Shown here: in pieces, positions 1 through 49,662 of the stretch
How positions within the stretch are numbered: position 1 is the first letter of the stretch
Layout of the letters: each line of letters begins with the position of its first letter
Source of the DNA: Escherichia phage 1W
DNA length: 49,662 nt
Reading direction: 5' to 3' (one strand)
Sequence record: OM475428
The notes under the pieces: generated by a model
Seen by the model: the letters and a program-made list of their open reading frames with translations, nothing else
Database searches by the model: none
Told to the model about the DNA's origin: nothing
Position numbers and translations under genes: made by a program

Positions 1-2
1 AC

Positions 3-512
3 GTGGACCCGCGGACGATTGAACGCTGGCAGTCTCAGGGACTCCCTTGCGCCTCCAAAGGTAGTAAGGGCATTGAATCTGTATTTGATACTGCCATGGC
101 AATTCAGTGGTATGCGCAGAGGGAAACTGATATCGAAAACGAAAAGCTCCGCAAAGAACTGGACGATTTGCGTGCGGCAGCGGAGTCAGATTTACAACCC
201 GGCACCATTGACTATGAACGCTACCGGCTCACAAAAGCGCAGGCAGATGCGCAGGAACTGAAAAATGCCCGTGAAGACGGAGTAGTGCTGGAAACTGAAC
301 TGTTTACCTTCATTCTGCAACGTGTGGCACAGGAGATTTCGGGGATACTTGTGCGTGTGCCGTTGACATTACAGCGTAAATATCCGGACATTTCACCATC
401 ACACCTTGATGTGGTGAAAACTGAAATCGCGAAAGCCTCCAATGTTGCAGCTAAGGCCGGTGAAAACGTGGGCGGGTGGATCGATGATTTCAGACGCGCA
501 GAAGGCAGCTAA
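3..512 (+). CDS. nu1: Terminase small subunit (Nu1-like), 3' portion; the 5' end is at 49132-49168 on the circle
   Basis: Protein resembles lambda/phage 21 Nu1 with an N-terminal HTH ([12 protein letters not shown]). The true start MKVNKK is at 49132 and window 1-129 duplicates 49169-49297. Confidence 0.85.
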
Positions 513-2412
513 TGCAGCCGGTGCGATAGCTACAGGGCTTTTATCTCTCATTATTCCTGTTCCACTGACGACAGTTCAGTGGGCCAATAAACATTATTAC
601 CTTCCTAAAGAGTCGTCTTATACCCCGGGGCGGTGGGAAACACTGCCGTTTCAGGTTGGCATCATGAACTGTATGGGCAACGATCTGATTCGCACGGTTA
701 ACCTGATTAAATCTGCCCGTGTTGGTTATACAAAGATGTTGCTGGGAGTGGAGGCTTATTTTATTGAGCATAAATCACGCAACAGCCTTCTTTTTCAGCC
801 CACGGACTCAGCTGCTGAAGATTTTATGAAATCTCATGTTGAGCCAACGATAAGGGATGTTCCTGCATTGCTGGAGCTGGCTCCATGGTTCGGAAGAAAA
901 CACCGCGATAATACGCTCACCCTGAAGCGTTTTTCCTCCGGTGTGGGGTTCTGGTGTCTGGGTGGTGCGGCAGCAAAAAACTACCGTGAAAAATCCGTGG
1001 ATGTGGTCTGTTATGACGAGCTTTCCTCGTTCGAACCGGATGTTGAAAAAGAGGGTTCGCCAACCCTGCTGGGGGATAAACGTATTGAGGGCTCTGTATG
1101 GCCAAAATCCATTCGCGGCTCGACGCCTAAAATCAAAGGCTCCTGCCAGATCGAAAAAGCCGCTAACGAGTCGGCACACTTCATGCGTTTTTATGTGCCC
1201 TGTCCGCACTGTGGGGAGGAGCAGTATCTGAAATTTGGCGATGATGCCTCGCCTTTCGGTCTTAAGTGGGAGAAGAATAAGCCAGAAAGTGTTTTCTACC
1301 TTTGTGAGCATCATGGCTGTGTGATCCATCAGTCTGAGCTTGACCAGAGTAACGGGCGGTGGATCTGTGAAAACACGGGCATGTGGACCCGTGACGGCCT
1401 GATGTTTTTCAGCGCCCGGGGTGATGAAATTCCGCCGCCGCGCTCCATCACTTTCCATATCTGGACGGCGTACAGTCCGTTCACCACCTGGGTACAGATT
1501 GTCTATGACTGGCTGGATGCACTGAAAGATCCCAACGGCCTGAAAACCTTTGTGAACACCACGCTGGGCGAGACCTGGGAAGAGGCTGTGGGCGAAAAAC
1601 TCGATCACCAGGTGCTGATGGATAAGGTTGTGCGTTACACGGCGGCGGTGCCTGCCCGGGTGGTTTATCTGACGGCGGGCATTGACTCGCAGCGAAACCG
1701 TTTTGAGATGTATGTCTGGGGATGGGCTCCGGGAGAGGAAGCCTTTCTGGTGGATAAAATCATCATTATGGGGCGTCCCGATGAGGAAGAGACGCTGTTA
1801 CGTGTGGATGCGGCGATCAACAAAAAATACCGCCATGCAGACGGAACCGAAATGACTATTTCCCGTGTCTGCTGGGACATCGGGGGGATCGATGGCGAAA
1901 TCGTTTATCAGAGGTCAAAAAAACACGGTGTTTTCCGGGTGCTGCCGGTAAAAGGCGCATCTGTCTATGGCAAGCCGGTGATCACCATGCCAAAAACCCG
2001 CAATCAGCGGGGCGTGTATCTGTGTGAAGTGGGGACGGACACCGCAAAAGAAATTCTCTATGCCCGTATGAAAGCCGATCCCACGCCTGTGGATGAAGCC
2101 ACGTCGTATGCCATCCGTTTTCCTGATGATCCGGATATTTTTTCGCAGACAGAGGCGCAGCAACTGGTCGCGGAAGAGCTTGTGGAGAAGTGGGAAAAAG
2201 GAAAGATGCGTCTGCTGTGGGATAACAAAAAGCGGCGTAACGAAGCGCTGGACTGCCTGGTGTATGCCTACGCGGCATTACGTGTGTCCGTGCAACGCTG
2301 GCAGCTTGATCTGGCTGTACTGGCAAAATCCCGGGAAGAAGAGACGACCCGGCCAACCCTTAAAGAACTGGCAGCGAAGCTGTCCGGAGGAGTGAATGGT
2401 TACAGTCGCTGA
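484..2412 (+). CDS. A: Terminase large subunit (gpA)
   Basis: Long ORF collinear with lambda gpA from recall (conserved blocks such as [23 protein letters not shown]). Start chosen at MISDAQ, overlapping the Nu1 end as in lambda. Confidence 0.9.
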
Positions 2413-2602
2413 ACTGCAGGCGCTGCGTCAGGCGCGCCTTGATTTATTAACCGGTAAACGGGTGGTGTCTGTCCAGAAAGATGGTCGCAGAATTGAATAT
2501 ACGGCGGCTTCTCTGGATGAGCTTAACCGGGCGATCAATGATGCGGAGTCGGTACTGGGGACAACCCGGTGTCGCCGTCGTCCGCTGGGAGTGAGGTTAT
2601 GA
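2396..2602 (+). CDS. W: Head-tail joining protein W
   Basis: 68 aa, same length and motif (LTGKRVxxVQKDGRR) as lambda gpW; overlaps the A stop. Confidence 0.85.
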   Translation: MVTVAELQALRQARLDLLTGKRVVSVQKDGRRIEYTAASLDELNRAINDAESVLGTTRCRRRPLGVRL

Positions 2603-4191
2603 AACGAACGCCTGTCCTGATTGATGTGAACGGCGTTCCGCTTCGTGAGAGTCTCAGCTACAACGGGGGCGGTGCAGGATTTGGCGGGCAAATGGCTGAG
2701 TGGTTGCCACCGGCGCAGAGTGCCGATGCGGCCCTGCTGCCCGCGTTGCGTCTGGGGAATGCCCGGGCAGATGATCTGGTGCGCAATAACGGAATAGCGG
2801 CTAATGCGGTGGCTCTGCATAAGGATCACATTGTCGGGCATATGTTTCTGATCAGCTACCGTCCGAACTGGCGCTGGCTGGGGATGCGGGAGACCGCAGC
2901 AAAAAGCTTTGTCGATGAGGTGGAGGCGGCCTGGTCGGAATACGCCGAAGGGATGTTTGGCGAGATCGACGTGGAAGGAAAACGCACGTTCACGGAATTT
3001 ATCCGTGAAGGTGTGGGCGTTCATGCGTTTAACGGCGAAATCTTTGTGCAGCCGGTCTGGGATACGGAAACCACGCAGTTATTCCGTACGCGTTTTAAAG
3101 CCGTGAGTCCGAAACGGGTGGACACGCCTGGACACGGTATGGGGAACCCTTTTCTGCGGGCCGGTGTGGAGGTCGATCGATATGGCCGTGCCGTCGCGTA
3201 CCATATCTGTGAGGATGATTTTCCGTTCTCTGGTAGTGGACGATGGGAACGGATCCCGCGTGAACTTCCCACCGGGCGTCCGGCCATGTTGCATATTTTC
3301 GAGCCGGTGGAGGACGGGCAGACCCGTGGGGCTAATCAGTTTTACAGCGTCATGGAACGGCTGAAGATGCTCGATTCCCTGCAGGCAACACAGCTTCAGT
3401 CGGCCATAGTGAAGGCGATGTATGCAGCGACGATTGAAAGTGAACTTGATACCGAAAAGGCCTTTGAATATATCGCCGGCGCGCCACAGGAGCAGAAGGA
3501 TAATCCGCTTATTAATATTCTGGAGAAGTTTTCCAGCTGGTATGACACGAATAACGTGACACTGGGCGGTGTCAAAATTCCGCACCTTTTCCCTGGTGAT
3601 GATCTGAAACTACAGACTGCGCAGGATTCAGACAATGGATTTTCTGCGCTTGAACAGGCGCTGCTGCGGTATATCGCCGCCGGTCTTGGCGTTTCCTACG
3701 AACAGTTGTCCCGTGATTACTCGAAGGTCAGTTACTCAAGTGCCCGCGCCTCCGCCAATGAGTCGTGGCGCTATTTTATGGGGCGGCGAAAATTTATTGC
3801 GGCCCGGCTGGCCACGCAGATGTTTTCCTGCTGGCTGGAAGAGGCACTTCTTCGGGGGATTATTCGTCCGCCACGGGCACGTTTTGATTTTTATCAGGCG
3901 CGATCAGCCTGGTCACGGGCAGAGTGGATTGGTGCCGGAAGAATGGCCATTGACGGGCTCAAGGAAGTCCAGGAATCAGTGATGCGCATTGAGGCCGGAC
4001 TGAGCACGTATGAGAAAGAGCTGGCGCTGATGGGCGAGGATTATCAGGACATTTTCCGCCAGCAGGTCAGGGAATCTGCTGAGCGGCAAAAAGCCGGACT
4101 CTCACGTCCGGTGTGGATAGCGCAGGCGTATCAGCAGCAGATAGCGGAGAGTCGTAGGCCGGAAGAGGAGACAACACCACGTGAGACGTAA
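2599..4191 (+). CDS. B: Portal protein (gpB)
   Basis: About 530 aa with strong similarity to lambda gpB from recall (NGGGAGFGGQ, FEPVEDGQTRGAN, MAIDGLKEVQE). Start MKRTPV chosen within the listed ORF. Confidence 0.9.
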   Translation: MKRTPVLIDVNGVPLRESLSYNGGGAGFGGQMAEWLPPAQSADAALLPALRLGNARADDLVRNNGIAANAVALHKDHIVGHMFLISYRPNWRWLGMRETAAKSFVDEVEAAWSEYAEGMFGEIDVEGKRTFTEFIREGVGVHAFNGEIFVQPVWDTETTQLFRTRFKAVSPKRVDTPGHGMGNPFLRAGVEVDRYGRAVAYHICEDDFPFSGSGRWERIPRELPTGRPAMLHIFEPVEDGQTRGANQFYSVMERLKMLDSLQATQLQSAIVKAMYAATIESELDTEKAFEYIAGAPQEQKDNPLINILEKFSSWYDTNNVTLGGVKIPHLFPGDDLKLQTAQDSDNGFSALEQALLRYIAAGLGVSYEQLSRDYSKVSYSSARASANESWRYFMGRRKFIAARLATQMFSCWLEEALLRGIIRPPRARFDFYQARSAWSRAEWIGAGRMAIDGLKEVQESVMRIEAGLSTYEKELALMGEDYQDIFRQQVRESAERQKAGLSRPVWIAQAYQQQIAESRRPEEETTPRET

Positions 4192-5686
4192 TCTTTCACA
4201 CATTATTGCCGCAGCATTCAATGAACCGCTGCTTCTGGAGCCCGCCTATGCGCGGGTTTTCTTTTGCGCGCTCGGGCGCGAGATGGGGGCAGCAAGTCTT
4301 TCGGTACCACAACAGCAGGTACAGTTTGATGCTCTCGGAATGCTGGCTGAAACGGACGAGTACATGGCCGGAGGTAAACGACCGGCCCGTGTTTACAGGG
4401 TGGTGAACGGTATTGCTGTACTGCCGGTGACCGGCACGCTGGTGCACCGGCTGGGTGGTATGCGGCCATTTTCCGGAATGACAGGCTATGACGGTATTGT
4501 CGCCTGTCTTCAGCAGGCAATGGCGGATAGCCAGGTGCGGGGCGTACTGCTGGACATTGACAGTCCGGGCGGGCAGGCCGCCGGCGCGTTTGACTGCGCT
4601 GACATGATTTACCGCCTCCGTCAGCAGAAGCCGGTCTGGGCACTGTGCAATGACACGGCCTGTTCTGCAGCCATGCTGCTGGCGTCGGCCTGCTCCCGAC
4701 GGCTGGTTACCCAGACATCCCGTATCGGTTCCATTGGCGTGATGATGAGCCATGTCAGCTATGCCGGTCATCTGGCGCAGGCCGGTGTGGATATCACGCT
4801 GATTTACTCAGGGGCGCACAAGGTGGATGGCAATCAGTTTGAAGCGTTGCCGGCAGAGGTTCGCCAGGACATGCAGCAGCGGATTGATGCGGCGCGCCGG
4901 ATGTTTGCCGAAAAAGTGGCGATGTTTACCGGTCTGTCTGTTGATGCAGTCACAGGAACAGAGGCCGCTGTTTTTGAAGGTCAGTCCGGCATTGAGGCCG
5001 GGCTGGCGGATGAATTAATCAATGCGTCGGATGCCATCAGTGTGATGGCCACGGCGCTGAACAGTAATGTCAGAGGAGGCACTATGCCGCAATTAACTGC
5101 AACGGAAGCCGCCGCGCAGGAGAACCAGCGAGTGATGGGGATCCTGACATGCCAGGAAGCGAAAGGACGTGAACAGCTTGCCACGATGCTGGCAGGACAA
5201 CAGGGCATGAGCGTTGAACAGGCCCGGGCGATTCTGGCCGCGGCGGCACCGCAGCAGCCGGTGGCATCCACGCAGAGTGAAGCCGATCGCATTATGGCGT
5301 GTGAAGAAGCGAACGGTCGTGAACAACTGGCGGCAACGCTGGCGGCGATGCCGGAGATGACGGTGGAAAAAGCCCGCCCGATCCTGGCTGCTTCACCGCA
5401 GGCGGATGCCGGACCATCACTCCGTGATCAGATCATGGCACTGGATGAGGCAAAAGGGGCTGAGGTGCAGGCTGAACAGCTGGCTGCCTGCCCGGGAATG
5501 ACTGTGGAGTGCGCCCGGGCTGTGCTGGCTGCGGGATCAGGTAAGGCAGAACCGGTCTCTGCATCCACAACCGCCATGTTTGAACATTTCATGGCGAACC
5601 ATTCACCGGCAGCGGTACAGGGTGGCGTGCCACAGACGTCAGCAGACGGTGATGCGGACGTGAAAATGCTCATGGCCATGCCATGA
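4181..5686 (+). CDS. C: Head maturation protease / scaffold (gpC with nested Nu3-like C-terminal region)
   Basis: N-terminal two thirds match lambda gpC (ClpP/S49-like; AFNEPLLLEPAYARVFF, VWALCNDTACSAA). GTG start overlaps the B stop. C-terminus carries three tandem copies of an approximately 45-aa motif. Confidence 0.85.
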   Translation: MRRNLSHIIAAAFNEPLLLEPAYARVFFCALGREMGAASLSVPQQQVQFDALGMLAETDEYMAGGKRPARVYRVVNGIAVLPVTGTLVHRLGGMRPFSGMTGYDGIVACLQQAMADSQVRGVLLDIDSPGGQAAGAFDCADMIYRLRQQKPVWALCNDTACSAAMLLASACSRRLVTQTSRIGSIGVMMSHVSYAGHLAQAGVDITLIYSGAHKVDGNQFEALPAEVRQDMQQRIDAARRMFAEKVAMFTGLSVDAVTGTEAAVFEGQSGIEAGLADELINASDAISVMATALNSNVRGGTMPQLTATEAAAQENQRVMGILTCQEAKGREQLATMLAGQQGMSVEQARAILAAAAPQQPVASTQSEADRIMACEEANGREQLAATLAAMPEMTVEKARPILAASPQADAGPSLRDQIMALDEAKGAEVQAEQLAACPGMTVECARAVLAAGSGKAEPVSASTTAMFEHFMANHSPAAVQGGVPQTSADGDADVKMLMAMP

Positions 5687-5722
5687 AGCCAGTGCTGACC
5701 ATCAATAGGAGGTTTTAACAAT

Positions 5723-6070
5723 ATGGTGACGAAAACCATCACTGAACAGCGTGCGGAAGTACGTATTTTTGCCGGTAATGATCCGGCTCATACCGCCACA
5801 GGCAGCAGCGGGATTTCTTCTGCAACACCGGCTCTGACGCCCCTGATGCTGGATGAAGCCACCGGGAAACTGGTGGTCTGGGACGGACAGAAAGCCGGTA
5901 GTGCGGTTGGCATACTGGTACTGCCGCTTGAAGGCACAGAGACGGCGCTGACGTATTACAAGTCGGGAACCTTTGCGACGGAGGCAATCCACTGGCCTGA
6001 AAGTGTGGATGAACACAAAAAGGCCAACGCCTTTGCTGGCAGTGCCCTGAGTCACGCGGCGCTGCCGTAA
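5723..6070 (+). CDS. D: Head decoration protein (gpD)
   Basis: 115 aa; similarity to lambda gpD (DPAHTAT, TPLMLD, YYKSGTF, AFAG) from recall. Confidence 0.85.
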   Translation: MVTKTITEQRAEVRIFAGNDPAHTATGSSGISSATPALTPLMLDEATGKLVVWDGQKAGSAVGILVLPLEGTETALTYYKSGTFATEAIHWPESVDEHKKANAFAGSALSHAALP

Positions 6071-6127
6071 CACGTTATCAGGCCACCGCGCTGGCCTGAC
6101 TGATTTCTGAATGAAAGGAACTGATTT

Positions 6128-7156
6128 ATGGGATTGTTTACGACCCGCCAGTTACTCGGTTATACCGAACAAAAAGTTAAATTTCGTGCGCTGTTTCTGG
6201 AACTGTTTTTCCGCCGTACGGTGAATTTCCATACCGAAGAGGTGATGCTGGACAAAATTACCGGAAAAACGCCGGTGGCGGCCTATGTCTCCCCGGTTGT
6301 TGAAGGAAAAGTGCTGCGTCATCGTGGTGGTGAAACCCGCGTGTTGCGTCCGGGCTACGTCAAGCCGAAACACGAATTTAATTACCAGCAGGCGGTTGAG
6401 CGCCTTCCTGGTGAAGATCCATCTCAACTGAATGATCCGGCTTACCGCCGTCTGCGTATCATTACCGATAACCTCAAACAGGAAGAGCACGCGATTGTCC
6501 AGGTGGAAGAAATGCAGGCGGTAAATGCTGTGTTGTATGGCAAATACACCATGGAAGGAGACCAGTTCGAGAAAATTGAGGTCGATTTTGGCAGGTCGAC
6601 GAAGAATAACATCACTCAGGGTAGTGGTAAGGAGTGGTCAAAACAGGATCGTGACACGTTCGATCCTACACATGATATTGACCTCTACTGCGACCAGGCC
6701 AGCGGTCTTGTGAATATTGCCATTATGGACGGTACCGTCTGGCGTCTTCTGAATGGTTTTAAGCTGTTCCGCGAAAAACTGGATACCCGTCGCGGTTCAA
6801 ATTCTCAACTCGAAACGGCAGTGAAAGATCTGGGCGCAGTGGTGTCCTTCAAGGGGTATTACGGCGATCTGGCCATTGTGGTGGCGAAAATGTCTTATAT
6901 AGCAGAAGACGGTATCGAAAAACGTTATCTTCCAGATGGCATGCTGGTTCTGGGGAATACTGCTGCAGATGGGATCCGTTGTTACGGTGCCATTCAGGAT
7001 GCTCAGGCGTTGTCCGAAGGTGTGGTGGCCTCTTCCCGTTATCCGAAACACTGGCTGACGGTAGGGGATCCCGCCCGTGAATTTACCATGACGCAGTCCG
7101 CGCCGCTGATGGTGTTGCCGGACCCGGATGAGTTTGTGGTGGTACAGGTGAAATAA
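6128..7156 (+). CDS. E: Major capsid protein (gpE)
   Basis: 342 aa, lambda gpE length and position; HK97-fold capsid gene after D. Confidence 0.9.
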   Translation: MGLFTTRQLLGYTEQKVKFRALFLELFFRRTVNFHTEEVMLDKITGKTPVAAYVSPVVEGKVLRHRGGETRVLRPGYVKPKHEFNYQQAVERLPGEDPSQLNDPAYRRLRIITDNLKQEEHAIVQVEEMQAVNAVLYGKYTMEGDQFEKIEVDFGRSTKNNITQGSGKEWSKQDRDTFDPTHDIDLYCDQASGLVNIAIMDGTVWRLLNGFKLFREKLDTRRGSNSQLETAVKDLGAVVSFKGYYGDLAIVVAKMSYIAEDGIEKRYLPDGMLVLGNTAADGIRCYGAIQDAQALSEGVVASSRYPKHWLTVGDPAREFTMTQSAPLMVLPDPDEFVVVQVK

Positions 7157-7161
7157 TCCGT

Positions 7162-7194
7162 GAGCGGGGGCGAAATGCCCCCGTGTCTTTTTTC
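7162..7194 (+). terminator. Intrinsic terminator/attenuator-like hairpin after the capsid gene
   Basis: GC-rich stem (gcgggggc gaaat gcccccg) followed by a T-run, just 3' of the E stop codon. Confidence 0.5.
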
Positions 7195-7207
7195 ACAGGG
7201 GGCTGAT

Positions 7208-7582
7208 ATGGCAACGAAAGAGCAAAATCTGAAACGGCTTGATGAACTGGCCCTGATTCTGGGGCGTGAGCCGGATATATCCGGGAGTGCCGCAGAGATA
7301 GCGCAGCGGGTGGCAGAATGGGAAGAGGAAATGCAGTCATCCGGCGATGATGTACAGGTTATGAATATGGATATCCGGGAGCGGGAAACCGCGGCTCATG
7401 ATGTTCGTGAGGAAACATCCGGCGCGTTAACGCGCATCAGAGTTCTGACCTGCCTCCATCTCTGTGGCGTTGATGGTGAAACGGGGGAATCCGTTGAGCT
7501 TGCGGATGTTGGTCGGGTGATTCTGATTATGTCCTCAGATGCAAAAACACACGTTGATGGTGGAATGGCTGTTTATGCGTGA
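7208..7582 (+). CDS. FI: DNA packaging protein FI
   Basis: Position and size match lambda FI; ATG at 7208 (MATKEQNLKRLDEL) preferred over the upstream alternative start in the ORF track. Confidence 0.75.
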   Translation: MATKEQNLKRLDELALILGREPDISGSAAEIAQRVAEWEEEMQSSGDDVQVMNMDIRERETAAHDVREETSGALTRIRVLTCLHLCGVDGETGESVELADVGRVILIMSSDAKTHVDGGMAVYA

Positions 7583-7928
7583 TTTTCAGAATGCCTTTGA
7601 TGCCGCCCTTGCCGGGGTGGACAGTACGATTGTTGAAGTGATGGGCATCAGTGCGCAGTTCACCTCCGGTGCACAGCGTGGCGGCGAGGTTCATGGCGTT
7701 TTTGACGATCCGGAGTCGCTGGGTTTTGCCAGTAGTGGGATCCGTATTGAAGGAAGTAACCCGTCATTATTTGTGCTTACGGATACGGTTTGTGCTGTAC
7801 GGCGTGGTGACACGCTGACCATTAACGGCGAGATGTTCTGGGTGGACCGTGTTTCTCCGGATGACGGAGGGAGTTGTTATCTCTGGCTCAACCGGGGGCA
7901 ACCACCTGCCGCCAGCCGTCGTCGCTGA
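7575..7928 (+). CDS. FII: Head-tail joining protein FII
   Basis: C-terminal region closely matches lambda FII (GDTLTIxGExFWVDRVSPDDGGSC); start at MRDFQNAFDAAL overlapping the FI stop. Confidence 0.85.
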   Translation: MRDFQNAFDAALAGVDSTIVEVMGISAQFTSGAQRGGEVHGVFDDPESLGFASSGIRIEGSNPSLFVLTDTVCAVRRGDTLTINGEMFWVDRVSPDDGGSCYLWLNRGQPPAASRRR

Positions 7929-7939
7929 AAGGGGGATGT

Positions 7940-8518
7940 ATGGCCATACAGGGTCTTGAGCAGGCCGTTGAAAACCTCAGCCGTATCAGCAAAACGGCGG
8001 TGCCCGGTGCCTCCGCAATGGCCATTAACCGCGTTGCTTCATCCGCGATATCGCAGTCTGCGTCACAGGTTGCCCGTGAGACAAAGGTACGCCGGAAACT
8101 GGTAAAGGAAAGGGCCAGGCTGAAAAGGGCCACGGTCAAAAATCCGCAGGCCAGAATCAAGGTTAACCGGGGGGATTTGCCCGTAATCAGGCTGGGTAAC
8201 GCGCGGGTTGTCCTGTCCCGACGCAGGCGTCGTAAAAAGGGGCAGCGTTCATCCCTGAAAGGTGGCGACAGCGTGCTTGTGGTGGGAAACCGTCGTATTC
8301 CCGGCGCGTTTATTCAGCAACTGAAAAATGGCCGGTGGCATGTCATGCAGCGTGTGGCCGGGAAAAAACGTTACCCCATTGATGTGGTGAAAATCCCGAT
8401 GGCAGTGCCGCTGACCACGGCGTTTAAACAGAATATTGAGCGGATACGGCGTGAACGTCTTCCGAAAGAGCTGGGCTATGCGCTGCAGCATCAACTGAGG
8501 ATGGTAATAAAGCGATGA
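7940..8518 (+). CDS. Z: Tail completion protein Z
   Basis: Near-identical to lambda gpZ from recall (MAIxGLEQAVENLSRISKTAVPGA...); start at the internal ATG at 7940. Confidence 0.9.
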   Translation: MAIQGLEQAVENLSRISKTAVPGASAMAINRVASSAISQSASQVARETKVRRKLVKERARLKRATVKNPQARIKVNRGDLPVIRLGNARVVLSRRRRRKKGQRSSLKGGDSVLVVGNRRIPGAFIQQLKNGRWHVMQRVAGKKRYPIDVVKIPMAVPLTTAFKQNIERIRRERLPKELGYALQHQLRMVIKR

Positions 8519-8910
8519 AACATACAGAACTCCGTGCAGCCGTACTGGATGCACTGGAAAAACATGACACCGGGGCGACGCTTTTTGATGGTCGCCCCGC
8601 TGTTTTTGATGAGGAGGATTTTCCGGCAGTTGCCGTTTATCTCACCGGCGCTGAATACACGGGCGAAGAGCTGGACAGCGATACCTGGCAGGCGGAGCTG
8701 CATATTGAAGTTTTCCTGCCTGCTCAGGTGCCGGATTCAGAGCTGGATTCGTGGATGGAGTCCCGGATTTATCCGGTGATGAGCGATGTCCCGGCACTGT
8801 CAGATTTGATCACCAGTATGGTGGCCAGTGGCTATGACTACCGGCGCGACGATGATGCGGGCCTGTGGAGTTCAGCCGATCTGACTTATGTCATTACCTA
8901 TGAAATGTGA
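8515..8910 (+). CDS. U: Tail terminator protein U
   Basis: 131 aa; near-identical to lambda gpU from recall ([43 protein letters not shown]). Confidence 0.9.
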
Positions 8911-8917
8911 GGACGAT

Positions 8918-9658
8918 ATGCCTGTACCAAATCCAGTAATGCCGGTGAAAGGGGCCGGGACCACACTGTGGGTTTATAAGGGGAACGGTGACCCTTATGC
9001 GAACCCGCTTTCAGACGTTGACTGGTCGCGTCTGGCTAAAGTTAAAGACCTGACGCCCGGCGAACTGACCGCTGAGTCCTATGACGACAGCTATCTCGAT
9101 GATGAAGATGCGGACTGGACTGCGACCAGGCAGGGGCAGAAATCTGCCGGAGATACCAGCTTCACGCTGGCGTGGATGCCCGGAGAGCAGGGGCAGCAGG
9201 CGCTGCTGGCGTGGTTTAATGAAGGGGATACCCGTGCCTATAAAATCCGCTTCCCGAACGGCACGGTCGATGTGTTCCGCGGCTGGGTCAGCAGTATCGG
9301 TAAGGCGGTGACGGCGAAGGAAGTGATCACCCGCACGGTGAAAGTCACCAACGTGGGACGTCCGTCGATGGCAGAAGATCGCAGCACGGTGACGGCGACA
9401 ACCGGCATGACGGTGACACCCGCCAGTGCTTCCGTAGTGAAAGGGCAGAGCACTACGCTGACCGTGGCATTCCAGCCGGAGGGCGCAACCGACAAGAGCT
9501 TCCGTGCGGTGTCTGCGGATAAAACAAAAGCCACCGTGTCGGTCAGCGGTATGACCATCACCGTGAACGGCGTTGCTGCAGGCAAGGTCAACATTCCGGT
9601 TGTATCCGGTAATGGTGAGTTTGCTGCGGTTGCAGAAATCACCGTCACCGCCAGTTAA
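8918..9658 (+). CDS. V: Major tail tube protein V with C-terminal Ig-like domain
   Basis: Matches lambda gpV ([22 protein letters not shown]); the C-terminal region resembles the Ig-like (Big_2) extension. Confidence 0.9.
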
Positions 9659-9673
9659 TCCGGAGAGTCAGCG

Positions 9674-10096
9674 ATGTTCCTGAAAACCGAATCATTTGAA
9701 TATAACGGCGTGACCGTCACGCTTTCTGAACTGTCAGCCCTGCAGCGTATTGAGCATCTCGCCCTGATGAAACGGCAGGCAGAACAGGCGGAGTCAGACA
9801 GCAACCGGAAGTTTACTGTGGAAGACGCCATCAGAACCGGCGCGTTTCTGGTGGCGATGTCCCTGTGGCATAACCATCCGAAGAAGACGCAGATGCCGTC
9901 CATGAATGAAGCCGTTAAACAGATTGAGCAGGAAGTGCTTACCACCTGGCCCACAGAGGCAATTTCTCATGCTGAAAACGTGGTGTACCGGCTGTCCGGT
10001 ATGTATGAGTTTGTGGTGAATAATGCCCCCGAACAGGCAGAGGACGCCGGGCCTGCAGAGCCTGTTTCTGCGGGAAAGTGTTCGACGGTGAGCTGA
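9674..10096 (+). CDS. G: Tail assembly chaperone G
   Basis: 140 aa; near-identical to lambda gpG from recall. Confidence 0.9.
   Translation: MFLKTESFEYNGVTVTLSELSALQRIEHLALMKRQAEQAESDSNRKFTVEDAIRTGAFLVAMSLWHNHPKKTQMPSMNEAVKQIEQEVLTTWPTEAISHAENVVYRLSGMYEFVVNNAPEQAEDAGPAEPVSAGKCSTVS
10072..10078 (+). promoter_or_regulatory. Programmed -1 ribosomal frameshift slippery heptamer G GGA AAG (G to G-T fusion)
   Basis: Exact GGGAAAG heptamer in the G zero frame (S-A-G-K); the -1 frame continues as GKVFDGELSFAL into the T ORF. Confidence 0.85.
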
Positions 10097-10512
10097 GTTT
10101 TGCCCTGAAACTGGCGCGTGAGATGGGGCGACCCGACTGGCGCGCCATGCTTGCCGGGATGTCATCCACGGAGTATGCCGACTGGCACCGCTTTTACAGT
10201 ACCCATTATTTTCATGATGTTCTGCTGGATATGCACTTTTCCGGGCTGACGTACACCGTGCTCAGCCTGTTTTTCAGCGATCCGGATATGCATCCGCTGG
10301 ATTTCAGTCTGCTGAACCGGTGTGAGGCTGACGAAGAGCCTGAAGGTGATGTGCTGATGCAGAAAGCGGCAGGGCTTGCCGGAGGTGTTCGTTTTGGTCC
10401 GGACGGGAATGAAGTTATCCCCGCCTCCCCGGATGTGGCGGACATGACGGAGGATGACGTAATGCTGATGACAGTATCAGAAGGGATCGCAGGAGGAGTC
10501 CGGTATGGCTGA
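10078..10512 (+). CDS. T: Tail assembly chaperone T segment, expressed as a G-T fusion by -1 frameshift
   Basis: ORF in the -1 frame relative to G with no convincing independent start; standard lambda G/G-T arrangement. Confidence 0.85.
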   Translation: MFDGELSFALKLAREMGRPDWRAMLAGMSSTEYADWHRFYSTHYFHDVLLDMHFSGLTYTVLSLFFSDPDMHPLDFSLLNRCEADEEPEGDVLMQKAAGLAGGVRFGPDGNEVIPASPDVADMTEDDVMLMTVSEGIAGGVRYG

Positions 10513-13066
10513 ACCGGTAGGCGATCTGGTCGTTGATTTAAGTCTGGATGCGGCCAGATTTGACGAGCAGATGGCCAGAGTCAGGCGTCATTTTTCCGGT
10601 ACGGAAAGTGATGCGAAAAAAACAGCGGCAGTCGTTGAACAGTCAATGAACCGACAGGCGCTGGCTGCACAGAAAGCGGGGATTTCCGTCGGGCAGTATA
10701 AAGCCGCCATGCGTATGCTGCCTGCACAGTTCACCGACGTGGCCACGCAGCTTGCAGGCGGGCAAAGCCCGTGGCTGATCCTGCTGCAACAGGGTGGTCA
10801 GGTTAAGGACTCCTTCGGCGGGATGATCCCCATGTTCAGGGGGCTTGCCGGTGCGATCACCCTGCCGATGGTCGGGGCCACCTCGCTGGCGGTGGCGACC
10901 GGTGCGCTGGCGTATGCCTGGTATCAGGGTAACTCAACCCTGTCCGATTTCAACAAAACGCTGGTCCTTTCCGGTCATCAGTCGGGTCTGACGGCAGATC
11001 GTATGCTGGTCCTGTCCAGAGCCGGGCAGGCGGCAGGGCTGACGTTTAACCAGACCAGCGAGTCACTCAGTGCACTGGTTAAGGCGGGGGTAAGCGGTGA
11101 GGCTCAGATTGTGTCCATCAGCCAGAGTGTGGCGCGTTTCTCCTCTGCATCCGGCGTGGAGGTGGACAAGGTCGCTGAAGCCTTCGGGAAGCTGACCACA
11201 GACCCGACGTCGGGGCTGACGGCGATGGCACGTCAGTTCCATAACGTGACGGCGGAGCAGATTGCGTATGTTGCTCAGTTGCAGCGTTCCGGCGATGAAG
11301 CCGGGGCATTGCAGGCGGCGAACGAGGCCGCAACGAAAGGGTTTGATGACCAGACCCGCCGCCTGAAAGAGAACATGGGCACGCTGGAGACCTGGGCAGA
11401 CAGGACCGCACGGGCATTCAAATCCATGTGGGATGCGGTGCTGGATATTGGTCGTCCTGATACCGCGCAGGAGATGCTGATTAAGGCAGAGGCCGCGTTT
11501 AAGAAAGCAGACGATATCTGGAATCTGCGCAAGGATGATTATTTTGTTAACGATGAAGCACGGGCGCGTTACTGGGATGATCGTGAAAAGGCCCGTCTTG
11601 CGCTTGAAGCCGCCCGAAAGAAGGCTGAACAGCAGAGTCAACAGGACAAAAATGCGCAGCAGCAGAGCGATACCGAAGCGTCACGGCTGAAATATACCGA
11701 AGAGGCGCAGAAGGCTTACGAACGCCTGCAGACACCGCTGGAGAAATATACCGCCCGCCAGGAAGAACTGAACAAGGCACTGAAAGACGGGAAAATCCTG
11801 CAGGCGGATTACAACACGCTGATGGCGGCGGCGAAAAAGGACTATGAAGCGACGCTGAAAAAGCCGAAGCAGTCCGGCGTGAAGGTGTCTGCGGGCGATC
11901 GTCAGGAAGACAGTGCTCATGCTGCCCTTCTGACGCTTCAGGCAGAACTCCGGACGCTGGAGAAGCATGCCGGAGCGAATGAGAAAATCAGCCAGCAGCG
12001 CCGGGATTTGTGGAAAGCGGAAAATCAGTTCGCAGTACTGGAGGAGGCAGCACAACGTCGCCAGCTGTCTGCACAGGAGAAATCCCTGCTGGCGCATAAA
12101 GATGAGACGCTGGAGTACAAACGCCAGCTGGCTGCACTTGGCGACAAGGTTACGTATCAGGAGCACCTGAACGCGCTGGCGCAGCAGGCGGATAAATTCG
12201 CACAGCAGCAACGGGCAAAACGGGCCGCCATTGATGCGAAAAGCCGGGGGCTGACTGACCGGCAGGCAGCGCGGGAAGCCACGGAACAGCGCCTGAAGGA
12301 GGAGTATGGCGATAATCCGCTGGCGCTGAATAACGTCATGTCAGAGCAGAAAAAGACCTGGGTGGCTGAAGACCAGCTTCGCGGGAGCTGGATGGCAGGC
12401 CTGAAGTCCGGCTGGAGTGAGTGGGAAGAGAGCGCCACGGACAGTATGTCGCAGGTAAAAAGTGCAGCCACGCAGACCTTTGATGGTATTGCACAGAATA
12501 TGGCGGCGATGCTGACCGGTAGTGAGCAGAACTGGCGCAGCTTCACCCGTTCCGTGCTGTCCATGATGACAGAAATTCTGCTTAAGCAGGCAATGGTGGG
12601 GATTGTCGGGAGTATCGGCAGCGCCATTGGCGGGGCTGTTGGTGGCGGCGCATCCGCGTCAGGCGGTACAGCCATTCAGGCCGCTGCGGCGAAATTCCAT
12701 TTTGCAACTGGAGGATTTACGGGAACCGGCGGCAAATATGAGCCAGCGGGGATTGTTCACCGTGGTGAATTTGTCTTCACGAAGGAGGCAACCAGCCGGA
12801 TTGGCGTGGGGAATCTCTACCGGCTGATGCGCGGCTATGCCACCGGCGGTTATGTCGGTACACCGGGCAGCATGGCAGACAGCCGGTCGCAGGCGTCCGG
12901 GACGTTTGAGCAGAATAACCATGTGGTGATTAACAACAACGGCACGAACGGGCAGATTGGGCCACAGGCGCTGAAGGCTGTGTATGACATGGCCCGCAAG
13001 GGTGCCCGTGATGAAATTCAGGCACAGATGCGTGATGGTGGCTTGTTATCCGGAGGTGGACGATGA
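10505..13066 (+). CDS. H: Tape measure protein (gpH)
   Basis: 853 aa, identical length to lambda gpH; coiled-coil-rich with a Gly-rich C-terminal segment; directly follows G-T. Confidence 0.9.
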   Translation: MAEPVGDLVVDLSLDAARFDEQMARVRRHFSGTESDAKKTAAVVEQSMNRQALAAQKAGISVGQYKAAMRMLPAQFTDVATQLAGGQSPWLILLQQGGQVKDSFGGMIPMFRGLAGAITLPMVGATSLAVATGALAYAWYQGNSTLSDFNKTLVLSGHQSGLTADRMLVLSRAGQAAGLTFNQTSESLSALVKAGVSGEAQIVSISQSVARFSSASGVEVDKVAEAFGKLTTDPTSGLTAMARQFHNVTAEQIAYVAQLQRSGDEAGALQAANEAATKGFDDQTRRLKENMGTLETWADRTARAFKSMWDAVLDIGRPDTAQEMLIKAEAAFKKADDIWNLRKDDYFVNDEARARYWDDREKARLALEAARKKAEQQSQQDKNAQQQSDTEASRLKYTEEAQKAYERLQTPLEKYTARQEELNKALKDGKILQADYNTLMAAAKKDYEATLKKPKQSGVKVSAGDRQEDSAHAALLTLQAELRTLEKHAGANEKISQQRRDLWKAENQFAVLEEAAQRRQLSAQEKSLLAHKDETLEYKRQLAALGDKVTYQEHLNALAQQADKFAQQQRAKRAAIDAKSRGLTDRQAAREATEQRLKEEYGDNPLALNNVMSEQKKTWVAEDQLRGSWMAGLKSGWSEWEESATDSMSQVKSAATQTFDGIAQNMAAMLTGSEQNWRSFTRSVLSMMTEILLKQAMVGIVGSIGSAIGGAVGGGASASGGTAIQAAAAKFHFATGGFTGTGGKYEPAGIVHRGEFVFTKEATSRIGVGNLYRLMRGYATGGYVGTPGSMADSRSQASGTFEQNNHVVINNNGTNGQIGPQALKAVYDMARKGARDEIQAQMRDGGLLSGGGR

Positions 13067-13392
13067 AAACCTTCCGCTGGAAAGTGAAACCCGGGATGGA
13101 TGTGACATCGGCTCCTTCCGTCAGGGAGGTGCGCTTTGGTGATGGCTATTCCCAGCGTGCGCCTGCCGGGCTGAATGCCGACCTGAAAACGTACAGCGTG
13201 ACGCTTTCTGTTCCCCGTTGGGAGGCCACGGCGCTGGAGTCGTTTCTGGCTGAGCACGGGGGCTGGAAGGCCTTTCTGTGGACGCCGCCTTATGGTTACA
13301 GGCAGATAAAGGTGACCTGCGCAAAATGGTCGTCGCAGGTCAGTATGTTGCGTGTTGAGTTCAGCGCAGAGTTTAAACAGGTGGTGAACTGA
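13063..13392 (+). CDS. M: Minor tail protein M
   Basis: 109 aa; lambda gpM length and position, overlapping the H stop. Confidence 0.85.
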   Translation: MKTFRWKVKPGMDVTSAPSVREVRFGDGYSQRAPAGLNADLKTYSVTLSVPRWEATALESFLAEHGGWKAFLWTPPYGYRQIKVTCAKWSSQVSMLRVEFSAEFKQVVN

Positions 13393-14090
13393 TGCAGGAT
13401 ATCCGACAGGAAACACTGAATGAATGCACCCGTGCGGAGCAGTCGGCCAGCGTGGTGCTCTGGGAAATCGATCTGACAGAGGTCGGTGGCGAGCGTTATT
13501 TTTTCTGTAATGAGCAGAACGAAAAAGGTGAGCCGGTCACCTGGCAGGGGCGACAGTATCAGGCGTATCCCATTCAGGGGAGCGGTTTTGAACTGAATGG
13601 CAAAGGCACCAGTACGCGCCCCACGCTGACGGTTTCTAACCTGTACGGTATGGTCACCGGGATGGTGGAAGATCTGCAGAGTCTGGTCGGCGGAACGGTG
13701 GTCAGGCGTAAGGTTTACGCCCGTTTTCTGGATGCGGTGAATTTCGTCAACGGAAACAGCGATGCCGATCCGGAGCAGGAGGTGATCAGCCGCTGGCGCA
13801 TTGAGCAGTGCAGCGAACTGAGCGCGGTGAGTGCCTCTTTTGTACTGTCCACGCCGACGGAAACGGACGGCGCTGTTTTTCCGGGACGTATCATGCTGGC
13901 CAACACCTGCACCTGGACCTATCGCGGCGATGAGTGCGGTTATCACGGTCCGGCGGTCGCGGATGAATATGACCAGCCAACGTCCGATATCACGAAGGAT
14001 AAATGCAGCAAATGCCTGAGTGGCTGTAAGTTTCGCAATAACGTCGGCAACTTTGGCGGCTTCCTTTCCATTAACAAACTTTCGCAGTAA
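13392..14090 (+). CDS. L: Minor tail protein L
   Basis: 232 aa; lambda gpL position and length; C-terminal Cys cluster (CTWTYRGDECGY ... CSKCLSGC). Confidence 0.85.
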   Translation: MQDIRQETLNECTRAEQSASVVLWEIDLTEVGGERYFFCNEQNEKGEPVTWQGRQYQAYPIQGSGFELNGKGTSTRPTLTVSNLYGMVTGMVEDLQSLVGGTVVRRKVYARFLDAVNFVNGNSDADPEQEVISRWRIEQCSELSAVSASFVLSTPTETDGAVFPGRIMLANTCTWTYRGDECGYHGPAVADEYDQPTSDITKDKCSKCLSGCKFRNNVGNFGGFLSINKLSQ

Positions 14091-14095
14091 ATCCC

Positions 14096-14839
14096 ATGAC
14101 ACAGACAGAATCAGCGATTCTGGCGCACGCCCGGCGATGTGCGCCAGCGGAGTCGTGCGGCTTCGTGGTGAGAACGCCGGAGGGGGAAAGATATTTTCCC
14201 TGCGTGAATATCTCCGGTGAGCCGGAGGATTATTTCCGGATGTCGCCGGAGGACTGGCTGCAGGCAGAAATGCAGGGTGAGATAGTCGCGCTGGTCCACA
14301 GCCACCCCGGTGGTCTGCCCTGGCTGAGTGAGGCCGACCGGCGGCTGCAGGTGCAGAGTGATTTGCCGTGGTGGCTGGTCTGCCGGGGGACGATTCATAA
14401 GTTCCGCTGTGTGCCGCATCTCACCGGGCGGCGCTTTGAGCACGGGGTGACGGACTGTTACACGCTGTTCCGGGATGCTTATCATCTGGCGGGGATTGAG
14501 ATGCCGGATTTTACGCGGGAGGATGACTGGTGGCGTCACGGTCAGAATCTCTATCTGGATAATCTGGAGGCAGCGGGGCTGTATCAGGTGCCGTTGTCAG
14601 CGGCGCAGCCGGGCGATGTGCTGCTGTGCTGCTTTGGTTCATCGGTGCCGAATCATGCCGCTATTTACTGTGGTGATGGCGAGCTGCTGCACCATATTCC
14701 TGAACAACTGAGCAAACGAGAGAGGTATACCGACAAATGGCAGCGACGCACACACTCCCTCTGGCGTCACCGGGCATGGCACGCATCTGCCTTTACGGGG
14801 ATTTACAACGATTTGGCCGCCGCATCGATCTTCGTGTGA
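14096..14839 (+). CDS. K: Tail tip assembly protein K (JAB/MPN plus NlpC/P60-like)
   Basis: Matches lambda gpK region (HSHPGG metal-binding motif); the ORF may include an N-terminal extension relative to the annotated lambda K start; overlaps I. Confidence 0.8.
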   Translation: MTQTESAILAHARRCAPAESCGFVVRTPEGERYFPCVNISGEPEDYFRMSPEDWLQAEMQGEIVALVHSHPGGLPWLSEADRRLQVQSDLPWWLVCRGTIHKFRCVPHLTGRRFEHGVTDCYTLFRDAYHLAGIEMPDFTREDDWWRHGQNLYLDNLEAAGLYQVPLSAAQPGDVLLCCFGSSVPNHAAIYCGDGELLHHIPEQLSKRERYTDKWQRRTHSLWRHRAWHASAFTGIYNDLAAASIFV

Positions 14840-15408
14840 AAACGGGGGCTGAAGCTATCCGGGCGCTGGCCACACAGCTCCCGGCGTTTCGTCAGAAACT
14901 GAATGACGGCTGGTATCAGGTACGGATTGCCGGGCGGGATGTCAGCACGTCCGGATTAACGGCGCAGTTACATGAGACTCTGCCTGATGGCGCTGTGATT
15001 CATATTGTTCCCAGAGTCGCCGGGGCCAAGTCAGGTGGTGTATTCCAGATTGTCCTGGGAGCTGCCGCCATTGCCGGATCATTCTTTACTGCCGGAGCCA
15101 CCCTTGCAGCATGGGGGGCAGCCATTGGGGCCGGTGGTATGACCGGCATCCTGTTTTCTCTCGGTGCCAGTATGGTGCTCGGTGGTGTGGCGCAGATGCT
15201 CGCACCGAAAGCCAGGACGCCCACAGCGACCAGCACGGATAACGGTAAGCAGAACACCTATTTCTCTTCACTGGATAACATGGTTGCCCAGGGCAATGTT
15301 TTGCCTGTTCTGTACGGTGAAATGCGCGTGGGGTCACGCGTGGTTTCTCAGGAGATCAGCACGGCAGACGAAGGGGACGGTGGTCAGGTTGTGGTGATTG
15401 GTCGCTGA
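14737..15408 (+). CDS. I: Tail tip assembly protein I
   Basis: 223 aa; near-identical to lambda gpI from recall, overlapping the K 3' end. Confidence 0.9.
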   Translation: MAATHTLPLASPGMARICLYGDLQRFGRRIDLRVKTGAEAIRALATQLPAFRQKLNDGWYQVRIAGRDVSTSGLTAQLHETLPDGAVIHIVPRVAGAKSGGVFQIVLGAAAIAGSFFTAGATLAAWGAAIGAGGMTGILFSLGASMVLGGVAQMLAPKARTPTATSTDNGKQNTYFSSLDNMVAQGNVLPVLYGEMRVGSRVVSQEISTADEGDGGQVVVIGR

Positions 15409-15468
15409 TGCAAAATGTTTTATGTGAAACCGCCTGCGGGCGGTTTTGTCGTTTATGGAGCGTGAGGA

Positions 15469-18400
15469 ATGGGTAAAGGCAGCAGTAAGGGGCATACCCC
15501 GCGCGAAGCGAAGGACAACCTGAAGTCCACGCAGTTGCTGAGTGTGATCGATGCCATCAGCGAAGGGCCGATAGAAGGTCCGGTGGATGGATTAAAAAGC
15601 GTGCTGCTGAACAGTACACCGGTGCTGGACAGTGAGGGAAATACCAACATCTCCGGCGTCACGGTGGTGTTCCGGGCAGGTGAGCAGGAGCAGACACCGC
15701 CGGAGGGATTTGAATCCTCCGGTTCCGAGACGGTGCTGGGTACGGAAGTGAAATATGACACGCCGATCACCCGCACCATTACGTCTGCAAACATCGACCG
15801 TCTGCGCTTTACCTTCGGTGTGCAGGCACTGGTGGAAACCACTTCAAAGGGGGACCGTAATCCGTCGGAAGTCCGCCTGCTGGTTCAGATACAGCGTAAC
15901 GGTGGCTGGGTGACGGAAAAAGACATAACCATTAAGGGCAAAACCACCTCGCAGTATCTGGCCTCGGTGGTGGTGGATAACCTGCCTCCGCGCCCGTTCA
16001 ATATCCGGATGCGCAGGATGACACCGGACAGCACCACAGACCAGCTGCAGAACAAAACGCTCTGGTCGTCATACACCGAAATCATCGATGTGAAACAGTG
16101 CTACCCGAACACGGCACTGGTCGGCGTGCAGGTGGACTCGGAACAGTTCGGCAGCCAGCAGGTGAGCCGTAATTATCATCTTCGCGGGCGCATTCTGCAG
16201 GTGCCGTCGAACTATAACCCGCAGACGCGGCAATACATCGGTATCTGGGACGGGACGTTTAAACCGGCATACAGCAACAACATGGCCTGGTGTCTGTGGG
16301 ATATGCTGACCCACCCGCGCTACGGCATGGGTAAACGTCTTGGTGCGGCAGATGTGGATAAATGGGCGCTGTATGTCATCGGCCAGAATTGCGACCAGTC
16401 GGTGCCGGACGGTTTTGGCGGCACGGAGCCGCGCATCACCTGTAACGCTTACCTGACCACACAGCGCAAGGCGTGGGATGTGCTCAGTGATTTCTGCTCG
16501 GCGATGCGCTGTATGCCGGTATGGAACGGGCAGACGCTGACGTTCGTGCAGGACCGGCCATCGGATAAGGTGTGGACCTATAACCGCAGTAATGTGGTGA
16601 TGCCGGAAGATGGCGCGCCGTTCCGCTACAGCTTCAGCGCCCTGAAGGACCGTCATAATGCCGTTGAGGTGAACTGGATTGACCCGGATAACGGCTGGGA
16701 GACGGCGACAGAGCTTGTGGAGGACACGCGGGCCATTGCCCGTTACGGTCGTAATGTCACGAAGATGGACGCCTTTGGCTGTACCAGCCGGGGGCAGGCA
16801 CACCGAGCCGGGCTGTGGCTGATTAAAACGGAGCTGCTGGAAACGCAGACCGTGGACTTTAGCGTGGGTGCTGAAGGGCTTCGCCATGTACCGGGCGATG
16901 TCATTGAAATCTGCGATGATGACTATGCCGGTATCAGCACCGGCGGGCGCGTGCTGGCGGTGAACAGCCAGACCCGGACGCTGACGCTCGACCGTGAAAT
17001 CACGCTGCCATCCTCCGGCACCACGCTGATAAGCCTGGTTGACGGGCAGGGTAATCCGGTGAGCGTGGAGGTTCAGTCCGTCACCGACGGCGTGAAGGTG
17101 AAAGTGAGCCGGGTTCCTGACGGCGTTGCCGAATACAGCGTGTGGGGGCTGAAGCTGCCGACGCTGCGCCAGCGCCTGTTCCGCTGTGTGAGTATCCGTG
17201 AGAATGACGACGGTACGTATGCCATCACCGCCGTGCAGCATGTACCGGCAAAAGAGGCCATCGTGGATAACGGGGCGCACTTTGACGGCGACCAGAGCGG
17301 AACGGTAAACGGTGTCACGCCGCCAGCAGTACAGCACCTGACCGCAGAAGTCACCGCAGACAGCGGGGAATACCAGGTGCTGGCGCGCTGGGATACGCCG
17401 AAGGTGGTGAAGGGGGTGAGCTTTATGCTTCGCCTGACCGTGGCAGCGGATGACGGCAGTGAGCGGCTGGTCAGCACGGCCCGGACGACGGAAACCACAT
17501 ACCGCTTCACGCAACTGGCGCTGGGAAACTACAGGCTGACAGTCCGGGCGGCAAATGCCTGGGGGCAGCAGGGCGATCCGGCATCGGTATCGTTCCGTAT
17601 TGCCGCACCGGCAGCGCCGTCGCGGATTGAGCTGACGCCGGGCTATTTTCAGATCACCGCCACGCCGCATCTTGCCGTTTATGATCCGACGGTACAGTTT
17701 GAGTTCTGGTTCTCGGAAAAGCGGGTTGCGGATATCAGGCAGGTTGAAACTACAGCCCGCTATCTTGGCACGGCGCTGTACTGGATAGCTGCCAGTATCA
17801 ATATCAAGCCGGGCCATGATTATTATTTTTATATCCGCAGTGTGAATACTGTTGGCAAATCGGCATTCGTGGAGGCTGTCGGTCGGGCGAGCGATGATGC
17901 GGAAGGTTACCTGGATTTTTTCAAAGGCCAGATAACCGAATCCCATCTCGGCAAGGAGCTGCTGGAAAAAGTCGAGCTGACGGAGGATAACGCCAGCAAA
18001 CTGGAGGAGTTCTCGAAAGAGTGGAAAGACGCCAACGATAAATGGAATGCCATGTGGGGTGTCAAAATTGAGCAGACCGAAGACGGCAAACATTATGTCG
18101 CGGGGCTTGGCCTCAGCATGGAGGATACAGAGGAAGGCAAACTGAGCCAGTTCCTGGTTGCCGCTAACCGTATCGCGTTTATTGACCCGGCAAACGGGAA
18201 TGAAACGCCGATGTTTGTGGCGCAGGGCAACCAGATATTCATGAACGAAGTGTTCCTGAAGTATCTGACGGCTCCCACCATTACCAGCGGCGGCAATCCG
18301 CCGGTATTTTCCCTGACACCGGACGGGCGGCTGACGGCGAAAAATGCCGATATCAGCGGTAACGTGAATGCGAACTCCGGGACGCTCAATAATGTCACGA

Positions 18401-18867
18401 TTAACCAGAACTGTCGGATTATGGGAAAACTGTCTGCCAACCAGATTGAAGGTGATATTGTCAAAACGGTGGGAAAAGCCTTTCCGAGAAATGGCAGTTA
18501 TGCCAGCGGTACAATAACGGTCACTGTGTACGATGACCAGGCTTTTGACCGTCAGATAGTAATCCCACCCGTTCTGTTTCGCGGTGGTAAGCATGAAAAC
18601 TTCAACAGCAACAACCAACAGTCATACTGGTATTCAACCTGTAAGCTGCAGGTACTGAAGAACGGACAGGAAATCTTTCAGCAACCCGCGACGGATGTCA
18701 GCAGGGTATTTTCATCAGTCATTGATATGCCTGCCGGACACGGCCATGTCACCCTGACTTTCAATGTTTCTTCATATGGTGCTAATAACTGGACGCCAAC
18801 GACCAGTATCAGCGACCTTCTTGTTGTTGTGATGAAGAAATCTACAGCCGGTATCAGTATCAGTTGA
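15469..18867 (+). CDS. J: Central tail fibre / host specificity protein J
   Basis: 1132 aa, same length as lambda gpJ, located after I. Confidence 0.9.
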
Positions 18868-18925
18868 ATTTTATAACCCAGATACGGGTGCCAGAAATGG
18901 CGCCTTTTTTATTTGTGGAGTGAAT

Positions 18926-20854
18926 ATGGCAGTACAGATTTCAGGCGTGCTGAAAGACGGTGCAGGAAAACCGATACAGAACTGCACCATTCAGCTCAAA
19001 GCAAAACGTAACAGCACCACGGTTGTGGTGAACACGGTGGCCTCAGAAAATCCGGATGAAGCCGGACGTTACAGCATGGATGTCGAGTATGGCCAGTACA
19101 GCGTTATCCTGCTGGTTGAAGGTTTTCCGCCTTCACATGCCGGGACCATCACCGTGTATGAGGATTCTAAGCCGGGGACGCTGAATGATTTTCTGGGGGC
19201 CATGACGGAAGAGGATGTCATGCCGGAGGCATTGCGTCGTTTTGAGGTAATGGTGGAGGATGTGGCACGCAACGCTGAAGCCGCCTCTCAGAGCGCAGCG
19301 GCAGCAAAGAAATCAGAAACAGCAGCGGCATCGTCCAGGAACGCGGCGAAAACATCAGAGACGAATGCAGGTAACAGCGCGAAAGCGGCAGCTTCTTCAA
19401 AAACAGCCGCACAAAACGCAGCAACAGCGGCAGAACGTTCAGAGACAAATGCCCGTGCGTCAGAAGAAGCCTCCGCAGACAGTGAAGAGGCTTCCCGCCG
19501 TAATGCAGAGTCAGCCGCTGAAAATGCCGGAGTCGCCACCACAAAAGCGCGGGAGGCTGCAGCAGACGCAACAAAGGCCGGGCAGAAAAAGGATGAGGCT
19601 CTGTCGGCAGCGACACGAGCTGAAAAGGCGGCAGACCGCGCAGAAGCCGCAGCGGAAGTGACTGCAGAGCCCTATGCGAATATAGTGCCGCCGCTGCCTG
19701 ATGTGTGGATACCGTTTAACGATTCACTGGATATGATTGCGGGTTTTTCTCCGGGCTATAAAAAAATAGCTATTGGTGACGATGTGGTTCAGGTCGCCAG
19801 TGATAAACAGGTTAATTTCAGTCGCGCATCAACGGCAACATATATCAACAAATCTGGCGAACTGAAAACGGCGGAAATTAATGAGCCGCGATTTGAGTGT
19901 GATGGCCTGCTTATTGAGGGACAAAGAACGAACTACATGCTCAATTCGGAAAGTCCAGCCAGCTGGGGGAAGTCATCAAACATGGATGTGCCCGAAACTG
20001 GGACGGATAGTTTTGGTTTTACTTATGGAAAGTTTGTCTGCAACGATTCTCTGGTTGGGCAAACTTCGGCTATTAATATGGCATCAATTGCTGCAACAAA
20101 GTCAGTTGATGTCTCAGGCGATAACAAGTACGTGACAACCTCATGCCGTTTTAAAACAGAACGACAGGTAAGGTTACGTATACGGTTTGATAAGTATGAT
20201 GGTAGTGCAACAACTTTTCTTGGCGATGCGTACATTGATACGCAAACGCTTGAAATTAATATGACAGGTGGTGCTGCCGGCAGAATTACGGCACGAGTCA
20301 GGAAGGATAAGACCACGGGCTGGATTTTTGCAGAGGCAACGATTCAGGCAATTGATGGTGAGTTAAAAATAGGCTCTCAGATACAGTATTCTCCTGAGCA
20401 GGGTGGGGCAACAGTATCTGGTGACTATATTTATCTTGCCACCCCACAAGTAGAGAATGGGCCGTGTGTATCATCATTTATTATTTCAGGAGGCAGCGCA
20501 ACGACAAGAGCCAGTGATTTGGTTAGTATCCCCACCAGAAATAATCTTTATAAGTTACCATTTACTTTTTTACTTGAGATTCATAAAAACTGGGATATTG
20601 CACCAAACGCCGCACCCCGCGTGTGGGATATAGCAGCCAATACCGGGCAATCAGCAATTGCAGCAATCAACAGAGGTAGTGGTAAGTTATATATGAGTCT
20701 GTCAAACCCTTCAGGCTCGTATGTTAATAGCGCAGCGACAGATGTATTTGCAGAGAAAACCACATTTGGATGTATTGCAAAAGCTGATGGTCACTTTCAT
20801 GTGGTGACAAATGGTAAAGCGGTTAATGAAGTTTATTGTGAATATAATGGGTAA
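18926..20854 (+). pseudogene. stf: Side tail fibre gene interrupted near its 3' end by an IS66-family insertion; encodes a product lacking the last 43 residues
   Basis: N-terminus near-identical to lambda Stf (MAVxISGVLKDGxGKPxQNCTIQLKAxRNSTTVVVNTV) with Ala/Ser-rich repeats. The stop codon TAA is supplied by the first bases of the IS left end at 20851. Confidence 0.8.
20843..20850. repeat. 8-bp target site duplication TATAATGG (left copy)
   Basis: Identical 8-mer immediately flanks both IS ends (20843-20850 and 23383-23390). Confidence 0.8.
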
Positions 20855-20935
20855 GCGTAAACTGACCGCCGTATGTAGCCATCAGACGAGAATTGGTAAC
20901 TTAGACGCCCATCTGATATAGACGGACATCTAAGT

Positions 20936-21361
20936 ATGGAATTACAGGACTGGCGAAAAGAACCTCGTAAAAACTATTCGAATGAATTCAAACTTCGTAT
21001 GGTGGAACTGGCATCACAACCTGGAGCTTGTGTTGCACAGATTGCACGTGAAAATGGCGTCAATGATAATGTTATTTTCAAATGGCTCAGGCTCTGGCAG
21101 AACGAAGGGCGTGTTTCGCGGCGTCTTCCGGTAACGACCTCTTCTGACACTGGCGTTGAATTATTACCTGTAGAAATAACGCCGGATGAGCAGAAAGAAC
21201 CTGTGGCGGCCATTGCGCCGTCTTTATCCACTTCCACTCAGACCAGAGTCAGTGCCAGTTCCTGCAAGGTGGAATTCCGTCACGGTAACATGACGCTGGA
21301 AAATCCATCGCCAGAGCTGCTCACAGTGTTGATCCGTGAACTGACCGGGAGGGGAAGATGA
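20936..21361 (+). CDS. IS66 family accessory protein (orf1/TnpA-like, HTH)
   Basis: 141 aa; IS66 orf1-like N-terminus; overlaps orf2 by 4 nt. Confidence 0.8.
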   Translation: MELQDWRKEPRKNYSNEFKLRMVELASQPGACVAQIARENGVNDNVIFKWLRLWQNEGRVSRRLPVTTSSDTGVELLPVEITPDEQKEPVAAIAPSLSTSTQTRVSASSCKVEFRHGNMTLENPSPELLTVLIRELTGRGR

Positions 21362-21708
21362 TCTCACTCCCATCAGGTACCCGTATCTGGCTCGTTGCCG
21401 GCGTTACCGATATGCGTAAATCCTTCAACGGACTGGGAGAACAGGTACAACATGTGCTGAATGATAATCCCTTCTCCGGTCACCTGTTTATCTTCCGTGG
21501 CCGACGGGGTGACACCGTCAAAATTCTTTGGGCTGATGCTGATGGTCTGTGCCTGTTCACCAAACGCCTGGAGGAAGGCCAGTTTATCTGGCCTGCGGTA
21601 CGTGACGGCAAGGTATCCATTACCCGCTCGCAACTGGCAATGCTCCTCGATAAGCTGGACTGGCGTCAGCCAAAAACATCCAGCCGTAACTCACTGACAA
21701 TGTTGTAA
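21358..21708 (+). CDS. IS66 family TnpB-like protein (orf2)
   Basis: 116 aa with the typical IS66 orf2 motif (RIWLVAGVTDMRKSFNGL). Confidence 0.85.
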   Translation: MISLPSGTRIWLVAGVTDMRKSFNGLGEQVQHVLNDNPFSGHLFIFRGRRGDTVKILWADADGLCLFTKRLEEGQFIWPAVRDGKVSITRSQLAMLLDKLDWRQPKTSSRNSLTML

Positions 21709-21738
21709 AAAACTCCTGACCGCATTATAAAAACGGTC

Positions 21739-23352
21739 ATGAGTCAGAAATACCTCATTCGCATCGCAGAGCTGGAAAGGTTGCTCTCTGAGCAGGCTGA
21801 AGCCCTCCGTCAGAAAGACCAGCAACTGAGTCTGGTTGAAGAGACGGAAGCCTTCCTGCGCTCTGCACTGACACGTGCCGAAGAAAAGATCGAAGAAGAT
21901 GAACGGGAAATAGAACATCTGCGGGCTCAGATAGAAAAACTGCGCCGGATGCTGTTCGGTACCCGTTCTGAAAAACTGCGTCGTGAAGTTGAACTGGCTG
22001 AGGCTCTGCTGAAACAACGTGAACAGGACAGCGATCGTTACAGTGGGCGGGAAGACGATCCTCAGGTTCCCCGCCAGTTGCGACAGTCGCGCCATCGTCG
22101 TCCGTTACCGGCACACCTTCCCCGTGAAATACACCGCCTGGAGCCAGAAGAAAGCTGTTGCCCGGAGTGTGGCGGTGAGCTGGATTATCTGGGGGAAGTC
22201 AGCGCTGAACAGCTGGAACTGGTGAGCAGTGCCCTGAAAGTGATCCGCACAGAACGGGTAAAAAAAGCCTGTACAAAATGTGACTGTATTGTTGAAGCAC
22301 CGGCGCCGTCCCGCCCGATAGAGCGTGGTATCGCGGGCCCCGGATTACTTGCCCGCGTGTTAACGGGAAAATACTGCGAACATCTGCCACTGTATCGTCA
22401 GAGTGAAATCTTTGCCCGCCAGGGTGTCGAACTGAGCCGGGCCTTACTCTCCAACTGGGTTGACGCGTGCTGCCAGTTAATGACACCGGTGAATGATGCC
22501 CTGTACCGTTATGTAATGAATACCCGCAAGGTTCACACTGATGACACACCGGTAAAGGTACTGGCACCGGGTCAGAAAAAGGCGAAAACAGGGCGTATCT
22601 GGACGTATGTCCGGGATGATCGCAATGTGGGTTCGTCATCTCCTCCAGCGGTCTGGTTCGCGTACTCGCCGAACCGGCAGGGGAAACACCCGGAGCAACA
22701 CCTCCGCCCCTTCCGGGGTATCCTGCAGGCGGATGCGTTCACAGGTTACGACAGGTTGTTCAGTGCAGAACGTGAAGGTGGTGCACTGACAGAAGTTGCG
22801 TGCTGGGCCCATGCCCGGCGAAAAATCCACGATGTATACATCAGCAGCAAAAGTGCGACGGCAGAAGAAGCCCTGAAGCGAATCAGTGAACTGTACGCCA
22901 TCGAGGATGAAATACGGGGATTACCGGAGTCAGAGCGTCTTGCCGTCAGGCAGCAGCGAAGCAAAGTGTTACTGACGTCGCTGCATGAATGGATGGTGGA
23001 GAAGAATGGTACGCTGTCGAAAAAATCCAGACTGGGCGAAGCGTTCAGCTATGTACTGAATCAGTGGGATGCCCTCTGTTATTACAGTGATGACGGTCTG
23101 GCGGAGGCGGATAATAATGCTGCGGAAAGAGCGCTTCGTGCAGTCTGTCTCGGAAAGAAAAACTTTATGTTCTTTGGCAGCGATCACGGCGGCGAGCGTG
23201 GAGCACTGTTGTACGGGCTGATCGGCACCTGCCGTCTGAACGGTATCGATCCGGAAGCGTATCTGCGCCATATCCTGAGCGTACTGCCGGAATGGCCTTC
23301 CAACCGAGTTGACGAACTCCTGCCATGGAACGTAGTACTCACCAATAAATAA
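21739..23352 (+). CDS. IS66 family transposase (orf3, DDE with zinc ribbon)
   Basis: 537 aa; N-terminal coiled coil, CPECGGEL zinc-ribbon motif, conserved IS66 transposase core. Confidence 0.85.
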   Translation: MSQKYLIRIAELERLLSEQAEALRQKDQQLSLVEETEAFLRSALTRAEEKIEEDEREIEHLRAQIEKLRRMLFGTRSEKLRREVELAEALLKQREQDSDRYSGREDDPQVPRQLRQSRHRRPLPAHLPREIHRLEPEESCCPECGGELDYLGEVSAEQLELVSSALKVIRTERVKKACTKCDCIVEAPAPSRPIERGIAGPGLLARVLTGKYCEHLPLYRQSEIFARQGVELSRALLSNWVDACCQLMTPVNDALYRYVMNTRKVHTDDTPVKVLAPGQKKAKTGRIWTYVRDDRNVGSSSPPAVWFAYSPNRQGKHPEQHLRPFRGILQADAFTGYDRLFSAEREGGALTEVACWAHARRKIHDVYISSKSATAEEALKRISELYAIEDEIRGLPESERLAVRQQRSKVLLTSLHEWMVEKNGTLSKKSRLGEAFSYVLNQWDALCYYSDDGLAEADNNAAERALRAVCLGKKNFMFFGSDHGGERGALLYGLIGTCRLNGIDPEAYLRHILSVLPEWPSNRVDELLPWNVVLTNK

Positions 23353-23382
23353 GCGTCAATACGGTGCTCCGTTGACGCTTAC

Positions 23383-23390
23383 TATAATGG
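23383..23390. repeat. 8-bp target site duplication TATAATGG (right copy)
   Basis: Direct repeat of 20843-20850 abutting the IS right end. Confidence 0.8.
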
Positions 23391-23523
23391 CGTGACCGCT
23401 GATAAAAATATCCGATTTGGAGGGCAGACGAATACTGGAGAACGACATCTGTTTGGCCATATTCGCAATTTCCGCATATGGCATAAAGAATTAAATGACA
23501 GGCAATTAAAAGAGGTCGTATGA
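23391..23523 (+). pseudogene. stf: Displaced 3' end of stf (last 43 codons plus stop), in frame with the upstream part once the IS and one TSD copy are removed
   Basis: Conceptual excision restores ...EYNG-VTADKNIRFGGQTNTGERHLFGHIRNFRIWHKELNDRQLKEVV*; the tail resembles the last strand of a LamG/ConA-like lectin domain. Confidence 0.7.
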
Positions 23524-23798
23524 AAGATTTAACTTTGAAGTTTCATGACAAACTGCAGTTTAAGGCCTTCCTGTCATCTCTTGGCTGGGCGGAAGATGAA
23601 GACCTCCAGAATAAACTGTTAGTTGATGAAATTGGTTTCACCTACACAGAAACAGGGGTAACAGAAGAGGGAGAACCTGTCTGTATCCGGAATGATGGTT
23701 ATTTTGTCAACATTCGCATTCTTGATGACTTGTTTGATGTTTCTGTATTCTCTGATTATGTCGTGGAGCTGGAAACACCGCTTCGGGAATGGAGCTGA
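23520..23798 (+). CDS. Hypothetical acidic protein, start overlapping the reconstructed stf stop (GTATGA)
   Basis: 92-aa ORF with ATG; the stop/start overlap suggests original translational coupling to stf; no recognisable family. Confidence 0.5.
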   Translation: MKDLTLKFHDKLQFKAFLSSLGWAEDEDLQNKLLVDEIGFTYTETGVTEEGEPVCIRNDGYFVNIRILDDLFDVSVFSDYVVELETPLREWS

Positions 23799-23810
23799 AA
23801 GGAGGAAATA

Positions 23811-24104
23811 ATGGATATAAGCCCCTTACTTCATGCACTTTGTGCTGTGGCTGCGCAGATACTGGTTGGTCTTTTTACCGGAAACTGGGCTTACGGAGCG
23901 ATAGCCGGTTGTACGTTCTTCATTGCGCGTGAACATACCCAGGCAGAATATCGCTGGATTGAAATGTTCGGGCATGGCAAGCGAATGAATATGCCGTGGT
24001 GGGGCGGTTTTGATCCGCGTGCTTGGGATGTGGCAAGCCTGATGGATTTTGCTGTGCCGGTGGTGGCGTGTCTGCTGGTCTGGCTGTTGGTTAATCGTGG
24101 GTGA
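23811..24104 (+). CDS. Hypothetical small membrane protein (two predicted TM segments)
   Basis: 97 aa with hydrophobic N- and C-terminal stretches, Trp-rich middle; RBS-like GGAGG upstream. Confidence 0.5.
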   Translation: MDISPLLHALCAVAAQILVGLFTGNWAYGAIAGCTFFIAREHTQAEYRWIEMFGHGKRMNMPWWGGFDPRAWDVASLMDFAVPVVACLLVWLLVNRG

Positions 24105-24195
24105 AAAAAGGTGAGCTGTATATGCAACGGAGGAAGAAACCCCGTTGCTGGAAGCCAGGAAAAAGTATCGGGTGTTGCTGTCCTCGGATGTTGTG

Positions 24196-25053
24196 CTAAT
24201 TGGGTGATAACAGATCCTGTGTATGGGAGTTTCCCTTTTTGCGTGCGTTGATGCTGGTAACGGCAAACGTCATGATGAACAAAACCGCGAATAAGACGAC
24301 AATCGTCGGAGCTGGTGCGCTGTCGATAAAAAAGGACAACCAGACACCAGTCATTGACACTATTACCGATATGCCAGTCGCCAGTAGGAGCGCAATATGA
24401 AAGCGTTGTGTCAGGAGTACCGCAATGGCGCCAGGCGCAATGAGCAGAGAAATGGAGAGAATGATACCTACCGCTTTCAGCGTCGCCACAATGGTCAGAG
24501 AGACCATGCACAGCAGCCCATAATGCAGCCATCTCGTATGCAAACCGCTTACCTGCGCCTGTTGATAATCAAAGCTGAACAGCAAAAAATCCCGCCATTT
24601 TACGCTAATAACAAGTGTAACCAGCCCGGCAATAATCATCGTCTGGATTATATCGCCGATGGTTATCCCGAGCATGTCGCCGAAAAGAATATGGTCAAGA
24701 TGTACGTCTGGTTTGACTGCAATATACAAGATCAGACCTGCGGCAAACATGCCAGAAAAAACAATCCCCATCACTGTATCTTGCTTGATTCGGCTGTTGT
24801 CTTTCAGGTATCCCGTCGCCACCGCGCAGAATACTCCGGCGACGAATGCCCCTGTAGCCAAAGGTAACCCCAGAATCCAGGCAAGCACGATGCCAGGAAA
24901 AACCGCATGACTCATCGCGTCACCCATCAGTGCCCAACCTTTCAGGACCAGAAAGACCGACAGCAGCGCACAGGGTATGGAAACTACCAGTGAAATCAGC
25001 AGTGCGTGACTCATAAAGGTGAACTGCAGTGGCTCCAGTAATAATGCCATCAT
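24196..25053 (-). CDS. sitD: Mn/Fe ABC transporter permease SitD
   Basis: 285 aa polytopic membrane protein, ABC-3 permease family; last gene of a four-gene operon with overlapping stop/start junctions. Confidence 0.85.
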   Translation of the reverse strand: MMALLLEPLQFTFMSHALLISLVVSIPCALLSVFLVLKGWALMGDAMSHAVFPGIVLAWILGLPLATGAFVAGVFCAVATGYLKDNSRIKQDTVMGIVFSGMFAAGLILYIAVKPDVHLDHILFGDMLGITIGDIIQTMIIAGLVTLVISVKWRDFLLFSFDYQQAQVSGLHTRWLHYGLLCMVSLTIVATLKAVGIILSISLLIAPGAIAVLLTQRFHIALLLATGISVIVSMTGVWLSFFIDSAPAPTIVVLFAVLFIMTFAVTSINARKKGNSHTQDLLSPN

Positions 25054-25907
25054 GAGCGATCCTCCAGCGCCTTATGCGCACGCCGACGATTTGCCAAAAG
25101 CCCATGGGTGGGCGCAAAGACAAATGCTAAAAGAAACAGCAGTGTCTGCGCCACCACGATGATTCCACCTGTCGCGCCGTCCAGAAAGTAACTGACCCAC
25201 GCGCCGAGGAAACTGGTTACACTGCCAATAGTTACAGCAATCATGAGCAGGCGGGGAAAACGATCGGTTAACAACCATGCTGTTGCACCGGGAGTCACCA
25301 CCAGACAGATCACCAGAAAGGCACCAACCGTTTGCAGCGCCGCAACGGTCGAAACCGACAGCAGGGTGAAGAAGAGGAGTTTTAATCTGCCCGGATGCAA
25401 TCCAATAGCACGGGCGTGATTCTCGTCGAAAAAGGTCACCATAAGATCTTTCCATTTGAAAAAAAGCACGATGATCGAGAGAATGCCAATGATAGTGAGT
25501 TGCAGGATATCCGCCGGATCGATTGCCAGAATATTGCCCAGGACGATGGTCTGAATGTTCACAGATGTCGGGTTCAATGACACCATAAACAGCCCCAGGC
25601 CAAAAAAGGACGAGAAGATCAGACCGATGATGGCATCTTCTTTTAAGCGGGTGCGTTGGTTAAGAAACAGCATGCTGCCCGCAGCCAGTCCGCCGGAAAA
25701 GAAGGCTCCCAGAGAAAACGGAAGCCCCAGCATATATGCCCCCGCAACACCCGGGACAATAGAGTGCGACAACGCATCGCCAATCAGCGACCAGCCTTTT
25801 AGCATCAGATAGCATGACAGGAAAGCGCAGAGACCGCCGACCATCGCCGAGACCCACATCGCATTGAGCATATATTCATAGCTGAAGGGTTCCAGTAGCA
25901 CGTTCAT
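25050..25907 (-). CDS. sitC: Mn/Fe ABC transporter permease SitC
   Basis: 285 aa paralogous permease; overlaps neighbours by 4 nt. Confidence 0.85.
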
Positions 25908-26731
25908 CTTTCTTCCCTCTGCACCGCTGACGGTCGATGAGCCACAAAAGGGCGTTCATCGTCAGTAATAATGCTTTCTTCCGAGCCGTTAAGTGTGACA
26001 TGGCGCAGTACGCCGCTAAAAGCCAGCTCTAGGTTCTCGGCTGTAAAAGTGGTGTCTGTCGGCCCGCTTGCCAGGACGGTGCCTTTGACCATGACCGTAT
26101 AATCGCAAAATGTCGTGACGGATCCGAGATTGTGTGTTGAGACAAGCATCGTTTTGCCTTCCGCGCGTAACTCCCTCAACAGGCTGATGATTTTGGCTTC
26201 GGTTTTCACATCAACGCCAGTAAAAGGTTCATCCAGCAGGATCACATCACCCTGCTGTGCAATCGCTCTCGCCAGAAAGACGCGTTTCTTTTGTCCACCG
26301 GAAAGCTCGCCGATTTGTCGATGGCGAAAATTCACCATATCGACACGTTCCAGCGCATCGGTGACAATTTGACGATCCCTCTTTTTGGCGATACGCAACA
26401 TACCCATATGCCCATAGCGGCCCATCATCACCACATCTTCCACCAGTACAGGAAATGACCAGTCAACCTCTTCTGACTGAGGGACGTAGGCAACCAGGTT
26501 TTTCTGTAACGCCTGTCGCGTGGGAATACCCAGAACAGATATCTTTCCGCTGGTCAGACGCACAAATCCCATAATCGCTTTAAACAACGTCGATTTTCCG
26601 GAACCGTTTACCCCAACCAGAGCGGCAATAGATCCACTTGGTACTGTGAAGGATGCATCGCGCAGTGCTGTGTGCCCGTTATGCCAGGTGACAGCAACAT
26701 CATTAACGACAATGCCTGCAGATTGCATCAT
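25904..26731 (-). CDS. sitB: Mn/Fe ABC transporter ATP-binding protein SitB
   Basis: Walker [13 protein letters not shown] signature LSGGQKKR, Walker B ILLDEP. Confidence 0.9.
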
Positions 26732-27645
26732 TATTTCTCCCTTTTCCCGGCTTTAATTCCCTGTACCAGCGTACTGGTAGTAACCTTAAGAAGGTCGATA
26801 TACGTCGGTACCGGGCCGTTTTCTGTGCTCAGGGAATCGACATAGAGCACACCGCCGTAGTGTGCGCCGGTTTCACGCGCAACCTGACGCGCTGGTTTAT
26901 CGGAAATCGTACTCTCGCTAAAGACTGCCGGGATATGATTTTTCTTAACTATATCAACAACCTTACGTACCTGCTGCGGTGTTCCTTGTTGATCGGCATT
27001 AATCGGCCACAGATAAAGCTCTTTTAGCCCCAAATCGCGTGCGAGATAAGAAAAAGCCCCTTCACTGGTGACCATCCATCGCTGATTCTCAGGGAGTTCC
27101 GTAATCTGCTTACGCAGGGGGGCAAGGGTTTGGGTAATCTTGGCTTTATAAGTATCGGCATTGCGTTGGTAGGTTTGTGCATTTGCCGGATCGTATTTTA
27201 TCAACGCATCACGAATATTATCGACGTAAATCAGAGCATTATCTGGCGACATCCATGCATGGGGGTTAGGTTTGCCCTCATAGGGTCCTTCGGTGATCCC
27301 TACAGGCGTCACACCCGAAGAGACAATTACTTCTGGAACCCCATTGAGATGCTGGTAAAAGCGTTGGAACCACAATTCCAGATTCATACCATTGGCGAGA
27401 ATCAGTTGTGCCCCCTGCGCACGTTTAATATCGCCAGGGGTAGGCTGATACTCATGAATTTCTGCACCAGGCTTGGTTATGGATGAGACTTCTGCAGCAT
27501 CTCCCGCCACGTTTTTGGCCATATCCGCGATGATGGTAAATGTTGTAATGACCTTAAATTTTTCAGTTGCACTTGCCTGAAATGCGATCGAGCAGGTGAG
27601 TGCGAGGCCCCCCAAGAGCATGGTTACTTTTTTTATTGAGCGCAT
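26731..27645 (-). CDS. sitA: Periplasmic Mn/Fe-binding protein SitA (cluster A-I substrate-binding protein) with signal peptide
   Basis: 304 aa; N-terminal signal peptide; TroA/ZnuA-like fold features; first gene of the operon. Confidence 0.9.
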
Positions 27646-27677
27646 AATTTAGTACCTATAGTGAGCAAAATTAGAAC

Positions 27678-27699
27678 AAACATAGCAACGGCTATGTTT
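27678..27699 (-). promoter_or_regulatory. MntR-box-like palindrome upstream of sitA
   Basis: AAACATAGCAACGGCTATGTTT, a near-perfect inverted repeat about 35 bp upstream of the sitA start, matching the remembered MntR operator consensus. Confidence 0.6.
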
Positions 27700-27723
27700 T
27701 ATAGCATAACCTATACAGAATGA

Positions 27724-27740
27724 AAATGATTATCATTAAC
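27724..27740 (-). promoter_or_regulatory. Fur-box-like sequence upstream of sitA
   Basis: AAATGATTATCATTAAC contains the GATAAT/ATTATC-type palindrome characteristic of Fur boxes. Confidence 0.55.
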
Positions 27741-27748
27741 ATCTTTGA

Positions 27749-28078
27749 GGCCCAAAACAGGGATTAGTTTGTTTCCTGCTGGATGAAAGGACTCTTGGGA
27801 TAGCACATGCCGCACGAAGAGCAGCATTACATGATGTTTTGTCGAATGAGCTACGAATCCTGATAGAAATACGAAACAAGCTAGCACATGGACAATGGAT
27901 CTATCCCTTCAATAATGAAGGAAATACTGTGGACCCTGATAAATATAAATTAATCAATAAAGAAAACTTGCAGTCACTCCAATTCAAATATTCATTAGCA
28001 CAGCATTTAGTTGACGCTGTACATGATTTGGTTGTAAGTCCTACGACATTCGAACGAGATTTCGAAAGCCATTTTTAA
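27749..28078 (+). pseudogene. 5'-truncated remnant of a HEPN-like (R-x4-H motif) gene
   Basis: Open frame without any in-frame ATG (the track start is TTG); contains EIRNKLAHG (Rx4H); begins right at the sit promoter region, suggesting truncation by the sit insertion. Confidence 0.4.
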
Positions 28079-28431
28079 AAATTATATCAAGTACGAACAA
28101 ACTTAGTGACAAAAGACTACGAAAAATATAAAACAATTTTAGTATTAAGTAGAGAGAAATTTCGTTCTGCTAGGACGCAGCAATAGGTTCATGAGATTCT
28201 CTGATACTTGTTACCTTAGTAAGCCTTAAATTTTTAAAAATTCTTTTACGTCCACTCCTCGCTCATAACAGGCATTAACTACATTTATCTTCATTGGCTA
28301 TGCAAGTCGTAATAAAAGGTGGGACAAAACTGAGACACATAAGCTCTCACAAAGGTCTGCAAGGCCTCACATGTATTGAGATGTTAATAAAATGTAGACT
28401 TGTAATTTTGATATAAATGGTAGATAAAACC

Positions 28432-28443
28432 TTTCCCCAAAAT
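28432..28443 (+). repeat. Arm-type-like repeat TTTCCCCAAAAT on the left side of attP
   Basis: Fourth copy of the TTCCCCAAAA(C/T) motif that is triplicated at 28791-28828. Confidence 0.45.
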
Positions 28444-28560
28444 AAAAACGAACGTCAATGAAATCAAATGGTTGAATAAAGTTGATTTTGGCTAATAAAA
28501 AAACAATAAAATAATTTTTATTATTAAATATCAATGACTTAAACTTAATGTTTTTATATA

Positions 28561-28725
28561 CTGCTGCGCCATATGGGTTGGACTGAAGCGGCTGACCTGA
28601 TTGTTAAAGGTATGGAAGGCGCAATCAACGCCAAGACCGTAACCTATGACTTCGAACGTCTGATGGAAGGCGCTAAACTGCTGAAATGTTCAGAGTTTGG
28701 TGATGCGATCATCAAGAATATGTAA
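28561..28725 (+). other. icd: Phage-borne 3' fragment of icd (isocitrate dehydrogenase C-terminus); the attP crossover region lies at its 5' edge
   Basis: In-frame translation [54 protein letters not shown] matches the E. coli Icd C-terminus from recall, with upstream sequence unrelated to icd. Phage 21 and e14 are known to integrate into icd and carry such a replacement fragment. Confidence 0.8.
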
Positions 28726-28748
28726 TCACTACATGTGTTAAATATTGA

Positions 28749-28777
28749 AACGGGCGTATAACACGCCCGTTGTTTTA
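28749..28777 (+). terminator. Intrinsic terminator after the icd fragment
   Basis: Stem aacgggcgt / acgcccgtt with a 5-nt loop, followed by gtttta. Confidence 0.65.
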
Positions 28778-28790
28778 TGATGATGTAAAA

Positions 28791-28828
28791 TCTTCCCCAA
28801 AACTTTCCCCAAAACCCTTCCCCAAAAC
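28791..28828 (+). repeat. Three tandem direct repeats (tc/t/cc)TTCCCCAAAAC; candidate integrase arm-type binding sites
   Basis: Three consecutive 12-13-bp units between the icd fragment and the int 3' end; one more copy at 28432-28443. Confidence 0.55.
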
Positions 28829-28838
28829 TGGCTGTTTT

Positions 28839-29981
28839 CTATGCTGTTTTGATATCTACGATAATCCAGTCTTTACCACGATCATCATTGTATCGGTCGG
28901 TCATTTTTCTGGATTTATGGCCTAACAACTTTTGCGTATCCAGACCCTGTTCCCGATATAACCGTTCTGACAGAGATCGCTGCTCATGAAATGTGGGCGC
29001 AGTTCCTTGCTCCCATTTTATGCCACATTTTTCCCTGGCCTTTTTAAAAGCCGTTGTCAGAGTATTCGCAGAAACCTGGTCTCCTCTGTTTGCTTGAGAG
29101 GTTGTGTGACGGTAATGGACCAGATATTTACTAACAACAGCATCCCTGCACTGAGATATAACTTCACGAAGGGTAATATTCAGAGCATCGCATTTCAGGT
29201 TAAGCGGAATAGCAAGTTTTGAACCGGTTTTTTCCTGAGTAATGTGCAACATGTCGTCCCAGATATCAGAGAATTTCAAATTGCAGATATCGCCTAAACG
29301 TTGTCCAGTGACAAGAGCAAGTAGCATCCCGCATTTTAAATAGGGCTGCCGTCTGCTTACGCTGTCAAATATTGCCTGCCATTCGGGCAGTGATAATCTT
29401 TGGCGGTTTACTCGATTTCGCGGTTGTTTTGTTGCCTGCGCTGGGTTAAATCCTGGCGGAACATGTCCTGCGTGTTGTGCTTCTTTGAAGACGTCGATTA
29501 ACACCATTCTCACGACTTGCGCCATCCTGTTATGACCTTCAGCCTTTACAGCATCAATTATTTCGGCAATATCAAGTGCGGTAATATCCTTGAGGTGTTG
29601 CATTCCACAATGCTCACGGAAAAGACGAATGGGTTTGCCTTTTTGCCGATAGGAGTTGGGTCTTAGTTCATTATGTTGCAGCCTGTCCTCCTGGATAGAA
29701 ATATATTTATCAAGCCATTCTGTCACCGTAATGTCTGAGCGCCTGCCTTTCATTCTTTCCAGACGCTCATTGACGCTTAATATTTGTCGGGTACGTTGTT
29801 CAGCAATAATGGTATTTGCTTCAGTAGCAACTTGTTTTGCTTCATTCTCATCAGTTCCTAAGCTATGAAAACGACCGGATAGTGGATGTTTGTATTGCCA
29901 ATATACCTTTCCGGTTCGCTTATCTAATTTGCAATATAAATTGGGTATAGAGATTTTGTGAGATCGGGGTCTAGCAGCCAT
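28839..29981 (-). CDS. int: Tyrosine integrase (lambda Int family)
   Basis: 380 aa; C-terminal catalytic region LLGHKSRKMTDRYNDDRGKDW resembles lambda Int (LLGHKSDTMASQYRDDRG); adjacent to xis and att. Confidence 0.9.
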   Translation of the reverse strand: MAARPRSHKISIPNLYCKLDKRTGKVYWQYKHPLSGRFHSLGTDENEAKQVATEANTIIAEQRTRQILSVNERLERMKGRRSDITVTEWLDKYISIQEDRLQHNELRPNSYRQKGKPIRLFREHCGMQHLKDITALDIAEIIDAVKAEGHNRMAQVVRMVLIDVFKEAQHAGHVPPGFNPAQATKQPRNRVNRQRLSLPEWQAIFDSVSRRQPYLKCGMLLALVTGQRLGDICNLKFSDIWDDMLHITQEKTGSKLAIPLNLKCDALNITLREVISQCRDAVVSKYLVHYRHTTSQANRGDQVSANTLTTAFKKAREKCGIKWEQGTAPTFHEQRSLSERLYREQGLDTQKLLGHKSRKMTDRYNDDRGKDWIIVDIKTA

Positions 29982-30207
29982 CAGCGATTATCCGTTGGAG
30001 TTTTGGGTTTGCGTTTATTGGGAGTTGCGGTTCTGCAAGCGTTCCTACAAAACGGGAATTTCGGTCAATCATCCAGTAGCGACCAACTTTTATAGCGGGT
30101 GGGGCCATCATTTTCCCTTGCGCGTATTTTTTCAGAACTCGCTCACTTGGTGCTAAGTCCCCAAATTCTTCTTTAGCCCAGTCCTGTAAAGTGATTAGTC
30201 GAGACAT
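29971..30207 (-). CDS. xis: Excisionase
   Basis: 78 aa overlapping the int start; winged-helix Xis-like sequence (KVGRYWMIDRN). Confidence 0.75.
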   Translation of the reverse strand: MSRLITLQDWAKEEFGDLAPSERVLKKYAQGKMMAPPAIKVGRYWMIDRNSRFVGTLAEPQLPINANPKLQRIIADGC

Positions 30208-30346
30208 TTGTCCTCCTCTTAGCTGCTGAGGGAGTTTGTGACCGATATATCTGACATGATATTAAGCTCATGGCAGGTACATCTCTTGACTGGTCATAGA
30301 GATAAATTTAATGCTGAGAAATGCAGTATTGAATTTATCAAATTTT

Positions 30347-30586
30347 CTATTTCCTGCGTATGGCACGTAACTTCTTAATGTGTTCTGCCGTTTCGATCTC
30401 TTCTGCTATCCGATCTGCATCAGCTTTATTCACAGGTTCAAAGTCATGATTAAAGCGGAACATGCTGGCGATACATGTTCTGCCTTTTCGGATGTAGTGA
30501 ACTTTGTTGTGGGTAGAACGCAGGATTTTGCAGGGAGTGCCGTGGTGGTCGACGTACCAGGTGTTAGGAAAAATGATTCTGAACAT
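30347..30586 (-). CDS. Hypothetical early-left protein
   Basis: 79-aa ORF with ATG start in the xis-exo accessory region; no recognisable family. Confidence 0.45.
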   Translation of the reverse strand: MFRIIFPNTWYVDHHGTPCKILRSTHNKVHYIRKGRTCIASMFRFNHDFEPVNKADADRIAEEIETAEHIKKLRAIRRK

Positions 30587-30633
30587 TTTTACACCTCAGT
30601 TGGACGATGTTGAAATTTGCTGCTTTGAGGCCA

Positions 30634-30852
30634 TCACAGTCCCCATTGTTTGTTCTTAAGTTCGATCTCCTCCTGGCAACTTGCACAAGTCCGACAACCC
30701 TGAACGGCCAGGCGTCTTCGTTCATCTATCGGATCGCCACACTCACAACAATGAGTGGCAGATATAGCCTGGTGGTTCAGGCGGCGCATTTTTATTGCTG
30801 TGTTGCGCTGTAATTCTTCAATTTCTGATGCTGAATCAATGATGTCTGCCAT
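30634..30852 (-). CDS. DksA/TraR-family C4 zinc-finger protein
   Basis: 72 aa with CxxC-x17-CxxC (CCECGDPIDERRRLAVQGCRTCASC), typical of phage TraR-like proteins that bind RNA polymerase. Confidence 0.75.
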   Translation of the reverse strand: MADIIDSASEIEELQRNTAIKMRRLNHQAISATHCCECGDPIDERRRLAVQGCRTCASCQEEIELKNKQWGL

Positions 30853-30950
30853 CTTTCATTAATCCCTGAATTGTTGGTTAATACGCTTGAGGGTGAATGC
30901 GAATAATAAAAAAGGAGCCTGTAGCTCCATGATGATTTTATTTTTCATGT

Positions 30951-31232
30951 TCACCGTTCCTTAAAGACGCCGTTTAACATGCCGATCGCCAGGCTTAAAT
31001 GAGTCGGTGTGAATCCCATCAGCGTTACCGTTTCGCGGTGCTTCTTCAGTACGCTACGGCAAATGTCATCGACGTTTTTATCCGGAAACTGCTGTCTGGC
31101 TTTTTTGATTTCATAATTAGCCTGACGGGCAATACTGCGAAGGGCGTTTTCTTGCTGAGGTGTCATTGAACAAGTCCCATGTCGGCAAGCATAAGCACAC
31201 AGAATATGAAGCCCGCTGCCAGAAAAATGCAT
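30951..31232 (-). CDS. Hypothetical protein (likely shorter; an internal start at MTPQQE is plausible)
   Basis: ORF in the early-left accessory region; no motif recognised. Confidence 0.4.
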   Translation of the reverse strand: MHFSGSGLHILCAYACRHGTCSMTPQQENALRSIARQANYEIKKARQQFPDKNVDDICRSVLKKHRETVTLMGFTPTHLSLAIGMLNGVFKER

Positions 31233-31242
31233 TCAGTGGTTG

Positions 31243-31434
31243 TCATACCTGGTCTCTCTCATCTGCTTCTGCTTTCGCCACCATCATTTCCAGCTTTTGT
31301 GAAAGGGATGTGGCTAACGTATGAAATTCTTCGTCTGTTTCTACTGGTATTGGCACAAACCTGACTCCAATTTGAGCGAGGCTATGTGCCATCTCGATAC
31401 TCGTTCTTAACTCAACGGGAGATGCTTTGTGCAT
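31243..31434 (-). CDS. Hypothetical small protein
   Basis: 63-aa ORF immediately upstream of the previous one, co-directional with the early-left operon. Confidence 0.4.
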   Translation of the reverse strand: MHKASPVELRTSIEMAHSLAQIGVRFVPIPVETDEEFHTLATSLSQKLEMMVAKAEADERDQV

Positions 31435-31585
31435 ACAGCCCCCCGTTTATTATTTATCTCCTCAGCCAGCCGCTGGGCTTTCAGTGGATTTTGGATAACA
31501 GAAAGGCCGGGAAATACCCAGCCTCGCTTTGTAACGGAGTAGACGAAAGTGATCGCGCCTACCCGGATATTATCGTGAGGATGCG

Positions 31586-32266
31586 TCATCGCCATTGCTC
31601 CCCAAATACAAAACCAATTTCAGCCAGTGCCTCGTCCATTTTTTCGATGAACTCCGGCACCATCTCGTCAAAACTCGCCATGTACTTTTCATCCCGCTCA
31701 ACCACGACATAATGCAGTCCTTCACGCTTCATACGCGGGTCATAGTTGGCAAAGTACCAGGCATCTTTTCGCGTCACCCACATGCTGTACTGCACCTGGG
31801 CCATGTAAGCCGACTTTATGGCCTCGAAACCACCGAGCCGGAACTTCATGAAATCCCGGGAGGTAAACGGGCATTTCAGCTCAAGGCCATTGCCGTCACT
31901 GCATAAACCATCGGGAGAGCAGGCGGTGCGCATACTTTCGTCGCGATAGATGATCGGGGATTCAGTAACATTCACGCCGGAAGTGAATTTAAACAGGGTT
32001 CTGGCGTCGTTCTCGTACTGTTTTCCCCAGGCCAGCGCCTTAGCATTAACTTCCGGAGCCACACCGGTGCAAACCTCAGCCAGCAAGGTGTGGAAGTAGG
32101 ACATTTTCATGTCAGGCCACTTCTTTCCTGAGCGGGGCTTTGCTATCACGTTGTGAACTTCTGAAGCGGTGATGACGCCGAGCCGTAATTTGTGCCATGC
32201 ATCATCCCCCTGTTCGACAGCTCTCACGTCGATCCCGGTACGCTGCAGGATAATGTCCGGTGTCAT
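31586..32266 (-). CDS. exo: Lambda exonuclease (Red alpha)
   Basis: 226 aa; essentially identical to lambda Exo from recall ([54 protein letters not shown]). Confidence 0.95.
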
Positions 32267-33048
32267 GCTGCCACCTTCTGCTCAGTGGCTTTCTGTTTCA
32301 GGAATCCAAGAGCTTTCACTGCTTCGGCTTGTGTCAGTTCTGACGATGCGCGAATGTCGCGGCGAAATATCTGGGAACAGAGCGGCAATAAGTCGTCATC
32401 CCATGTTTTATCCAGGGCGATCAGCAGAGTGTTAATCTCCTGCATGGTTTCATCGTTAACCGGAGTGATGTCGCGTTCCGGCTGACGTTCCGCAGTGTAT
32501 GCAGTATTTTCGACAATGCGCTCGGCTTCATCCTTGTCATAGATACCAGCAAATCCGAAGGCCAGACGGGCACACTGAATCATGGCTTTATGCCGTAACA
32601 TCCGTTTGGGATGCGACTGCCACGGCCCCGTGATTTCTCTGCCTTCGCGAGTTTTGAATGGTTCGCGGCGGCATTCATCCATCCATTCGGTAACGCAGAT
32701 CGGATGATTGCGGTCTTTGCGGTAAATCCGGCACGTACATGATTCATTGTCCTGCTCAAAGTCCATGCCATCAAACTGCTGGTTTTCATTGATGATGCGG
32801 GACCAGCCATCAACGCCCACCACCGGAACGATGCCGTTCTGCTTATCAGGGAAGGCGTAAATTTCTTTCGTCCACGGATTAAGGCCGTACTGGTTGGCGA
32901 CGATCAGCAATGCGATGAACTGCGCATCGCTGGCATCACCTTTAAATGCCGTCTGACGAAGAGTGGTGATCAGTTCCTGTGGGTCGACAGAATCCATGCC
33001 GACACGTTCAGCCAGCTTCCCGGCTAGCGTTGCGAGTGCTGTACTCAT
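32263..33048 (-). CDS. bet: Recombination protein Bet (Red beta)
   Basis: 261 aa; essentially identical to lambda Bet from recall ([44 protein letters not shown]). Confidence 0.95.
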
Positions 33049-33053
33049 CCGTT

Positions 33054-33350
33054 TTATACCTCTGAATCAATATCAACATGGTGGTGAGCAATGGTTTCAA
33101 CCATGTACCGGATGTGTTCTGCCATGCGCTCCTGAAACTCAACATCGTCATCAAACGCACGGGTAATGGCTTTTTTGTTGGCCCCGCAGCGTTGCAAATG
33201 ATCGATGCAGAGTGATTCAAACAGGTGCTGTGGAAGACCTTTTTCCATGTCGTCTGCCAGTTCTGCCTCTTTCTCTTCACGGGCGATCTGCTGGTAGTGA
33301 CGCGCCCAGCTTTGAGCCTCAAGACGATCCTGAATGTAATAAGCGTTCAT
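33054..33350 (-). CDS. gam: Gam (RecBCD inhibitor, GamS form)
   Basis: 98 aa; near-identical to lambda GamS from recall ([21 protein letters not shown]). Confidence 0.9.
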
Positions 33351-33425
33351 GGCTGAACTCCTGAAAATGGCTGTGAAAATATCGCCTGCGAAATGCCGGG
33401 CTGATTAGGTAAACAGGAAAGGGGA

Positions 33426-33836
33426 TTAGTGATTCAGGCCGTTGCCGCGTCCGTCGAGAAAAACTTCCACGAGCAAATCACGGGTATAAGTGCGCTCGAT
33501 GCCGCGATGCAGATAAAGCCGTCCGCGTAAATTAGCTGATGCAGTCCAGGTACCATCTTTGTGTTTGACCAGCATTCCTGGCATGACCGCACCGCGATTA
33601 ACGGTCTGCGTTCCGTAATGTTGATGAACCATAAAAACTCCTGCCCGTAAGCTGGGCTGCTGAACATATAGAGACTTCTGCGCGTATTCAGGCGGTGGAT
33701 GGCCGCCGGTTGTCATAACTAAGCCGCCTCGTTGAAGCGACTGAGGTATGAGGTGTTGAGTTGATTTCAGCTGGTCACACCGACGTTCACGCGTCCGCTT
33801 CACCCCTCGCACTCCCCGGAGCCTGCTGAAATTCAA
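33426..33836 (-). CDS. Hypothetical protein at the first position of the leftward early operon; true start uncertain (the track start is TTG; in-frame ATGs give 96- or 68-aa products)
   Basis: Located directly downstream of the inferred OL/PL region; the conceptual N-terminus is Arg-rich ([15 protein letters not shown]) but precedes the first ATG. Confidence 0.35.
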
Positions 33837-33899
33837 GCTGCGGATCTAAGCGGTCATCGCAACGGTGAATCAGGTGATTGCCGTATCGTTGTGTTGTTG

Positions 33900-34030
33900 C
33901 GACATGGTGATAATAGCTATTGTTATTGGCTGTATCAATACTTATTGCTATTGATTGATGTGTTTTGATATTAACTGTTTGATAGCAAAAAGAATTAATT
34001 TTGTGACTTGTATCGCATAGCGATAACTGA
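33900..34030 (-). promoter_or_regulatory. Candidate OL/PL operator-promoter region
   Basis: Contains GCTATTGTTAT (33916-33926) and TTGCTATTG (33945-33953), which recur in the cI-cro intergenic region (36344-36354, 36342-36350), plus the near-palindrome TATCGCATAGCGATA (34011-34025). Confidence 0.5.
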
Positions 34031-34071
34031 AGGGAGGATGTGGTGGTTTTTCGAACGGTTTGTGTGATGAG

Positions 34072-34105
34072 GGGACAAAAGAAAACCCGGCACGGTGGCC
34101 GGGAT
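34072..34105 (-). terminator. Intrinsic terminator ending the cI-linked operon (timm-like)
   Basis: On the minus strand the stem cccggccaccgtgccggg is followed by ttttcttttgt, immediately after the stop of the 125-aa gene. Confidence 0.7.
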
Positions 34106-34107
34106 TC

Positions 34108-34485
34108 TTACGCAGGTAGGTAAAGATATGATTGTGGTGGCTTAATATTACTACCTAGAGCAGAGATAGGAATTGGTTCTTTATATCTTTCCACTTCACC
34201 AATTTTTATTGCGTAGGCCTTTTCTCTACCTGAATAATATGAGTCATAAAATTGCTTAGAAATACCTGCGTGTTTTTCCGTCTTTTTCCAAAGAGATTCC
34301 GGTTCGTCACTTAGTATTGATTCAATACGGAATTGACCAACAACTTTACCTAATGGCATCGTGGCATAAATAACAACGGTGCTAATTTGCGGATTTTTGA
34401 ATATACCTTTACGAAACTCGAACCGCTTTGTTCCGTTCAATATTTTTTCTGCAAACTCAGGCTTAATGGATAATAAAACTTTCAT
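34108..34485 (-). CDS. ASCH-domain (PUA-like fold) protein; second gene of the candidate cI-linked accessory operon
   Basis: 125 aa; N-terminal pattern MKVLLSIKPEFAEKILNGTKRFEFRK is typical of ASCH domains; AT-rich; start overlaps the upstream gene by 23 nt. Confidence 0.6.
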   Translation of the reverse strand: MKVLLSIKPEFAEKILNGTKRFEFRKGIFKNPQISTVVIYATMPLGKVVGQFRIESILSDEPESLWKKTEKHAGISKQFYDSYYSGREKAYAIKIGEVERYKEPIPISALGSNIKPPQSYLYLPA

Positions 34486-35536
34486 TTATCTTGCCTAACT
34501 CGATGATCTTTAAGAACTGCTCATTTGTGAGTTTAAAGTGACTCCATCGGAATGCACGCGAACCATTTAGCCCCACATGATCTATTAAAATAGCACGATT
34601 GGGTCTCTTTGGCAAAGACAGATTGTATGTGAATCTTATAATGAAAGGGTATCGACGTTCTTTATAGATTTTTCTGAGTTCATCTTCAGAAAATACGCTA
34701 AAACGAATACAATAGTCTACAAAACTATCTTCGCTTAAAAATTCAGAAATATTTTTTACGCTCTCAACTACACATAATGTACTGGCTACAGAACGATAGC
34801 GAGCTGGCCCTTTTTTGTCTCCGGTTCTATAGATGACAATGATATCTCCTCTTTTCATTCCCATCACAGAACGCATTCCACATATGTAAATTTTATGAAT
34901 GCTGTTAGCATGGGATATATCTTTGACAATATCTGGTGATTCATTTACAAGTTTTGAATCAGGGAATAGTCTAGTGTGATATTCGGGATAAATCGCCAGT
35001 AAATATTTGTTGGCCCTTGATGTCATTATTCGAGGGTAATCTAATAAAATATCACCATAAGGCTCATGCAAAGACCTCGCATATACAAACTCTTTCCCGT
35101 TATGTGTTTCTTTTTCACCATGAATGTAAAATCCGTACGTTTGGAAAAGTTTTATTAGATGGACGTGTTTGTCGAAAACAGTAACATAAATATCATCAGA
35201 TTTTGATGAAAATGCATGGTCAAACGCTTTTTTTAGAAATCGTTGTCCGCGAAGGGTGCCTTTAGATTCAAATTTGAATGTTCCTATCTTTAGATGACGT
35301 CCTGGTGGGAGCGCTGGATTAATGTCATTTGCATCATCATTTTCTTTTAGATACATAAAACCTTCGATTTTATGCTTGTCATCATAGAGCACATAAGCTG
35401 ATTCTCCTTCTCTGGCTTTTTTTTCTAACCAAAGAGGAAACTCTTTATAATCTTTTTTTAAAGAGTCAAAAAATGGGTCATTGTGATCAAAATCAGAGAA
35501 TTTCTCATATTTTAAAGTATCCATTAAGTTCTCCAT
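34463..35536 (-). CDS. 357-aa protein with N-terminal GNAT-like acyltransferase-type motifs and an uncharacterised, possibly PUA-like, C-terminal region; first gene of the candidate cI-linked accessory operon
   Basis: ATG 68 bp downstream of the cI stop, same strand; motifs LRGQRFLKKAF and HLIKLFQTYGFYIHGEK resemble GNAT motifs A and B; AT-rich relative to the phage backbone. Confidence 0.5.
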   Translation of the reverse strand: MENLMDTLKYEKFSDFDHNDPFFDSLKKDYKEFPLWLEKKAREGESAYVLYDDKHKIEGFMYLKENDDANDINPALPPGRHLKIGTFKFESKGTLRGQRFLKKAFDHAFSSKSDDIYVTVFDKHVHLIKLFQTYGFYIHGEKETHNGKEFVYARSLHEPYGDILLDYPRIMTSRANKYLLAIYPEYHTRLFPDSKLVNESPDIVKDISHANSIHKIYICGMRSVMGMKRGDIIVIYRTGDKKGPARYRSVASTLCVVESVKNISEFLSEDSFVDYCIRFSVFSEDELRKIYKERRYPFIIRFTYNLSLPKRPNRAILIDHVGLNGSRAFRWSHFKLTNEQFLKIIELGKINESFIIH

Positions 35537-35604
35537 TCTAAAATGAATAATTAAGTTGTTTTACTGAATGAGCACAATGCCCGGTTGATAATTTTTAATT
35601 GGTA

Positions 35605-36297
35605 CTATCCATGCTTCCTATACGTCTGCGGCATGCTCCCAATAACTTTCCCGAAGATAAATACCCGGTTCATCTCATCTTTCTCGATCGGGTCCCACGG
35701 TGAGTAGCTTTTGTTATCAGAGATAACCAGCAGCTTATCCTTCATCATTTGCAGGCGCTTTACATGGGCTGTGTCGTCGTACAGAAACGCATAGATACCA
35801 TCACCGTCGAAAGATTTAACCGTGATATCAACGAATAGAAGATCACCAGGTTCAATCGTTCCTGACATGCTGTCACCGCGTACGTTAATGATGCGGATAT
35901 TTTCTGCCTTCCTACCATCGAACATGTGACGAGCATCGTCAAACGAGTACTCAACCGAGCGTAGAACTTCTACAAACTCACGGTTGATGACTCCCGGCCC
36001 GGCACTCACTTCTATATCAAGAACGTCAATCTTGAAGTATTTGGGATGGTTGGCAGTAGGCTTCCCTAATTGTTGACCGTCATTTCTCATCGGGCCTATG
36101 CCTGATGAGAGCCACTCTGTTCGAACACCCAATGCATTAGCTATTTCAACAATTTTTGTTGAGCCGCGCGCGTTGCCGCTTGTCAGTCTCCAGATTGTGG
36201 GTTGAGCTACGCCAGACGCCTTTGCAAGAGCGCCTTGAGACATTCCAGATTGTTCCATCGCTAGGTTTAAGCGATCAGCAAGAGTTTCTTTTTTCAT
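35605..36297 (-). CDS. cI: CI-type repressor (HTH plus LexA/S24-like autocleavage domain)
   Basis: HTH QGALAKASGVAQPTIWRL; C-terminal S24 features (VRGDSMSG with the catalytic Ser, Lys in HVKRL); ATG at 36297 preferred over the TTG at 36333; divergent from cro. Confidence 0.85.
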   Translation of the reverse strand: MKKETLADRLNLAMEQSGMSQGALAKASGVAQPTIWRLTSGNARGSTKIVEIANALGVRTEWLSSGIGPMRNDGQQLGKPTANHPKYFKIDVLDIEVSAGPGVINREFVEVLRSVEYSFDDARHMFDGRKAENIRIINVRGDSMSGTIEPGDLLFVDITVKSFDGDGIYAFLYDDTAHVKRLQMMKDKLLVISDNKSYSPWDPIEKDEMNRVFIFGKVIGSMPQTYRKHG

Positions 36298-36407
36298 AAG
36301 TTTTAATTTATACGCTTGCGTATTGATGGTCAAAACACGTTTTGCTATTGTTATGATTAATACGCATTGCTATTATTTATTCATTGTAATACCAATAGGA
36401 ATTAATA
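36298..36407. promoter_or_regulatory. OR / PRM-PR operator-promoter region
   Basis: Divergent cI/cro intergenic region with palindromes ATACGCTTGCGTAT (36310-36323) and CAAAACacGTTTTG (36331-36344), and repeats shared with the OL region. Confidence 0.6.
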
Positions 36408-36635
36408 ATGACAAATCAAACCATTCAACTCGCAATCAGTATTACAGGTAGTCAAAAACGACTGGCAGATCTATGCGGTGTAGCCCAGCCCACTGTTTGG
36501 CGTTGGCTACACGGTGGCGGAATTGATGCCCGCTATGTAATGAAAATTGTCTCAGCCACTGGTGGAAAGATTAAACCAGCAGATATTCGTCCCGACCTCG
36601 CACCATTGTTTAACGCGAGTAATTCTGCCGCCTAA
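36408..36635 (+). CDS. cro: Cro-like repressor
   Basis: 75 aa; HTH (QKRLADLCGVAQPTVWRWLHGG); divergently transcribed from cI. Confidence 0.8.
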   Translation: MTNQTIQLAISITGSQKRLADLCGVAQPTVWRWLHGGGIDARYVMKIVSATGGKIKPADIRPDLAPLFNASNSAA

Positions 36636-36659
36636 TCTGCGGCGTTAACTGATAAGGCA

Positions 36660-37205
36660 ATGACTATGCAACCACTTACATACCAACAGACTAGCGGATT
36701 TAGCCCGACTGCGGTGATAAATCGTTCTCAAACAAAACAGGCGCCAGGCCACGAAAAAATCCGTGATGCCGTTCGCGCCTGGTCGGCTGCAGATAATCAG
36801 GATGTTGTTGCCGCACTCATTGTGAATGAGTATCGGGAGCAGGGCGGCGGCACCATCGATTTTCCTGATGATGTCAGCCGTGCACGCCAGAAGCTGTTCC
36901 GCTTCCTCGATAACAAATTCGATTCTGAAAAATACCGAAATAACGTGCGTGAACTGACCCCGGCAATTCTGGCGGTACTACCGCTGGAATATCGCGGCCA
37001 CCTGGTTGAGCAGGATAGCTTCATGGCTCGGCTGGCTGAAATGGAAAAGGAACTCAGTGAGGCAAAACAGGCTGTCATTCTCAACGCACCACGCCACCAG
37101 AAACTGAAGGAGATGAGTGAAGGCATTGTGTCGATGTTTCGTGTGGACCCGGATCTGGCTGGTCCACTGATGGCGATGGTCACCACCATGCTGGGGGCAA
37201 TATGA
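36660..37205 (+). CDS. Regulatory protein at the cII position (not lambda CII-like in sequence)
   Basis: 181 aa immediately after cro and before O; coiled-coil segment near the C-terminus; family uncertain. Confidence 0.45.
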   Translation: MTMQPLTYQQTSGFSPTAVINRSQTKQAPGHEKIRDAVRAWSAADNQDVVAALIVNEYREQGGGTIDFPDDVSRARQKLFRFLDNKFDSEKYRNNVRELTPAILAVLPLEYRGHLVEQDSFMARLAEMEKELSEAKQAVILNAPRHQKLKEMSEGIVSMFRVDPDLAGPLMAMVTTMLGAI

Positions 37206-37291
37206 CAGGTTCGGAAATGGCGAAAGCCGGTCTGCGCGAACAGAACCGACTTTCAGGTGCAAATCGTAACACACTCATTGCGGGAGGAATT

Positions 37292-38221
37292 ATGGCAAAC
37301 ACTGCTGAGATATTCAATTTTCCAGTGCCGGATGTGGCACAAAAGGAGCCGCGCGTGGCAGATCTCGATGATGGTTATACGCGCATTGCAAATGAGTTGC
37401 TGGAAGCTGTGATGCTGGCCGGATTAACACAGCACCAGCTTCTGGTCTTCCTGGCTGTCATGCGCAAAACATATGGCTTTAATAAAAAACTGGATTGGGT
37501 GAGCAACGAGCAACTTTCCGAGTTGACCGGGATATTGCCGCACAAGTGTTCTGCTGCAAAAAGTGTTCTGGTAAAGCGTGGGATTTTTATTCAGAGCGGG
37601 CGGAATATCGGCATTAATAATGTGGTCAGTGAATGGTCAACATTACCCGAATCAGGTAAGAAAAATAAAGTTTACCTGAAAGAGGTAAATTTACCTGAAT
37701 CAGGTAAGAAAAGTTTACCCAAATCAGGTAAAGGCGTTTACCCGAATCAGGTAAACACAAAAGACAAACTAACAAAAGACAATATAAAACCTTTTTCGTC
37801 CGAGAATTCTGACGAATCCTCTGACCAGCCAGAAAACGATCTTCCTGTGGTGAAACCGGATGCTGCAATTCAGAGCGGCAGCAAGTGGGGGACAGCAGAA
37901 GACCTGACCGCCGCAGAGTGGATGTTTGACATGGTGAAGACCATCGCGCCATCAGCCAGAAAACCAAATTTTGCAGGGTGGGCTAACGATATCCGCCTGA
38001 TGCGTGAACGTGACGGACGTAACCACCGCGACATGTGCGTGCTGTTCCGCTGGGCATGCCAGGACAACTTCTGGTCCGGTAACGTGCTGAGTCCGGCCAA
38101 ACTCCGCGACAAGTGGACTCAACTCGAAATCAACCGTAACAAGCAACAGGCTGGCGTGACAGCCGGAAAATCAAAACTCGACCTGACAAACACTGACTGG
38201 ATTTACGGGGTGGATTTATGA
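37292..38221 (+). CDS. O: Replication initiator O
   Basis: N-terminal region resembles lambda O (VADLDDGYTRIANELLEA, RKTYGFNK); the gene contains the iteron array; start MANTAEIF chosen by analogy to lambda O. Confidence 0.85.
   Translation: MANTAEIFNFPVPDVAQKEPRVADLDDGYTRIANELLEAVMLAGLTQHQLLVFLAVMRKTYGFNKKLDWVSNEQLSELTGILPHKCSAAKSVLVKRGIFIQSGRNIGINNVVSEWSTLPESGKKNKVYLKEVNLPESGKKSLPKSGKGVYPNQVNTKDKLTKDNIKPFSSENSDESSDQPENDLPVVKPDAAIQSGSKWGTAEDLTAAEWMFDMVKTIAPSARKPNFAGWANDIRLMRERDGRNHRDMCVLFRWACQDNFWSGNVLSPAKLRDKWTQLEINRNKQQAGVTAGKSKLDLTNTDWIYGVDL
37643..37755 (+). repeat. Replication origin iterons inside O (four to five copies of TTTACC(C/T)(G/A)AATCAGGTAA(G/A)) followed by an A/T-rich segment
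   Basis: Direct repeats at about 37643, 37690, 37714 and 37737, with a degenerate copy near 37671; A/T-rich 37756-37800; classic lambdoid ori architecture. Confidence 0.8.
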
Positions 38222-38919
38222 AAAACATCGCCGCACAGATGGTTAACTTTGACCGTGAGCAGATGCGCCGGATCGCCAACAACATGCCGGAACAGTACGA
38301 CGAAAAGCCGCAGGTACAGCAGGTAGCGCAGATCATCAACGGTGTGTTCAGCCAGTTACTGGCAACTTTCCCGGCGAGTCTGGCTAACCGTGACCAGAAC
38401 GAACTGAACGAAATCCGCCGCCAGTGGGTTCTGGCTTTCCGGGAAAACGGGATCACCACAATGGAACAGGTTAACGCAGGAATGCGCGTAGCCCGTCGGC
38501 AGAATCGACCATTTCTGCCATCACCCGGGCAGTTTGTTGCATGGTGCCGGGAAGAAGCATCCGTTATCGCCGGACTGCCAAACGTCAGCGAGCTGGTTGA
38601 TATGGTTTACGAGTATTGCCGGAAGCGAGGCCTGTATCCGGATGCGGAGTCTTATCCGTGGAAATCAAACGCGCACTACTGGCTGGTTACCAACCTGTAT
38701 CAGAACATGCGGGCCAATGCGCTTACTGATGCGGAATTACGCCGTAAGGCCGCAGATGAGCTTGTCCATATGACTGCGAGAATTAACCGTGGTGAGGCGA
38801 TCCCTGAACCAGTAAAACAACTTCCTGTCATGGGCGGTAGACCTCTAAATCGTGCACAGGCTCTGGCGAAGATCGCAGAAATCAAAGCTAAGTTCGGACT
38901 GAAAGGAGCAAGTGTATGA
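38218..38919 (+). CDS. P: Replication protein P (DnaB helicase loader)
   Basis: 233 aa; essentially identical to lambda P from recall (MKNIAAQMVNFDREQMRRIANNMPEQYDEKPQVQQVAQIINGVFSQLL). Confidence 0.95.
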   Translation: MKNIAAQMVNFDREQMRRIANNMPEQYDEKPQVQQVAQIINGVFSQLLATFPASLANRDQNELNEIRRQWVLAFRENGITTMEQVNAGMRVARRQNRPFLPSPGQFVAWCREEASVIAGLPNVSELVDMVYEYCRKRGLYPDAESYPWKSNAHYWLVTNLYQNMRANALTDAELRRKAADELVHMTARINRGEAIPEPVKQLPVMGGRPLNRAQALAKIAEIKAKFGLKGASV

Positions 38920-39218
38920 CGGGCAAAGAGGCAATTATTCATTACCTGGGGACGCATAAGAGCTTCTGTGCACAGGACGTTGCCGCGGTAACAGGCGCAA
39001 CCGTAACCAGCATAAATCAGGCTGTGGCTAAAATGGCGCGGGCAGGAATCCTGGTCGTTGATGGTAAGGTCTGGCGAACGGTGTATTATCGGTTCGCTAC
39101 CAGAGAAGAACGGGAAGGAAAGGTGAGCGCGAATTTGATTTTTAAGGAGTGTCGCCAGAGTGCCGCGATGAAACGGGTATTGAGGGTATATAAAAGAACA
39201 TCAATGGGTACACAATGA
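38916..39218 (+). CDS. ren: Ren (Rex exclusion relief protein)
   Basis: 100 aa; near-identical to lambda Ren from recall (MTGKEAIIHYLGTH). Confidence 0.85.
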   Translation: MTGKEAIIHYLGTHKSFCAQDVAAVTGATVTSINQAVAKMARAGILVVDGKVWRTVYYRFATREEREGKVSANLIFKECRQSAAMKRVLRVYKRTSMGTQ

Positions 39219-39285
39219 TGAAACAGGTGAGTTGAGTTCAAACTGTAGTACAATTCTCTCCAGTTTGAACAGGAAAGAATATGCT

Positions 39286-39618
39286 ATGAACCCTTATATT
39301 TATCTTGGTGGTGCAATACTTGCAGAGGTCATTGGTACAACCTTAATGAAGTTTTCAGAAGGTTTTACACGGTTATGGCCATCTGTTGGTACAATTATTT
39401 GTTATTGTGCATCATTCTGGTTATTAGCTCAGACGCTGGCTTATATACCTACAGGGATTGCTTATGCTATCTGGTCAGGAGTCGGTATTGTCCTGATTAG
39501 CTTACTATCATGGGGATTTTTCGGCCAACGGTTGGACCTGCCAGCCATTATAGGCATGATGTTGATTTGTGCCGGTGTGTTGGTTATTAATTTATTGTCA
39601 CGAAGCACACCACATTAA
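39286..39618 (+). CDS. emrE: SMR-family multidrug efflux protein EmrE
   Basis: 110 aa from MNPYIYLGGAILAEVIGTTLMKFSEGF; matches E. coli EmrE (encoded in the DLP12 prophage) from recall; four TM helices. Confidence 0.9.
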   Translation: MNPYIYLGGAILAEVIGTTLMKFSEGFTRLWPSVGTIICYCASFWLLAQTLAYIPTGIAYAIWSGVGIVLISLLSWGFFGQRLDLPAIIGMMLICAGVLVINLLSRSTPH

Positions 39619-39873
39619 AAATAATTTATTTTTAAACGACTAAAATATGGAGGTTCGTATATTTGTATGGGCCTCGTTTTATGCTTTTTGTTAATGTCTT
39701 TAGTTTTTATTCATTCTTTTGATCTTTCAAGACCATGGTGTAAGAAAATTGCAATACGATTATTGTTGTATATTCAAGATAATGTGACCTTAATTGTCTT
39801 TTTAAATAAAAATTAAACAAAAATCATATCTCACCACTAAGGTTTATAAAAGCATACTTTAGCAGGTGTCACC

Positions 39874-41400
39874 ATGAAAAAAGCCATAGCATATATGCGA
39901 TTTTCATCACCAGGTCAGATGTCTGGTGATTCATTAAACCGCCAGAGAAGGCTTATTACTGAATGGCTAAAGGTAAATAGTGATTATTACCTTGATACCG
40001 TAACGTATGAAGATTTGGGGTTAAGCGCATTCAATGGAAAGCATGCACAATCAGGAGCTTTTTCGGAATTTTTAGATGCTATAGAACATGGTTACATATT
40101 GCCAGGGACTACATTGTTAGTTGAAAGTCTGGACAGACTTTCAAGAGAAAAAGTCGGTGAAGCGATTGAGCGTCTGAAATTGATTTTGAATCACGGTATT
40201 GATGTTATAACTCTTTGCGATAATACAGTCTATAATATAGACTCATTGAATGAGCCATATTCATTAATAAAAGCCATACTTATAGCACAAAGGGCAAATG
40301 AAGAAAGCGAGATAAAGTCAAGTCGGGTTAAATTATCATGGAAGAAAAAACGGCAGGATGCACTGGAATCAGGCACGATTATGACGGCGTCTTGTCCGAG
40401 ATGGCTCTCATTGGATGACAAAAGAACAGCTTTTATTCCAGACCCCGACAGGGTGAAAACGATTGAGCTAATTTTTAAACTCAGGATGGAAAGGCGATCA
40501 TTGAATGCAATAGCTAAGTATTTAAATGATCATGCTGTAAAAAATTTTTCAGGAAAAGAAAGTGCATGGGGGCCTTCTGTAATTGAAAAATTATTAGCGA
40601 ATAAAGCTCTGATAGGTATATGCGTACCTTCATATCGTGCAAGAGGGAAAGGGATAAGTGAAATCGCTGGCTATTATCCCAGAGTCATATCAGATGATTT
40701 GTTTTACGCTGTACAGGAAATTCGGTTGGCACCTTTTGGTATTAGCAATAGTAGCAAGAATCCTATGCTAATAAATCTACTTCGAACAGTTATGAAGTGT
40801 GAGGCTTGTGGTAATACCATGATTGTTCATGCGGTATCTGGACGTTTGCATGGCTATTATGTTTGTCCGATGAGAAGATTACATCGATGTGACAGGCCAT
40901 CAATAAAAAGAGATTTGGTTGATTATAATATCATTAATGAATTGCTTTTTAATTGTAGCAAAATTCAACCAGTTGAAAACAAGAAAGATGCTAATGAAAC
41001 TTTAGAGTTAAAAATTATTGAGCTTCAGATGAAAATTAATAATTTAATCGTTGCATTGTCTGTCGCGCCTGAAGTTACCGCTATAGCAGAGAAAATAAGA
41101 CTATTAGATAAGGAATTACGAAGGGCTTCGGTATCATTAAAAACTTTGAAGAGTAAAGGGGTGAGTTCACTTGGTGATTTTCATGCTATTGATTTAACCA
41201 GTAAAAATGGGCGAGAGCTATGTCGTACACTTGCCTATAAAATATTCGAAAAAATTATAATTAATACAGATAATAAAACCTGTGATATCTATTTTATGAA
41301 TGGCATTGTTTTTAAACACTATCCTTTAATGAAAGTAATATCCGCCCAGCAGGCGATAAGTACTCTTAAATATATGGTTGATGGTGAGGTTTATTTTTGA
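39874..41400 (+). CDS. ybcK: Large serine recombinase (resolvase/invertase catalytic domain, recombinase domain, zinc ribbon); DLP12 YbcK-like
   Basis: 508 aa; N-terminal catalytic region with a Ser in MRFSSPGQ; Cys cluster CEACGN...CPMRRLHRC; AT-rich gene. Confidence 0.8.
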   Translation: MKKAIAYMRFSSPGQMSGDSLNRQRRLITEWLKVNSDYYLDTVTYEDLGLSAFNGKHAQSGAFSEFLDAIEHGYILPGTTLLVESLDRLSREKVGEAIERLKLILNHGIDVITLCDNTVYNIDSLNEPYSLIKAILIAQRANEESEIKSSRVKLSWKKKRQDALESGTIMTASCPRWLSLDDKRTAFIPDPDRVKTIELIFKLRMERRSLNAIAKYLNDHAVKNFSGKESAWGPSVIEKLLANKALIGICVPSYRARGKGISEIAGYYPRVISDDLFYAVQEIRLAPFGISNSSKNPMLINLLRTVMKCEACGNTMIVHAVSGRLHGYYVCPMRRLHRCDRPSIKRDLVDYNIINELLFNCSKIQPVENKKDANETLELKIIELQMKINNLIVALSVAPEVTAIAEKIRLLDKELRRASVSLKTLKSKGVSSLGDFHAIDLTSKNGRELCRTLAYKIFEKIIINTDNKTCDIYFMNGIVFKHYPLMKVISAQQAISTLKYMVDGEVYF

Positions 41401-41724
41401 GTAATAATCACTTTTTCAACCGTGCTATGGTATGAAAGTAAAGTAACTAATATGATATTAACTATCTTGAACGAAGCGCCCTGAGCTATAGTTTTACTAT
41501 AGGCACTGTCACTGGATGTTGGCATTCTTGCTCTAGTAGCTCAACAATACCCAATCACAAAACAATTCACTGATAACAAACTTTGTGCACGTGCTTGGTT
41601 ATGGCGAACAGGTGATGTTAACCTCTTGCCAGAATGCCACTCCACTTCATTAAGTATCTGAGCACCGAGAGGCTGGTCACGCCCCCATTAAAAATAATTT
41701 CTTTTGAATCGAGTGAAATAGGTT

Positions 41725-41751
41725 AGCCCGCATAAGTGCGGGCTGCTTTTT
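41725..41751. terminator. Bidirectional hairpin terminator between ybcK and the convergent hydrolase gene
   Basis: Stem agcccgca / tgcgggct followed by gcttttt on the plus strand; abuts the hydrolase stop on the minus strand. Confidence 0.6.
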
Positions 41752-42793
41752 ACAGGTCAGCGTTTGTTTTTTGTTGTTGGGTAGCGGTTTTTATGGGGGT
41801 TCCCAGGTTTTTAGTAAACCACTCAACAACTCTGTTTATAATAATTGGCTGATACCATGTATTATCGCCATGCTCGGCCCCTTCTACCAGCACGTACTCA
41901 GCGTTATCACCGTTCTTCTTCAACATCCTGAATAGTTTGGCGCTTTGCTCAGGTGAAACCAGAGTGTCTTTGCTACCATGCATAATAAGAAATGGGGGTT
42001 TTACTCCTTTCATATGTCCGATTGGACTGGCGTTTAGCGCTTTTTCTTTTGACGCTGTGATGGGGGCTCCCGCAAAATTTCTGAATGCAGGGCCATTGAT
42101 CATTAAGGCTTCGGTTACGGCAGGAGAGCGATGAACCTCCTGCACTGATTCAGGGAACCCCTCGCCAATATTCAACAAGTCAGAAATCCCATAAAGTGTG
42201 GCAACTGCCTGAACATCTGAGGATTGCTGAAGAAAGTCACCTTTATCAAAGGTTTTGTCACCATTTGTAGTTCCCATCATCTGGGCAAGCCATCCACCGG
42301 CAGAGTCACCCAGAACTCCGATTCTTTGAGGATCAATCCCATAATTGCTGGCATGCTCTCTCAGGTAACGTATTGCAGCTTTTCCATCCTCAACTGGTGC
42401 TGGAAATGTATCAGGAATTGTTCTGTATTCTACAGCGGCCACAACAAAACCAGCTTCTGCCAGAGCCATTCTCATTTCAATAAATTTGTCATGTTCAGAA
42501 GACATGAATCCGCCGCCGGGATAATAAATAATGGCTGGTTTTAAATCATTTGTTCGCGGGACAAGAACTGACATGTGAAGCTGTCTGACAGAACGAGTTC
42601 CTTTTATCTGGGAATAAACAACATCACCAATGAGATCGACCTGGTTTCTGGTCGGTGAAACACTAATGATATCTGCACCCGGGGTGTAACCAGGAAGATT
42701 AGTCTGGACAGGTGTTGCACAACTCCCGACCGACATGGCCATTGACATACCATACAATAGTGTTGCAGATGATAATATCTTGTTAATTTTCAT
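41750..42793 (-). CDS. Secreted/lipoprotein alpha/beta-hydrolase (esterase/lipase family)
   Basis: 347 aa; signal peptide with a Cys (MSVGSC); oxyanion-hole motif YYPGGGF; nucleophile elbow GDSAGG. Confidence 0.75.
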   Translation of the reverse strand: MKINKILSSATLLYGMSMAMSVGSCATPVQTNLPGYTPGADIISVSPTRNQVDLIGDVVYSQIKGTRSVRQLHMSVLVPRTNDLKPAIIYYPGGGFMSSEHDKFIEMRMALAEAGFVVAAVEYRTIPDTFPAPVEDGKAAIRYLREHASNYGIDPQRIGVLGDSAGGWLAQMMGTTNGDKTFDKGDFLQQSSDVQAVATLYGISDLLNIGEGFPESVQEVHRSPAVTEALMINGPAFRNFAGAPITASKEKALNASPIGHMKGVKPPFLIMHGSKDTLVSPEQSAKLFRMLKKNGDNAEYVLVEGAEHGDNTWYQPIIINRVVEWFTKNLGTPIKTATQQQKTNADL

Positions 42794-43240
42794 GTTTTAC
42801 ATGCCTTGACTTATCGGATGAAATTCTCTTACTGAATTTAACGGCAGTTTAATAGCCGTACAACTCGTGGTAGCCAGGGAAATATCCCAGTCGTGGTTAA
42901 GGTTGTACTTGACGGCTATTATTTCAACAATGCTTAAAGTGAGAGCTTAAGGTTATGCGTATGTTTTACAGTCCGAGTAGATTCTGACCAATAGCTTCTT
43001 TGTATAATTCTGTCAGAAATAAATCTTGGCTTGCATGAAGTTTGAGACCTTATCTTGTTTGATTATGAATAATCAATTCGCCATAATTGTATCACCGGAG
43101 CCTGAACAACTCCGGTGACTTCTGCGCTAAACGGGGACGTTTATGCGCACACACAATCCAAACTCTCTTCTCCCTTCACAGATGCAGAAATGCACCTGCG
43201 TTTTTTTGCATCCAGCGTCTGACCTCTGTGGAGGTGAAGC

Positions 43241-43696
43241 GTGAACCTACCACAAGATGGCATCAAACTGCATCGCGGTAACTTCATCGCTATCGGCCAG
43301 CAGATCCAGCCTTATCTGGAGGACGGAAAATGCTTTCGCATGGTGCTTAAACCGTGGCGTGAGAAACGCAGTCTTTCCCAGAATGCACTCAGCCATATGT
43401 GGTACAGCGAAATCAGTGAATACCTCATCAGCAGGGGGAAATCGTTCGCTACCGCAGCATGGGTAAAAGATGCTCTCAAACACACATACCTCGGTTATGA
43501 AACCAAGGACCTGGTTGATGTCGTAACCGGCGAAATCACTACTATCCAGTCGTTACGCCATACCTCCGATCTTGATACCGGAGAGATGTATGTCTTCCTG
43601 TGTAAGGTTGAAGCCTGGGCGATGAATATTGGCTGCCACCTGACTATTCCGCAGAGCTGCGAGTTCCAGCTGCTGCGCGACAAGCAGGAGGCGTAA
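43241..43696 (+). CDS. ybcN: YbcN-like protein (DLP12 nin-region protein)
   Basis: 151 aa; matches my recollection of E. coli YbcN; located in the nin region before ninE. Confidence 0.7.
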
Positions 43697-43866
43697 TGGC
43701 TACACCGCTTATTCGTGTCATGAACGGACACATCTACAAAGTACCAAATCGTCGTAAGCGTAAACCTGAGCTGAAGCCATCCGAAATACCAACACTGCTC
43801 GGGTATACCGCCAGCCTGGTTGATAAAAAATGGTTGCGACTGGCAGCAAGGAGGAATCATGGCTGA
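43696..43866 (+). CDS. ninE: NinE-like small protein
   Basis: 56-aa ORF (below the ORF-track cutoff) with ATG at 43696 and basic composition (NRRKRKPELKPSE ... WLRLAARR); overlaps the ybcO start. Confidence 0.55.
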   Translation: MATPLIRVMNGHIYKVPNRRKRKPELKPSEIPTLLGYTASLVDKKWLRLAARRNHG

Positions 43867-44149
43867 TTTGAGAAAAGCAGCGCGTGGTCGGGAATGCCAG
43901 GTAAGAATCCCTGGCGTATGTAATGGCAATCCTGAAACGTCAGTACTGGCACATATCCGGCTGGCTGGATTGTGCTGTACCGGTATCAAACCGCCAGACC
44001 TGATTGCCACCATTGCATGTTCTGCCTGCCACGACGAAATCGACCGTCGCACGCATTTTGTTGACGCTGGATATGCAAAAGAATGCGCGCTGGAAGGTAT
44101 GGCGAGAACACAGGTTATCTGGTTGAAAGAGGGGGTTATTGAGGCGTGA
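43859..44149 (+). CDS. ybcO: YbcO-like protein (DUF1364, Cys-rich putative nuclease)
   Basis: 96 aa from [32 protein letters not shown]; Cys/His cluster; precedes rusA as in DLP12. Confidence 0.7.
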
Positions 44150-44508
44150 ATACCTACAGCATCACATTACCCTGGCCGCCGAGCAATAATCGCTATTACC
44201 GCCATAATCGCGGACGCACGCATATCAGCGCAGAGGGGCAGGCATACCGCGATAATGTCGCCCGAATCATTAAAAACGCAATGCTGGATATCGGCCTGGC
44301 TATTCCTGTGAAAATCAGCATTGAGTGCCACATGCCGGATCGCCGTCGCCGTGACCTTGATAATCTGCAAAAGGCCGCTTTTGACGCACTCACCAAAGCA
44401 GGTTTCTGGCTGGATGATGCTCAGGTCGTTGATTACCGCGTTGTGAAGATGCCCGTTACCAAAGGTGGGAAGCTGGAGCTGACTATCACTGAACTGGGAG
44501 ATGAATGA
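44146..44508 (+). CDS. rusA: Holliday junction resolvase RusA
   Basis: 120 aa; near-identical to E. coli RusA from recall ([26 protein letters not shown]). Confidence 0.9.
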
Positions 44509-44645
44509 TGTTTGAGTCTTATATGGCAGAGCGTCTTCGCCGCCGCTGGGTGCGCCTGCGCTTATATCGTTTTCCTGGTTCTGTTTTGACCGATTACCGA
44601 ATACTGAAGAATTACGCCAAAACCCTGACAGGAGCAGGAGTATGA
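44505..44645 (+). CDS. ylcG: YlcG-like small protein
   Basis: 46-aa ORF ([26 protein letters not shown]) overlapping the rusA stop, at the position of DLP12 ylcG. Confidence 0.55.
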
Positions 44646-44730
44646 AGTCAGAGATAACAATCAACTAATACTGTTTTGTTGATTTTTGCTTGTAATTGGC
44701 GTTCTGGTCTGATTTTTGTGGAGTAAGTTG

Positions 44731-45114
44731 ATGCGTGATATTCAGATGGTTCTTGAGCGTTGGGGAGCGTGGGCGGCTAATAATCATGAAGATGTGACCT
44801 GGTCGTCCGTTGCCGCCGGTTTTAAGGGATTAATTCCTTCAAAAGTAAAATCTCGCCCGCAATGTTGTGACGATGACGCGATGATCATTTGCGGGTGCAT
44901 GGCCCGTCTGAAAAAGAACAACAGCGATTTACACGATTTATTAGTAGATTATTATGTATGTGGTATGACATTCATGTCACTGGCAAGTAAGCATTGCTGC
45001 TCGGATGGTTATATCGGGAAAAGGTTACAGAAGGCTGAGGGCATAATTGAAGGGATGTTAATGGCATTAGATATCCGGTTAGATATGGATATCGTTGCTA
45101 ATAATTCTAATTGA
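44731..45114 (+). CDS. quuD: Late gene antiterminator Q (Q82/QuuD-like)
   Basis: About 127 aa from [16 protein letters not shown]; Cys-rich zinc-binding region; last gene before the late promoter region. Confidence 0.8.
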
Positions 45115-45251
45115 TATGCAATTGTTTACTAAAAGTTATTAAAAATGGGGCGTGGAAACGCCCCCAAAATAAAGGGTAATATATAACAGAAGGTTTATAT
45201 AGTAAGAAGCAAGGTAGTGCTTCTAAAGGAAGTGGCTTGAGGGCTCCACTT
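45115..45251 (+). promoter_or_regulatory. Late promoter PR' / qut region (inferred)
   Basis: AT-rich segment between Q and the tR'-like hairpin; position inferred by analogy with lambda; promoter elements not pinpointed. Confidence 0.4.
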
Positions 45252-45291
45252 ATATGTTGCGGAGGCAAAGCCTCCCGCAACATATCTTTTT
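45252..45291 (+). terminator. tR'-like intrinsic terminator downstream of Q
   Basis: Perfect 14-bp stem atatgttgcggagg / cctcccgcaacatat followed by cttttt. Confidence 0.7.
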
Positions 45292-45302
45292 CGTAAGTCA
45301 GA

Positions 45303-46385
45303 TTAGAACTGATAAACCAGACCTACAGCGACGATGTCGTCGGTATCAATACCAGCTGTTTTGGTAAACTTACTATCGTCAATTAAGTTGATTTTGTAAT
45401 CAACAAAAGTGGACATGTTTTTATTAAAGTAGTAAGTAGCACCGACATCGACATACTTGACTAAGTCTCGGTCACCATGAACACCAAGGTCTTTACCTTT
45501 TGACTGAAGGTAAGCAACAGATGGTCGCAGACCGAAGTCAAACTGATATTGTGCTACTGCTTCAAAGTTTTGTGCTTTGTTTGCAATATGGTTATTACCA
45601 AAAACGGTCATATTCTGAGTTTCAGAATATGTGGTAGCCAGATAGATATTGTTCGCATCATATTTCAGGCCTGCAGCCCATACTTCCGCATTTTTGCCGG
45701 AGGCATTGAATTTGCTCTTACCATAGGCGACCTGACCGTCAGTGCGATCTGATTTAGCATAGGTTGCACCCACGCCGAATCCTTCATACTCATAAGTAGT
45801 GGAGAAACCGAAACCATCACCATTGACTTCAGTTACGTCAGTGCGGTCATTTTTACCCTGATACTGAGCAGCAAAGTTCAGGCCATCGACCAGACCAAAG
45901 AAGTCGTTGTTACGATAAGTTGCAACACCAGTAGTGCGACCAGTCATGAACACATCTGTTTGGGTCCAGGTATCACCACCGAATTCTGGCAGGACGTCAG
46001 TCCACGCACCGATGTCGTATGCTACACCGTAGTTACGGCCGTAATCGATTGAGCCGTAATCACCAAATTTCAGGCCTGCAAATGCAAGACGGGTTTTGTC
46101 TTTGGAAGAACCTTGAGATTCAGCACGGTTGCCTTTGAATTCATATTCCCACTGACCGAAACCAGTCAGTTGATCGTTGATTTGGGTTTCACCTTTGAAG
46201 CCAAGACGGGCATAAGTAGTATCACCATCATCTGCATCATTAGAGGAGAAGTAGTGCTTGGCATTAACTTTCCCGTATAGATCCAGCTTGTTACTGTCTT
46301 TATTATAAATTTCAGCTGCCTGAGCAGACATCGCCATCAGTACTGATGCAGCTACAGCAGAAATTGCCACTGTTAATTTTTTCAT
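45303..46385 (-). CDS. nmpC: Outer membrane porin (OmpC/OmpF/NmpC-Lc family) with signal peptide
   Basis: 360 aa; signal peptide ending AQA-AEIYNK; C-terminal aromatic residue (VYQF); the position between Q and lysis genes matches DLP12 nmpC and PA-2 lc. Confidence 0.85.
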
Positions 46386-46812
46386 TGTACGCCCTTTTTT
46401 TTGAACTATTATTAAAAAATGATGTCACTGCGCGATAAATATTCATCTAATCAATGCGATTATTTCAAGATGTAAGTTTTAGTTTCTCATTTAATTTGTG
46501 AAGTAGATCTCTATTTTTATCTGAACCTTTTCTATCTAATCCTATTCATGGCTCTTGTTTGAACGAAAATAAATCTATTAGCTAATTTATATTAATGGCA
46601 CTTATTTATAAGCGCTCTATAATTCTTTAGCTTAATTTAAACAAACTAAAAATAACATCGGAAATTATTCATTGGTTATTTGTTGAAGTTTTCTTATGTA
46701 TTTGTGGTGGTGTTTTGAACACTCGGTGGCATTCTCACAAATATCATTTAGTAGTTTACGTACGTAAAAAATTGGTTATGCTGTTAAGAGTGGTTACTTC
46801 GTCACACAGCTT

Positions 46813-46846
46813 AAACCCGCCGTCGAGCGGGTTTTTCCATTTTTTG
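46813..46846 (+). terminator. Intrinsic terminator-like hairpin upstream of the lysis cassette
   Basis: aaacccgc cgtcga gcgggttt followed by a T-rich stretch. Confidence 0.5.
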
Positions 46847-46974
46847 AGTCTCGATATTAGCTGATAACCCAATACCTGAGTTATTCACTGACTCCGAATC
46901 TGTTACGTTTCTGCCTTTATTGCGATACGTAGTATCCCCTTAATTTACACCCGCTTTGTCTGCGAGGTGGGGTT

Positions 46975-47190
46975 ATGAAATCCATGGATAAGTTAACAAC
47001 GGGTGTCGCCTATGGCACCTCAGCAGGTAGTGCCGGGTACTGGTTTTTACAGTTGCTCGATAAAGTCACGCCCTCACAGTGGGCGGCAATAGGTGTGCTG
47101 GGTAGTCTGGTATTTGGCTTGCTGACGTATCTGACAAACCTTTATTTCAAGATTAAAGAAGATAAGCGTAAGGCTGCGAGAGGTGAATAA
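46975..47190 (+). CDS. S: Pinholin S (phage 21 S21-like)
   Basis: 71 aa; very similar to S21 from recall ([26 protein letters not shown] ... KRKAARGE); two TM domains. Confidence 0.9.
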
Positions 47191-47687
47191 TGTCGCCATC
47201 ATTACGCAAGGCTATTGCTGCTGCTATTGGTGGTGGGGCTGTTGCCATAGCGTCTGTGCTCATCACTGGTCCGAGTGGTGACGATGGCCTGGAAGGTGTC
47301 AGCTACATACCATACAAAGATATCGTTGGCGTATGGACTGTATGTCACGGACACACCGGAAAAGACATCATGCTCGGTAAAACGTATACCGAAGCAGAAT
47401 GCAAAGCCCTCCTGAATAAAGACCTTGCCACTGTCGCCAGACAAATTAACCCGTACATCAAAGTCGATATACCGGAAACAACGCGCGGCGCTCTTTACTC
47501 GTTCGTTTACAACGTGGGCGCTGGCAATTTCAGAACATCGACGCTTCTTCGCAAAATAAACCAGGGCGATATCAAAGGCGCATGTGATCAGCTACGGCGC
47601 TGGACATACGCTGGCGGTAAGCAATGGAAAGGGCTGATGACTCGCCGTGAGATTGAGCGTGAAGTCTGTTTGTGGGGGCAACAATGA
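47190..47687 (+). CDS. R: SAR endolysin (lysozyme R21-like)
   Basis: 165 aa; N-terminal signal-anchor-release segment ([18 protein letters not shown]); T4-lysozyme-like core; overlaps the S stop. Confidence 0.9.
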
Positions 47688-48127
47688 GCAGAGTAACCGC
47701 GATTATCTCCGCTCTGGTTATCTGCATCATCGTCTGCCTGTCATGGGCTGTTAATCATTACCGTGATAACGCCATCGCCTACAAAGAGCAGCGCGACAAA
47801 GCCGCATCTACTATCGCTGACATGCAGAAGCGTCAACGTGATGTAGCAGAACTCGACGCCAGATACACAAAGGAGCTTGCTGATGCTAACGCGACTATCG
47901 AAAGTCTACGTGCTGATGTTTTTGCTGGTCGTAAGTGGCTGCGCGTCAAAGCAGTCTGTCCGGACATGCATAAAACCACCGCCGCCTCCGGCGTGGATGA
48001 TGGTGCCAGCCCCAGACTTACTGACACCGCTCAACGGGATTATTTCGTTCTCAGAGAGCGCATCGAAACCGTAACTAACCAATTGAATGGTCTGCAAGAG
48101 TATGTGAGATCACAGTGTTCATATTAG
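47684..48127 (+). CDS. Rz: Spanin inner-membrane subunit Rz
   Basis: N-terminal TM helix then coiled coil; start MSRVTAII chosen; overlaps the R stop. Confidence 0.85.
47883..48074 (+). CDS. Rz1: Spanin outer-membrane lipoprotein Rz1, embedded in the +1 frame of Rz
   Basis: Signal peptide with lipobox LVVSGC followed by a Pro-rich segment (PPPPPAW) typical of Rz1; entirely within Rz. Confidence 0.8.
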
Positions 48128-48165
48128 AAAAGTCTTATCATAAGATTTTTGTATATGGATGCATT

Positions 48166-48540
48166 ATGTCTCAATACGCTCAAGCCGCTTTAAATGCTTA
48201 TCAATTGGTTGCTCATAACTCAATGTCTCCTCGTGATGCATGGGAGGCTGCTGTCGCTGAGGTTACAGAAAGCGAATCGGCAAGAAAGAAGGGATGCCCA
48301 AGGGCAACGTTTCTCGCTCTGGCGGATAGCGGTTATCTGAAGAATGTAAAACAACATCATGGGGAGAAAAAGATCGGTAAGTTGTACCAAAGGGCAATTG
48401 AAGTTGCGAATCTGATTCTTGATTTACCCGGAATTAGCAAAGCTGAGCTAGTTGATAAAACTTGCTATAAAGACAGGCAAGGGTCTTATGACATTGCTCT
48501 AACTCTCGCTCAGCACGGATTACTCCAGCGTCCTCAATAA
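48166..48540 (+). CDS. Hypothetical protein between lysis genes and cos
   Basis: ORF with ATG at 48166 (MSQYAQAAL); the track's upstream extension starts at GTG; no family recognised. Confidence 0.45.
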   Translation: MSQYAQAALNAYQLVAHNSMSPRDAWEAAVAEVTESESARKKGCPRATFLALADSGYLKNVKQHHGEKKIGKLYQRAIEVANLILDLPGISKAELVDKTCYKDRQGSYDIALTLAQHGLLQRPQ

Positions 48541-48638
48541 GATATTAAGTGATTTATGGCCTCGCTTTTAGCGGGGCTTTTTCATATCTGAATCTCACCA
48601 TGCATATCATCACCTGACTGGAACGTCAGGAGAATTCG

Positions 48639-48890
48639 TTACCGGGATTCGATAAAGGTATTCAAGCCTGACACATTATGCGCTGTATCGTCGCCGTATT
48701 CCTGCATTAACCATGACCGTAGCCCGACGGGGAATTCCTTCTGCGCGAGTGTGCGGGAATAATCAAAAACGATGCACACCGGGTTTTTACCGCGTTTATT
48801 ATTCGCGGGTTTGTCCCTCATGCTCGCCAGTCCTGTGCGGGGGTGGAAGAAACAGGACGTGTATTCAGGTCTGTCAGATATTGAATTCAT
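48639..48890 (-). CDS. Hypothetical protein near cos
   Basis: 83-aa ORF opposite to late transcription, in the bor-equivalent position; no family recognised. Confidence 0.35.
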   Translation of the reverse strand: MNSISDRPEYTSCFFHPRTGLASMRDKPANNKRGKNPVCIVFDYSRTLAQKEFPVGLRSWLMQEYGDDTAHNVSGLNTFIESR

Positions 48891-48943
48891 TGCGAATAAA
48901 CCAGAACGCCTGCGGGTCCTTTCCGGCGATCCGACAGGTTACG

Positions 48944-48955
48944 GGGCGGCGACCT
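48944..48955 (+). other. cosN cohesive-end sequence GGGCGGCGACCT
   Basis: Exact match to the lambda 12-nt cohesive end in its junction context (…CCGACAGGTTACG|GGGCGGCGACCT|CGCGG). Confidence 0.9.
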
Positions 48956-49131
48956 CGCGGTTTTTCACTATTTATGAAAATTTTTCAGGGAAAATCGTGT
49001 CGGTACTTCTCGAATATAACTTTTTGTTTTTTTTAATATTGCATTCGTAAAGGTCCGACATGAAAGTGTCCGAAAATGCCTTTTTCTGGCGTTTTCATGT
49101 CGGGCCTTGTATTTGATAATGGGTTGTTTTC
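48956..49131 (+). promoter_or_regulatory. cosB region (terminase small subunit binding sites)
   Basis: Lies between cosN and the Nu1 start; contains the inverted repeat GGTCCGACATGAAA ... TTTCATGTCGGGCC (about 49050-49105). Confidence 0.6.
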
Positions 49132-49297
49132 ATGAAGGTTAATAAAAAGAGGCTTGCCGAAATTTTCAACGTGGACCCGCGGACGATTGAACGCTGGCAG
49201 TCTCAGGGACTCCCTTGCGCCTCCAAAGGTAGTAAGGGCATTGAATCTGTATTTGATACTGCCATGGCAATTCAGTGGTATGCGCAGAGGGAAACTG
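49132..49297 (+). CDS. nu1: Terminase small subunit, 5' portion (continues at window position 1; the gene wraps around the circular contig)
   Basis: [28 protein letters not shown]...; 49169-49297 is identical to window 1-129. Confidence 0.85.

Positions 49298-49662
<365 letters not shown>

Follow-up and report, generated by a model that had tools for sequence, protein, structure and literature searches.

In phage lambda, the interactions listed for the scaffolding protein Nu3 are Nu3-E, Nu3-Nu3, C-Nu3, and Nu3-B, all of them given for the proteins rather than mapped to the repeat unit considered here (PMC3224144). Incorporation of B into the lambda procapsid depends on Nu3, and an initiator complex of B, C, and Nu3 has been described, but a yeast two-hybrid screen did not detect Nu3-B (PMC3224144). 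Scaffolds of other phages bind the N-arm of the capsid protein through a small helical element, and in the P22 and 80alpha scaffolds the capsid-binding element is found at the extreme end of the protein (PMC11922011).

In phage 21, the corresponding genes are 5 and 6, which encode the head-tail preconnector proteins gp5 and gp6. The phage 21 head gene operon is deposited as GenBank M81255, which we take to be the record of Smith & Feiss (Gene, 1993); within gene 6, it carries three repeat_region features (i.e., "Tri1 box", "Tri box", and "Tri3 box") with the note "function unknown; putative". In the literature that we searched, the Tri boxes are not discussed.

Here we describe the homologous gene in Escherichia phage 1W (record OM475428), of which a stretch of 49,662 nt, referred to as the window, was analyzed. 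The original prediction, made from the window sequence, had reported three tandem related segments in the scaffold (Nu3) part of the gpC homologue and read them as a repeat expansion relative to lambda. The triple repeat is the ordinary phage-21 form of the gene and, as it is already annotated in M81255, it is not new. The 1W and phage 21 genes share 99.1% DNA identity across the whole gene and have the same nested start, and their proteins differ at 6 of 501 residues, with three of the substitutions (A373V, V429A, and C444S) located inside the repeat units. Transferred to the window, the boxes fall at 5151-5254 (Tri1), 5291-5401 (Tri), and 5432-5545 (Tri3) and encode the same peptides that the original prediction had listed, save for these three substitutions. 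Beyond this re-identification, we find that a unit of approximately 40 residues, modeled as three helices, together with the tail that follows it, forms the core that is conserved in scaffolding domains of the lambda (Nu3) type.

The protease gene and its nested scaffold frame

The repeat lies in the homologue of lambda gene C and phage 21 gene 5 (4181..5686; like the parts of this gene described below, on the plus strand), which was assigned from the open reading frame list and from DNA and protein identity. Its 501-aa product is an S49 prohead protease whose C-terminal part is the scaffold, and the corresponding coding sequence is annotated in M81255. The gene starts with a GTG codon that overlaps the stop codon of the portal gene, and its DNA is 100% identical to that of phages 4A7, Lambda_4C10, and 3W. 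A Peptidase S49 domain covers aa 146-293 (4616..5059; Pfam PF01343, E 1.5e-34, 119.6 bits against a cut-off of 24.9). Ser162, in the motif CSAA, is invariant in our protease alignment (A1) and aligns with Ser166 of lambda, in the motif CSAG; the latter is reportedly the catalytic residue (Medina et al. 2010).

As in the lambda-type head module, the gene sits between the portal gene (2569-4191; product 61% identical to lambda gpB) on one side and, on the other, a small Shp/D-like decoration gene (5723-6070) and the major capsid protein gene (6128-7156; product 62% identical to lambda gpE). Judged by its S49 domain with the aligned serine, its gene position, and its nested start, the 501-aa protein can be classed as a probable lambda-type S49 prohead protease. 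Open reading frames on the minus strand or in alternative frames (e.g., 4981-5292 and 5428-5742) overlap the conserved coding frame and are unsupported.

An internal Shine-Dalgarno sequence, GAGGAGG (5073..5079), is located 4 nt 5' of a second, in-frame ATG at 5084, and M81255 has an annotated RBS at the equivalent position (locus 2393-2397). This ATG opens a nested frame of 603 nt (5084..5686) for a 200-aa homologue of Nu3 and of the phage 21 gene 6 scaffold, a frame annotated as gene 6 in both M81255 and OL657228. The whole sequence of the predicted 200-aa scaffold is thus the C-terminus of the 501-aa protease, and all three repeat units lie downstream of the internal Shine-Dalgarno sequence and ATG; by virtue of this in-frame nesting, protease and scaffold carry identical modules and an identical tail. 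The nested scaffold matches PHROG 53, PHROG 8399 (head scaffolding protein), and PHROG 8940 (capsid assembly protein). Besides these two labels, that of head maturation protease is found among the PHROGs covering the repeat region.

1W, phage 21, and lambda all have a nested start preceded by a Shine-Dalgarno sequence; lambda has AGGAGG and an ATG at codon 309, which aligns with the window ATG at 5084. RefSeq places lambda nu3 further upstream, at 5132..5737 (201 aa), and later work on lambda Nu3 has used a 131-aa form.

Three repeat units, a single-copy tail, and the lambda comparison

The interval 5126-5537, in which the repeat had been placed, is in frame with the 501-aa open reading frame and translates to QRVMGILTCQEAKGRE...VLAAG, exactly as originally quoted. 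Local alignment defines three units, R1 (aa 314-358, 5120-5254, ENQRVMGILTCQEAKGREQLATMLAGQQGMSVEQARAILAAAAPQ), R2 (aa 366-407, 5276-5401, SEADRIMACEEANGREQLAATLAAMPEMTVEKARPILAASPQ), and R3 (aa 413-454, 5417-5542, SLRDQIMALDEAKGAEVQAEQLAACPGMTVECARAVLAAGSG); R1 contains the Tri1 box of M81255, R2 contains the Tri box, and R3 overlaps the Tri3 box. Pairwise BLOSUM62 local scores between the units are 79-101, as compared to 22-24 +/- 4.6 for composition-preserving shuffles (n=2000), none of which (0/2000) reached an observed score; with z values of 11-18 above the shuffles, the three tandem related segments are indeed present in the Nu3 part of gpC. Identical residues number 19-23 over 36-38 aligned positions, and R3 is the most diverged unit, with KGAE where the family has KGRE, a near-invariant arginine being replaced. 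At the DNA level, neither Tandem Repeats Finder nor a second repeat search found a real repeat in the window. Codon-aligned nucleotide identity between units is 52-62%, with only 33-40% at third positions, i.e., synonymous sites are saturated between R1, R2, and R3. High protein scores combined with low third-codon identity indicate that the repeat is real and is maintained at the protein level; recent slippage in the window array was rejected because no DNA-level repeat was found. The repeat region is rich in Ala, Gln, and Glu, and with net charges of 0 (R1) and -3 (both R2 and R3), the units range from neutral to acidic.

Across 218 distinct units, the family consensus is I-[LM]-x-[CL]-x-E-A-K-G-R-E-x-L-A-x-x-L-A-x-x-P-G-M-[TS]-V-[ED]-x-A-[KR]-x-[IL]-L-A-A-A-P, with many columns conserved in 90-100% of these units. 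A Pfam scan of the 501-aa protein (E <= 1) returned nothing beyond aa 293 and hence no model over aa 302-501.

R3 is followed by a tail of 47 aa, which contains a single-copy motif, FEHFMANHSPAAV (aa 467-479, 5579..5617), recognized by motif count, in the family alignment, and as a helix in the structure model. Of 130 family representatives, 73 have the tail pattern [FL]xx[AFL]M..P..V downstream of their last unit; in the upstream control, the count was 2 of 105. The motif can also be aligned between stand-alone scaffolds and, unlike the unit, is never multiplied. The protein ends in DADVKMLMAMP (aa 491-501, 5651..5683), a terminus kept in the multi-unit group as ...LLMSMP or MLMAMP (alignment A3).

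The AlphaFold2 model of the 200-aa scaffold, based on a 19-sequence alignment, is of moderate confidence (mean pLDDT 68, pTM 0.27). It contains three separate three-helix units with pLDDT 73-80 (76-80 for R1), joined by low-confidence linkers. The tail motif is likewise modeled as a helix, and a further short helix lies near the end of the chain, at residues 190-196; R3 and the tail, modeled separately with 43 diverse sequences, gave the same picture. A pTM of 0.27 indicates no fixed arrangement between the units, and the modeling thus predicts that they behave as independent three-helix beads on flexible linkers. A PDB sequence search with the 200-aa scaffold gave no match at E <= 10. A Foldseek search of both models against the PDB gave no match at E <= 0.001, a search whose power is limited by the very small domains and the moderate pLDDT; c-Myb R2R3 and RecR appeared with E 4-8 and probability <= 0.14 and were not used. 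Against BFVD, the sole Foldseek matches were the C-terminal units of other S49 prohead proteases.

The gpC homologue and lambda gpC share 53% identity (E 4e-142). The two are alike in the S49 domain, the gene position, and the aligned internal Shine-Dalgarno sequence and ATG, and the single unit and the tail of lambda have homologues in the 1W protein. The lambda length of 439 aa, with one unit, was stated correctly in the original prediction; that unit (ENSRIMGILNCEEAHGREEQARVLAETPGMTVKTARRILAAAPQ, aa 357-400) is 51-62% identical to each window unit. The lambda tail LDRLMQGAPAPL is the homologue of the window tail motif FEHFMANHSPAAV; a three-way MAFFT alignment had instead placed the lambda tail (DRLMQGAPAPL...) against the start of R2, a pairing that was dropped since the family alignment and the motif count pair it with the window tail.

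The original prediction would have been refuted by a lambda C with the same three segments and a length difference located elsewhere; pairwise alignment instead showed a single unit in lambda C and placed the extra length of the 1W protein in the Nu3 part. That the approximately 60 additional residues reflect repeat expansion is correct in so far as there are two extra units, but the difference of +62 aa (501 aa in the window, 439 aa in lambda) is only a net figure. Counted from the aligned nested starts, the protease part is 301 aa in the window and 308 aa in lambda (-7), the leader from the Nu3 start to the first unit is 12 and 48 aa (-36), the first unit is 45 and 44 aa (+1), the extra units with their linkers are 96 and 0 aa (+96), and the tail is 47 and 39 aa (+8). 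Lambda thus has a 36-aa leader rich in Ser, Thr, Ala, and Asp ahead of its unit, which the 1W protein lacks.

Age, copy number, and distribution of the unit

The units of the window resemble units at the same position in other proteins more than they resemble their own neighbors. R1 is 81% identical to R1 of the Salmonella protein P0028, 78% to R1 of P0093, and 76% to R1 of P0027, as compared to 51-57% to R2 and R3 of its own chain; R2 and R3 are 73% and 62% identical, respectively, to R2 and R3 of P0028. This pattern indicates that the triplication predates the split of the E. coli and Salmonella lineages, and the sequence comparisons argue that it is ancient and common to phage 21 and Salmonella Gifsy-1-type prophages rather than peculiar to 1W. 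The Salmonella Gifsy-1-type gpC homologues (P0028, P0033-P0037, and P0043) have three units in the same order, the tail motif, and an end reading ...LLMSIP; they differ in showing only approximately 60% identity overall, in an R3 that keeps KGRE, and in an extra C-terminal GTMAAEGEDKS.

A younger array appears to be carried by the E. coli protein P0027, with four units that are 76-89% identical to each other and that form a DNA tandem repeat (period 138, 3.7 copies, 77% matches), which suggests that the array was recently expanded or homogenized in this lineage. The P0027 gene lies within an intact-looking head module whose capsid protein is 82% identical to that of 1W, with the first 31 residues identical. 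A four-unit gene beside so similar a capsid protein indicates that the number of units is not tied to the type of capsid protein.

A profile built from the three units was searched against 1.84 billion representative proteins (E <= 0.001) and matched 422 of them, mostly with one unit. Among 143 newly retrieved proteins, taken from the best 150 of the 422, 132 have one unit, 7 have two, and 4 have three. The unit is found approximately 40-70 residues from the C-terminus of S49 peptidases of 400-550 aa and also within stand-alone proteins of 80-170 aa, in which the N-terminal regions are variable and often acidic. Copy number, for which the original prediction had proposed a survey, ranges from 1 to 4: three units are found in the Salmonella Gifsy-1-type proteins and in P0067, P0076, and P0093, and four in P0027. 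Two units are found in P0022, which has a hybrid R1/R2 junction, and in P0018 and P0016, which have lost R2; R2 of P0008 and P0011 has a 19-aa hole. Loss of or damage to R2 is thus seen in rare natural variants (P0018, P0016, P0008, and P0011). Three hits in which S49 is fused to tail proteins (P0143, P0127, and P0125) look like chimeras or vector artefacts and were set aside as clues to function. The word "expansion" therefore holds for the direction of change, as one-unit proteins dominate the family (132/143), but not as a novelty of 1W, given the apparent age of the triplication.

Among isolated phages, the three-unit form is present in 19 records, lambda, N15, phi80, and HK-type phages have one unit, and no four-unit form was found. 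The region of the 603-nt nested frame is present in 1870 of 5426 complete E. coli genomes (about a third), with at least 80% of the frame covered in 1864 of these and a length of exactly 603 nt in almost all sampled rows; the three-unit gene is thus the common form in E. coli prophages.

Proposed role of the units

We propose that the units are interaction modules that load scaffold and protease into the procapsid, and we put the probability of this reading at roughly 0.55; the binding partner and a role for valency are what we infer. Under this proposal, scaffold and protease would be recruited to the shell as it assembles through protein contacts made by the beads; candidate partners are the inner face of the major capsid protein and other scaffold chains, singly or together. 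Three beads would provide three contact points per chain, whereas lambda would use one bead and a longer, disordered leader, and the scaffold would be degraded by the protease after assembly. The occurrence of the unit in both S49 proteases and stand-alone proteins, under PHROG scaffolding and assembly labels, supports a role in scaffold interactions, and the range of copy numbers (1-4), seen alongside capsid proteins that hardly differ, agrees with a modular role of the valency type. Natural variants without R2 suggest that three copies are not obviously required.

The unit is the most conserved piece of lambda-type scaffolds and is very widespread, and yet its database label reads "function unknown". 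The natural series of one, two, three, and four units on nearly identical capsid proteins offers ready constructs for studies of scaffold and protease recruitment.

A bolder version of the proposal, which we regard as tentative and rather doubtful, is that the unit is the capsid-binding module of all lambda/S49-type scaffolds and that its copy number (1-4) sets the cross-linking valency of each chain. If this were true, multi-unit scaffolds would replace oligomerization, or a long disordered leader, by tandem sites in one chain, and copy number would offer evolution a means of tuning procapsid nucleation and the amount of protease packaged. The neutral to acidic charge and non-terminal position of the units, both unlike the P22 element, count against the proposal in either version, and the widely conserved single-copy tail motif could be the true capsid-binding element.

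It is also conceivable, if unlikely, that the units serve self-association (Nu3-Nu3 and C-Nu3), in which case they would form the core of the scaffold and assemble the protease together with it, while the capsid protein would be bound by FEHFMANHSPAAV or by the extreme C-terminus. Both Nu3-Nu3 and C-Nu3 are reported for lambda (PMC3224144), a tail motif that is never multiplied and that follows the last unit in 73 of 130 representatives would suit a separate capsid contact, and an extreme-end location is that of the capsid-binding element in other phages (PMC11922011). Against this, the unit is better conserved than the tail, and AlphaFold2 packs no units together (pTM 0.27), although a single-chain model is blind to contacts between chains.

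Less likely than self-association, and in our view improbable, is that the units bind the portal (gpB/gp4) and incorporate it into the nascent procapsid. The gpC-homologue gene directly follows and overlaps the portal gene, which would agree with such a role, as would the need for Nu3 in B incorporation and the B/C/Nu3 initiator complex in lambda; the yeast two-hybrid screen that lacked Nu3-B speaks against it (PMC3224144). The portal is also about as similar to its lambda counterpart as is the capsid protein (61% and 62% identity), and yet the number of units differs threefold. Scaffold chains far outnumber the 12 portal subunits, and a module that each chain carries three times is therefore unlikely to be portal-specific.

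A reading of the repeat as a neutral Ala-rich spacer that slipped recently, or as repetition at the DNA level (e.g., of regulatory sites), with no specific protein function, is effectively excluded: while the region is rich in Ala, Gln, and Glu, while the DNA tandem repeat of P0027 shows that slippage or unequal crossing-over does occur, and while two matches to a CII-site pattern are marked within gene 6 in OL657228, the window has no DNA repeat, third-codon identity is 33-40% where 19-23 of 36-38 residues are identical, the units are positional orthologues of those in the Salmonella homologues, many family columns are more than 90% conserved, and the CII pattern, which we discarded as a functional clue, occurs at chance level (8 matches against 11.2 expected).

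Our preferred reading, that of interaction modules for loading scaffold and protease, invites comparison with the coat-binding elements of other scaffolds. The coat-binding element of the P22 scaffold is a basic helix-turn-helix at the extreme C-terminus. The 1W units differ from it in being repeated, in being followed by a 47-aa tail, and in being neutral to acidic; they show no sequence or Foldseek similarity to the coat-binding ends of P22, 80alpha, or phi29, so that neither the structural likeness nor the extreme C-terminal, basic location of a P22-type element was found in them. The likeness to P22 (and also to 80alpha and phi29) is a functional analogy only, in that a small helical module of the scaffold is thought to touch the inner face of an HK97-fold capsid.

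Variation in the unit array

The array of tandem units in the scaffold part of the 501-aa protein varies in both directions among its relatives. A four-unit variant, the database representative P0027, which stands for 48 sequences, is found at positions 1-1043 of the L004 locus (E. coli GCA_032727965.1, contig ABNWJB010000046.1), and its units form a tandem repeat at the DNA level, with a period of 138, 3.7 copies and a 77% match. The capsid protein adjoining this gene shares 82% identity with the window capsid protein. Baseplate genes (GPW_gp25, Baseplate_J) lie downstream; a lambda-type head module is thus joined here to a contractile-tail-type baseplate. Natural deletion variants also occur but are rare, specifically five representative proteins and one match in the E. 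coli genome survey of the nested scaffold ORF. P0022 has a hybrid at the R1/R2 junction, R2 is missing from P0018 and P0016, and R2 carries a 19-aa hole in P0008 and in P0011, the latter representing 53 sequences; the survey match, H125 (NZ_AP022003.1), measures 546 nt as compared to the usual 603 nt.

Among the three units, R3 shows the greatest divergence. In the window R3, the Arg of KGRE, present in 92% of family units, is replaced by Ala (KGAE, 5462-5473); by contrast, the Salmonella R3 units retain the Arg.

Four further representatives (P0143, P0127, P0125, and P0046) are gpC/scaffold fusions, in which a lambda-like gpC is joined to a tape-measure N-terminal domain, to tail protein L or to tail protein U, or in which a Salmonella scaffold region follows an unrelated 60-aa N-terminus; these do not look like real architectures but like chimeric assemblies, sequences derived from vectors, or prophages that have undergone rearrangement.

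A conserved motif after the last unit

Beyond the last unit lies a tail motif in single copy, FEHFMANHSPAAV (pattern [FL]xx[AFL]M..P..V), which spans window positions 5579-5617 and corresponds to residues 467-479 in the 501-aa protein; lambda carries its counterpart, LDRLMQGAPAPL, in the same place. Across the wider scaffold family, the pattern was found downstream in 73/130 cases, as compared to 2/105 in the upstream control. This motif could represent a capsid-binding or cleavage element.

Sites and start codons in the protease and scaffold genes

The phage 21 record OL657228 marks CII binding sites (TTGYN6TTGY) inside gene 6, with equivalents on the minus strand of the window at 5089-5102 and 5323-5336. 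The window contains 8 matches to this pattern, where chance alone would give 11.2, so these sites are probably chance matches.

The protease gene starts with GTG, and its first 11 nt (4181-4191) are shared with the 3' end of the portal gene (stop TAA, 4189-4191); likewise, lambda C has a GTG start and overlaps B. With regard to the lambda scaffold start, RefSeq gives nu3 as 5132..5737 (201 aa), with codon 239 of C as its first codon. A strong AGGAGG followed by ATG is located at codon 309 of C (2527-2545 of the lambda locus L003; lambda 5326-5344) and yields 131 aa, and the two starts disagree; it is the codon-309 start that aligns with the phage 21 gene 6 start and with the window ATG at 5084.

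Follow-up and report, generated by a model that had tools for sequence, protein, structure and literature searches.

The side tail fibre gene stf of Escherichia phage 1W ends against a mobile element, which raises the question of whether the gene was truly interrupted by transposition and, if so, what the phage has lost by it. The window analyzed here, the whole 49,662-nucleotide stretch of record OM475428, represents a complete Bievrevirus phage genome, with a unit of 49,168 bp, as a circularly permuted contig: bases 49169-49297 repeat bases 1-129, and an Illumina P5 adapter and poly-G/N follow up to 49662. A reading of the window as a chromosomal prophage was rejected, as it holds a whole phage genome unit near-identical to phages 4A7 (NC_049946) and 3W, with 99.996-99.998% identity over 49.2 kb. 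The stf gene lies directly downstream of the gene for gpJ, and its frame is open from a GTG at 18920 (644 aa) or, counted from the ATG, occupies 18926..20854 on the plus strand (642 aa). Its product carries the N-terminal domain of lambda-type Stf proteins (Pfam phage_tail_N, PF08400, E 5e-69, residues 3-133) and an NCBIfam GTA_spike_fiber domain at residues 331-531, and it covers profile positions 299-749 of 793 of PHROG 1419 ('tail protein'). The equivalent gene in phage 3W is annotated as 'side tail fiber protein Stf'.

The sequence-only reading had placed a three-ORF IS66-type element at 20851-23382, and both Pfam and NCBIfam bear this out. The first gene, tnpA (20936..21361, plus strand), encodes an IS66 accessory protein of 141 aa matching HTH_Tnp_1 (E 5e-12) and NCBIfam IS66_ISRel24_TnpA (83 bits, with a cut-off of 74). 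It overlaps tnpB (21358..21708, plus strand) in the sequence ATGA, the latter encoding an IS66 Orf2-like accessory protein of 116 aa (Pfam TnpB_IS66, PF05717, E 1e-36; NCBIfam IS66_TnpB, NF033819, E 1.6e-35). The third gene, tnpC (21739..23352, plus strand), encodes an IS66-family DDE transposase of 537 aa (Pfam DDE_Tnp_IS66, PF03050, E 9e-98; NCBIfam transpos_IS66, NF033517, E 1.5e-135, 452 bits, with the cut-off at 180), which also contains zf-IS66, LZ_Tnp_IS66 and IS66_C domains. Members of the IS66 family typically have imperfect terminal inverted repeats starting with GTAA(GCG) and generate an 8-bp target duplication (ISfinder). The present element, with its DDE catalytic domain, its tnpA-tnpB-tnpC order with an Orf2-type TnpB, its inverted repeats and its 8-bp duplication, belongs to this family. 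It begins with GTAAGCGT and ends with ACGCTTAC; the left repeat GTAAGCGTAAACTGACCGCCGTAT (20851..20874, plus strand) and the reverse complement of the right end agree in 20 of their 24 bases, the right repeat (23359..23382, minus strand) being likewise 24 bp long and imperfect.

Over its full length of 2532 bp (20851..23382, plus strand), the element shows 100% identity to copies labelled 'IS66-like element ISEc23 family transposase' by RefSeq/PGAP, from which the name ISEc23 is taken here. Identical copies are present in many E. coli genomes and also on plasmids (RefSeq). The copy in stf is complete and apparently active, as judged from its intact reading frames and its identity to other copies.

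The junctions reveal how the gene was cut. The 8-bp sequence TATAATGG stands immediately to the left (20843..20850) and, in a perfect match, immediately to the right of the element (23383..23390), a coincidence whose probability for two positions specified in advance is about 1.5e-5. Chance is thus excluded, and more decisively so by the single copy in natural empty sites. The last sense codon of the truncated gene, GGG at 20849-20851, takes its third base from the element, and the stop codon TAA (20852-20854) lies entirely within it, so that the IS terminus indeed supplies the stop, as the sequence-only reading had held. Because GGC and GGG both encode glycine, the truncated protein gains no foreign residues. 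The detached 3' end of the gene, 43 codons and the original stop (VTADKNIRFGGQTNTGERHLFGHIRNFRIWHKELNDRQLKEVV; 23392..23523, plus strand), matches positions 752-793 of 793 of PHROG 1419 (E 1.4e-19), and the profile is thus divided between the truncated ORF and the 43-aa remnant. When 18920-20850 is joined to 23391-23523, a single reading frame stays open up to 23523; it has 687 codons if counted from the GTG and 685 if counted from the ATG at 18926. Current annotations are misleading at this point, with both PGAP and RAST splitting the stf ORF and calling a spurious antisense ORF over the remnant.

The conceptual excision of the element and one repeat copy reproduces alleles that exist in nature. 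Over 1200 bp, the restored sequence is 100% identical to the loci of E. coli A13 and CMZE120, which are uninterrupted and hold a single TATAATGG, and in the A13 annotation stf runs continuously into an ORF of 92 aa. An uninterrupted locus was found in 452 genomes at a coverage of at least 80%. The restored protein of 685-687 aa, which had been predicted to be a conserved full-length Stf, fits a family of 686-687-aa proteins, one cluster of which has 2232 members. The exact IS-free progenitor allele, lacking an extra alanine codon, occurs at least three times among the best 40 empty-site matches. The insertion had also been described as recent and precise; its precision is confirmed by these empty sites, while its recency can only be taken in a relative sense, the insertion being fixed in a widely sampled lineage.

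As the window is a raw short-read contig with a terminal repeat, Illumina P5 adapter and poly-G/N, a mis-assembly that placed the element in the stf gene of a phage with an intact fibre has to be weighed, and the related record of phage D2, whose suspicious right junction shows a CP4-44 IS66 relic in place of stf, might seem to favour it. However, both junctions recur at 100% identity in three independent isolates, 4C10, 4A7 and 3W (four records, with 4A7 represented twice), the left junction does so in 125 complete, closed E. coli genomes, and a perfect 8-bp duplication of a sequence that natural empty sites contain once is what true transposition leaves behind. An artefact is thereby effectively refuted and retains a very small probability.

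True transposition is also consistent with the distribution of the occupied site. An identical stf-IS region of 5301 bp (100%) is present in phages Lambda_4C10, 4A7 and 3W, and of 5426 complete E. coli genomes, 125, SE15 among them, carry the same occupied junction (100% identity). In a set of 50,697 phage records, ISEc23 is present as a complete near-identical copy only at the stf site and only in the isolates 4C10, 4A7, 3W and D2, the right junction of the last being suspicious. In the D2 record, which contains many gaps, the left junction is identical, and the right flank matches the chromosomal CP4-44 IS66 relic and not stf. An independent or rearranged insertion in D2 was considered, and the record is treated as a probable assembly chimera. 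Public phage and E. coli genomes already carry and annotate the insertion, which is a real, ordinary feature. The IS and the truncation of stf are unmentioned in the main texts of Mathieu et al. 2020 (PMC6969025) and of the 2026 preprint on 4C10, and a literature search gave no description of phages 3W and D2 themselves.

What the fibre has lost can be judged from the C-terminal domain. The tip of the restored Stf matches Pfam Laminin_G_3 (PF13385, E 3.7e-6, profile positions 27-149 of 151) with a borderline score of 27.6 bits that equals the gathering cut-off of 27.6 exactly, and seven of nine divergent Stf alleles match the same profile. The proposal that the detached tail is the end of a LamG/ConA-like domain is supported by these matches, the 43-aa segment spanning about the last 40 positions of the profile. 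The 43 residues are nearly invariant among divergent Stf alleles, in which identity over the adjacent 130 aa is only about 50%, and they form the best-conserved part of the C-terminal domain also across proteins with unrelated N-termini. AlphaFold2 models were of low confidence because the usable homologues are too alike, both for the C-terminal 431 aa (10-sequence alignment, mean pLDDT 50.5) and for the 181-aa tip (9 sequences, mean pLDDT 53.9). A Foldseek search with the low-confidence tip model returned top matches that are all ConA-like (CBM40 and the botulinum and tetanus toxin Hc domains, E about 1e-6, TM 0.55-0.6), and a search of the tip-domain profile against PDB sequences gave no significant match. 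A core strand is predicted at model residues 161-168, within the 43-aa segment; this structural placement of the last strand in the tip is only indicative. The distal ConA-like/Laminin_G_3 domain is presumably receptor-binding, and, deprived of its predicted final beta-strand, it would be unable to fold, leaving the side fibres non-functional or absent.

The middle domain at residues 331-531, a homologue of Rcc01080, the head spike fibre of the Rhodobacter GTA (PDB 6tb9, E 7e-10), is intact. It could retain some binding function, and IS-bearing phages are infectious, so the insertion might be neutral for a truncated Stf that still assembles and binds with its last 43 residues dispensable. We consider this quite improbable, as the missing residues are the best-conserved C-terminal segment, comprising the end of the Laminin_G_3 profile and the predicted core strand, and as infectivity is explicable without Stf through an intact J (15469-18867, the central tip protein) and by the example of laboratory lambda, which is without Stf (PMC2762979).

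Downstream of the element, the ATG of the 92-aa ORF (23520..23798, plus strand; PHROG 1361, E 3e-42) overlaps the original stf stop in ATGA, as had been noted from the sequence, and the same ORF follows the intact stf in A13. Its uncoupling from stf translation is plausible, and the effect is likely small because the ORF retains its own AGAGG Shine-Dalgarno within the stf remnant. The next ORF encodes 97 aa (23811..24104, plus strand; PHROG 1443, E 2e-58), and the feature list of its match in phage 21 gives the name 'putative membrane protein'. Neither ORF has a Pfam or NCBIfam match, and both PHROGs are of unknown function, so that no tfa tail fibre assembly chaperone was recognized in these two ORFs downstream of stf. 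A scan of 18800-24300 for promoters and terminators yielded no more sites than shuffled controls. The IS may exert a polar effect on the two small ORFs.

That the phage survives this loss is evident from its isolates. Laboratory lambda reportedly lacks Stf, a point attributed to Hendrix and Duda in 1992. The side fibres of Ur-lambda have been described (PMC12617516), and lambda tolerates loss-of-function stf mutations, which can even be selected for (PMC2762979). On E. coli C, phage bv_4C10 (LR595861) yields about 5.5e6 PFU/mL; induction raises the titres of 4A7 by 2 logs (bioRxiv 10.64898/2026.05.26.727859). Since the IS-bearing 4C10 and 4A7 form plaques on E. coli C, the phage can do without the Stf tip when plated on this host, and the truncated fibre is dispensable there, as in laboratory lambda. 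In host range and adsorption, both 4A7 (the RefSeq entry for Bievrevirus bv4A7) and the experimentally used bv_4C10 thus probably behave like fibre-less variants.

Taken together, ISEc23 has very probably transposed into stf of a Bievrevirus phage and removed 43 codons, with a presumed loss of fibre function in a phage that remains viable through J. The complete three-gene element entered stf of a lambda-like temperate phage 43 codons ahead of the stop, duplicating TATAATGG and providing an immediate TAA from its end. The product of the gene now stops after residue 642 (counted from the ATG) of a 685-aa fibre, with nothing added, its ConA-like/Laminin_G_3 domain robbed of the most conserved stretch including the predicted final beta-strand and thus presumably unable to fold. 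The phage stays viable because lambda-like infection can proceed through J, which is intact here. As the IS-bearing isolates form plaques, ISEc23 rides as a passenger in an infectious, still packageable genome of 49.2 kb. An infectious phage carrying an intact IS is mildly notable in itself.

Whether the disrupted allele spread by selection is a separate matter. Where bacteria grow densely and in structured habitats, a phage could gain from a Stf knock-out that slows adsorption. When lambda was put under selection in a biofilm-like environment, 19 of the 21 phages obtained carried stf mutations (PMC2762979). The occupied site is found in 125 complete genomes, and the exact IS-free progenitor accounts for only 3 of the best 40 empty-site matches. 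However, clonal expansion of a prophage-bearing host lineage would yield identical counts, and the progenitor figure is a minimum, which makes selection unlikely as the explanation. A broader and similarly doubtful proposal sees the infectious temperate phage as a carrier of an intact and probably active element of the IS66 family. The element would be tolerated in a dispensable fibre gene, and the knock-out of that gene may itself help the phage by slowing adsorption in dense gut communities. If true, this proposal would account for the IS-bearing allele, with its 125 complete genomes and 4 phage isolates, seeming commoner than its exact IS-free progenitor, and it would offer a natural counter-example to the view of Leclercq et al. 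(PMC3429520) that phages rarely shuttle IS elements. Phages 4A7 and 4C10 provide a ready natural system for asking whether an active IS can reach new hosts through a plaque-forming phage. The discovery value is otherwise small, given a catalogued IS, an annotated insertion and the precedent of lambda PaPa for a dispensable side-fibre disruption.

Compared with ISEc23 in RefSeq, the element itself shows no differences, sharing the 2532-bp sequence, the tnpA-tnpB-tnpC order, the GTAAGCGT termini and the 8-bp duplication; its location alone is unusual. Phages 4A7 (NC_049946, taxonomy line Bievrevirus bv4A7), Lambda_4C10 (LR595861) and 3W (OM475430) are the same phage as that in the window, which differs from them in being a differently permuted raw contig with terminal overlap and adapter/poly-G. 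The records of these phages list a 642-aa product named 'tail protein' or 'side tail fiber protein', followed by three genes annotated as 'transposase' or 'mobile element'. Phage 21 (OL657228), ev017, Perceval, PhiR63_2 and the E. coli A13 prophage belong to the same stf allele family (98-100% identity) and share the 92-aa and 97-aa ORFs followed by sitABCD, but they lack the IS, and their stf is unbroken up to the ATGA that it shares with the 92-aa ORF. With lambda PaPa, the phage has in common a lambda-like organization, a homologous N-terminal Stf domain (PF08400), an stf inactivated near its 3' part and plaque formation via J. The distal part of Stf, with its GTA-spike-fibre-like and ConA-like domains and no tfa homologue after the gene, is unlike that of lambda PaPa, and the lesions also differ: a 1-bp frameshift in stf relative to Ur-lambda in lambda PaPa, and the insertion of an IS here.

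The side tail fibre gene (stf) of the window is interrupted at 20851-23382 by a 2532-bp IS66-family element, which begins with GTAAGCGT and ends with ACGCTTAC. Direct reading of the sequence from 20700 to 23700 places an 8-bp target duplication, TATAATGG, at 20843-20850 and 23383-23390, and the IS termini form 24-bp imperfect inverted repeats matching at 20 of 24 positions. The element carries three ORFs on the plus strand: tnpA (20936-21361; HTH_Tnp_1, NF047595 at 83 bits), tnpB (21358-21708; TnpB_IS66, E 1e-36), which overlaps tnpA as ATGA, and tnpC (21739-23352; DDE_Tnp_IS66, E 9e-98; IS66 zinc-finger, leucine-zipper and C-terminal domains; NF033517 at 452 bits). The anatomy and coordinates proposed in the sequence-only reading, a three-ORF IS66-type element within a perfect 8-bp direct repeat, are thereby upheld. 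Furthermore, the element, previously assigned only to its family, can be named: many chromosomal and plasmid copies in E. coli are 100% identical to the whole 2532 bp, and RefSeq annotates the transposase of identical copies as 'IS66-like element ISEc23 family transposase', which identifies it by sequence as ISEc23. The ORFs of this copy are intact throughout, and the copy is probably active. By eye, the right end of the IS (23350-23382) contains a palindrome, in which TAAGCGTCAA and TTGACGCTTA enclose a 12-nt loop; it starts at the tnpC stop codon and overlaps the right inverted repeat.

The interrupted stf ORF, whose frame is opened by a GTG at 18920 and whose annotated ATG lies at 18926, ends at 20854. 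The IS supplies the third base of its last Gly codon (GGG) and the whole of its TAA stop, the latter as had been proposed, so that the truncated Stf is a clean fragment of residues 1-642 (from the ATG) with zero foreign residues. Joining 18920-20850 to 23391-23523 yields one open frame ending at 23523, and the start of a 92-aa ORF (23520-23798, plus strand) overlaps the restored stop as ATGA. The 1200-bp excision product (600 bp per side, one repeat copy) is 100% identical to the uninterrupted loci of E. coli A13 and CMZE120, as expected of a precise insertion, and is matched in 452 genomes at a coverage of at least 80%. In A13, stf leads directly into the same 92-aa ORF and the 97-aa ORF that follows it (23811-24104 in the window, plus strand), and then into sitDCBA. 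An assembly artefact as the source of the IS in stf is excluded by independent complete genomes.

At the protein level, a search returned a large family of 686-687 aa sharing the restored C-terminus, with 2232 members in one cluster. Across 17 aligned sequences the final ~40 residues (IRxGGQTxxGxRHLFGHxRNFRxWHKxLxDxQ) hardly vary; they are conserved despite ~50% identity over the preceding ~130 residues in some alleles, and also across proteins with unrelated N-terminal modules. Only one of the 17 proteins ends at ...EYNG, and it comes from the IS-bearing phage D2. In PHROG 1419 (793 positions), the truncated ORF covers 299-749 and the 43-aa remnant 752-793 (E 1.4e-19). None of the aligned IS-free relatives ends at 20854 and the excision restores a conserved full-length protein, so that on both counts the evidence favours an interrupted gene. 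The records of phages 4A7 and 3W list a 'hypothetical protein' of 42 aa antisense to the stf remnant (23356-23484, minus strand); this ORF is almost certainly spurious, since the plus strand encodes conserved stf sequence at that place.

Stf starts with a lambda-type prophage tail fibre N-terminal domain (residues 3-133; PF08400, E 5e-69), followed by an Ala/Ser/Thr-rich low-complexity segment and, at residues ~331-531, a 'GTA head spike fiber' domain (NF048003, E 9e-15) that also matches the solved Rhodobacter GTA protein Rcc01080 (PDB 6tb9, E 7e-10). The last ~125 residues match Laminin_G_3 of the ConA-like lectin/glucanase superfamily (Pfam, E 3.7e-6) with 27.6 bits, a score equal to the gathering cut-off, and the match reaches position 149 of 151 of the profile; seven of nine divergent Stf alleles give the same match. 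Two AlphaFold runs gave low confidence only (mean pLDDT 50.5 and 53.9). With the low-confidence tip model, Foldseek returned only ConA-like modules (E ~1e-6, TM 0.55-0.6), among them sialic-acid-binding CBM40 and clostridial neurotoxin Hc, and in this model the last long strand (residues 161-168) falls within the detached segment, as does a short helix at the C-terminus. Profile, fold search and model thus lend moderate support to the proposal that the detached tail holds the final strand of a LamG/ConA-like domain. Judged from sequence, the fibre tip has probably been lost through the insertion; that the truncated fibre still functions is unlikely, as the lost segment is conserved. For E. coli SE15 (18276-20204), where the site is occupied, and for A13 (4676-6733), PGAP gives the stf locus as two overlapping pieces in the same frame, a pseudo 'N-terminal domain' fragment and a 'phage head spike fiber domain-containing protein', whose starts are 336 nt apart. 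The corresponding ORF of the window is continuous, and the split seems to be an annotation artefact caused by the NF048003 domain model.

The 92-aa ORF has an AGAGG Shine-Dalgarno a few bases 5' of its ATG, within the retained stf remnant, so that it could be translated independently of stf. The suggested uncoupling from stf translation is therefore plausible, with a probably minor effect. A terminator scan of 18800-24300 gave no more sites than shuffled controls, a background level that carries no information on transcriptional polarity of the IS. A GC-rich terminator-like hairpin with a T-run occupies 18886-18915, within the 52 bp that separate J from stf; across the scanned region such sites are no more numerous than in the shuffled controls.

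The 5301-bp region comprising stf, the IS and the ORFs recurs with 100% identity in phages Lambda_4C10, 4A7 and 3W, and phage D2 has an identical left stf-ISEc23 junction; among 50,697 phage records, only these four carry complete near-identical ISEc23 copies. Of 5426 complete E. coli genomes, 125 have the occupied left junction with 100% identity, SE15 among them. Phage 21, ev017, Perceval and PhiR63_2 are IS-free relatives with 98-99% identical stf. The earlier description of the insertion as recent holds in part: it is evolutionarily young, as shown by an IS that matches other copies exactly, a perfect duplication and flanks with no difference from empty sites, yet it is fixed in a widely sampled lineage and not private to this sample. 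The stf allele of the window lacks one Ala codon present in most alleles; of the best 40 empty-site matches only three are in this state, which makes three a minimum count. In D2 (OM475427, 8404-8540), the 115 bp after the right IS end are non-stf. Joined to the final portion of the IS, this stretch has a 98.6% match to an IS66 relic plus flanking DNA at the CP4-44 end, close to yeeW/cbtA, which occurs in 3206 E. coli genomes, a K-12-type strain among them. Either chimeric assembly or recombination accounts for the right junction of D2, whose record also shows J split and tnpC truncated.

The window is a phage genome contig and not a chromosomal segment. Its genes follow the order of a phage genome (terminase, head, tail, J, stf, sitABCD, int/xis, immunity region, replication genes, Q, lysis), and it is 99.996% identical to 4A7 (NC_049946, Bievrevirus bv4A7) over 49,168 bp and 99.998% identical to 3W over 49,277 bp. 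Bases 1-129 recur at 49169-49297 as a circular overlap, giving a true unit of 49,168 bp, and are followed by the reverse complement of the Illumina P5 adapter (GTGTAGATCTCGGTGGTCGCCGTATCATT) and poly-G/N to 49662; the end from 49169 to 49662 is an assembly artefact. An exact lambda-type cos cohesive-end sequence (GGGCGGCGACCT) at 48944-48955 places the contig ~0.7 kb out of register with the mature genome end. Together, these features describe a circularly permuted short-read contig. Cargo includes the sitABCD iron/manganese transporter just downstream of stf (24196 to ~27650, minus strand). To this the near-identical annotation of 4A7 adds an emrE/qacE-like SMR efflux gene, a gene for an OmpC-like porin that lies between Q and the lysis genes, and part of an icd copy beside int. 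Without the IS the genome would measure 46,628 bp, close to the 46.7 kb of IS-free relatives, and with it 49,168 bp, below the 50.1 kb of other relatives, so that packaging is no obstacle.

The prophage of strain 4C10 (GenBank LR595861), which holds the identical insertion, served as the reporter in a preprint in which its particles were titrated on E. coli C at ~5.5e6 PFU/mL by spontaneous release, and Bievrevirus 4A7 showed a 100-fold titre increase on induction (bioRxiv 10.64898/2026.05.26.727859). The IS-bearing phage is thus infectious, and evidently retains plating on E. coli C. J of the window is intact (1132 aa). In SE15 (12233-18217), gpJ of the same prophage is interrupted by an IS21-family ISEc12, an insertion that would inactivate the central tail tip. 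The insertion itself is already known from databases: RefSeq has it exactly, with three transposase genes annotated after 'tail protein', and it goes uncommented in the main text of Mathieu et al. 2020 (PMC6969025) and of the 2026 preprint on 4C10. IS elements are reported to be poorly tolerated by phages (PMC3429520), and an intact one in an infectious phage is therefore a modest curiosity, though no discovery.

The best account is that ISEc23 is a passenger in a dispensable stf, with the fibre tip probably lost; positive selection for the stf knock-out is possible. The infectivity of the IS-bearing phage fits lambda biology: laboratory lambda lacks a functional Stf, as Hendrix and Duda reportedly described in 1992. 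Among lambda phages selected in a biofilm-like environment, 19 of 21 had stf mutations (PMC2762979). No tfa homologue follows stf in the window, where its two downstream ORFs were examined. The gene encodes a lambda-type Stf with a distal part composed of a GTA-spike-like and a ConA-like domain, and its situation parallels that of stf in lambda PaPa.

What the first reader, a model, noticed from the sequence alone, without database searches (positions are those of the whole stretch)
23520..24104. Two small unassigned genes directly downstream of stf (one originally translationally coupled to it)
The 92-aa acidic protein starts at an ATG overlapping the reconstructed stf stop, the arrangement usually seen for fibre chaperones, yet it does not resemble Tfa. 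It is followed by a 97-aa protein with two predicted TM helices. Small membrane proteins encoded next to tail fibre genes in lambdoid phages are often superinfection-exclusion factors; that assignment is speculative here.
Basis: inference. Interest (0 to 1): 0.35.

Follow-up and report, generated by a model that had tools for sequence, protein, structure and literature searches.

The report
Two accessory genes behind tail fibre
Both small genes after the IS-interrupted side-tail-fibre gene of this lambda-like phage are real and conserved: the first always travels with this fibre type and is probably its assembly partner, while the second is an uncharacterised membrane protein that many temperate phages carry right behind their receptor-binding genes.

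Summary
Removing a 2,532-bp IS66-family element (8-bp target duplication) restores a 686/687-aa stf that is 98% identical to the phage 21 stf. Its TGA overlaps the ATG of ORF-A (92 aa, pI 4.2). ORF-B (97 aa) starts 12 bp after ORF-A behind an AGGAGG site. Both are under purifying selection. Neither matches Pfam, NCBIfam, PADLOC or any solved structure. They fall only in PHROGs of unknown function (1361 and 18574; 1443).

ORF-A follows this fibre type, with start and stop overlapping, in about 190 phage genomes. The fibre has a LamG/RcGTA-head-spike-like C-terminal domain. These genomes include virulent T5-like, Drexlerviridae, Dhillonvirus and rV5-like phages. I read ORF-A as a dedicated fibre partner, most likely a trans-acting chaperone unrelated to Tfa.

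ORF-B differs in composition (52.7% vs 41.9% GC) and is absent from those virulent phages. It belongs to a family of about 1,900 clusters of three-helix membrane proteins. Members sit directly 3′ of unrelated tailspikes and fibres in lambda-, P22- and P2-like, DGR-carrying and podovirus prophages across Proteobacteria. Others are chromosomal genes in Aeromonas and Sphingomonas. Its function is unknown. Superinfection exclusion is neither shown nor excluded, and receptor-specific masking looks unlikely.

The parts
18926..20850 (+). stf, 5' part. This is a side tail fibre with an N-terminal phage_tail_N anchor and a LamG/RcGTA-head-spike-like distal domain.
   Evidence: PF08400 at E 5e-69, NF048003 GTA_spike_fiber at E 8e-15 and phrog_1419. 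The distal 439 aa match PDB 6tb9 Rcc01080 at E 7e-10. The protein is 98.4% identical to phage 21 stf.
20851..23382 (+). IS66-family insertion sequence (tnpA, tnpB, tnpC) interrupting stf. The 8-bp target duplication TATAATGG lies at 20843-20850 and 23383-23390.
   Evidence: ORFs of 141, 116 and 537 aa. The junctions align to the intact phage 21 stf.
23391..23523 (+). stf, 3' part: the last 44 codons plus the stop, forming the end of the LamG-like jelly roll.
   Evidence: phrog_1419 positions 752-793 at E 1.4e-19, and a weak Laminin_G_3 match. It continues the 5' part in frame after the IS is removed.
23520..23798 (+). ORF-A: a 92-aa acidic cytoplasmic alpha/beta protein, and the constant downstream partner of this fibre type.
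   Evidence: phrog_1361 at E 3e-42 and phrog_18574 at E 1.7e-6. AF2 pLDDT 90. BFVD hits are only to uncharacterised phage proteins. Found in 190 phage records, next to a fibre gene in every locus inspected. The ATGA overlap is seen.
23811..24104 (+). ORF-B: a 97-aa integral membrane protein (helices 4-23, 26-53, 74-96) with the invariant motif AREHTQAEYRWI..FG.GKR.NMPWWGGFD.
   Evidence: phrog_1443 at E 2e-58. AF2 pLDDT 91. Alignments A1 and A4. 426 representative clusters and 1,941 clusters at 90% identity.
24124..24195 (+). Remnant of the 3' end of a tail-fibre-assembly (tfa) gene. It marks where the fibre-tip/ORF-A/ORF-B cassette replaced an older stf-tip/tfa cassette.
   Evidence: It translates to ..ATEEETPLLEARKKYRVLLSSDVVL. 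The homologous stretch in L002 and L003 is annotated 'tail fiber assembly protein, missing N-terminus'.

Best explanation
The two ORFs are separate accessory genes attached to the 3' end of the side-tail-fibre module.

ORF-A is a small, very acidic cytoplasmic protein made in step with Stf through stop/start overlap. I infer that it is the dedicated partner of the LamG/GTA-head-spike-like distal domain of this fibre. This fibre lacks the self-cleaving S74 chaperone domain and has no Tfa. The most likely role of ORF-A is a trans-acting folding or trimerisation chaperone. A less likely role is a small protein that stays on the fibre.

ORF-B is a later addition with a different base composition. 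It is an inner-membrane protein whose conserved, positively charged loop probably faces the cytoplasm. The same fibre plus ORF-A occurs without ORF-B in virulent phages, so ORF-B is not needed to build the fibre. It belongs to a cellular family that temperate phages repeatedly carry directly behind their receptor-binding genes. I infer that it acts from the inner membrane on a conserved host component. Possible outcomes are interference with incoming phage genomes or an effect on the envelope or on lysis.

Shown here: gene reality, coupling, co-occurrence patterns, predicted fold and the absence of known homologues. Inferred: both functions.
For: ORF-A:
- The stop/start overlap with the fibre gene is seen in all seven loci whose junction was checked: window, phage 21, L002, L003, L089/L090, T5_ev219, tuinn and naswa.
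- tblastn finds ORF-A in 190 phage records and the fibre distal domain in 227. The same phage groups dominate both lists: lambdoid, T5-like, Drexlerviridae, Dhillonvirus, JenP1-type and rV5-like.
- The same fibre-tip + ORF-A pair is attached to unrelated N-terminal anchors. N-terminal identity is 20-30% while C-terminal identity is 54-62%.
- ORF-A identity tracks the fibre region -430..-150 (Spearman 0.74 over 21 pairs).
- ORF-A has the GC content of the stf 3' end (41.9 vs 41.4%).
- stf has no Peptidase_S74 domain, whereas the second small fibre proteins that often follow ORF-A do.
- Small ORFs between a related fibre and ORF-B in Comamonas hit the same phrog_18574, and their profile aligns weakly with ORF-A (E 0.0017).

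ORF-B:
- GC is 52.7%.
- None of the T5-like, Drexlerviridae, Dhillonvirus or rV5-like records appears among the listed ORF-B hits.
- In every phage locus inspected it lies directly 3' of the receptor-binding gene, or one small gene further on. These are P22-like JEP4, phiHAP-1, P2-like Leclercia and Enterobacter, Salmonella between two tailspikes, Citrobacter, a GDSL-esterase spike, a Desulfovibrio podophage, a Chelativorans LamG fibre, Mtd-like/Avd DGR loci and Comamonas J.
- Non-phage chromosomal copies exist.
- The loop carries a mean of 5.3 K+R against 0.6 on the opposite side.
Against: No experiment or complex model supports a physical ORF-A/Stf interaction. Structure searches give no link to any known chaperone. 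The co-variation could reflect simple linkage, because the L003 pair shows recombination between fibre and ORF-A.

ORF-A is often followed by a second fibre protein. It could therefore be an adaptor rather than a chaperone.

For ORF-B, no promoter-like site precedes it and it overlaps or abuts the upstream gene in several phages. That pattern fits late co-expression with the fibre better than prophage expression. In four phage or prophage loci it directly precedes lysis or lysis-like genes. The topology is not settled, because the GenBank note for phage 21 gives 2 TMDs with N-in and C-in.
Confidence: 0.5

Rival explanations
1. ORF-B is a superinfection-exclusion protein. In this reading it is made in the lysogen, or late in infection, sits in the inner membrane and blocks genome entry of incoming phages, in the manner of T4 Imm, P22 SieA or HK97 gp15.
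For: It is a small inner-membrane protein. It sits in the spots where temperate phages keep conversion and exclusion genes: after stf in lambdoids next to the sitABCD moron, between tailspike and int in P22-like phages next to an O-acetylase, and between fibre genes and sheath in phiHAP-1. Intact copies are mostly in temperate phages and prophages. Only fragments remain in a Kuttervirus and in the phage 6947 group, although the Aeromonas jumbo phages carry annotated ~87-aa copies.
Against: It matches no PHROG, Pfam or PADLOC family annotated as exclusion or defence. It has no promoter-like site of its own and is coupled to the upstream late gene. It stays about 60% identical from E. coli to Comamonas and Aeromonas behind unrelated receptor-binding proteins, whereas known exclusion proteins are narrow and fast-evolving. 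Chromosomal copies exist outside prophages. One intact copy lies between tailspike genes on a 160-kb Salmonella contig that looks like a virulent Kuttervirus.
Confidence: 0.25
2. ORF-B is a lysis-related membrane protein, either holin- or antiholin-like or a modulator of lysis timing.
For: It is about 97 aa with three hydrophobic helices, a size typical of class I holins. In the Comamonas prophage and a metagenomic phage it is immediately followed by two small membrane proteins, an endolysin-type gene and spanin-like genes. In Acidovorax it is followed by an endolysin.
Against: In this window, and in the other lambdoid, P22-like, P2-like and phiHAP-1 contexts, it is far from the lysis cassette. 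It has a 34-residue conserved polar loop and almost no C-terminal tail (mean 3 residues), unlike class I holins. Chromosomal copies have no lysis neighbours.
Confidence: 0.1
3. ORF-A is a structural adaptor rather than a chaperone. In this reading it stays in the virion, for example joining the main fibre to the second small fibre protein that usually follows it, or capping the tip.
For: In most loci ORF-A lies between the large fibre gene and a second fibre-like gene. These are the 234-346-aa Peptidase_S74 proteins in L002, L089-L092, L094 and L096, a 573-aa protein in T5_ev219 and a 166-aa protein in tuinn. Branched lateral fibres are documented in T5-like phages (PMC4728585, PMC10713586).
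Against: ORF-A is kept in phage 21 and its relatives, which have no second fibre gene. No virion proteomics is at hand, and no structural homologue was found among solved virion proteins.
Confidence: 0.2
4. ORF-B has no phage-specific role. In this reading it is a host-physiology gene (lysogenic conversion) or a passenger that hitch-hikes with receptor-binding cassettes because it lies at a recombination hot spot.
For: Its DNA is 95-96% identical behind different upstream genes in hundreds of E. coli genomes. Conserved chromosomal copies exist in Aeromonas and Sphingomonas. It decays in virulent phages. A tfa stub downstream shows that a cassette was replaced.
Against: Strong purifying selection (dN/dS 0.14-0.22) and an invariant motif across classes of bacteria show a selected protein function. 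Placement directly 3' of the receptor-binding module recurs in all three tail morphotypes and four proteobacterial classes, which is hard to explain by hitch-hiking alone.
Confidence: 0.15

Closest known systems
Tail fibre assembly chaperones encoded directly downstream of fibre genes (lambda/Mu/P2 Tfa, Pfam Caudo_TAP; T4 gp38 and gp57A)
   Same: ORF-A sits directly 3' of the fibre gene and is translationally coupled to it. It travels with the fibre's distal domain when that domain is exchanged between phages, and it is kept in virulent phages. A tfa stub downstream shows that the cassette replaced a classical stf-tip/tfa pair.
   Different: ORF-A has no sequence or fold similarity to Tfa. It is half the size (92 aa) and very acidic. 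It serves a LamG/RcGTA-head-spike-like tip rather than a Tfa-dependent tip. Chaperone activity is not demonstrated.
Peptidase_S74 intramolecular chaperone domains of fibres and tailspikes (T5 pb1, endosialidases)
   Same: They solve the same problem, namely trimer folding of the distal fibre. S74-bearing small fibres are the usual neighbours of ORF-A and often of ORF-B.
   Different: S74 is part of the fibre polypeptide and cleaves itself off. The stf here has no S74 domain, and ORF-A is a separate gene.
Receptor-blocking lipoproteins encoded next to receptor-binding genes (T5 Llp; Cor of phi80, N15 and HK022)
   Different: Llp and Cor are outer-membrane lipoproteins specific for FhuA. ORF-B has no lipobox or cleavable lipoprotein signal and is an integral membrane protein. 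It is conserved irrespective of the neighbouring receptor-binding protein, and no HMM similarity was found.
Inner-membrane exclusion proteins (T4 Imm, P22 SieA, HK97 gp15)
   Same: They are small phage-encoded inner-membrane proteins, and this is a plausible general mode of action for ORF-B.
   Different: No detectable homology was found. ORF-B has cellular homologues, a far wider distribution and no evident own promoter. No exclusion phenotype is known.
Small membrane inhibitors and conversion genes flanking tailspike genes (epsilon15 gp21, D3 Iap, gtrABC, oac)
   Same: They occupy the same genomic niche next to polysaccharide-specific receptor-binding proteins. In phage vB_EcoP-611R6 ORF-B lies beside an O-acetylase.
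   Different: Those genes are specific for a receptor chemistry and come with matching partner enzymes. ORF-B stands alone and is conserved across hosts, including Sphingomonas. This comparison rests on my own knowledge of those systems and was not tested here.

Membership tests
Tfa / Caudo_TAP tail fibre assembly proteins (for ORF-A) | Sequence match to the Caudo_TAP family (Pfam PF02413; accession cited from my own knowledge) or to Tfa PHROGs | tested here: not met
   No Pfam hit apart from a noise match (LUD_dom, E 0.29). PHROG hits are only to unknown-function families 1361 and 18574.
Tfa / Caudo_TAP tail fibre assembly proteins (for ORF-A) | Gene directly downstream of, and co-inherited with, the fibre's distal domain | tested here: met
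   The stop/start overlap is present in all seven loci checked. The pair recurs in about 190 phage genomes of several families.
Tfa / Caudo_TAP tail fibre assembly proteins (for ORF-A) | Required for fibre trimerisation or assembly | not testable with these tools
   This needs a deletion or co-expression experiment. No slot was left for a complex structure prediction.
Cor / Llp receptor-masking lipoproteins (for ORF-B) | Lipoprotein signal peptide with a lipobox cysteine | tested here: not met
   The N-terminus MDISPLLHALCAV has no basic n-region. The residues before C11 (H-A-L) do not fit a lipobox, and C11 is not conserved in the family.
Cor / Llp receptor-masking lipoproteins (for ORF-B) | Sequence similarity to Cor or Llp families | tested here: not met
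   PHROG scans of ORF-B and of 42 homologues hit only phrog_1443 and 34165 (phrog_9191 only at E 0.066 for ORF-B itself), all of unknown function.
Inner-membrane superinfection exclusion proteins (Imm, SieA, gp15) (for ORF-B) | Integral inner-membrane protein | tested here: met
   AF2 predicts three hydrophobic helices with pLDDT 91. The hydropathy and charge profile agrees.
Inner-membrane superinfection exclusion proteins (Imm, SieA, gp15) (for ORF-B) | Homology to a described exclusion or defence family | tested here: not met
   No relevant hits in Pfam, NCBIfam, PHROGs, PADLOC or PDB.
Inner-membrane superinfection exclusion proteins (Imm, SieA, gp15) (for ORF-B) | Blocks infection or DNA entry when expressed | not testable with these tools
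   This needs plating, adsorption and injection assays.
Moron (independently expressed accessory gene in a late operon) (for ORF-B) | Composition distinct from neighbouring phage genes | tested here: met
   ORF-B has 52.7% GC, against 41.9% for ORF-A and 41.4% for the stf 3' end.
Moron (independently expressed accessory gene in a late operon) (for ORF-B) | Own promoter and terminator | tested here: inconclusive
   The consensus scan finds no sigma-70-like site or terminator-like site next to ORF-B. The start lies 12 bp after ORF-A here and overlaps the tailspike gene in JEP4. Consensus scans cannot exclude weak or internal promoters.
Holins (for ORF-B) | Encoded in a lysis cassette next to an endolysin | tested here: not met
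   In this window and in phage 21 it lies between stf/ORF-A and sitD. Adjacency to lysis or lysis-like genes occurs in only four of the phage loci examined.

The most novel reading that the evidence does not exclude
ORF-B represents an undescribed, widespread class of small inner-membrane proteins that temperate phages of all three tail morphotypes keep welded to the 3' end of their receptor-binding gene cassettes. In this reading its invariant cytoplasm-facing motif (RE..QAE.RW...W...P) acts on a conserved host inner-membrane component, giving a generic protective or entry-blocking function that is independent of receptor type. ORF-A would in parallel define a new family of trans-acting chaperones for LamG/GTA-spike-type lateral fibres.
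Probability: 0.2. Interest if true: 0.7.

Novelty: new variant of a known kind. Interest (0 to 1): 0.45.

Why it matters
Lateral tail fibres of this LamG/GTA-spike type occur in several coliphage groups whose lateral fibres are thought to recognise O-antigen (T5-like, Drexlerviridae, Dhillonvirus; PMC8594841). Engineering or swapping such fibres requires knowing which helper genes must move with them. ORF-A looks like that helper, and it has no name, Pfam family or structure.

ORF-B is one of the more widely distributed unannotated small membrane proteins in prophages. It occurs in about a third of complete E. coli genomes and in about 1,900 protein clusters. Its repeated placement directly behind unrelated receptor-binding genes gives a clear, testable lead to a possible new phage-host interface at the inner membrane.

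If ORF-B proves to be only a passenger, the result still helps to define the boundaries of exchangeable receptor-binding cassettes.

Tried and rejected
- Pfam, NCBIfam, PADLOC and PDB sequence searches returned nothing meaningful for either ORF. Scanning 25 and 42 ORF-B homologues one by one against Pfam gave only scattered noise. The recurrent weak PhoR N-terminal hits (best E 0.0035, 4-5 members) look like transmembrane composition bias.
- Foldseek against PDB gave no hit for ORF-B. For ORF-A it gave only weak PII/ribosomal-protein-like matches (E > 0.03, TM-score < 0.45), which I do not interpret. BFVD returned only uncharacterised phage proteins for ORF-A.
- The Tai tail-assembly-inhibition systems (PMC11364771) were considered and dropped. 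They map elsewhere in phi80 (orf63/orf64) and their paper never uses the word transmembrane.
- LtfC of T5-like phages was considered as an ORF-A equivalent and rejected. It is the collar protein encoded upstream of ltfA (locus).
- An association of ORF-B specifically with Peptidase_S74 proteins was tested and is only partial. Only 3 of 35 upstream neighbours in the genome scan carry S74.
- The IMG/VR scan returned only near-identical E. coli loci and added no diversity. A scan with the divergent alignment failed for lack of a conserved stretch.
- No Rfam family or tRNA lies in the region.
- Literature searches by accession, PHROG number and topic found no paper on either protein.
- Direct profile comparison of ORF-A with the Comamonas and Pantoea small ORFs was only weakly positive (E 0.0017). 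The link rests mainly on the shared phrog_18574 hits.
Full report
**What the window is.** The window is a complete lambda-like coliphage genome. It runs from terminase through J (15469-18867) to stf, followed by sitDCBA on the minus strand, int and the early region. The stretch 23356-24200 is 100% identical to Escherichia phages Lambda_4C10, 4A7 and 3W and about 99% identical to phage 21, ev207, ev017 and Perceval. It also occurs in 1,913 of 5,426 complete E. coli genomes.

The 'reconstructed stf' is correct.
- An IS66-family element with ORFs of 141, 116 and 537 aa occupies 20851-23382.
- It is flanked by the 8-bp duplication TATAATGG at 20843-20850 and 23383-23390.
- Removing it and one duplicate gives a 687-aa ORF from the GTG at 18920, corresponding to the 686-aa phage 21 protein from the ATG at 18926. 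The two are 98.4% identical.
- The TGA of stf overlaps the ATG of ORF-A (gtcgtATGA) behind an AAGAGG site. ORF-B starts 12 bp after ORF-A behind AGGAGG.

ORF-A is strongly acidic (pI 4.17, net charge about -12). Both genes are under purifying selection. dN/dS is 0.34 for ORF-A. It is 0.14-0.22 for ORF-B, and synonymous sites are saturated in more distant comparisons.

No promoter-like or terminator-like site lies between the stf 3' end and the end of ORF-B. A terminator-like hairpin precedes stf at 18886-18905. The three genes therefore look like one late transcription unit.

**Known families.** Neither ORF matches Pfam, NCBIfam, PADLOC or any PDB sequence. PHROGs place ORF-A in phrog_1361 (E 3e-42), with a full-length weaker match to phrog_18574 (E 1.7e-6). 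ORF-B falls in phrog_1443 (E 2e-58). All three families are of unknown function.

The stf itself has the phage_tail_N anchor and an NCBIfam 'GTA head spike fiber' domain. Its distal 439 residues match the solved RcGTA head spike fibre Rcc01080 (6tb9, E 7e-10). The last 43 residues give a weak Laminin_G_3 match. It has no Peptidase_S74 domain.

**ORF-A.** AlphaFold gives a confident small alpha/beta fold (pLDDT 90). It has no significant neighbour among solved structures. In BFVD it has only uncharacterised 80-100-aa phage proteins as neighbours (E about 1e-5, about 28% identity).

The word-indexed protein search found only 47 clusters, all from E. coli or Shigella. tblastn against phage genomes gives a much wider picture.
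- ORF-A relatives occur in 190 phage records and the fibre distal domain in 227.
- The two lists are dominated by the same groups: lambdoid temperate phages and virulent T5-like (~108 kb), Drexlerviridae (~50 kb), Dhillonvirus (~45 kb), JenP1/KurtStettler-type (~60 kb) and rV5-like (~137 kb) phages.
- In every locus I opened, ORF-A directly follows the fibre gene with overlapping stop and start. These loci are phage 21, two E. coli prophage loci, an unrelated siphophage-type prophage, T5_ev219, tuinn and naswa.
- The N-terminal anchors of these fibres are unrelated (20-30% identity), while the distal 430 residues are 45-62% identical.
- ORF-A identity tracks the fibre region -430..-150 (Spearman 0.74 over 21 non-independent pairs).
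- ORF-A also shares the low GC of the stf 3' end.
- In Comamonas and Pantoea prophages, a small ORF lies between a related LamG-type fibre and an ORF-B homologue. The two Comamonas ORFs scanned hit phrog_18574 at E about 2e-11, and a direct profile comparison of the group with ORF-A is weakly positive (E 0.0017).

Virulent phages with compact genomes keep ORF-A, which argues that it is needed for the fibre itself. The fibre lacks an intramolecular chaperone, while the second small fibre proteins that often follow ORF-A carry one (Peptidase_S74). The best reading is therefore a trans-acting assembly chaperone of a new family. A virion-bound adaptor is the main alternative. Published work on these fibres assigns them O-antigen recognition but does not mention this gene (PMC8594841, PMC11990801, PMC10713586).

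**ORF-B: structure and family.** AlphaFold predicts three helices at 4-23, 26-53 and 74-96 (pLDDT 91), with no fold match in PDB.

The family is large. It comprises 577 clusters by single-sequence search, 426 representatives at 50% identity and 1,941 clusters with a profile. All members are about 90-110 aa, all are named 'hypothetical', and none carries a Pfam domain.

The transmembrane segments vary, but the stretch AREHTQAEYRWI..FG.GKR.NMPWWGGFD is invariant among close relatives from E. coli to Comamonas and Aeromonas. Across the wider family E41, W72 and P83 are invariant, and H8, R40, Q44, A45 and E46 are nearly so.

Over 227 homologues the loop carries on average 5.3 Lys+Arg. The TM1-TM2 turn and the C-terminal tail together carry 0.6. 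By the positive-inside rule the conserved loop should face the cytoplasm (N-in, C-out). The GenBank note for phage 21 instead reports 2 TMDs, so this point needs an experiment.

**ORF-B: where it sits.** ORF-B has a different composition from ORF-A (52.7% vs 41.9% GC) and occurs independently of it. In every phage or prophage locus examined it lies directly 3' of the receptor-binding gene, or one small gene further on:
- after a small Peptidase_S74 fibre in a Qin-type prophage;
- overlapping the tailspike gene of the P22-like phage JEP4;
- after tailspike and O-acetylase in phage 611R6;
- after fibre plus tfa in phiHAP-1;
- abutting S74 fibres in P2-like prophages of Leclercia and Enterobacter;
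- between two tailspikes on a 160-kb Salmonella contig;
- after pectate-lyase and GDSL-esterase tailspikes;
- after a pectate-lyase/S74 tailspike and before the nozzle gene in a Desulfovibrio podophage;
- after a LamG fibre in Chelativorans;
- between an Mtd-like protein and the DGR Avd gene in Comamonas nitrativorans, with the Pigmentiphaga locus showing the same gene sizes and spacing;
- between two fibre genes in Pantoea;
- after J plus a 72-aa ORF in Comamonas.

In four phage or prophage loci it also directly precedes lysis or lysis-like genes.

It is absent from the virulent phages that carry the same fibre plus ORF-A. In a Kuttervirus and the phage 6947 group it survives only as fragments. 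It is also an ordinary chromosomal gene in Aeromonas rivipollensis, between a pirin gene and a RIO1 kinase gene. Four further Aeromonas loci carry a similar-sized upstream ORF, but I did not confirm that it is the same locus. Further chromosomal copies sit behind ligA in Sphingomonas, and behind pnp, a DAHP-synthase gene or herA in other alphaproteobacterial and Sphingomonadales genomes.

**Interpretation of ORF-B.** The comparative data show that ORF-B is not required to build this fibre. They also show that it is a member of a cellular membrane-protein family that temperate phages have repeatedly placed behind receptor-binding genes.

Its high conservation behind unrelated receptor-binding proteins, the lack of a lipobox and the probable cytoplasmic loop argue against Cor/Llp-type receptor masking. 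A generic inner-membrane exclusion function like that of T4 Imm, P22 SieA or HK97 gp15 remains possible. Three points weigh against it: no homology was found, the gene appears to be expressed late and coupled to the upstream gene, and cellular homologues exist.

A lysis-related role and a host-physiology or passenger role are the other options. I rank them as follows:
- accessory inner-membrane protein acting on a conserved host target: most likely overall;
- superinfection exclusion specifically: about 0.25;
- host-physiology or passenger: about 0.15;
- lysis-related: about 0.1.

**History of the locus.** A 3' stub of a tfa gene lies between ORF-B and sitD (..PLLEARKKYRVLLSSDVV..). Homologous loci annotate it as a truncated tail fibre assembly gene. 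The fibre-tip/ORF-A/ORF-B cassette therefore replaced a classical stf-tip/tfa cassette by recombination. In this particular phage, and in 4C10, 4A7, 3W and two E. coli chromosomes, stf has since been knocked out by the IS element. These phages presumably lack side fibres, as laboratory lambda does.

**Verdict.** The chaperone-like idea for ORF-A is well supported by comparative genomics but unproven. The exclusion idea for ORF-B is unproven and, in its receptor-masking form, unlikely. Both proteins belong to sizeable uncharacterised families. ORF-B's systematic linkage to receptor-binding genes is the most interesting lead.

Noticed in passing
window 20851-23382 (duplication at 20843-20850 and 23383-23390): An IS66-family element (tnpA, tnpB, tnpC) interrupts stf 44 codons before its end. 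The same insertion is present in phages Lambda_4C10, 4A7 and 3W and in E. coli strains DA33135 and TUM11356. These phages should therefore lack side tail fibres.
   Followed up: yes
window 24196-27645 (minus strand): A complete sitABCD iron/manganese ABC transporter operon is carried inside the phage genome. It converges on ORF-B and is a large virulence-associated moron shared with phage 21 and many lambdoid prophages.
   Followed up: partly
window 24124-24195: A 3' stub of a tail-fibre-assembly (tfa) gene lies between ORF-B and sitD. It is evidence that the present fibre-tip cassette replaced an older stf/tfa cassette.
   Followed up: partly
L121 8305-8688, and L123 by matching gene sizes and spacing: In the Comamonas nitrativorans locus the ORF-B homologue lies between an Mtd-like variable protein (phrog_2889) and the Avd gene of a diversity-generating retroelement. 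That places it inside a DGR target-gene cassette. The Pigmentiphaga locus (L123) shows the same layout but its genes were not scanned.
   Followed up: no
L109 7484-7999; L113 and L120 7432-7998: In Pantoea and Comamonas the ORF-A-like domain is fused to an extra C-terminal domain of about 80-90 aa. In the one copy scanned (L113) this domain hits phrog_6034 and phrog_14311, both of unknown function. The fusion might hint at the partner or activity of ORF-A.
   Followed up: no
L005 8001-8309; L097, L099, L103, L104: In Aeromonas rivipollensis the ORF-B homologue is a chromosomal gene between a pirin gene and a RIO1 kinase gene. Four other Aeromonas species have a homologue behind an ORF of similar size to pirin (in three of them), but synteny was not confirmed. 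Aeromonas jumbo phages (PS1, AVP1, ACP1) carry a shorter copy outside any tail module.
   Followed up: partly
L095 (MAG labelled Collinsella sp.) and 'Campylobacter'/'Listeria' phage records: Near-identical E. coli phage sequences appear under unrelated organism labels. This is most likely contamination or mislabelling in the public records.
   Followed up: no
L002 4298-5002; L089/L090 6341-7390; L094; L096: Short (234-346 aa) fibre-like proteins, consisting of a coiled coil plus a Peptidase_S74 chaperone domain, commonly sit between ORF-A and ORF-B or after ORF-A. They are missing from the window. Their role as a possible second, branched fibre is unknown.
   Followed up: partly

Follow-up and report, generated by a model that had tools for sequence, protein, structure and literature searches.

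Operons of the sitABCD type have been described on lambda-like phages of E. coli. Mathieu et al. (2020, PMC6969025) found that 70% of lambda phages from the infant gut carry sitABCD, in every case with a Fur box; the operon was missing from 30% of the lambda-type phages. In an LF82 lysogen, the sitA-D transcripts of the prophage Perceval stood 4- to 13-fold over the prophage background (Misson et al. 2023, PMC9928086); these data are from LB, not metal limitation, and the transcribed operon is a 99.6%-identical relative of the one examined here. Concerning function, a review (PMC7545054) gives published Mn2+ and Fe2+ transport for the Sit orthologues of Salmonella, Shigella and ExPEC, and a further article (PMC8970401) describes repression of a Salmonella sitA-lacZ fusion by both Fur and MntR.

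The window examined here, the whole stretch of 49,662 nucleotides from Escherichia phage 1W (OM475428), is 99.996% identical to Escherichia phage 4A7. A preliminary description made from the sequence had read its sit operon as phage cargo with host-type operators, implying lysogenic conversion, and this fits the published work on the phage family (PMC6969025, PMC9928086). We regard it as very likely that the operon is a metal-regulated moron of the icd-integrating phage 21/4A7/Perceval group of lambda-like coliphages. Phage-carried sitABCD has already been published for the 4A7 phage and many relatives and is not a discovery; the value of the present analysis is therefore limited to confirmation and two small corrections, one on the origin of the flanking junction and one on the identity of the neighbouring gene fragment.

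Genes and products of the sit operon

The ORF listing gives the following genes.

26731-27645, minus strand: sitA, periplasmic Mn/Fe-binding protein, 304 aa
25904-26731, minus strand: sitB, ABC ATPase, 275 aa
25050-25907, minus strand: sitC, ABC-3 permease, 285 aa
24196-25053, minus strand: sitD, ABC-3 permease, 285 aa

All four ORFs are intact and full length, in the gene order A-B-C-D. According to the ORF coordinates, sitA and sitB overlap by 1 nt, the start of sitB lying over the stop of sitA, and the overlaps of sitB/sitC and sitC/sitD are 4 nt each. The junctions are of the translationally coupled kind, and two ABC-3 permease genes are present.

In Pfam, SitA corresponds to ZnuA (PF01297, E 8.9e-86), and it matches YfeA from Y. 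pestis (5uxs) at E 3.8e-125. Residues H64, H129, E195 and D270 of SitA align with identical residues in this YfeA structure; judging by the YfeA and PsaA structures, they are presumably the metal ligands. SitA thus presents the His-His-Glu-Asp site of a binding protein with the ZnuA/PsaA fold. SitB is a member of the NCBIfam equivalog NF011630, manganese/iron ABC transporter ATP-binding protein, with 589 bits against a cutoff of 393, and the Walker A, signature and Walker B motifs, ILLDEP among them, are legible in its translation. SitC and SitD are both ABC-3 proteins (PF00950, E 5.6e-83 and 1.5e-76, respectively, in Pfam). A complete four-gene ABC-3 metal uptake operon with overlapping junctions, as first described, is borne out by the four minus-strand ORFs and these family matches. 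By sequence, sitABCD is a Mn/Fe ABC importer of the SitABCD/YfeABCD type (cluster A-I), with predicted transport of Mn2+ and Fe2+.

The neighbours of the operon have decayed, as seen in a gene fragment at 27783-28078 and a tail-fibre gene disrupted by IS66, and sit itself might be taken for a decaying, non-functional passenger. However, its four ORFs retain their full length, motifs and ligands, pairwise identity among the sit copies in 26 phage records is 99.5% or more, and the operon is transcribed in a lysogen. We consider loss of function extremely improbable.

Predicted operators and putative promoter upstream of sitA

Three features were located in front of sitA.

27678-27699, no strand assigned: predicted MntR-type operator, a perfect 9-4-9 palindrome AAACATAGC-CGTT-GCTATGTTT, from a pattern scan
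27722-27740, minus strand: predicted Fur box GTTAATGATAATCATTTTC, 17/19 to the consensus GATAATGATAATCATTATC
27698-27726, minus strand: putative sigma-70 promoter, read by eye

The palindrome is situated 33 nt 5' of the sitA ATG. It had been called near-perfect, and in fact shows 0 mismatches to AAACATAGC-N4-GCTATGTTT; it is the sole match in the window when up to 3 mismatches are allowed, against a chance expectation of 0.01. The mntH promoter of K-12 contains a palindrome with exactly these half-sites, and the literature identifies that palindrome as the MntR operator. The palindrome is conserved in phage 21, and the plasmid copy has one base changed in one half-site. The Fur-box-like sequence of the preliminary description was also recovered, as the sole such site in the window (0.01 expected by chance). 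In Supplementary Fig. 7 of Mathieu et al. (2020, PMC6969025), a Fur box is marked in the aligned upstream region of sitABCD_4A7, and this region contains GTTAATGATAATCATTTTC; MntR has 0 occurrences in the supplements of that paper. Among other Enterobacterales, a core of ATAGC-N4-GCTAT is kept 43-85 nt before sitA, and a Fur-like box is found 92-108 nt before sitA in most loci. The two sites thus lie at similar distances from sitA across Enterobacterales, and both are also found in the 97%-identical plasmid allele.

The palindrome was also listed in a scan as terminator-like, with a T-rich tail, and it folds at -9.8 kcal/mol (z = -2.35). These properties would suit an RNA hairpin, either a terminator or an attenuator, in the sitA leader rather than an MntR operator. 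On the other hand, the stem of this 22-nt element includes only 3 G-C pairs, its half-sites are those of the mntH promoter, and in other genera the ATAGC-N4-GCTAT core is conserved but the bases on either side, which could extend the stem, drift. Retention of the core with drift of the flanks is the pattern expected of a protein-binding site, and the hairpin reading appears very improbable to us. No riboswitch or sRNA was found between 20 and 31 kb with Rfam.

A consensus promoter scan reported no minus-strand promoter upstream of sitA. By eye, a putative -35 hexamer TTTTCA (27726-27721) and a putative -10 hexamer TATAAA (27703-27698), separated by a 17-nt spacer, can be read, and we infer that they form a sigma-70 promoter. 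The Fur box overlaps the putative -35, and the MntR-type palindrome overlaps the putative -10 and the start region, a layout like that of mntH. Both kinds of site that characterize the dually repressed mntH/sitA promoter type, a Fur box and an MntR inverted repeat, are present. The arrangement supports predicted Fur/MntR-type control of sit on its own, through operators of the host type.

Location in the phage genome and the flanking junction

The features surrounding the operon are as follows.

20851-23382, plus strand: IS66-family element with three ORFs, within the 3' end of the side-tail-fibre gene
24169-27781, no strand assigned: 3.6-kb sit module shared with ColV-type and other plasmids, ~97% identity
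27783-28078, plus strand: decayed fragment of an uncharacterised ~160-aa gene, from homologue alignment
27783-28280, no strand assigned: variable slot between the sit promoter and the attP arm, from comparison with phage 21 and JJ1886
28573-28725, plus strand: phage-borne 3' icd fragment, from translation
28791-28827, plus strand: three arm-type integrase repeats YYTTCCCCAAAA of attP, consensus from the phage 21 annotation
28839-29981, minus strand: tyrosine integrase gene int, from ORFs and the annotations of 4A7 and phage 21
29971-30207: xis, following int

The plus strand carries the late genes, up to ~20.8 kb; sit lies on the minus strand, flanked by the side-tail-fibre region and attP/int. 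The location and strand first reported for the operon are confirmed, and its position between these regions identifies it as true phage cargo. An active phage packages it as part of its genome, and the adjacent attP is intact. In addition to the three clustered arm-type repeats, a fourth YYTTCCCCAAAA copy is present at 28431-28442. The icd fragment is labelled isocitrate dehydrogenase in the annotation of 4A7, and an ICDH-like pseudogene is annotated beside attP in phage 21. Upon integration, the phage-borne icd 3' end takes the place of the host icd end. The IS66 element is bounded by an 8-bp target duplication, TATAATGG, and provides the left-hand neighbourhood of sit in the 4A7 lineage alone.

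We examined whether the operon could be host DNA, joined to the phage by chimeric assembly or by a one-off aberrant excision, rather than a stable part of the phage. Assembly artefacts do exist at the end of the window (a circular overlap, an Illumina adapter and ~320 nt of poly-G/N), but these are confined to 49298-49662, ~21 kb away from sit. Altogether 26 phage records, those of classical phage 21 and the LF82 prophage Perceval included, have sit in the same slot; both its left and right junctions recur in these separately deposited records, virion-derived isolates among them. Phage 21 comes from Paris sewage of the 1950s. Of the complete E. coli genomes searched, 1191, or about one-fifth, contain the exact junction between phage DNA and sitD, and an intact attP follows sit on the right. 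The sit module as such is found in about half of the complete E. coli genomes searched; in JJ1886 the operon is within a lambdoid prophage and adjoins the displaced icd fragment. A chimeric assembly, which the preliminary description had named as grounds for abandoning its reading, is contradicted by the recurrence of the arrangement in 26 independent records, and we regard the probability of a foreign join as negligible.

The operon has the same orientation as int/xis and the early-left operon, and the int-sitA interval yielded no convincing intrinsic terminator on the minus strand other than the weak hairpin of the palindrome. This raises the possibility that sit is an auxiliary metabolic gene set of lytic growth, expressed by N-antiterminated read-through from pL/pI via int/attP and not from its own metal-regulated promoter. 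Against this, sit retains a Fur/MntR promoter of the host type, also conserved where sit is not phage-borne, it is transcribed in a repressed lysogen (Perceval, PMC9928086), and it is missing from 30% of related lambda phages (PMC6969025). We consider such a dependence on phage promoters quite improbable. A related idea, that phage transcription switches sit during infection or induction and so makes it a lifecycle-coupled auxiliary metabolic gene, seems unlikely. In the infecting or excised phage, sit is downstream of int and co-oriented with it, with no strong terminator between them, and it faces the Q-antiterminated late operon head-on. If the idea holds, phage transcription would either raise the Mn/Fe supply by sense read-through or silence sit by antisense transcription.

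Concerning the right-hand side of the operon, the preliminary description had proposed that insertion of sit truncated a HEPN-like neighbour. The fragment at 27783-28078 is real and truncated: it is without ~30 N-terminal residues and carries TAA where its homologues have Lys. The junction, however, does not mark where sit was inserted. Phage 21 and JJ1886 have ~1.5 kb of different DNA in the variable slot, and upstream of sit the plasmid copies match phage 21 over 49 bp more than they match the window. The longer homology between the plasmids and phage 21 indicates that the 4A7 lineage most likely replaced the original flank later, so that the 27782/27783 junction would reflect this replacement. 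The 252-aa ORF in the variable slot of phage 21 and JJ1886 was considered and found to be unrelated to the fragment. The ends of the sit module were compared for repeats such as a cassette mechanism might leave, and only 7-nt matches at chance level were obtained.

The HEPN label needs correction. An R-x4-H motif, RNKLAH, is invariant in 12/12 aligned members of the fragment family, and a HEPN identity is unsupported beyond this motif; no HEPN match for the fragment was obtained in Pfam, PADLOC, PDB sequence or fold searches, which covered profiles, defence systems and folds.

Proposed function and comparison with known systems

As a metal-regulated moron, the operon may work as follows. Judging from homology, SitA would bind periplasmic Mn2+ or Fe2+ through its His-His-Glu-Asp site and pass the ion to the SitC/SitD pair of ABC-3 permeases, with import powered by the SitB ATPase. 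In a lysogen with plentiful metal, host Fe-Fur and Mn-MntR would hold sit off, and Fe or Mn limitation would release it independently of the phage CI repressor. Since the operon is packaged with the rest of the phage genome, in which it lies between the tail-fibre genes and attP, each lysogenisation delivers it, and in the prophage it adjoins attR and the icd 3' end that was displaced. The lysogen would be expected to gain improved Mn/Fe acquisition and resistance to oxidative stress, going by what has been published on sit in Salmonella, Shigella and ExPEC. Phage carriage explains the spread of a recognised metal-acquisition fitness and virulence factor among commensal and pathogenic E. coli.

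The closest counterparts are the sitABCD operons of 4A7/4C10, Perceval and phage 21, which are between 99.5% and fully identical to that of the window, occupy the same slot beside attP(icd)/int and carry the same Fur box and palindrome. The operon itself shows no difference; the IS66 element in stf and a 0.5-kb flank replacement upstream of sitA are found only in the 4A7 lineage, to which the window belongs. Comparison with ColV-type plasmids, proposed in the preliminary description, revealed that these and other conjugative plasmids share the 3.6-kb module at ~97% identity, with both the Fur box and the MntR-type repeat. The plasmid operon differs in being flanked by IS1 and Tn3 remnants, not phage genes, and the left half-site of its palindrome has one change, AAACATAGT. 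The sitABCD of Salmonella SPI-1 and the yfeABCD of Y. pestis have the same four-gene architecture and protein families, and SitA is ~75% identical to the protein from S. enterica subsp. arizonae. In contrast to the phage operon, these Salmonella and Yersinia genes are chromosomal island genes, and the details of their operator sequences differ. In the K-12 mntH promoter, a Fur box is followed ~20 nt on by AAACATAGC-N4-GCTATGTTT, directly 5' of the gene, as in the phage, with the spacer AAAG in place of CGTT; the gene driven there encodes a proton symporter of the NRAMP type instead of an ABC importer.

Location of sitABCD in the phage genome

The sitABCD operon of Escherichia phage 1W is phage cargo. 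As stated in the preliminary description, it lies between the tail-fibre genes and attP on the minus strand, opposite to the late genes, which occupy the plus strand from terminase to tail fibre, to ~20.8 kb. The following features are found to its right.

28573-28725, phage-borne 3' end of icd
28791-28827, three arm-type repeats YYTTCCCCAAAA, followed by int and xis

This is a vegetative attP arrangement, and sit is therefore situated within the packaged genome. Positions 1000-49229 are 99.996% identical (2 mismatches) to Escherichia phage 4A7 (NC_049946), and the 10 kb around sit are 100% identical to Lambda_4C10, 4A7 and 3W. When the 3.6-kb module was searched alone, 26 phage records were retrieved, 25 of them at ≥99.5% identity. 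The module occupies the same slot across phage records, including those of Perceval and phage 21, a classical late-1950s isolate from Paris sewage. In E. coli JJ1886, a lambdoid prophage has sit at its right end, where it adjoins a displaced icd fragment and ycgX-bluR-bluF. Of 5426 complete E. coli genomes, 2636 contained the module, which was also found in 1066 plasmid records; the exact junction between a phage 97-aa ORF and sitD was present in 1191 genomes. A chimeric assembly is ruled out by these occurrences.

Concerning the origin of the module, the closest SitA among the matches listed, with one genome per species (L006-L025), was that of Phytobacter (86%), and SitA from Salmonella arizonae in the same set was 75% identical. 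We could not identify a near-identical chromosomal donor of the phage and plasmid module among these matches.

Several other features were noted in the window. The side-tail-fibre gene is separated from sitD by two small plus-strand ORFs, at 23520-23798 (92 aa) and 23811-24104 (97 aa, annotated in phage 21 as a two-TM membrane protein); both are kept in phage 21 and JJ1886 and are without family assignment. An IS66-family element (20851-23382; 2532 bp, three ORFs, terminal inverted repeats GTAAGCGT...), found only in the 4C10/4A7/3W/D2 lineage, is flanked by an 8-bp target duplication, TATAATGG (20843-20850 and 23383-23390), and is inserted ~135 nt before the side-tail-fibre stop as judged against phage 21. 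The end of the window (49168-49662) is an assembly artefact, in which bases 1 to ~130 recur at 49168-49297 as a circular overlap; this overlap precedes the Illumina P5 adapter in reverse complement (GTGTAGATCTCGGTGGTCGCCGTATCATT), a short run of poly-A and ~320 nt of N-containing poly-G. The RefSeq annotation of 4A7 lists further cargo-like genes at ~39.3-46.4 kb.

Within ~39.3-46.4 kb, QacE/EmrE-type small multidrug transporter
39874-41400, 508-aa recombinase-family protein, besides the tyrosine integrase
41750-42793, minus strand, esterase
45303-46385, minus strand, OmpC/NmpC-type porin

The transporter genes

The operon consists of four intact ORFs with overlapping junctions (1, 4 and 4 nt), as had been described.

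26731-27645, minus strand, sitA, 304 aa
25904-26731, minus strand, sitB, 275 aa
25050-25907, minus strand, sitC, 285 aa
24196-25053, minus strand, sitD, 285 aa

SitA belongs to Pfam ZnuA (PF01297, E 8.9e-86), and SitC and SitD to ABC-3 (PF00950, E 5.6e-83 and 1.5e-76, respectively). SitB scored 589 bits (cutoff 393) against the NCBIfam equivalog for the manganese/iron ABC transporter ATP-binding protein. YfeA from Yersinia pestis (PDB 5uxs) aligned with SitA residues 24-297 (E 3.8e-125), and His64, His129, Glu195 and Asp270 of SitA, which we take to be the metal ligands of the family, were identical. Because of the four intact ORFs, the family matches and the residues identical to YfeA, the operon encodes a complete, apparently functional importer of the SitABCD/YfeABCD type. 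Mn/Fe transport by sit orthologues is known from the literature, and a review covers the sit island in Shigella and E. coli (PMC7545054).

The gene fragment next to the sit promoter

Homology to phage 21 and JJ1886 stops at 27782 and restarts at 28281. The intervening 0.5 kb (27783-28280) contains a plus-strand gene fragment starting at 27783, which is homologous to uncharacterised proteins of ~150-165 aa in which IEIRNKLAHGQW and HDLVVS..FERDF blocks are invariant; the family (P0003, P0005, P0007 and P0009) is unannotated and all-helical. Compared with these, the fragment lacks ~30 N-terminal residues and carries TAA at the position of their Lys, with the frame still recognisable past that stop. 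The fragment is therefore a decayed pseudogene. The truncation previously attributed to the sit insertion is thus real, but its cause appears to be different. Upstream homology of the plasmid copies extends 49 bp further with phage 21 than with the window (in L005, to 5213 versus 5164). The simplest reading of these sequences is that the original flank, ~1.5 kb in phage 21, was replaced later in the 4A7 lineage, to which 1W belongs; on that reading, the neighbouring gene would not have been cut by the sit insertion. The proposed HEPN-like identity was not borne out, as the family had no match in Pfam, NCBIfam or PADLOC and none below E 0.18 among PDB profiles, leaving only an R-x4-H motif; its members may be small nucleases or toxins.

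The slot between the sit promoter and the attP arm varies among sit-carrying phages (27783-28280 versus 8401-9899 in L002, and L004), measuring 0.5 kb in the lineage of the window versus ~1.5 kb in phage 21 and JJ1886, where it holds an IS3-like scrap and a 252-aa ORF unrelated to the fragment.

Operators upstream of sitA and their likely function

Phage-carried sitABCD is already known, since it has been published for phages of this family and the MntR palindrome is known from sit and mntH promoters. Phages of the 4A7 group were isolated by Mathieu et al. (2020; PMC6969025), who found sitABCD, in each case with a Fur box, on 70% of infant-gut lambda phages and whose Supplementary Fig. 7 aligns the region upstream of sitABCD_4A7. 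Misson et al. (2023; PMC9928086) counted sitA-D of Perceval among its morons, transcribed 4- to 13-fold above the prophage background in an LF82 lysogen. Salmonella sitA is repressed by Fur and MntR (PMC8970401). Among the elements of the main observation, only the MntR palindrome on the phage copy is not spelled out in these three papers or in PMC7545054, and MntR has 0 occurrences in the supplements of Mathieu et al.

Both operator-like sequences noted in the preliminary description are present, each only once in the window.

27678-27699, perfect palindrome AAACATAGC-CGTT-GCTATGTTT; sole match even at 3 mismatches (expected 0.01)
27722-27740, Fur-box-like site GTTAATGATAATCATTTTC; 17/19 versus consensus (expected 0.01)

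We compared the region upstream of sitA in 25 loci, most of which came from other Enterobacterales. Those belonging to Enterobacterales have an ATAGC-N4-GCTAT core 43-85 nt upstream of the start codon, and most of them also have a Fur-like box 92-108 nt upstream; the corresponding distances in the window are 54 and 95 nt. The plasmid allele (97% identical) retains both sites, with one base altered in one half-site. TTTTCA (27726-27721) and TATAAA (27703-27698), separated by 17 nt, form a plausible sigma-70 promoter, which a consensus promoter scan did not list. Judging from the hexamer positions, Fur would sit on the -35 element and MntR on the -10 element and the start. The possibility that the palindrome is instead a terminator is unlikely; as RNA it folds weakly (-9.8 kcal/mol, z -2.35).

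The sequence itself shows that the transporter is intact, that the operators are of host type and that the operon is located in the phage genome. The preliminary description is confirmed as an observation, its main interpretation has support, and two of its side claims were corrected. We presume that in a 4A7 lysogen the operon would be repressed by Fe-Fur and Mn-MntR, and that metal limitation or oxidative stress would lead to its derepression, which may improve host fitness independently of CI. During lytic growth, transcripts reading through from pL/pI into sit, or antisense ones coming from the late operon, are a less likely addition; gene orientation would permit either, and a terminator scan and RNA folding revealed no strong terminator. 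The proposed regulation by Fur and MntR has a counterpart in the mntH promoter of E. coli K-12, in which a Fur-like box is followed by AAACATAGC-AAAG-GCTATGTTT immediately before the gene. Patzer and Hantke reportedly identified this palindrome as the MntR operator in 2001. The mntH and phage sitA promoters thus have the same half-sites, and the two sites are arranged in the same order.

What the first reader, a model, noticed from the sequence alone, without database searches (positions are those of the whole stretch)
27749..28078. Start-less HEPN-like ORF remnant between the sit promoter and attP
The reading frame is open from 27749 but has no in-frame ATG anywhere, so the track start is a TTG. 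It contains an R-x4-H motif (EIRNKLAHG) characteristic of HEPN nuclease domains found in abortive-infection and toxin proteins. The frame begins inside the sitA promoter/operator region, which suggests that a defence or toxin gene near int was decapitated when the sit operon was acquired.
Basis: inference. Interest (0 to 1): 0.4.

Follow-up and report, generated by a model that had tools for sequence, protein, structure and literature searches.

The report
Dead remnant of a HEPN gene
This is the broken back half of a roughly 243-residue HEPN-type (probable RNA-cutting defence or toxin) gene, stranded between the sit metal-uptake operon and the integration site of a phage-21-like E. coli phage; it is an ordinary pseudogene, though intact copies belong to a widespread, uncharacterised family.

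Summary
The frame is open from 27749, has no in-frame ATG, lists a TTG at 27839, and encodes RNKLAH at 27872-27889.

The feature is a gene remnant, and it is longer than reported. After the TAA at 28076-28078 the same frame continues to a TAG at 28184-28186. The whole stretch 27779-28186 matches codons 109-243 of intact 243-aa genes: 92.5% nt identity to a metagenome island copy and 87% to an E. coli prophage copy. It lacks a promoter, a start codon, a ribosome-binding site and the first 108 codons. It also carries a nonsense change (Lys to TAA).

The intact family has 480 clusters at 50% identity and matches PHROG 12663 at E=3.5e-51. It belongs to the HEPN superfamily, nearest Pfam RiboL-PSP-HEPN. 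R, N and H of RNxxxH are its only invariant residues. It is a stand-alone gene with no conserved partner.

The sit block and its left flank are 99.45% identical to phage 21, so sit was acquired before the truncation. The gene was cut later, at a 4-bp CTGG microhomology.

The remnant occurs in 298 of 5426 complete E. coli genomes and is decaying further. Interest is low.

The parts
27646..27782 (-). sitA upstream regulatory DNA, the right end of the sit module. It holds a MntR-like palindrome at 27679-27698 and a Fur-box-like site at 27722-27740. Bases 27749-27778 of the reported frame are this DNA, not gene.
   Evidence: Searches give the operator-like sites, each unique in the window; identity to phage 21, PhiR57_1 and Salmonella SPF_0923 (94.5-97.9%) stops at 27782.
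27779..27782 (+). CTGG, a 4-bp microhomology at the novel joint between sit-upstream DNA and codon 109 of the HEPN-family gene.
   Evidence: three-way alignment of phage 21, the window and L008. Both parents read CTGG at the crossover.
27779..28186 (+). Pseudogene remnant: codons 109-243 plus the original stop of a 243-aa stand-alone HEPN-superfamily gene.
   Evidence: 92.5% nt identity, ungapped, to L008 5659-6137; 87% to the E. coli copies L089 and L090; intact 243-aa ORFs. PHROG 12663 positions 111-238 of 246, E=3.5e-51.
27839..28078 (+). The 79-aa TTG-initiated ORF listed mechanically; most probably not a gene.
   Evidence: One search lists it; no Shine-Dalgarno sequence within 5-10 nt upstream and no in-frame ATG; not annotated by PGAP in RefSeq phage 4A7 or in an ST131 chromosome.
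27872..27889 (+). RNKLAH, the R-N-x3-H catalytic-type HEPN motif.
   Evidence: R128, N129 and H133 are the only invariant columns in 116 family members; the Pfam HEPN_RiboL-PSP match in P0146 covers this motif.
28076..28078 (+). Premature in-frame TAA at codon 208; intact alleles have Lys here (L008 reads AAG).
   Evidence: window-specific change K100*. P0022 reads HFKKLYQ.
28187..28272 (+). 3' flank of the ancestral gene cassette, retained up to about the cassette's natural end. The right-hand novel joint lies between about 28266 and 28280.
   Evidence: homology to L008, L089 and L092 runs to 28257-28265; it continues by eye to about 28271 across a 6-bp indel.
28071..28083 (+). First copy of the 13-bp direct repeat ATTTTTAAAAATT. 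The second copy is at 28230-28242. Some E. coli lineages have deleted the DNA between them.
   Evidence: One search gives the repeat coordinates. L102 joins 28083 to 28232. P0002 product.
28281..28838 (+). Phage-21-type attachment module. It holds the icd 3'-end fragment (28573-28725) and the attP core at about 28791-28827, placed by alignment to the phage 21 annotation.
   Evidence: 93.4% identity to phage 21 from 28281; phage 21 annotation of the icd-like pseudogene and attP P1P2P3; the icd C-terminal ORF.
28839..29981 (-). Tyrosine integrase (phage 21 type).

Best explanation
The feature is a non-functional 3' remnant of a moron gene.

The parent was a cassette of about 1.1 kb holding its own upstream region, a 243-aa stand-alone HEPN-superfamily protein and about 85 bp of 3' flank. 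Cassettes of this kind travel between prophages, genomic islands and ICEs.

In the ancestor of this phage lineage (4A7, 3W, Lambda_4C10 and the sit prophage at icd in ST131-type E. coli), an illegitimate recombination at a CTGG microhomology joined sit-upstream DNA (27782) to codon 109 of the gene (27779). This removed the gene's promoter, start codon, ribosome-binding site and the N-terminal helices of the HEPN domain. It also removed at least 51 bp of ancestral sit-upstream DNA.

A later AAG/AAA to TAA change killed codon 208. In some lineages a further deletion between 13-bp repeats removed more.

The remnant keeps the catalytic-type RNxxxH helix and the C-terminal helices, but it cannot form the domain and most probably makes no product.

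Shown here: the homology, the truncation point, the nonsense codon, the junction sequences, the order of events relative to sit, and the further decay.

Inferred: that the intact protein is an RNase-type abortive-infection or toxin effector, and that the remnant is untranslated.
For: Remnant and parent gene:
- PHROG 12663 at E=3.5e-51, covering only profile positions 111-238 of 246 and spanning the internal stop.
- Full-length homologues of about 200-231 aa align across the stop.
- Intact 243-aa alleles exist: 92.5% nt identity in L008, 87% in E. coli L089 and L090, 89% in viral contig L092.

Junction and order of events:
- Homology to the intact alleles always starts at 27779, and sit-module identity always ends at 27782.
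- CTGG is shared by both parents at the crossover.
- The sit block is 99.45% identical to phage 21.
- 51 bp beyond the junction are shared by phage 21, PhiR57_1 and Salmonella SPF_0923 but are absent here.

Loss of function and decay:
- No ATG and no Shine-Dalgarno sequence. PGAP annotates nothing here.
- The window-specific branch has 9 synonymous and 14 non-synonymous changes, including the nonsense codon. The intact pair has dN/dS of 0.14-0.15.
- A deletion variant joins the 13-bp repeats.

HEPN assignment:
- R, N and H are the only invariant residues.
- 22 of 116 members hit PF18735, one at 29.4 bits against a gathering score of 28.4, and that match includes the motif.
- Weak PADLOC hits go mostly to HEPN-bearing families.
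Against: - No expression data exist, so a short TTG-initiated product cannot be excluded.
- The excess of non-synonymous changes on the remnant branch rests on 23 substitutions and is not statistically decisive.
- Most copies in E. coli are at least 99% identical. This reflects recent clonal spread and says little either way about constraint.
- The fragment itself and its closest full-length relatives do not reach any Pfam, NCBIfam or PADLOC threshold.
- No intermediate (an intact cassette next to this attP) was found, so one-step replacement and insertion-then-deletion cannot be told apart.
Confidence: 0.87

Rival explanations
1. One reading: an intact int-proximal HEPN gene was beheaded by the insertion of the sit operon itself.
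For: The left break (27782/27779) lies at the edge of sit-associated DNA, and the right end of the cassette is intact, as expected if something was inserted into the gene's 5' half.
Against: - Window 23383-27782 is collinear with and 99.45% identical to phage 21, including the left sit junction.
- Phage 21 and PhiR57_1 continue rightwards with other DNA.
- The first 51 bp of that DNA are also sit-linked in a Salmonella phage.
- So sit-upstream DNA was itself truncated at 27782, which means the event came after sit acquisition.
Confidence: 0.07
2. The 79-aa TTG ORF (or a 110-aa read from a non-canonical start) is a functional small protein. One possibility is a dominant-negative or decoy fragment that interferes with HEPN effectors of the same family.
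For: The fragment keeps the RNxxxH helix and the following helices. The remnant is widespread, in 298 of 5426 E. coli genomes.
Against: - No ATG, no Shine-Dalgarno sequence and no own promoter region. The promoter-like count in the region is no higher than in shuffles.
- It carries a premature stop relative to the family.
- Independent further deletions occur.
- It is not annotated by PGAP.
- Intact family members are rare in E. coli, 2 of 5426 genomes, so a decoy would have few targets.
Confidence: 0.04
3. The parent family is not HEPN. It is an unrelated helical protein in which an R-x4-H motif occurs by coincidence.
Against: - R, N and H are the only invariant residues in 116 members.
- 22 of 116 members hit HEPN_RiboL-PSP, 6 HepT-like, 3 HEPN_MAE_28990 and 1 AbiU2, while no unrelated family is hit by more than 2.
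- One member exceeds the curated cut-off, and that match covers the motif.
- The PADLOC families hit by most members are HEPN-bearing.
Confidence: 0.08

Closest known systems
RiboL-PSP-HEPN (Pfam PF18735), a clade of the HEPN superfamily
   Same: All-alpha protein with an R-N-x3-H motif. 22 of 116 family members match the model. One (P0146) scores 29.4 bits against a gathering score of 28.4, over residues 14-151, which include the motif.
   Different: Most members, including the nearest relatives of this remnant, fall below threshold. The family has an extra helical C-terminal extension of about 80 residues. No fusion to another domain was seen (most members about 230-250 aa).
PHROG 12663 (phage protein family of unknown function)
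   Same: Direct membership of the parent gene: E=3.5e-51, profile positions 111-238 of 246.
   Different: The window holds only the C-terminal 55% and has an internal stop. The PHROG carries no functional annotation.
HepT-type HEPN toxins of HEPN/MNT toxin-antitoxin pairs (e.g. PDB 7ae2)
   Different: No adjacent MNT or other conserved partner in 46 loci. The protein is about 100 residues longer. Sequence similarity is not significant.
Single-gene HEPN abortive-infection proteins (AbiD/AbiF, AbiU2, AbiJ, AbiV)
   Same: Stand-alone HEPN-type gene carried by prophages, ICEs and islands. The intact E. coli allele lies beside a Septu-like PtuA/HNH pair. There are weak hits to PHROG 2158 'abortive infection resistance protein' (E=0.0024), PADLOC AbiD (5 members) and Pfam AbiU2 (1 member).
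   Different: No hit reaches significance, and no defence phenotype is known for this family.
The alternative cargo of the same slot in phage 21 and PhiR57_1 (CPT_21_31, 252 aa)
   Same: It occupies exactly the same interval between the sit promoter and the attP module.
   Different: Unrelated sequence, intact, no PADLOC match.

Membership tests
HEPN superfamily | Conserved R-x4-6-H motif, typically with a polar residue after R | tested here: met
   RNKLAH at 27872-27889. R128, N129 and H133 are the only invariant columns in 116 diverse members.
HEPN superfamily | All-alpha helical-bundle fold resembling solved HEPN domains | tested here: inconclusive
HEPN superfamily | Significant profile match to a curated HEPN model | tested here: inconclusive
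   For the family: 22 of 116 members hit PF18735, best 9.3e-07 and 29.4 bits against a cut-off of 28.4. For the window fragment, its close relatives and the family consensus: no HEPN hit at threshold.
HEPN superfamily | Metal-independent RNase activity dependent on the R and H residues | not testable with these tools
   Needs biochemistry on an intact allele, e.g. WP_337452296.1.
PHROG 12663 | Significant match to the family profile | tested here: met
   E=3.5e-51, 175 bits, profile positions 111-238 of 246.
HEPN/MNT toxin-antitoxin module | Adjacent conserved nucleotidyltransferase (MNT) partner gene | tested here: not met
   No neighbour family is shared by more than 5 of 46 loci within 3.5 kb.
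Known anti-phage defence families (PADLOC 2.0) | Match to a defence-protein model at significant E-value | tested here: not met
   No hit for the fragment or for the intact E. coli allele. There are only weak hits (E of 1e-4 or higher), the most frequent to HEPN-bearing models, among 116 members.
Pseudogene (gene remnant) | Truncated relative to intact orthologues, with a disabling lesion and without translation signals | tested here: met
   Codons 1-108 are absent. TAA at codon 208. No ATG or Shine-Dalgarno sequence. Further deletions occur in other lineages.

The most novel reading that the evidence does not exclude
The intact parent family is a previously unrecognised single-gene HEPN abortive-infection or defence effector. 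It comprises proteins of about 240 aa, has 480 clusters at 50% identity, matches PHROG 12663 and has no significant match in PADLOC or NCBIfam (only one of 116 members reaches a Pfam threshold). It moves as a roughly 1.1-kb moron between prophages, ICEs and tRNA-Phe islands. The remnant would then record the loss of such a defence gene from the sit prophage that is common in ST131-type E. coli.
Probability: 0.35. Interest if true: 0.45.

Novelty: new member of a known kind. Interest (0 to 1): 0.22.

Why it matters
For this window the result is housekeeping. The 79-aa ORF should be annotated as a pseudogene fragment spanning 27779-28186, not as a gene. The sit-to-attP interval is a cargo slot whose content differs between otherwise near-identical phages.

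The wider value is a lead. The intact relatives form a sizeable, unnamed, stand-alone HEPN family found in mobile elements. In E. coli one copy lies beside a Septu-like system. This family could be tested as a single-gene defence system.

Tried and rejected
- Direct Pfam, NCBIfam and PADLOC scans of the fragment found nothing.
- A Pfam scan of the family consensus found no HEPN hit.
- PDB sequence searches with two family profiles found nothing.
- Foldseek against PDB and BFVD found nothing significant. The afdb50 library was unavailable.
- tblastn of phage genomes with the fragment returned only the five identical phages.
- A search for a conserved partner gene around 46 intact homologues found none.
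- A search for an intact copy next to a phage-21-type integrase in viral contigs found none.
- The 'plasmid' copy (H66) turned out to lie in a stretch with the same gene order as the chromosomal sit–icd–ycgX region (prophage tail-fibre gene, sit, ycgX, bluR, bluF), so it is not an independent context.
- Phage 21's slot protein was tested for homology to the family and is unrelated.
- Literature searches found nothing on this remnant or its family.

Full report
**Setting.** The window is a complete lambdoid phage genome. Bases 27600-28600 are 100% identical to Escherichia phages 4A7, 3W and Lambda_4C10. The local order is sitDCBA on the minus strand (sitA ATG at 27645), the reported frame, a 50-codon icd 3'-end fragment (28573-28725), then int (28839-29981, minus strand) and xis. 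From 28281 rightwards the DNA is phage-21-type (93.4% identity). By alignment to the phage 21 annotation, the attP core lies at about 28791-28827.

**Observation.**
- TGA lies at 27746-27748 and the frame is open from 27749.
- There is no in-frame ATG.
- The first listed start is TTG at 27839, giving a 79-aa ORF that ends at TAA 28076-28078.
- RNKLAH lies at 27872-27889.
- The frame opens 9 bp beyond the window's only Fur-box-like site (27722-27740) and about 50 bp beyond a MntR-like palindrome (27679-27698). It therefore begins in sit regulatory DNA.

Two points were missed. Bases 27749-27778 are sit-module DNA that merely happens to be open. And the same frame continues after the TAA for 35 more codons, to TAG at 28184-28186.

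**What it is.** The 145-residue conceptual translation, with the stop read as X, matches PHROG 12663 (function unknown) at E=3.5e-51. The match covers only positions 111-238 of the 246-position profile and runs across the internal stop. Pfam, NCBIfam and PADLOC give nothing for the fragment.

Database homologues of about 200-231 aa (65-73% identity) align over 98% of the fragment and carry about 100 further N-terminal residues.

Three near-identical intact alleles were found at the DNA level:
- L008, a metagenome contig, has an uninterrupted 243-codon ORF at 5335-6066. It is 92.5% identical, ungapped, to window 27779-28257.
- Two of 5426 complete E. coli genomes carry an intact 243-aa gene (WP_337452296.1), 87% identical over 27779-28265.
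- Viral contig L092 has another intact copy, 89% identical.

Window 27779 therefore corresponds to codon 109. The TAA is codon 208, which is Lys in all intact alleles and in P0022. TAG 28184-28186 is the original stop. About 85 bp of the original 3' flank follow.

**Junctions and order of events.** Identity to the sit module of phage 21, PhiR57_1 and Salmonella phage SPF_0923 ends at 27782 in all three. Homology to every intact allele begins at 27779. The shared CTGG is a 4-bp microhomology at the joint.

To the left, window 23383-27782 is 99.45% identical to phage 21. This stretch includes the tail-fibre end, two small ORFs and the whole sit operon. To the right of the joint, phage 21 and PhiR57_1 carry an unrelated 1.5-kb segment with a 252-aa ORF. 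The first 51 bp of that segment are also attached to sit in the Salmonella phage.

It follows that sit was already present in the common ancestor. The sit-upstream DNA was itself cut at 27782, so the beheading of the HEPN-family gene came later, as a deletion or replacement. It was not a consequence of sit acquisition. I could not find an intermediate, so I cannot say whether a whole cassette was first inserted and then half-deleted, or whether a fragment replaced the 1.5 kb in one step.

**State of the remnant.**
- It has no promoter region of its own, no start codon and no Shine-Dalgarno sequence before the TTG. Promoter-like sites in the region are no more frequent than in shuffled sequence.
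- PGAP annotates nothing here in RefSeq phage 4A7 or in an ST131 chromosome.
- On the window-specific branch there are 9 synonymous and 14 non-synonymous changes, including the nonsense codon. The two intact alleles differ with dN/dS of 0.14-0.15. This suggests relaxed constraint, but the numbers are small.
- The remnant is present in 298 of 5426 E. coli genomes, always at the right end of the sit prophage beside the displaced icd fragment.
- About a quarter of the matching E. coli records hold shorter versions. One class deleted the DNA between the 13-bp repeats at 28071-28083 and 28230-28242.

**What the intact protein is.** The family is sizeable. It has 480 representatives at 50% identity with E<=0.001, most of them about 230-250 aa. 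It occurs in 90 stretches from very diverse bacteria and one archaeon among species-representative genomes.

Evidence on the HEPN assignment:
- In an alignment of 116 diverse members the only invariant residues are R, N and H of RNxxxH.
- Scanned one by one against Pfam, 22 of 116 hit HEPN_RiboL-PSP, 6 HepT-like, 3 HEPN_MAE_28990 and 1 AbiU2. No unrelated family is hit by more than two.
- P0146 exceeds the curated threshold (29.4 against 28.4 bits) over residues 14-151, which include its RNKLAH at 142-147.
- PADLOC gives only weak hits. The families hit by most members are HEPN-bearing: RT-HEPN, AbiD, Cas13a/b and Csx1/Csm6.
- An AlphaFold model of P0007 is confident (pLDDT 87, pTM 0.83) and all helical.

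I conclude that the family belongs to the HEPN superfamily, nearest the RiboL-PSP-HEPN clade. Sequence evidence is good and structural evidence is weak.

The Pfam match spans the N-terminal 150 residues. The window's remnant has therefore lost most of the domain and keeps only the motif-bearing helix and the C-terminal extension.

**Context of intact copies.**
- No neighbour is conserved across 46 loci, so it is a stand-alone gene and not a HEPN/MNT pair.
- In Pseudomonas oryzihabitans it lies in an ICE-like region between a topoisomerase gene, DUF3577, DUF3275, DUF6094 and a SNF2-type helicase.
- In L008 it is the first ORF seen after a P4-type integrase next to tRNA-Phe.
- In the two E. coli genomes it lies in a Qin-like prophage between the replication genes and hokD. 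About 800 bp downstream is a PtuA-like ATPase plus HNH pair, which matches PADLOC PDC-M01A/B and PtuA at E=1e-181 and 1e-85.

This is the kind of place where defence morons are found. A defence or toxin role is therefore plausible, but it rests on inference only.

**Verdict.** The extent needs correcting to 27779-28186, with an internal nonsense codon. The proposed history, decapitation by sit acquisition, is contradicted. The feature itself is an ordinary decaying pseudogene of low interest. The one lead worth keeping is the uncharacterised intact family.

Noticed in passing
window 20851-23382: A 2.5-kb insertion relative to phage 21, between the side-tail-fibre gene and the small ORFs left of sitD. 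Its three ORFs (20936-21361, 21358-21708, 21739-23352) have the layout of an IS66-family element. The ST131 chromosome has an ISEc23 (IS66-like) transposase at the same place.
   Followed up: partly
L006 1002-2500 (phage 21) and L005 2684-4182 (PhiR57_1), equivalent to window 27783-28280: The same sit-to-attP interval holds a different 1.5-kb cargo in phage 21 and PhiR57_1. It includes an intact 252-aa ORF (CPT_21_31) of unknown function with no PADLOC hit. The interval therefore behaves as an exchangeable cargo slot.
   Followed up: partly
L089 8553-10977 and L090 8553-12230: Beside the intact E. coli allele lies a PtuA-like AAA ATPase plus HNH endonuclease pair (PADLOC PDC-M01A/B and PtuA, E down to 1e-181). 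This is a Septu-like candidate defence system in a Qin-like prophage. In strain NH-21 it is disrupted by an ISEc52 insertion.
   Followed up: partly
L008 5227-5294 and 5335-6066: ARAGORN calls a 68-nt 'tRNA-His' with the unusual anticodon ATG just upstream of the intact gene; this is probably spurious. The source's gene caller recorded only an 85-aa product, although the 243-codon ORF is uninterrupted.
   Followed up: no
L103 (NZ_AP026904.1, labelled plasmid pMY504-2): This 237-kb linear 'plasmid' record carries the chromosomal icd-region genes ycgX, bluR, bluF, ycgZ, ymgA and ariR, together with the sit prophage end. It looks like a chromosomal fragment filed as a plasmid.
   Followed up: no
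window 27678-27699 (minus strand): The terminator-like hairpin reported by the pattern scan coincides with the MntR-like palindrome of the sit operator. It is more likely an operator than a terminator.
   Followed up: partly
L038 (contig assigned to a Veillonella parvula MAG, 1450 bp): This short contig matches only residues 97-225 of the family at 69% identity, which is the same extent as the E. coli remnant. It may be E. coli prophage DNA mis-binned into the MAG.
   Followed up: no

Follow-up and report, generated by a model that had tools for sequence, protein, structure and literature searches.

The DNA between the sitABCD operon and the integrase gene of Escherichia phage 1W (sequence record OM475428) carries what looks like the 3′ end of a host gene, which raises the question of whether this locus is the attachment site of the phage and, if so, where within it the strands are exchanged and which sequences the integrase would recognize. 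The window, that is the whole stretch of DNA analyzed, comprises 49,662 nucleotides. Within it, the segment 28431-28827 is, with a probability of about 95%, the ~397-bp attP of a phage 21-type lambdoid phage. The feature belongs to the long-known family of icd-targeting attP sites of phage 21 and e14, which was described decades ago; the phage itself has already been deposited and the homologous region of phage 21 has been annotated feature by feature.

The window represents a free, circularly closed lambdoid phage genome, as follows from a 129-bp circular overlap, the lambda gene order, the presence of cos and the absence of host chromosome. The first 129 bases are repeated at 49169-49297, which gives a contig unit of 49,168 bp. 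Beyond 49297 the contig runs into Ns, then the Illumina P5 adapter in reverse complement (49311-49339) and finally ~320 nt of poly-G containing Ns; the genome unit is thus 49,168 bp, with 49169-49662 being an assembly artefact at the contig end. The single cos site, of lambda type (GGGCGGCGACCT), is located at 48944-48955. Over positions 20000-44000 the window shows 100.0% identity to Escherichia virus Lambda_4C10 (LR595861.1), phage 4A7 (49,168 bp) and phage 3W, with 100% identity to Lambda_4C10 over the 801 bp around attP. The open reading frame (ORF) map follows lambda gene order, and the genes outside the attachment region include:

1 to ~23.4 kb, plus strand: terminase, head and tail genes, from the ORF map
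20936-23352: IS66-family insertion, with an HTH_Tnp_1 accessory protein and a DDE_Tnp_IS66 transposase
24196-27645, minus strand: sitABCD iron/manganese ABC transporter operon, at the position of the lambda 'b region', directly left of attP
27839-28078, plus strand: 79-aa ORF remnant between sitA and attP, with an RNKLAH (Rx4H, HEPN-like) motif
28839-29981, minus strand: int, a heterobivalent tyrosine integrase of phage 21 type, from its identity to phage 21 Int and from Pfam
29971-30207, minus strand: xis, excisionase (Pfam Exc, E=7e-6)
39874-41400: large serine recombinase, YbcK-like
41750-42793, minus strand: BD-FAE alpha/beta hydrolase
45303-46385, minus strand: OmpC-family porin

To the right of xis the map continues with exo/bet, a cI-like repressor, replication genes and lysis genes, and the cargo genes at 39874-46385 occupy the nin/late-regulatory region. 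The IS66-family element sits between the tail-fiber genes and the sit operon, and the SE15 prophage has IS66-like genes at the matching position. The ORF remnant at 27839-28078, for which a Pfam search gave no match, may be a decayed defense or abortive-infection gene; phage 21 gene 31 was considered as its counterpart and rejected, as the two are not homologous.

The attachment region itself is made up of the following elements, with distances given relative to the center of the 10-bp core block:

28431-28442, plus strand: candidate arm-type Int site of the P arm, CTTTCCCCAAAA, with an exact TTCCCCAAAA at 28433-28442 (center ~-133)
28462-28474, plus strand: putative IHF consensus site, AATCAAATGGTTG, one of four WATCAANNNNTTR matches in the 49.6-kb window (-104)
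28529-28541, plus strand: second IHF consensus match, TATCAATGACTTA (-37)
28562-28571, plus strand: core TGCTGCGCCA, the first 10 bp common with attB, from the start of host homology and the lysogen junctions
28562-28725, plus strand: phage-borne icd 3′ end, beginning within codon 363 and including the stop codon; at attL it takes the place of the host tail
28749-28778, plus strand: icd intrinsic terminator carried by the phage, a hairpin (28749-28771) followed by GTTTTAT
28791-28827, plus strand: P′ arm, three direct candidate arm-type sites with consensus YYTTCCCCAAAA (P′1 28791-28802, P′2 28803-28814, P′3 28816-28827), from the repeats, their conservation and the phage 21 annotation

The sequence-only reading had proposed that 28561-28725 encodes the C terminus of isocitrate dehydrogenase in frame, followed by a terminator, and that the upstream DNA is unrelated and AT-rich. 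Both proposals were borne out. The in-frame translation of 28561-28725 is the Icd C terminus (54 codons), the peptide corresponds to the C-terminal part of the Pfam Iso_dh profile (positions 301-348 of 348, E=4e-6), and the terminator hairpin has a predicted energy of -15.6 kcal/mol (z = -4.2). The edges of the homology were taken from an alignment of the window, phage 21, K-12 icd, K-12 icdC, and both attL and attR of a natural lysogen. Similarity to the host extends over 28562-28778, starting abruptly at 28562 with TGCTGCGCCA and comprising the last 164 bp of E. coli icd together with the terminator. The alignment against E. coli icd that had been suggested as a check therefore gives a clear identity boundary at 28562, and the start proposed at 28561 is correct as to the reading frame, although nucleotide identity with host icd begins one base inside it. 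The right edge of the homology is located at ~28776-28778, past the stop codon and the terminator, and in genomes without the P′ arm the BLAST match to window positions 28700-28900 ends at query positions 77-79, which is the same boundary. The icd segment was found by BLAST in 5425 of 5426 complete E. coli genomes. On the other side of the core, 28431-28561 is unrelated to host sequence in the alignment and has a GC content of 20.6%, compared with 47% for the icd fragment. At 28534-28562 on the plus strand, a sigma-70-like promoter match (ATGACT-17-TATACT, 9/12) ends at the core and points into the icd fragment. This is probably a chance match in AT-rich DNA, because the region contains fewer promoter-like matches than shuffled sequence; an active promoter here would drive transcription of the icd pseudogene displaced to attR.

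Natural lysogens locate the point of recombination. In E. coli A13, attL consists of a complete icd directly followed by the gene for a 380-aa integrase and then that for an excisionase, and attR, ~46 kb downstream, comprises sitDCBA followed by the AT-rich P arm and an icd pseudogene, beyond which are the host genes ycgX and bluR. The same attL/attR arrangement is present in SE15 and 118UI, so that the proposed search of lysogen genomes for att junctions within icd was successful in all three strains. The attL of both A13 and SE15 is base-for-base identical to the window from 28562 rightwards, whereas their attR carries host alleles at 28572, 28590, 28593, 28629 and 28632. As attL is of phage type and attR of host type from 28572 onward, strand exchange is placed within 28562-28571, and the crossover region of 28555-28575 that was predicted from the sequence is narrowed to these 10 bp. 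The switch point in K-12 carrying e14 is the same as in A13 and SE15. The junction of the icd end, P′ arm and int is present in 1679 of 5426 complete E. coli genomes (~31%), and the junction between a 21-type P arm and the icd fragment in 1465 of 5426. Inverted core-type half-sites were looked for around 28562-28571 by eye and by repeat search, and none was convincing.

The arms of the site are marked by a short repeat. Exact copies of TTCCCCAAAAC are found at 28793-28803, 28805-28815 and 28818-28828, with a fourth copy at 28433-28443 (TTCCCCAAAAT) that matches at 10/11 positions; the repeats thus flank the core on both sides as had been noticed, but the fourth is not an exact copy, as it ends in T and not in C. 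The 10-mer TTCCCCAAAA has exactly four copies genome-wide, all in the attP region, and the repeat search groups a single four-copy family. In 100 shuffles a mean of 1.26 repeat matches with at most one mismatch was obtained, and only one shuffle reached 5. Relative to the center of the core block the four copies of TTCCCCAAAA lie at -133, +227, +239 and +252. The sequence-only reading had called these distances typical of integrase arm sites, which holds for the P-arm copy (-133, lambda-like) but not for the P′ copies (+227 to +252). Conservation was assessed in five 21-type phages aligned at attP (the window phage, Perceval, ev017, 2E9 and phage 21), in which none of the 51 arm-site positions is variable, whereas 8% of the flanking positions without an assigned role do vary in that alignment. 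Phage D2 (OM475427.1) was left out because from 28440 on it has host icd sequence in place of the P arm. This record, deposited as a 'partial genome' and with Ns in the P′ repeats, appears to be chimeric at attP, with host icd coding sequence from the position equivalent to 28440.

The IHF consensus at -104 is common to the window phage, phage 21 and e14, and the sole substitution within it among 21-type phages falls in the degenerate NNNN spacer. The second match, at -37, is not conserved in phage 21, Perceval, ev017 and 2E9, with 4/13 positions variable, and is probably not essential. Two of the four IHF consensus matches of the whole window are located in the P arm; none was found in the long interval between the core and the P′ sites. 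A possible fifth arm site, the inverted TTAGCCAAAA at -80 (2 mismatches), is conserved in phage 21 but is not claimed here, because e14 has no counterpart and 53 matches of that quality occur genome-wide. From position, uniqueness, conservation and the parallel with e14 described below, we infer that the four repeats are arm-type sites for Int and that the -104 match is a site for IHF. The arm-binding domain of Int needs arm-type sites, and the repeats are the sole candidates.

The integrase gene adjoining the P′ arm encodes a protein with 99% identity to phage 21 Int (377/380 residues) and 60% identity to e14 IntE, in agreement with the earlier proposal of a phage 21/e14-type arrangement. The protein contains both Arm-DNA-bind_1 (PF09003, E=2e-28) and Phage_integrase (PF00589) domains, and residues R228, K251, H332, R335, H355 and Y364 align with the six catalytic residues of lambda Int. 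The end of int is 11 bp from P′3 and xis overlaps int by 11 bp, with an excisionase annotated at the matching position in phage 21 and in the lysogens. Judged by its domains, the RKHRHY residues and the adjacent xis, int/xis/attP is classed as a heterobivalent tyrosine integrase system of the lambda family.

Of the known systems, the attachment region is closest to that of phage 21 (OL657228.1, M61865.1; Campbell laboratory), the genome of which was announced in PMC9119081. The order of parts is the same and all site positions are identical, with the P-arm YYTTCCCCAAAA site, the IHF consensus at -104, the core TGCTGCGCCA, the 165-bp icd tail, the terminator, the three P′ sites, int and xis common to both phages. 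Record OL657228.1 annotates an icd pseudogene, a terminator, 'attP P1P2P3, consensus YYTTCCCCAAAA', a tyrosine integrase and an excisionase in this same order. Features of a phage 21-type icd-targeting attP that are found here are the type of int, the icd tail with its terminator, the repeats and the lysogen junctions. Across 28281-28900 identity to phage 21 is 93.6%, corresponding to ~40 substitutions in 620 bp, none of them in the arm sites, whereas left of 28281 the window DNA is unrelated to phage 21. The IHF consensus at -37 is present in the window phage and absent from phage 21. The b region of phage 21 also carries a sit-type ABC transporter, but the remaining genome is a different mosaic, and the record matching the window is assigned to the genus Bievrevirus and phage 21 to Jouyvirus.

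A hairpin on the minus strand at 28336-28375 (-14.9 kcal/mol, z = -1.3), with a TTGYN6TTGY cII-box-like match at 28349-28362, lies beyond the P arm as seen from int, in the 28281-28430 block that is conserved with phage 21. According to Campbell (PMC3530522), phage 21 int is regulated in an unusual manner via sequences downstream of int, and this hairpin may be the sib-like element with cII boxes mentioned there. A sib-like retroregulator in 28270-28440 of the minus strand was nevertheless rejected as a candidate, with z = -0.08 overall, a local hairpin that is not significant and cII-box matches that are not enriched. The svsR sRNA of the icd-integrated prophage NC-SV was likewise considered for the att region and rejected, as it lies at the 3′ end of cI.

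The cryptic prophage e14 of E. coli K-12 (icd/icdC, IntE) provides a comparison for the arm sites. Its attP was rebuilt from the left arm of K-12 attR and the right arm of K-12 attL. It uses the same attB in icd, has the same core, and carries a 165-bp replacement icd tail with terminator, which differs from the phage tail at two residues (D398 and E414). Its IHF consensus is at -104 as in the window, and its P arm is otherwise unrelated. In the window phage int directly adjoins the P′ arm; in e14, attL and intE are separated by ymfD, ymfE and lit. The arm repeat of e14 is GTTATCAAAA (one copy TTTATCAAAA) at -133, +228, +239 and +252, in place of TTCCCCAAAA. The presence of a different repeat at matching positions supports the arm-type reading that had been made from the repeats. 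With different repeats at the same coordinates and Int proteins that are 60% identical, integrases sharing a core would differ in arm specificity, in keeping with the account by Campbell that phage 21 and e14 use the same icd site with different specificities set on the phage DNA (PMC3530522).

The more distant lambda attP shares the integrase family, the RKHRHY residues, the adjacent xis and a location immediately downstream of int, and it likewise has arm sites in both arms, three of them in tandem in P′. The lambda P arm contains IHF sites, where the window phage has consensus matches. Lambda integrates at an intergenic site. Its Int has ~36% identity (130 identities), and it uses another arm-type sequence (AGTCACTAT-like). 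The nearest P′ arm-type match in the lambda record is at +54 and a P-arm match at -112, whereas the P′ sites of the window phage start at +227; lambda attP also lacks a host gene fragment, in contrast to the 217 bp of host-like sequence present here. The P′ arm is unusually long, with ~175 bp extra relative to lambda, because the icd tail and terminator are embedded in it. Work by Wang et al. in 1997 reportedly put the minimal phage 21 attP at 366-418 bp and tied its length to the icd segment; the attP span 28431-28827 is 397 bp.

Another record with icd sequence, vB_EcoM-689R6 (ON470584.1), was examined as a 21-type attP and rejected, as it includes all of the host icd gene, downstream of which is an island of another kind, encoding a hypothetical protein, a DUF262 protein and another integrase. 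This record suggests that a further, non-21-type element also adjoins icd.

Three other explanations of the locus were considered. It is very unlikely that the TTCCCCAAAAC repeats are not arm sites and instead bind Xis or a host factor or regulate int, with Int acting at the core only. The three P′ copies are found just 11-48 bp beyond the int stop, where 3′-end regulatory elements could sit, and the regulation of phage 21 int through downstream sequences (PMC3530522) would be in line with such a role. However, Int carries a strong lambda-type arm-binding domain that needs arm sites, and the repeats flank the core on both sides, occur at no other place in the genome and are invariant in 21-type phages though the flanking bases vary. 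Moreover, e14, with a different Int, has another repeat at the same coordinates, and the annotators of phage 21 label the repeats as attP subsites. An extremely unlikely explanation is that the region is a hybrid junction between tandem prophages at icd, with the attR of a sitABCD element fused to the next attL. Such arrays probably exist, as some E. coli genomes have up to 4-5 matches to the att region, and chromosomal sitABCD does adjoin an icd fragment. For this window a tandem junction is refuted because the contig is circularly closed, forming a 49,168-bp unit with one cos and no host genes; the window is also identical to the deposited phages 4C10, 4A7 and 3W, and in lysogens the sit and int sides are at opposite ends of the prophage, ~47-53 kb apart.

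It is scarcely credible that the icd fragment was acquired by chance through imprecise excision and has no role in integration, with the real core elsewhere. Flanking host DNA is picked up by phages, and the fragment lacks a ribosome-binding site and is listed as a pseudogene in the phage 21 record, but in all lysogens examined the recombination junction falls at the left edge of the homology. The fragment is conserved in e14 and, with synonymous change only, in all 21-type phages, and the same Icd accession (WP_000444487.1) is found at attL in three independent lysogens.

If the region is a phage 21-type attP, as we favor, the N-terminal arm-binding domain of Int would bind the four TTCCCCAAAA sites, one in P and three in P′, its C-terminal domains would bind core sites around TGCTGCGCCA at 28562-28571, and IHF would bend the P arm at -104. 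The resulting intasome would capture attB at host icd codons 363-366, with strands exchanged in the 10-bp block. Since attP continues rightwards from the exchange point as a copy of the icd 3′ end with its terminator, the interrupted icd would be rebuilt at attL with the phage-supplied tail and stay functional. The host's own tail would be left at attR as a promoterless pseudogene, next to the b-region cargo sitABCD. The 217 bp of embedded host-like DNA would push the P′ sites ~175 bp farther from the core than in lambda, and the intasome would have to span the 225 bp between the core and these sites. We infer the binding of Int and IHF to the named sites and the exact positions of cleavage from sequence. 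In the lysogens, the sitABCD operon indeed ends beside the displaced icd pseudogene at attR.

The consequence of integration for the Icd protein depends on the host, as host tails differ. Relative to K-12 icd, the tail of which stems from e14, the phage tail has the replacements D398E and E414K, and relative to the displaced K-12 icdC it has E410D and E414K. The displaced host tails of A13 and SE15 show synonymous differences only (five for A13). The expectation that lysogeny alters the C terminus of host Icd is consequently correct with respect to K-12 (D398E, E414K) but does not apply to A13 and SE15. The Icd protein at attL has the accession WP_000444487.1 in A13, SE15 and 118UI alike. Between the window and phage 21 there are seven codon differences in the icd tail, including TCA to AGC (serine), all of which are synonymous, and the icd tails of 21-type phages in general are separated by synonymous differences only. 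Such a pattern is expected if selection maintains a functional Icd tail after integration. An Asp/Glu replacement connected with e14 was the subject of Hill et al. 1989, as summarised in PMC6379469.

The core also contains a polymorphism: codon 364 of icd is either CTG or TTA, both leucine, a synonymous change at 28564 and 28566 that falls inside the 10-bp core, and phages of the 2E9 group have TGTTACGCCA in place of TGCTGCGCCA, with TTA as codon 364. Both core alleles are common in E. coli icd, and each occurs with both P-arm types in 21-type phages. Their combinations were counted in 5426 complete E. coli genomes with 34-nt megablast queries, each 28-nt seed spanning the variable bases and only exact 34-mers being accepted. 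The counts, which are not phylogenetically independent, are:

host-left flank with TTA: 1847 genomes
host-left flank with CTG: ~2571 genomes
p21-type P arm with TTA: 108
p21-type P arm with CTG: ~637
window-type P arm with CTG: ~333
window-type P arm (one variant base in most) with TTA: 255

Co-occurrence of alleles was determined from concatenated query pairs, as the number of places minus the number of records. Mixed attL/attR alleles were found in at most 4 of the ~637 cases with a p21-type P arm and CTG, where ~217 would be expected if the alleles were independent, in at most 1 of 108 with a p21-type P arm and TTA (~51 expected) and in 0 of ~333 with a window-type P arm and CTG (~113 expected). 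As a control, position 28572, six bases to the right of 28566, has C in attR and T in attL in at least 584 genomes, with T present in all free 21-type phage genomes examined. Concordance at 28564 and 28566 and discordance at 28572 place the recombination switch between 28566 and 28572. This suggests that 28564 and 28566 lie in an overlap that requires identity, although the concordance could equally well stem from allele conversion at the time of integration. Tentatively, and at somewhat less than even odds, CTG/TTA would lie in the overlap and split 21-type phages and their hosts into two integration-compatibility groups, with occasional conversion to the host allele. The attL/attR concordance of CTG and TTA may be new. 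Many of the CTG lysogens are well-known clinical and probiotic strains, probably of phylogroup B2. An apparent contrast in the rate of lysogeny, 6% of TTA hosts compared with 38% of CTG hosts, is not stressed, because it shrank to ~20% compared with 38% after inclusion of the window-type P arms that have a TTA core.

Integration of phage 21 and e14 into icd is a textbook example of the targeting of a gene in an essential pathway without its inactivation, by means of a phage-supplied tail, and to this the main finding adds little new biology. The site could be recognized as an attP from raw sequence, and the element is common, with a 21-type int beside icd in ~31% of complete E. coli genomes. 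The parallel with e14, in which other repeats occupy the same coordinates, constitutes a clean comparative argument for the arm sites, and the concordance of core alleles provides a small, testable lead on the requirements for overlap identity in natural populations.
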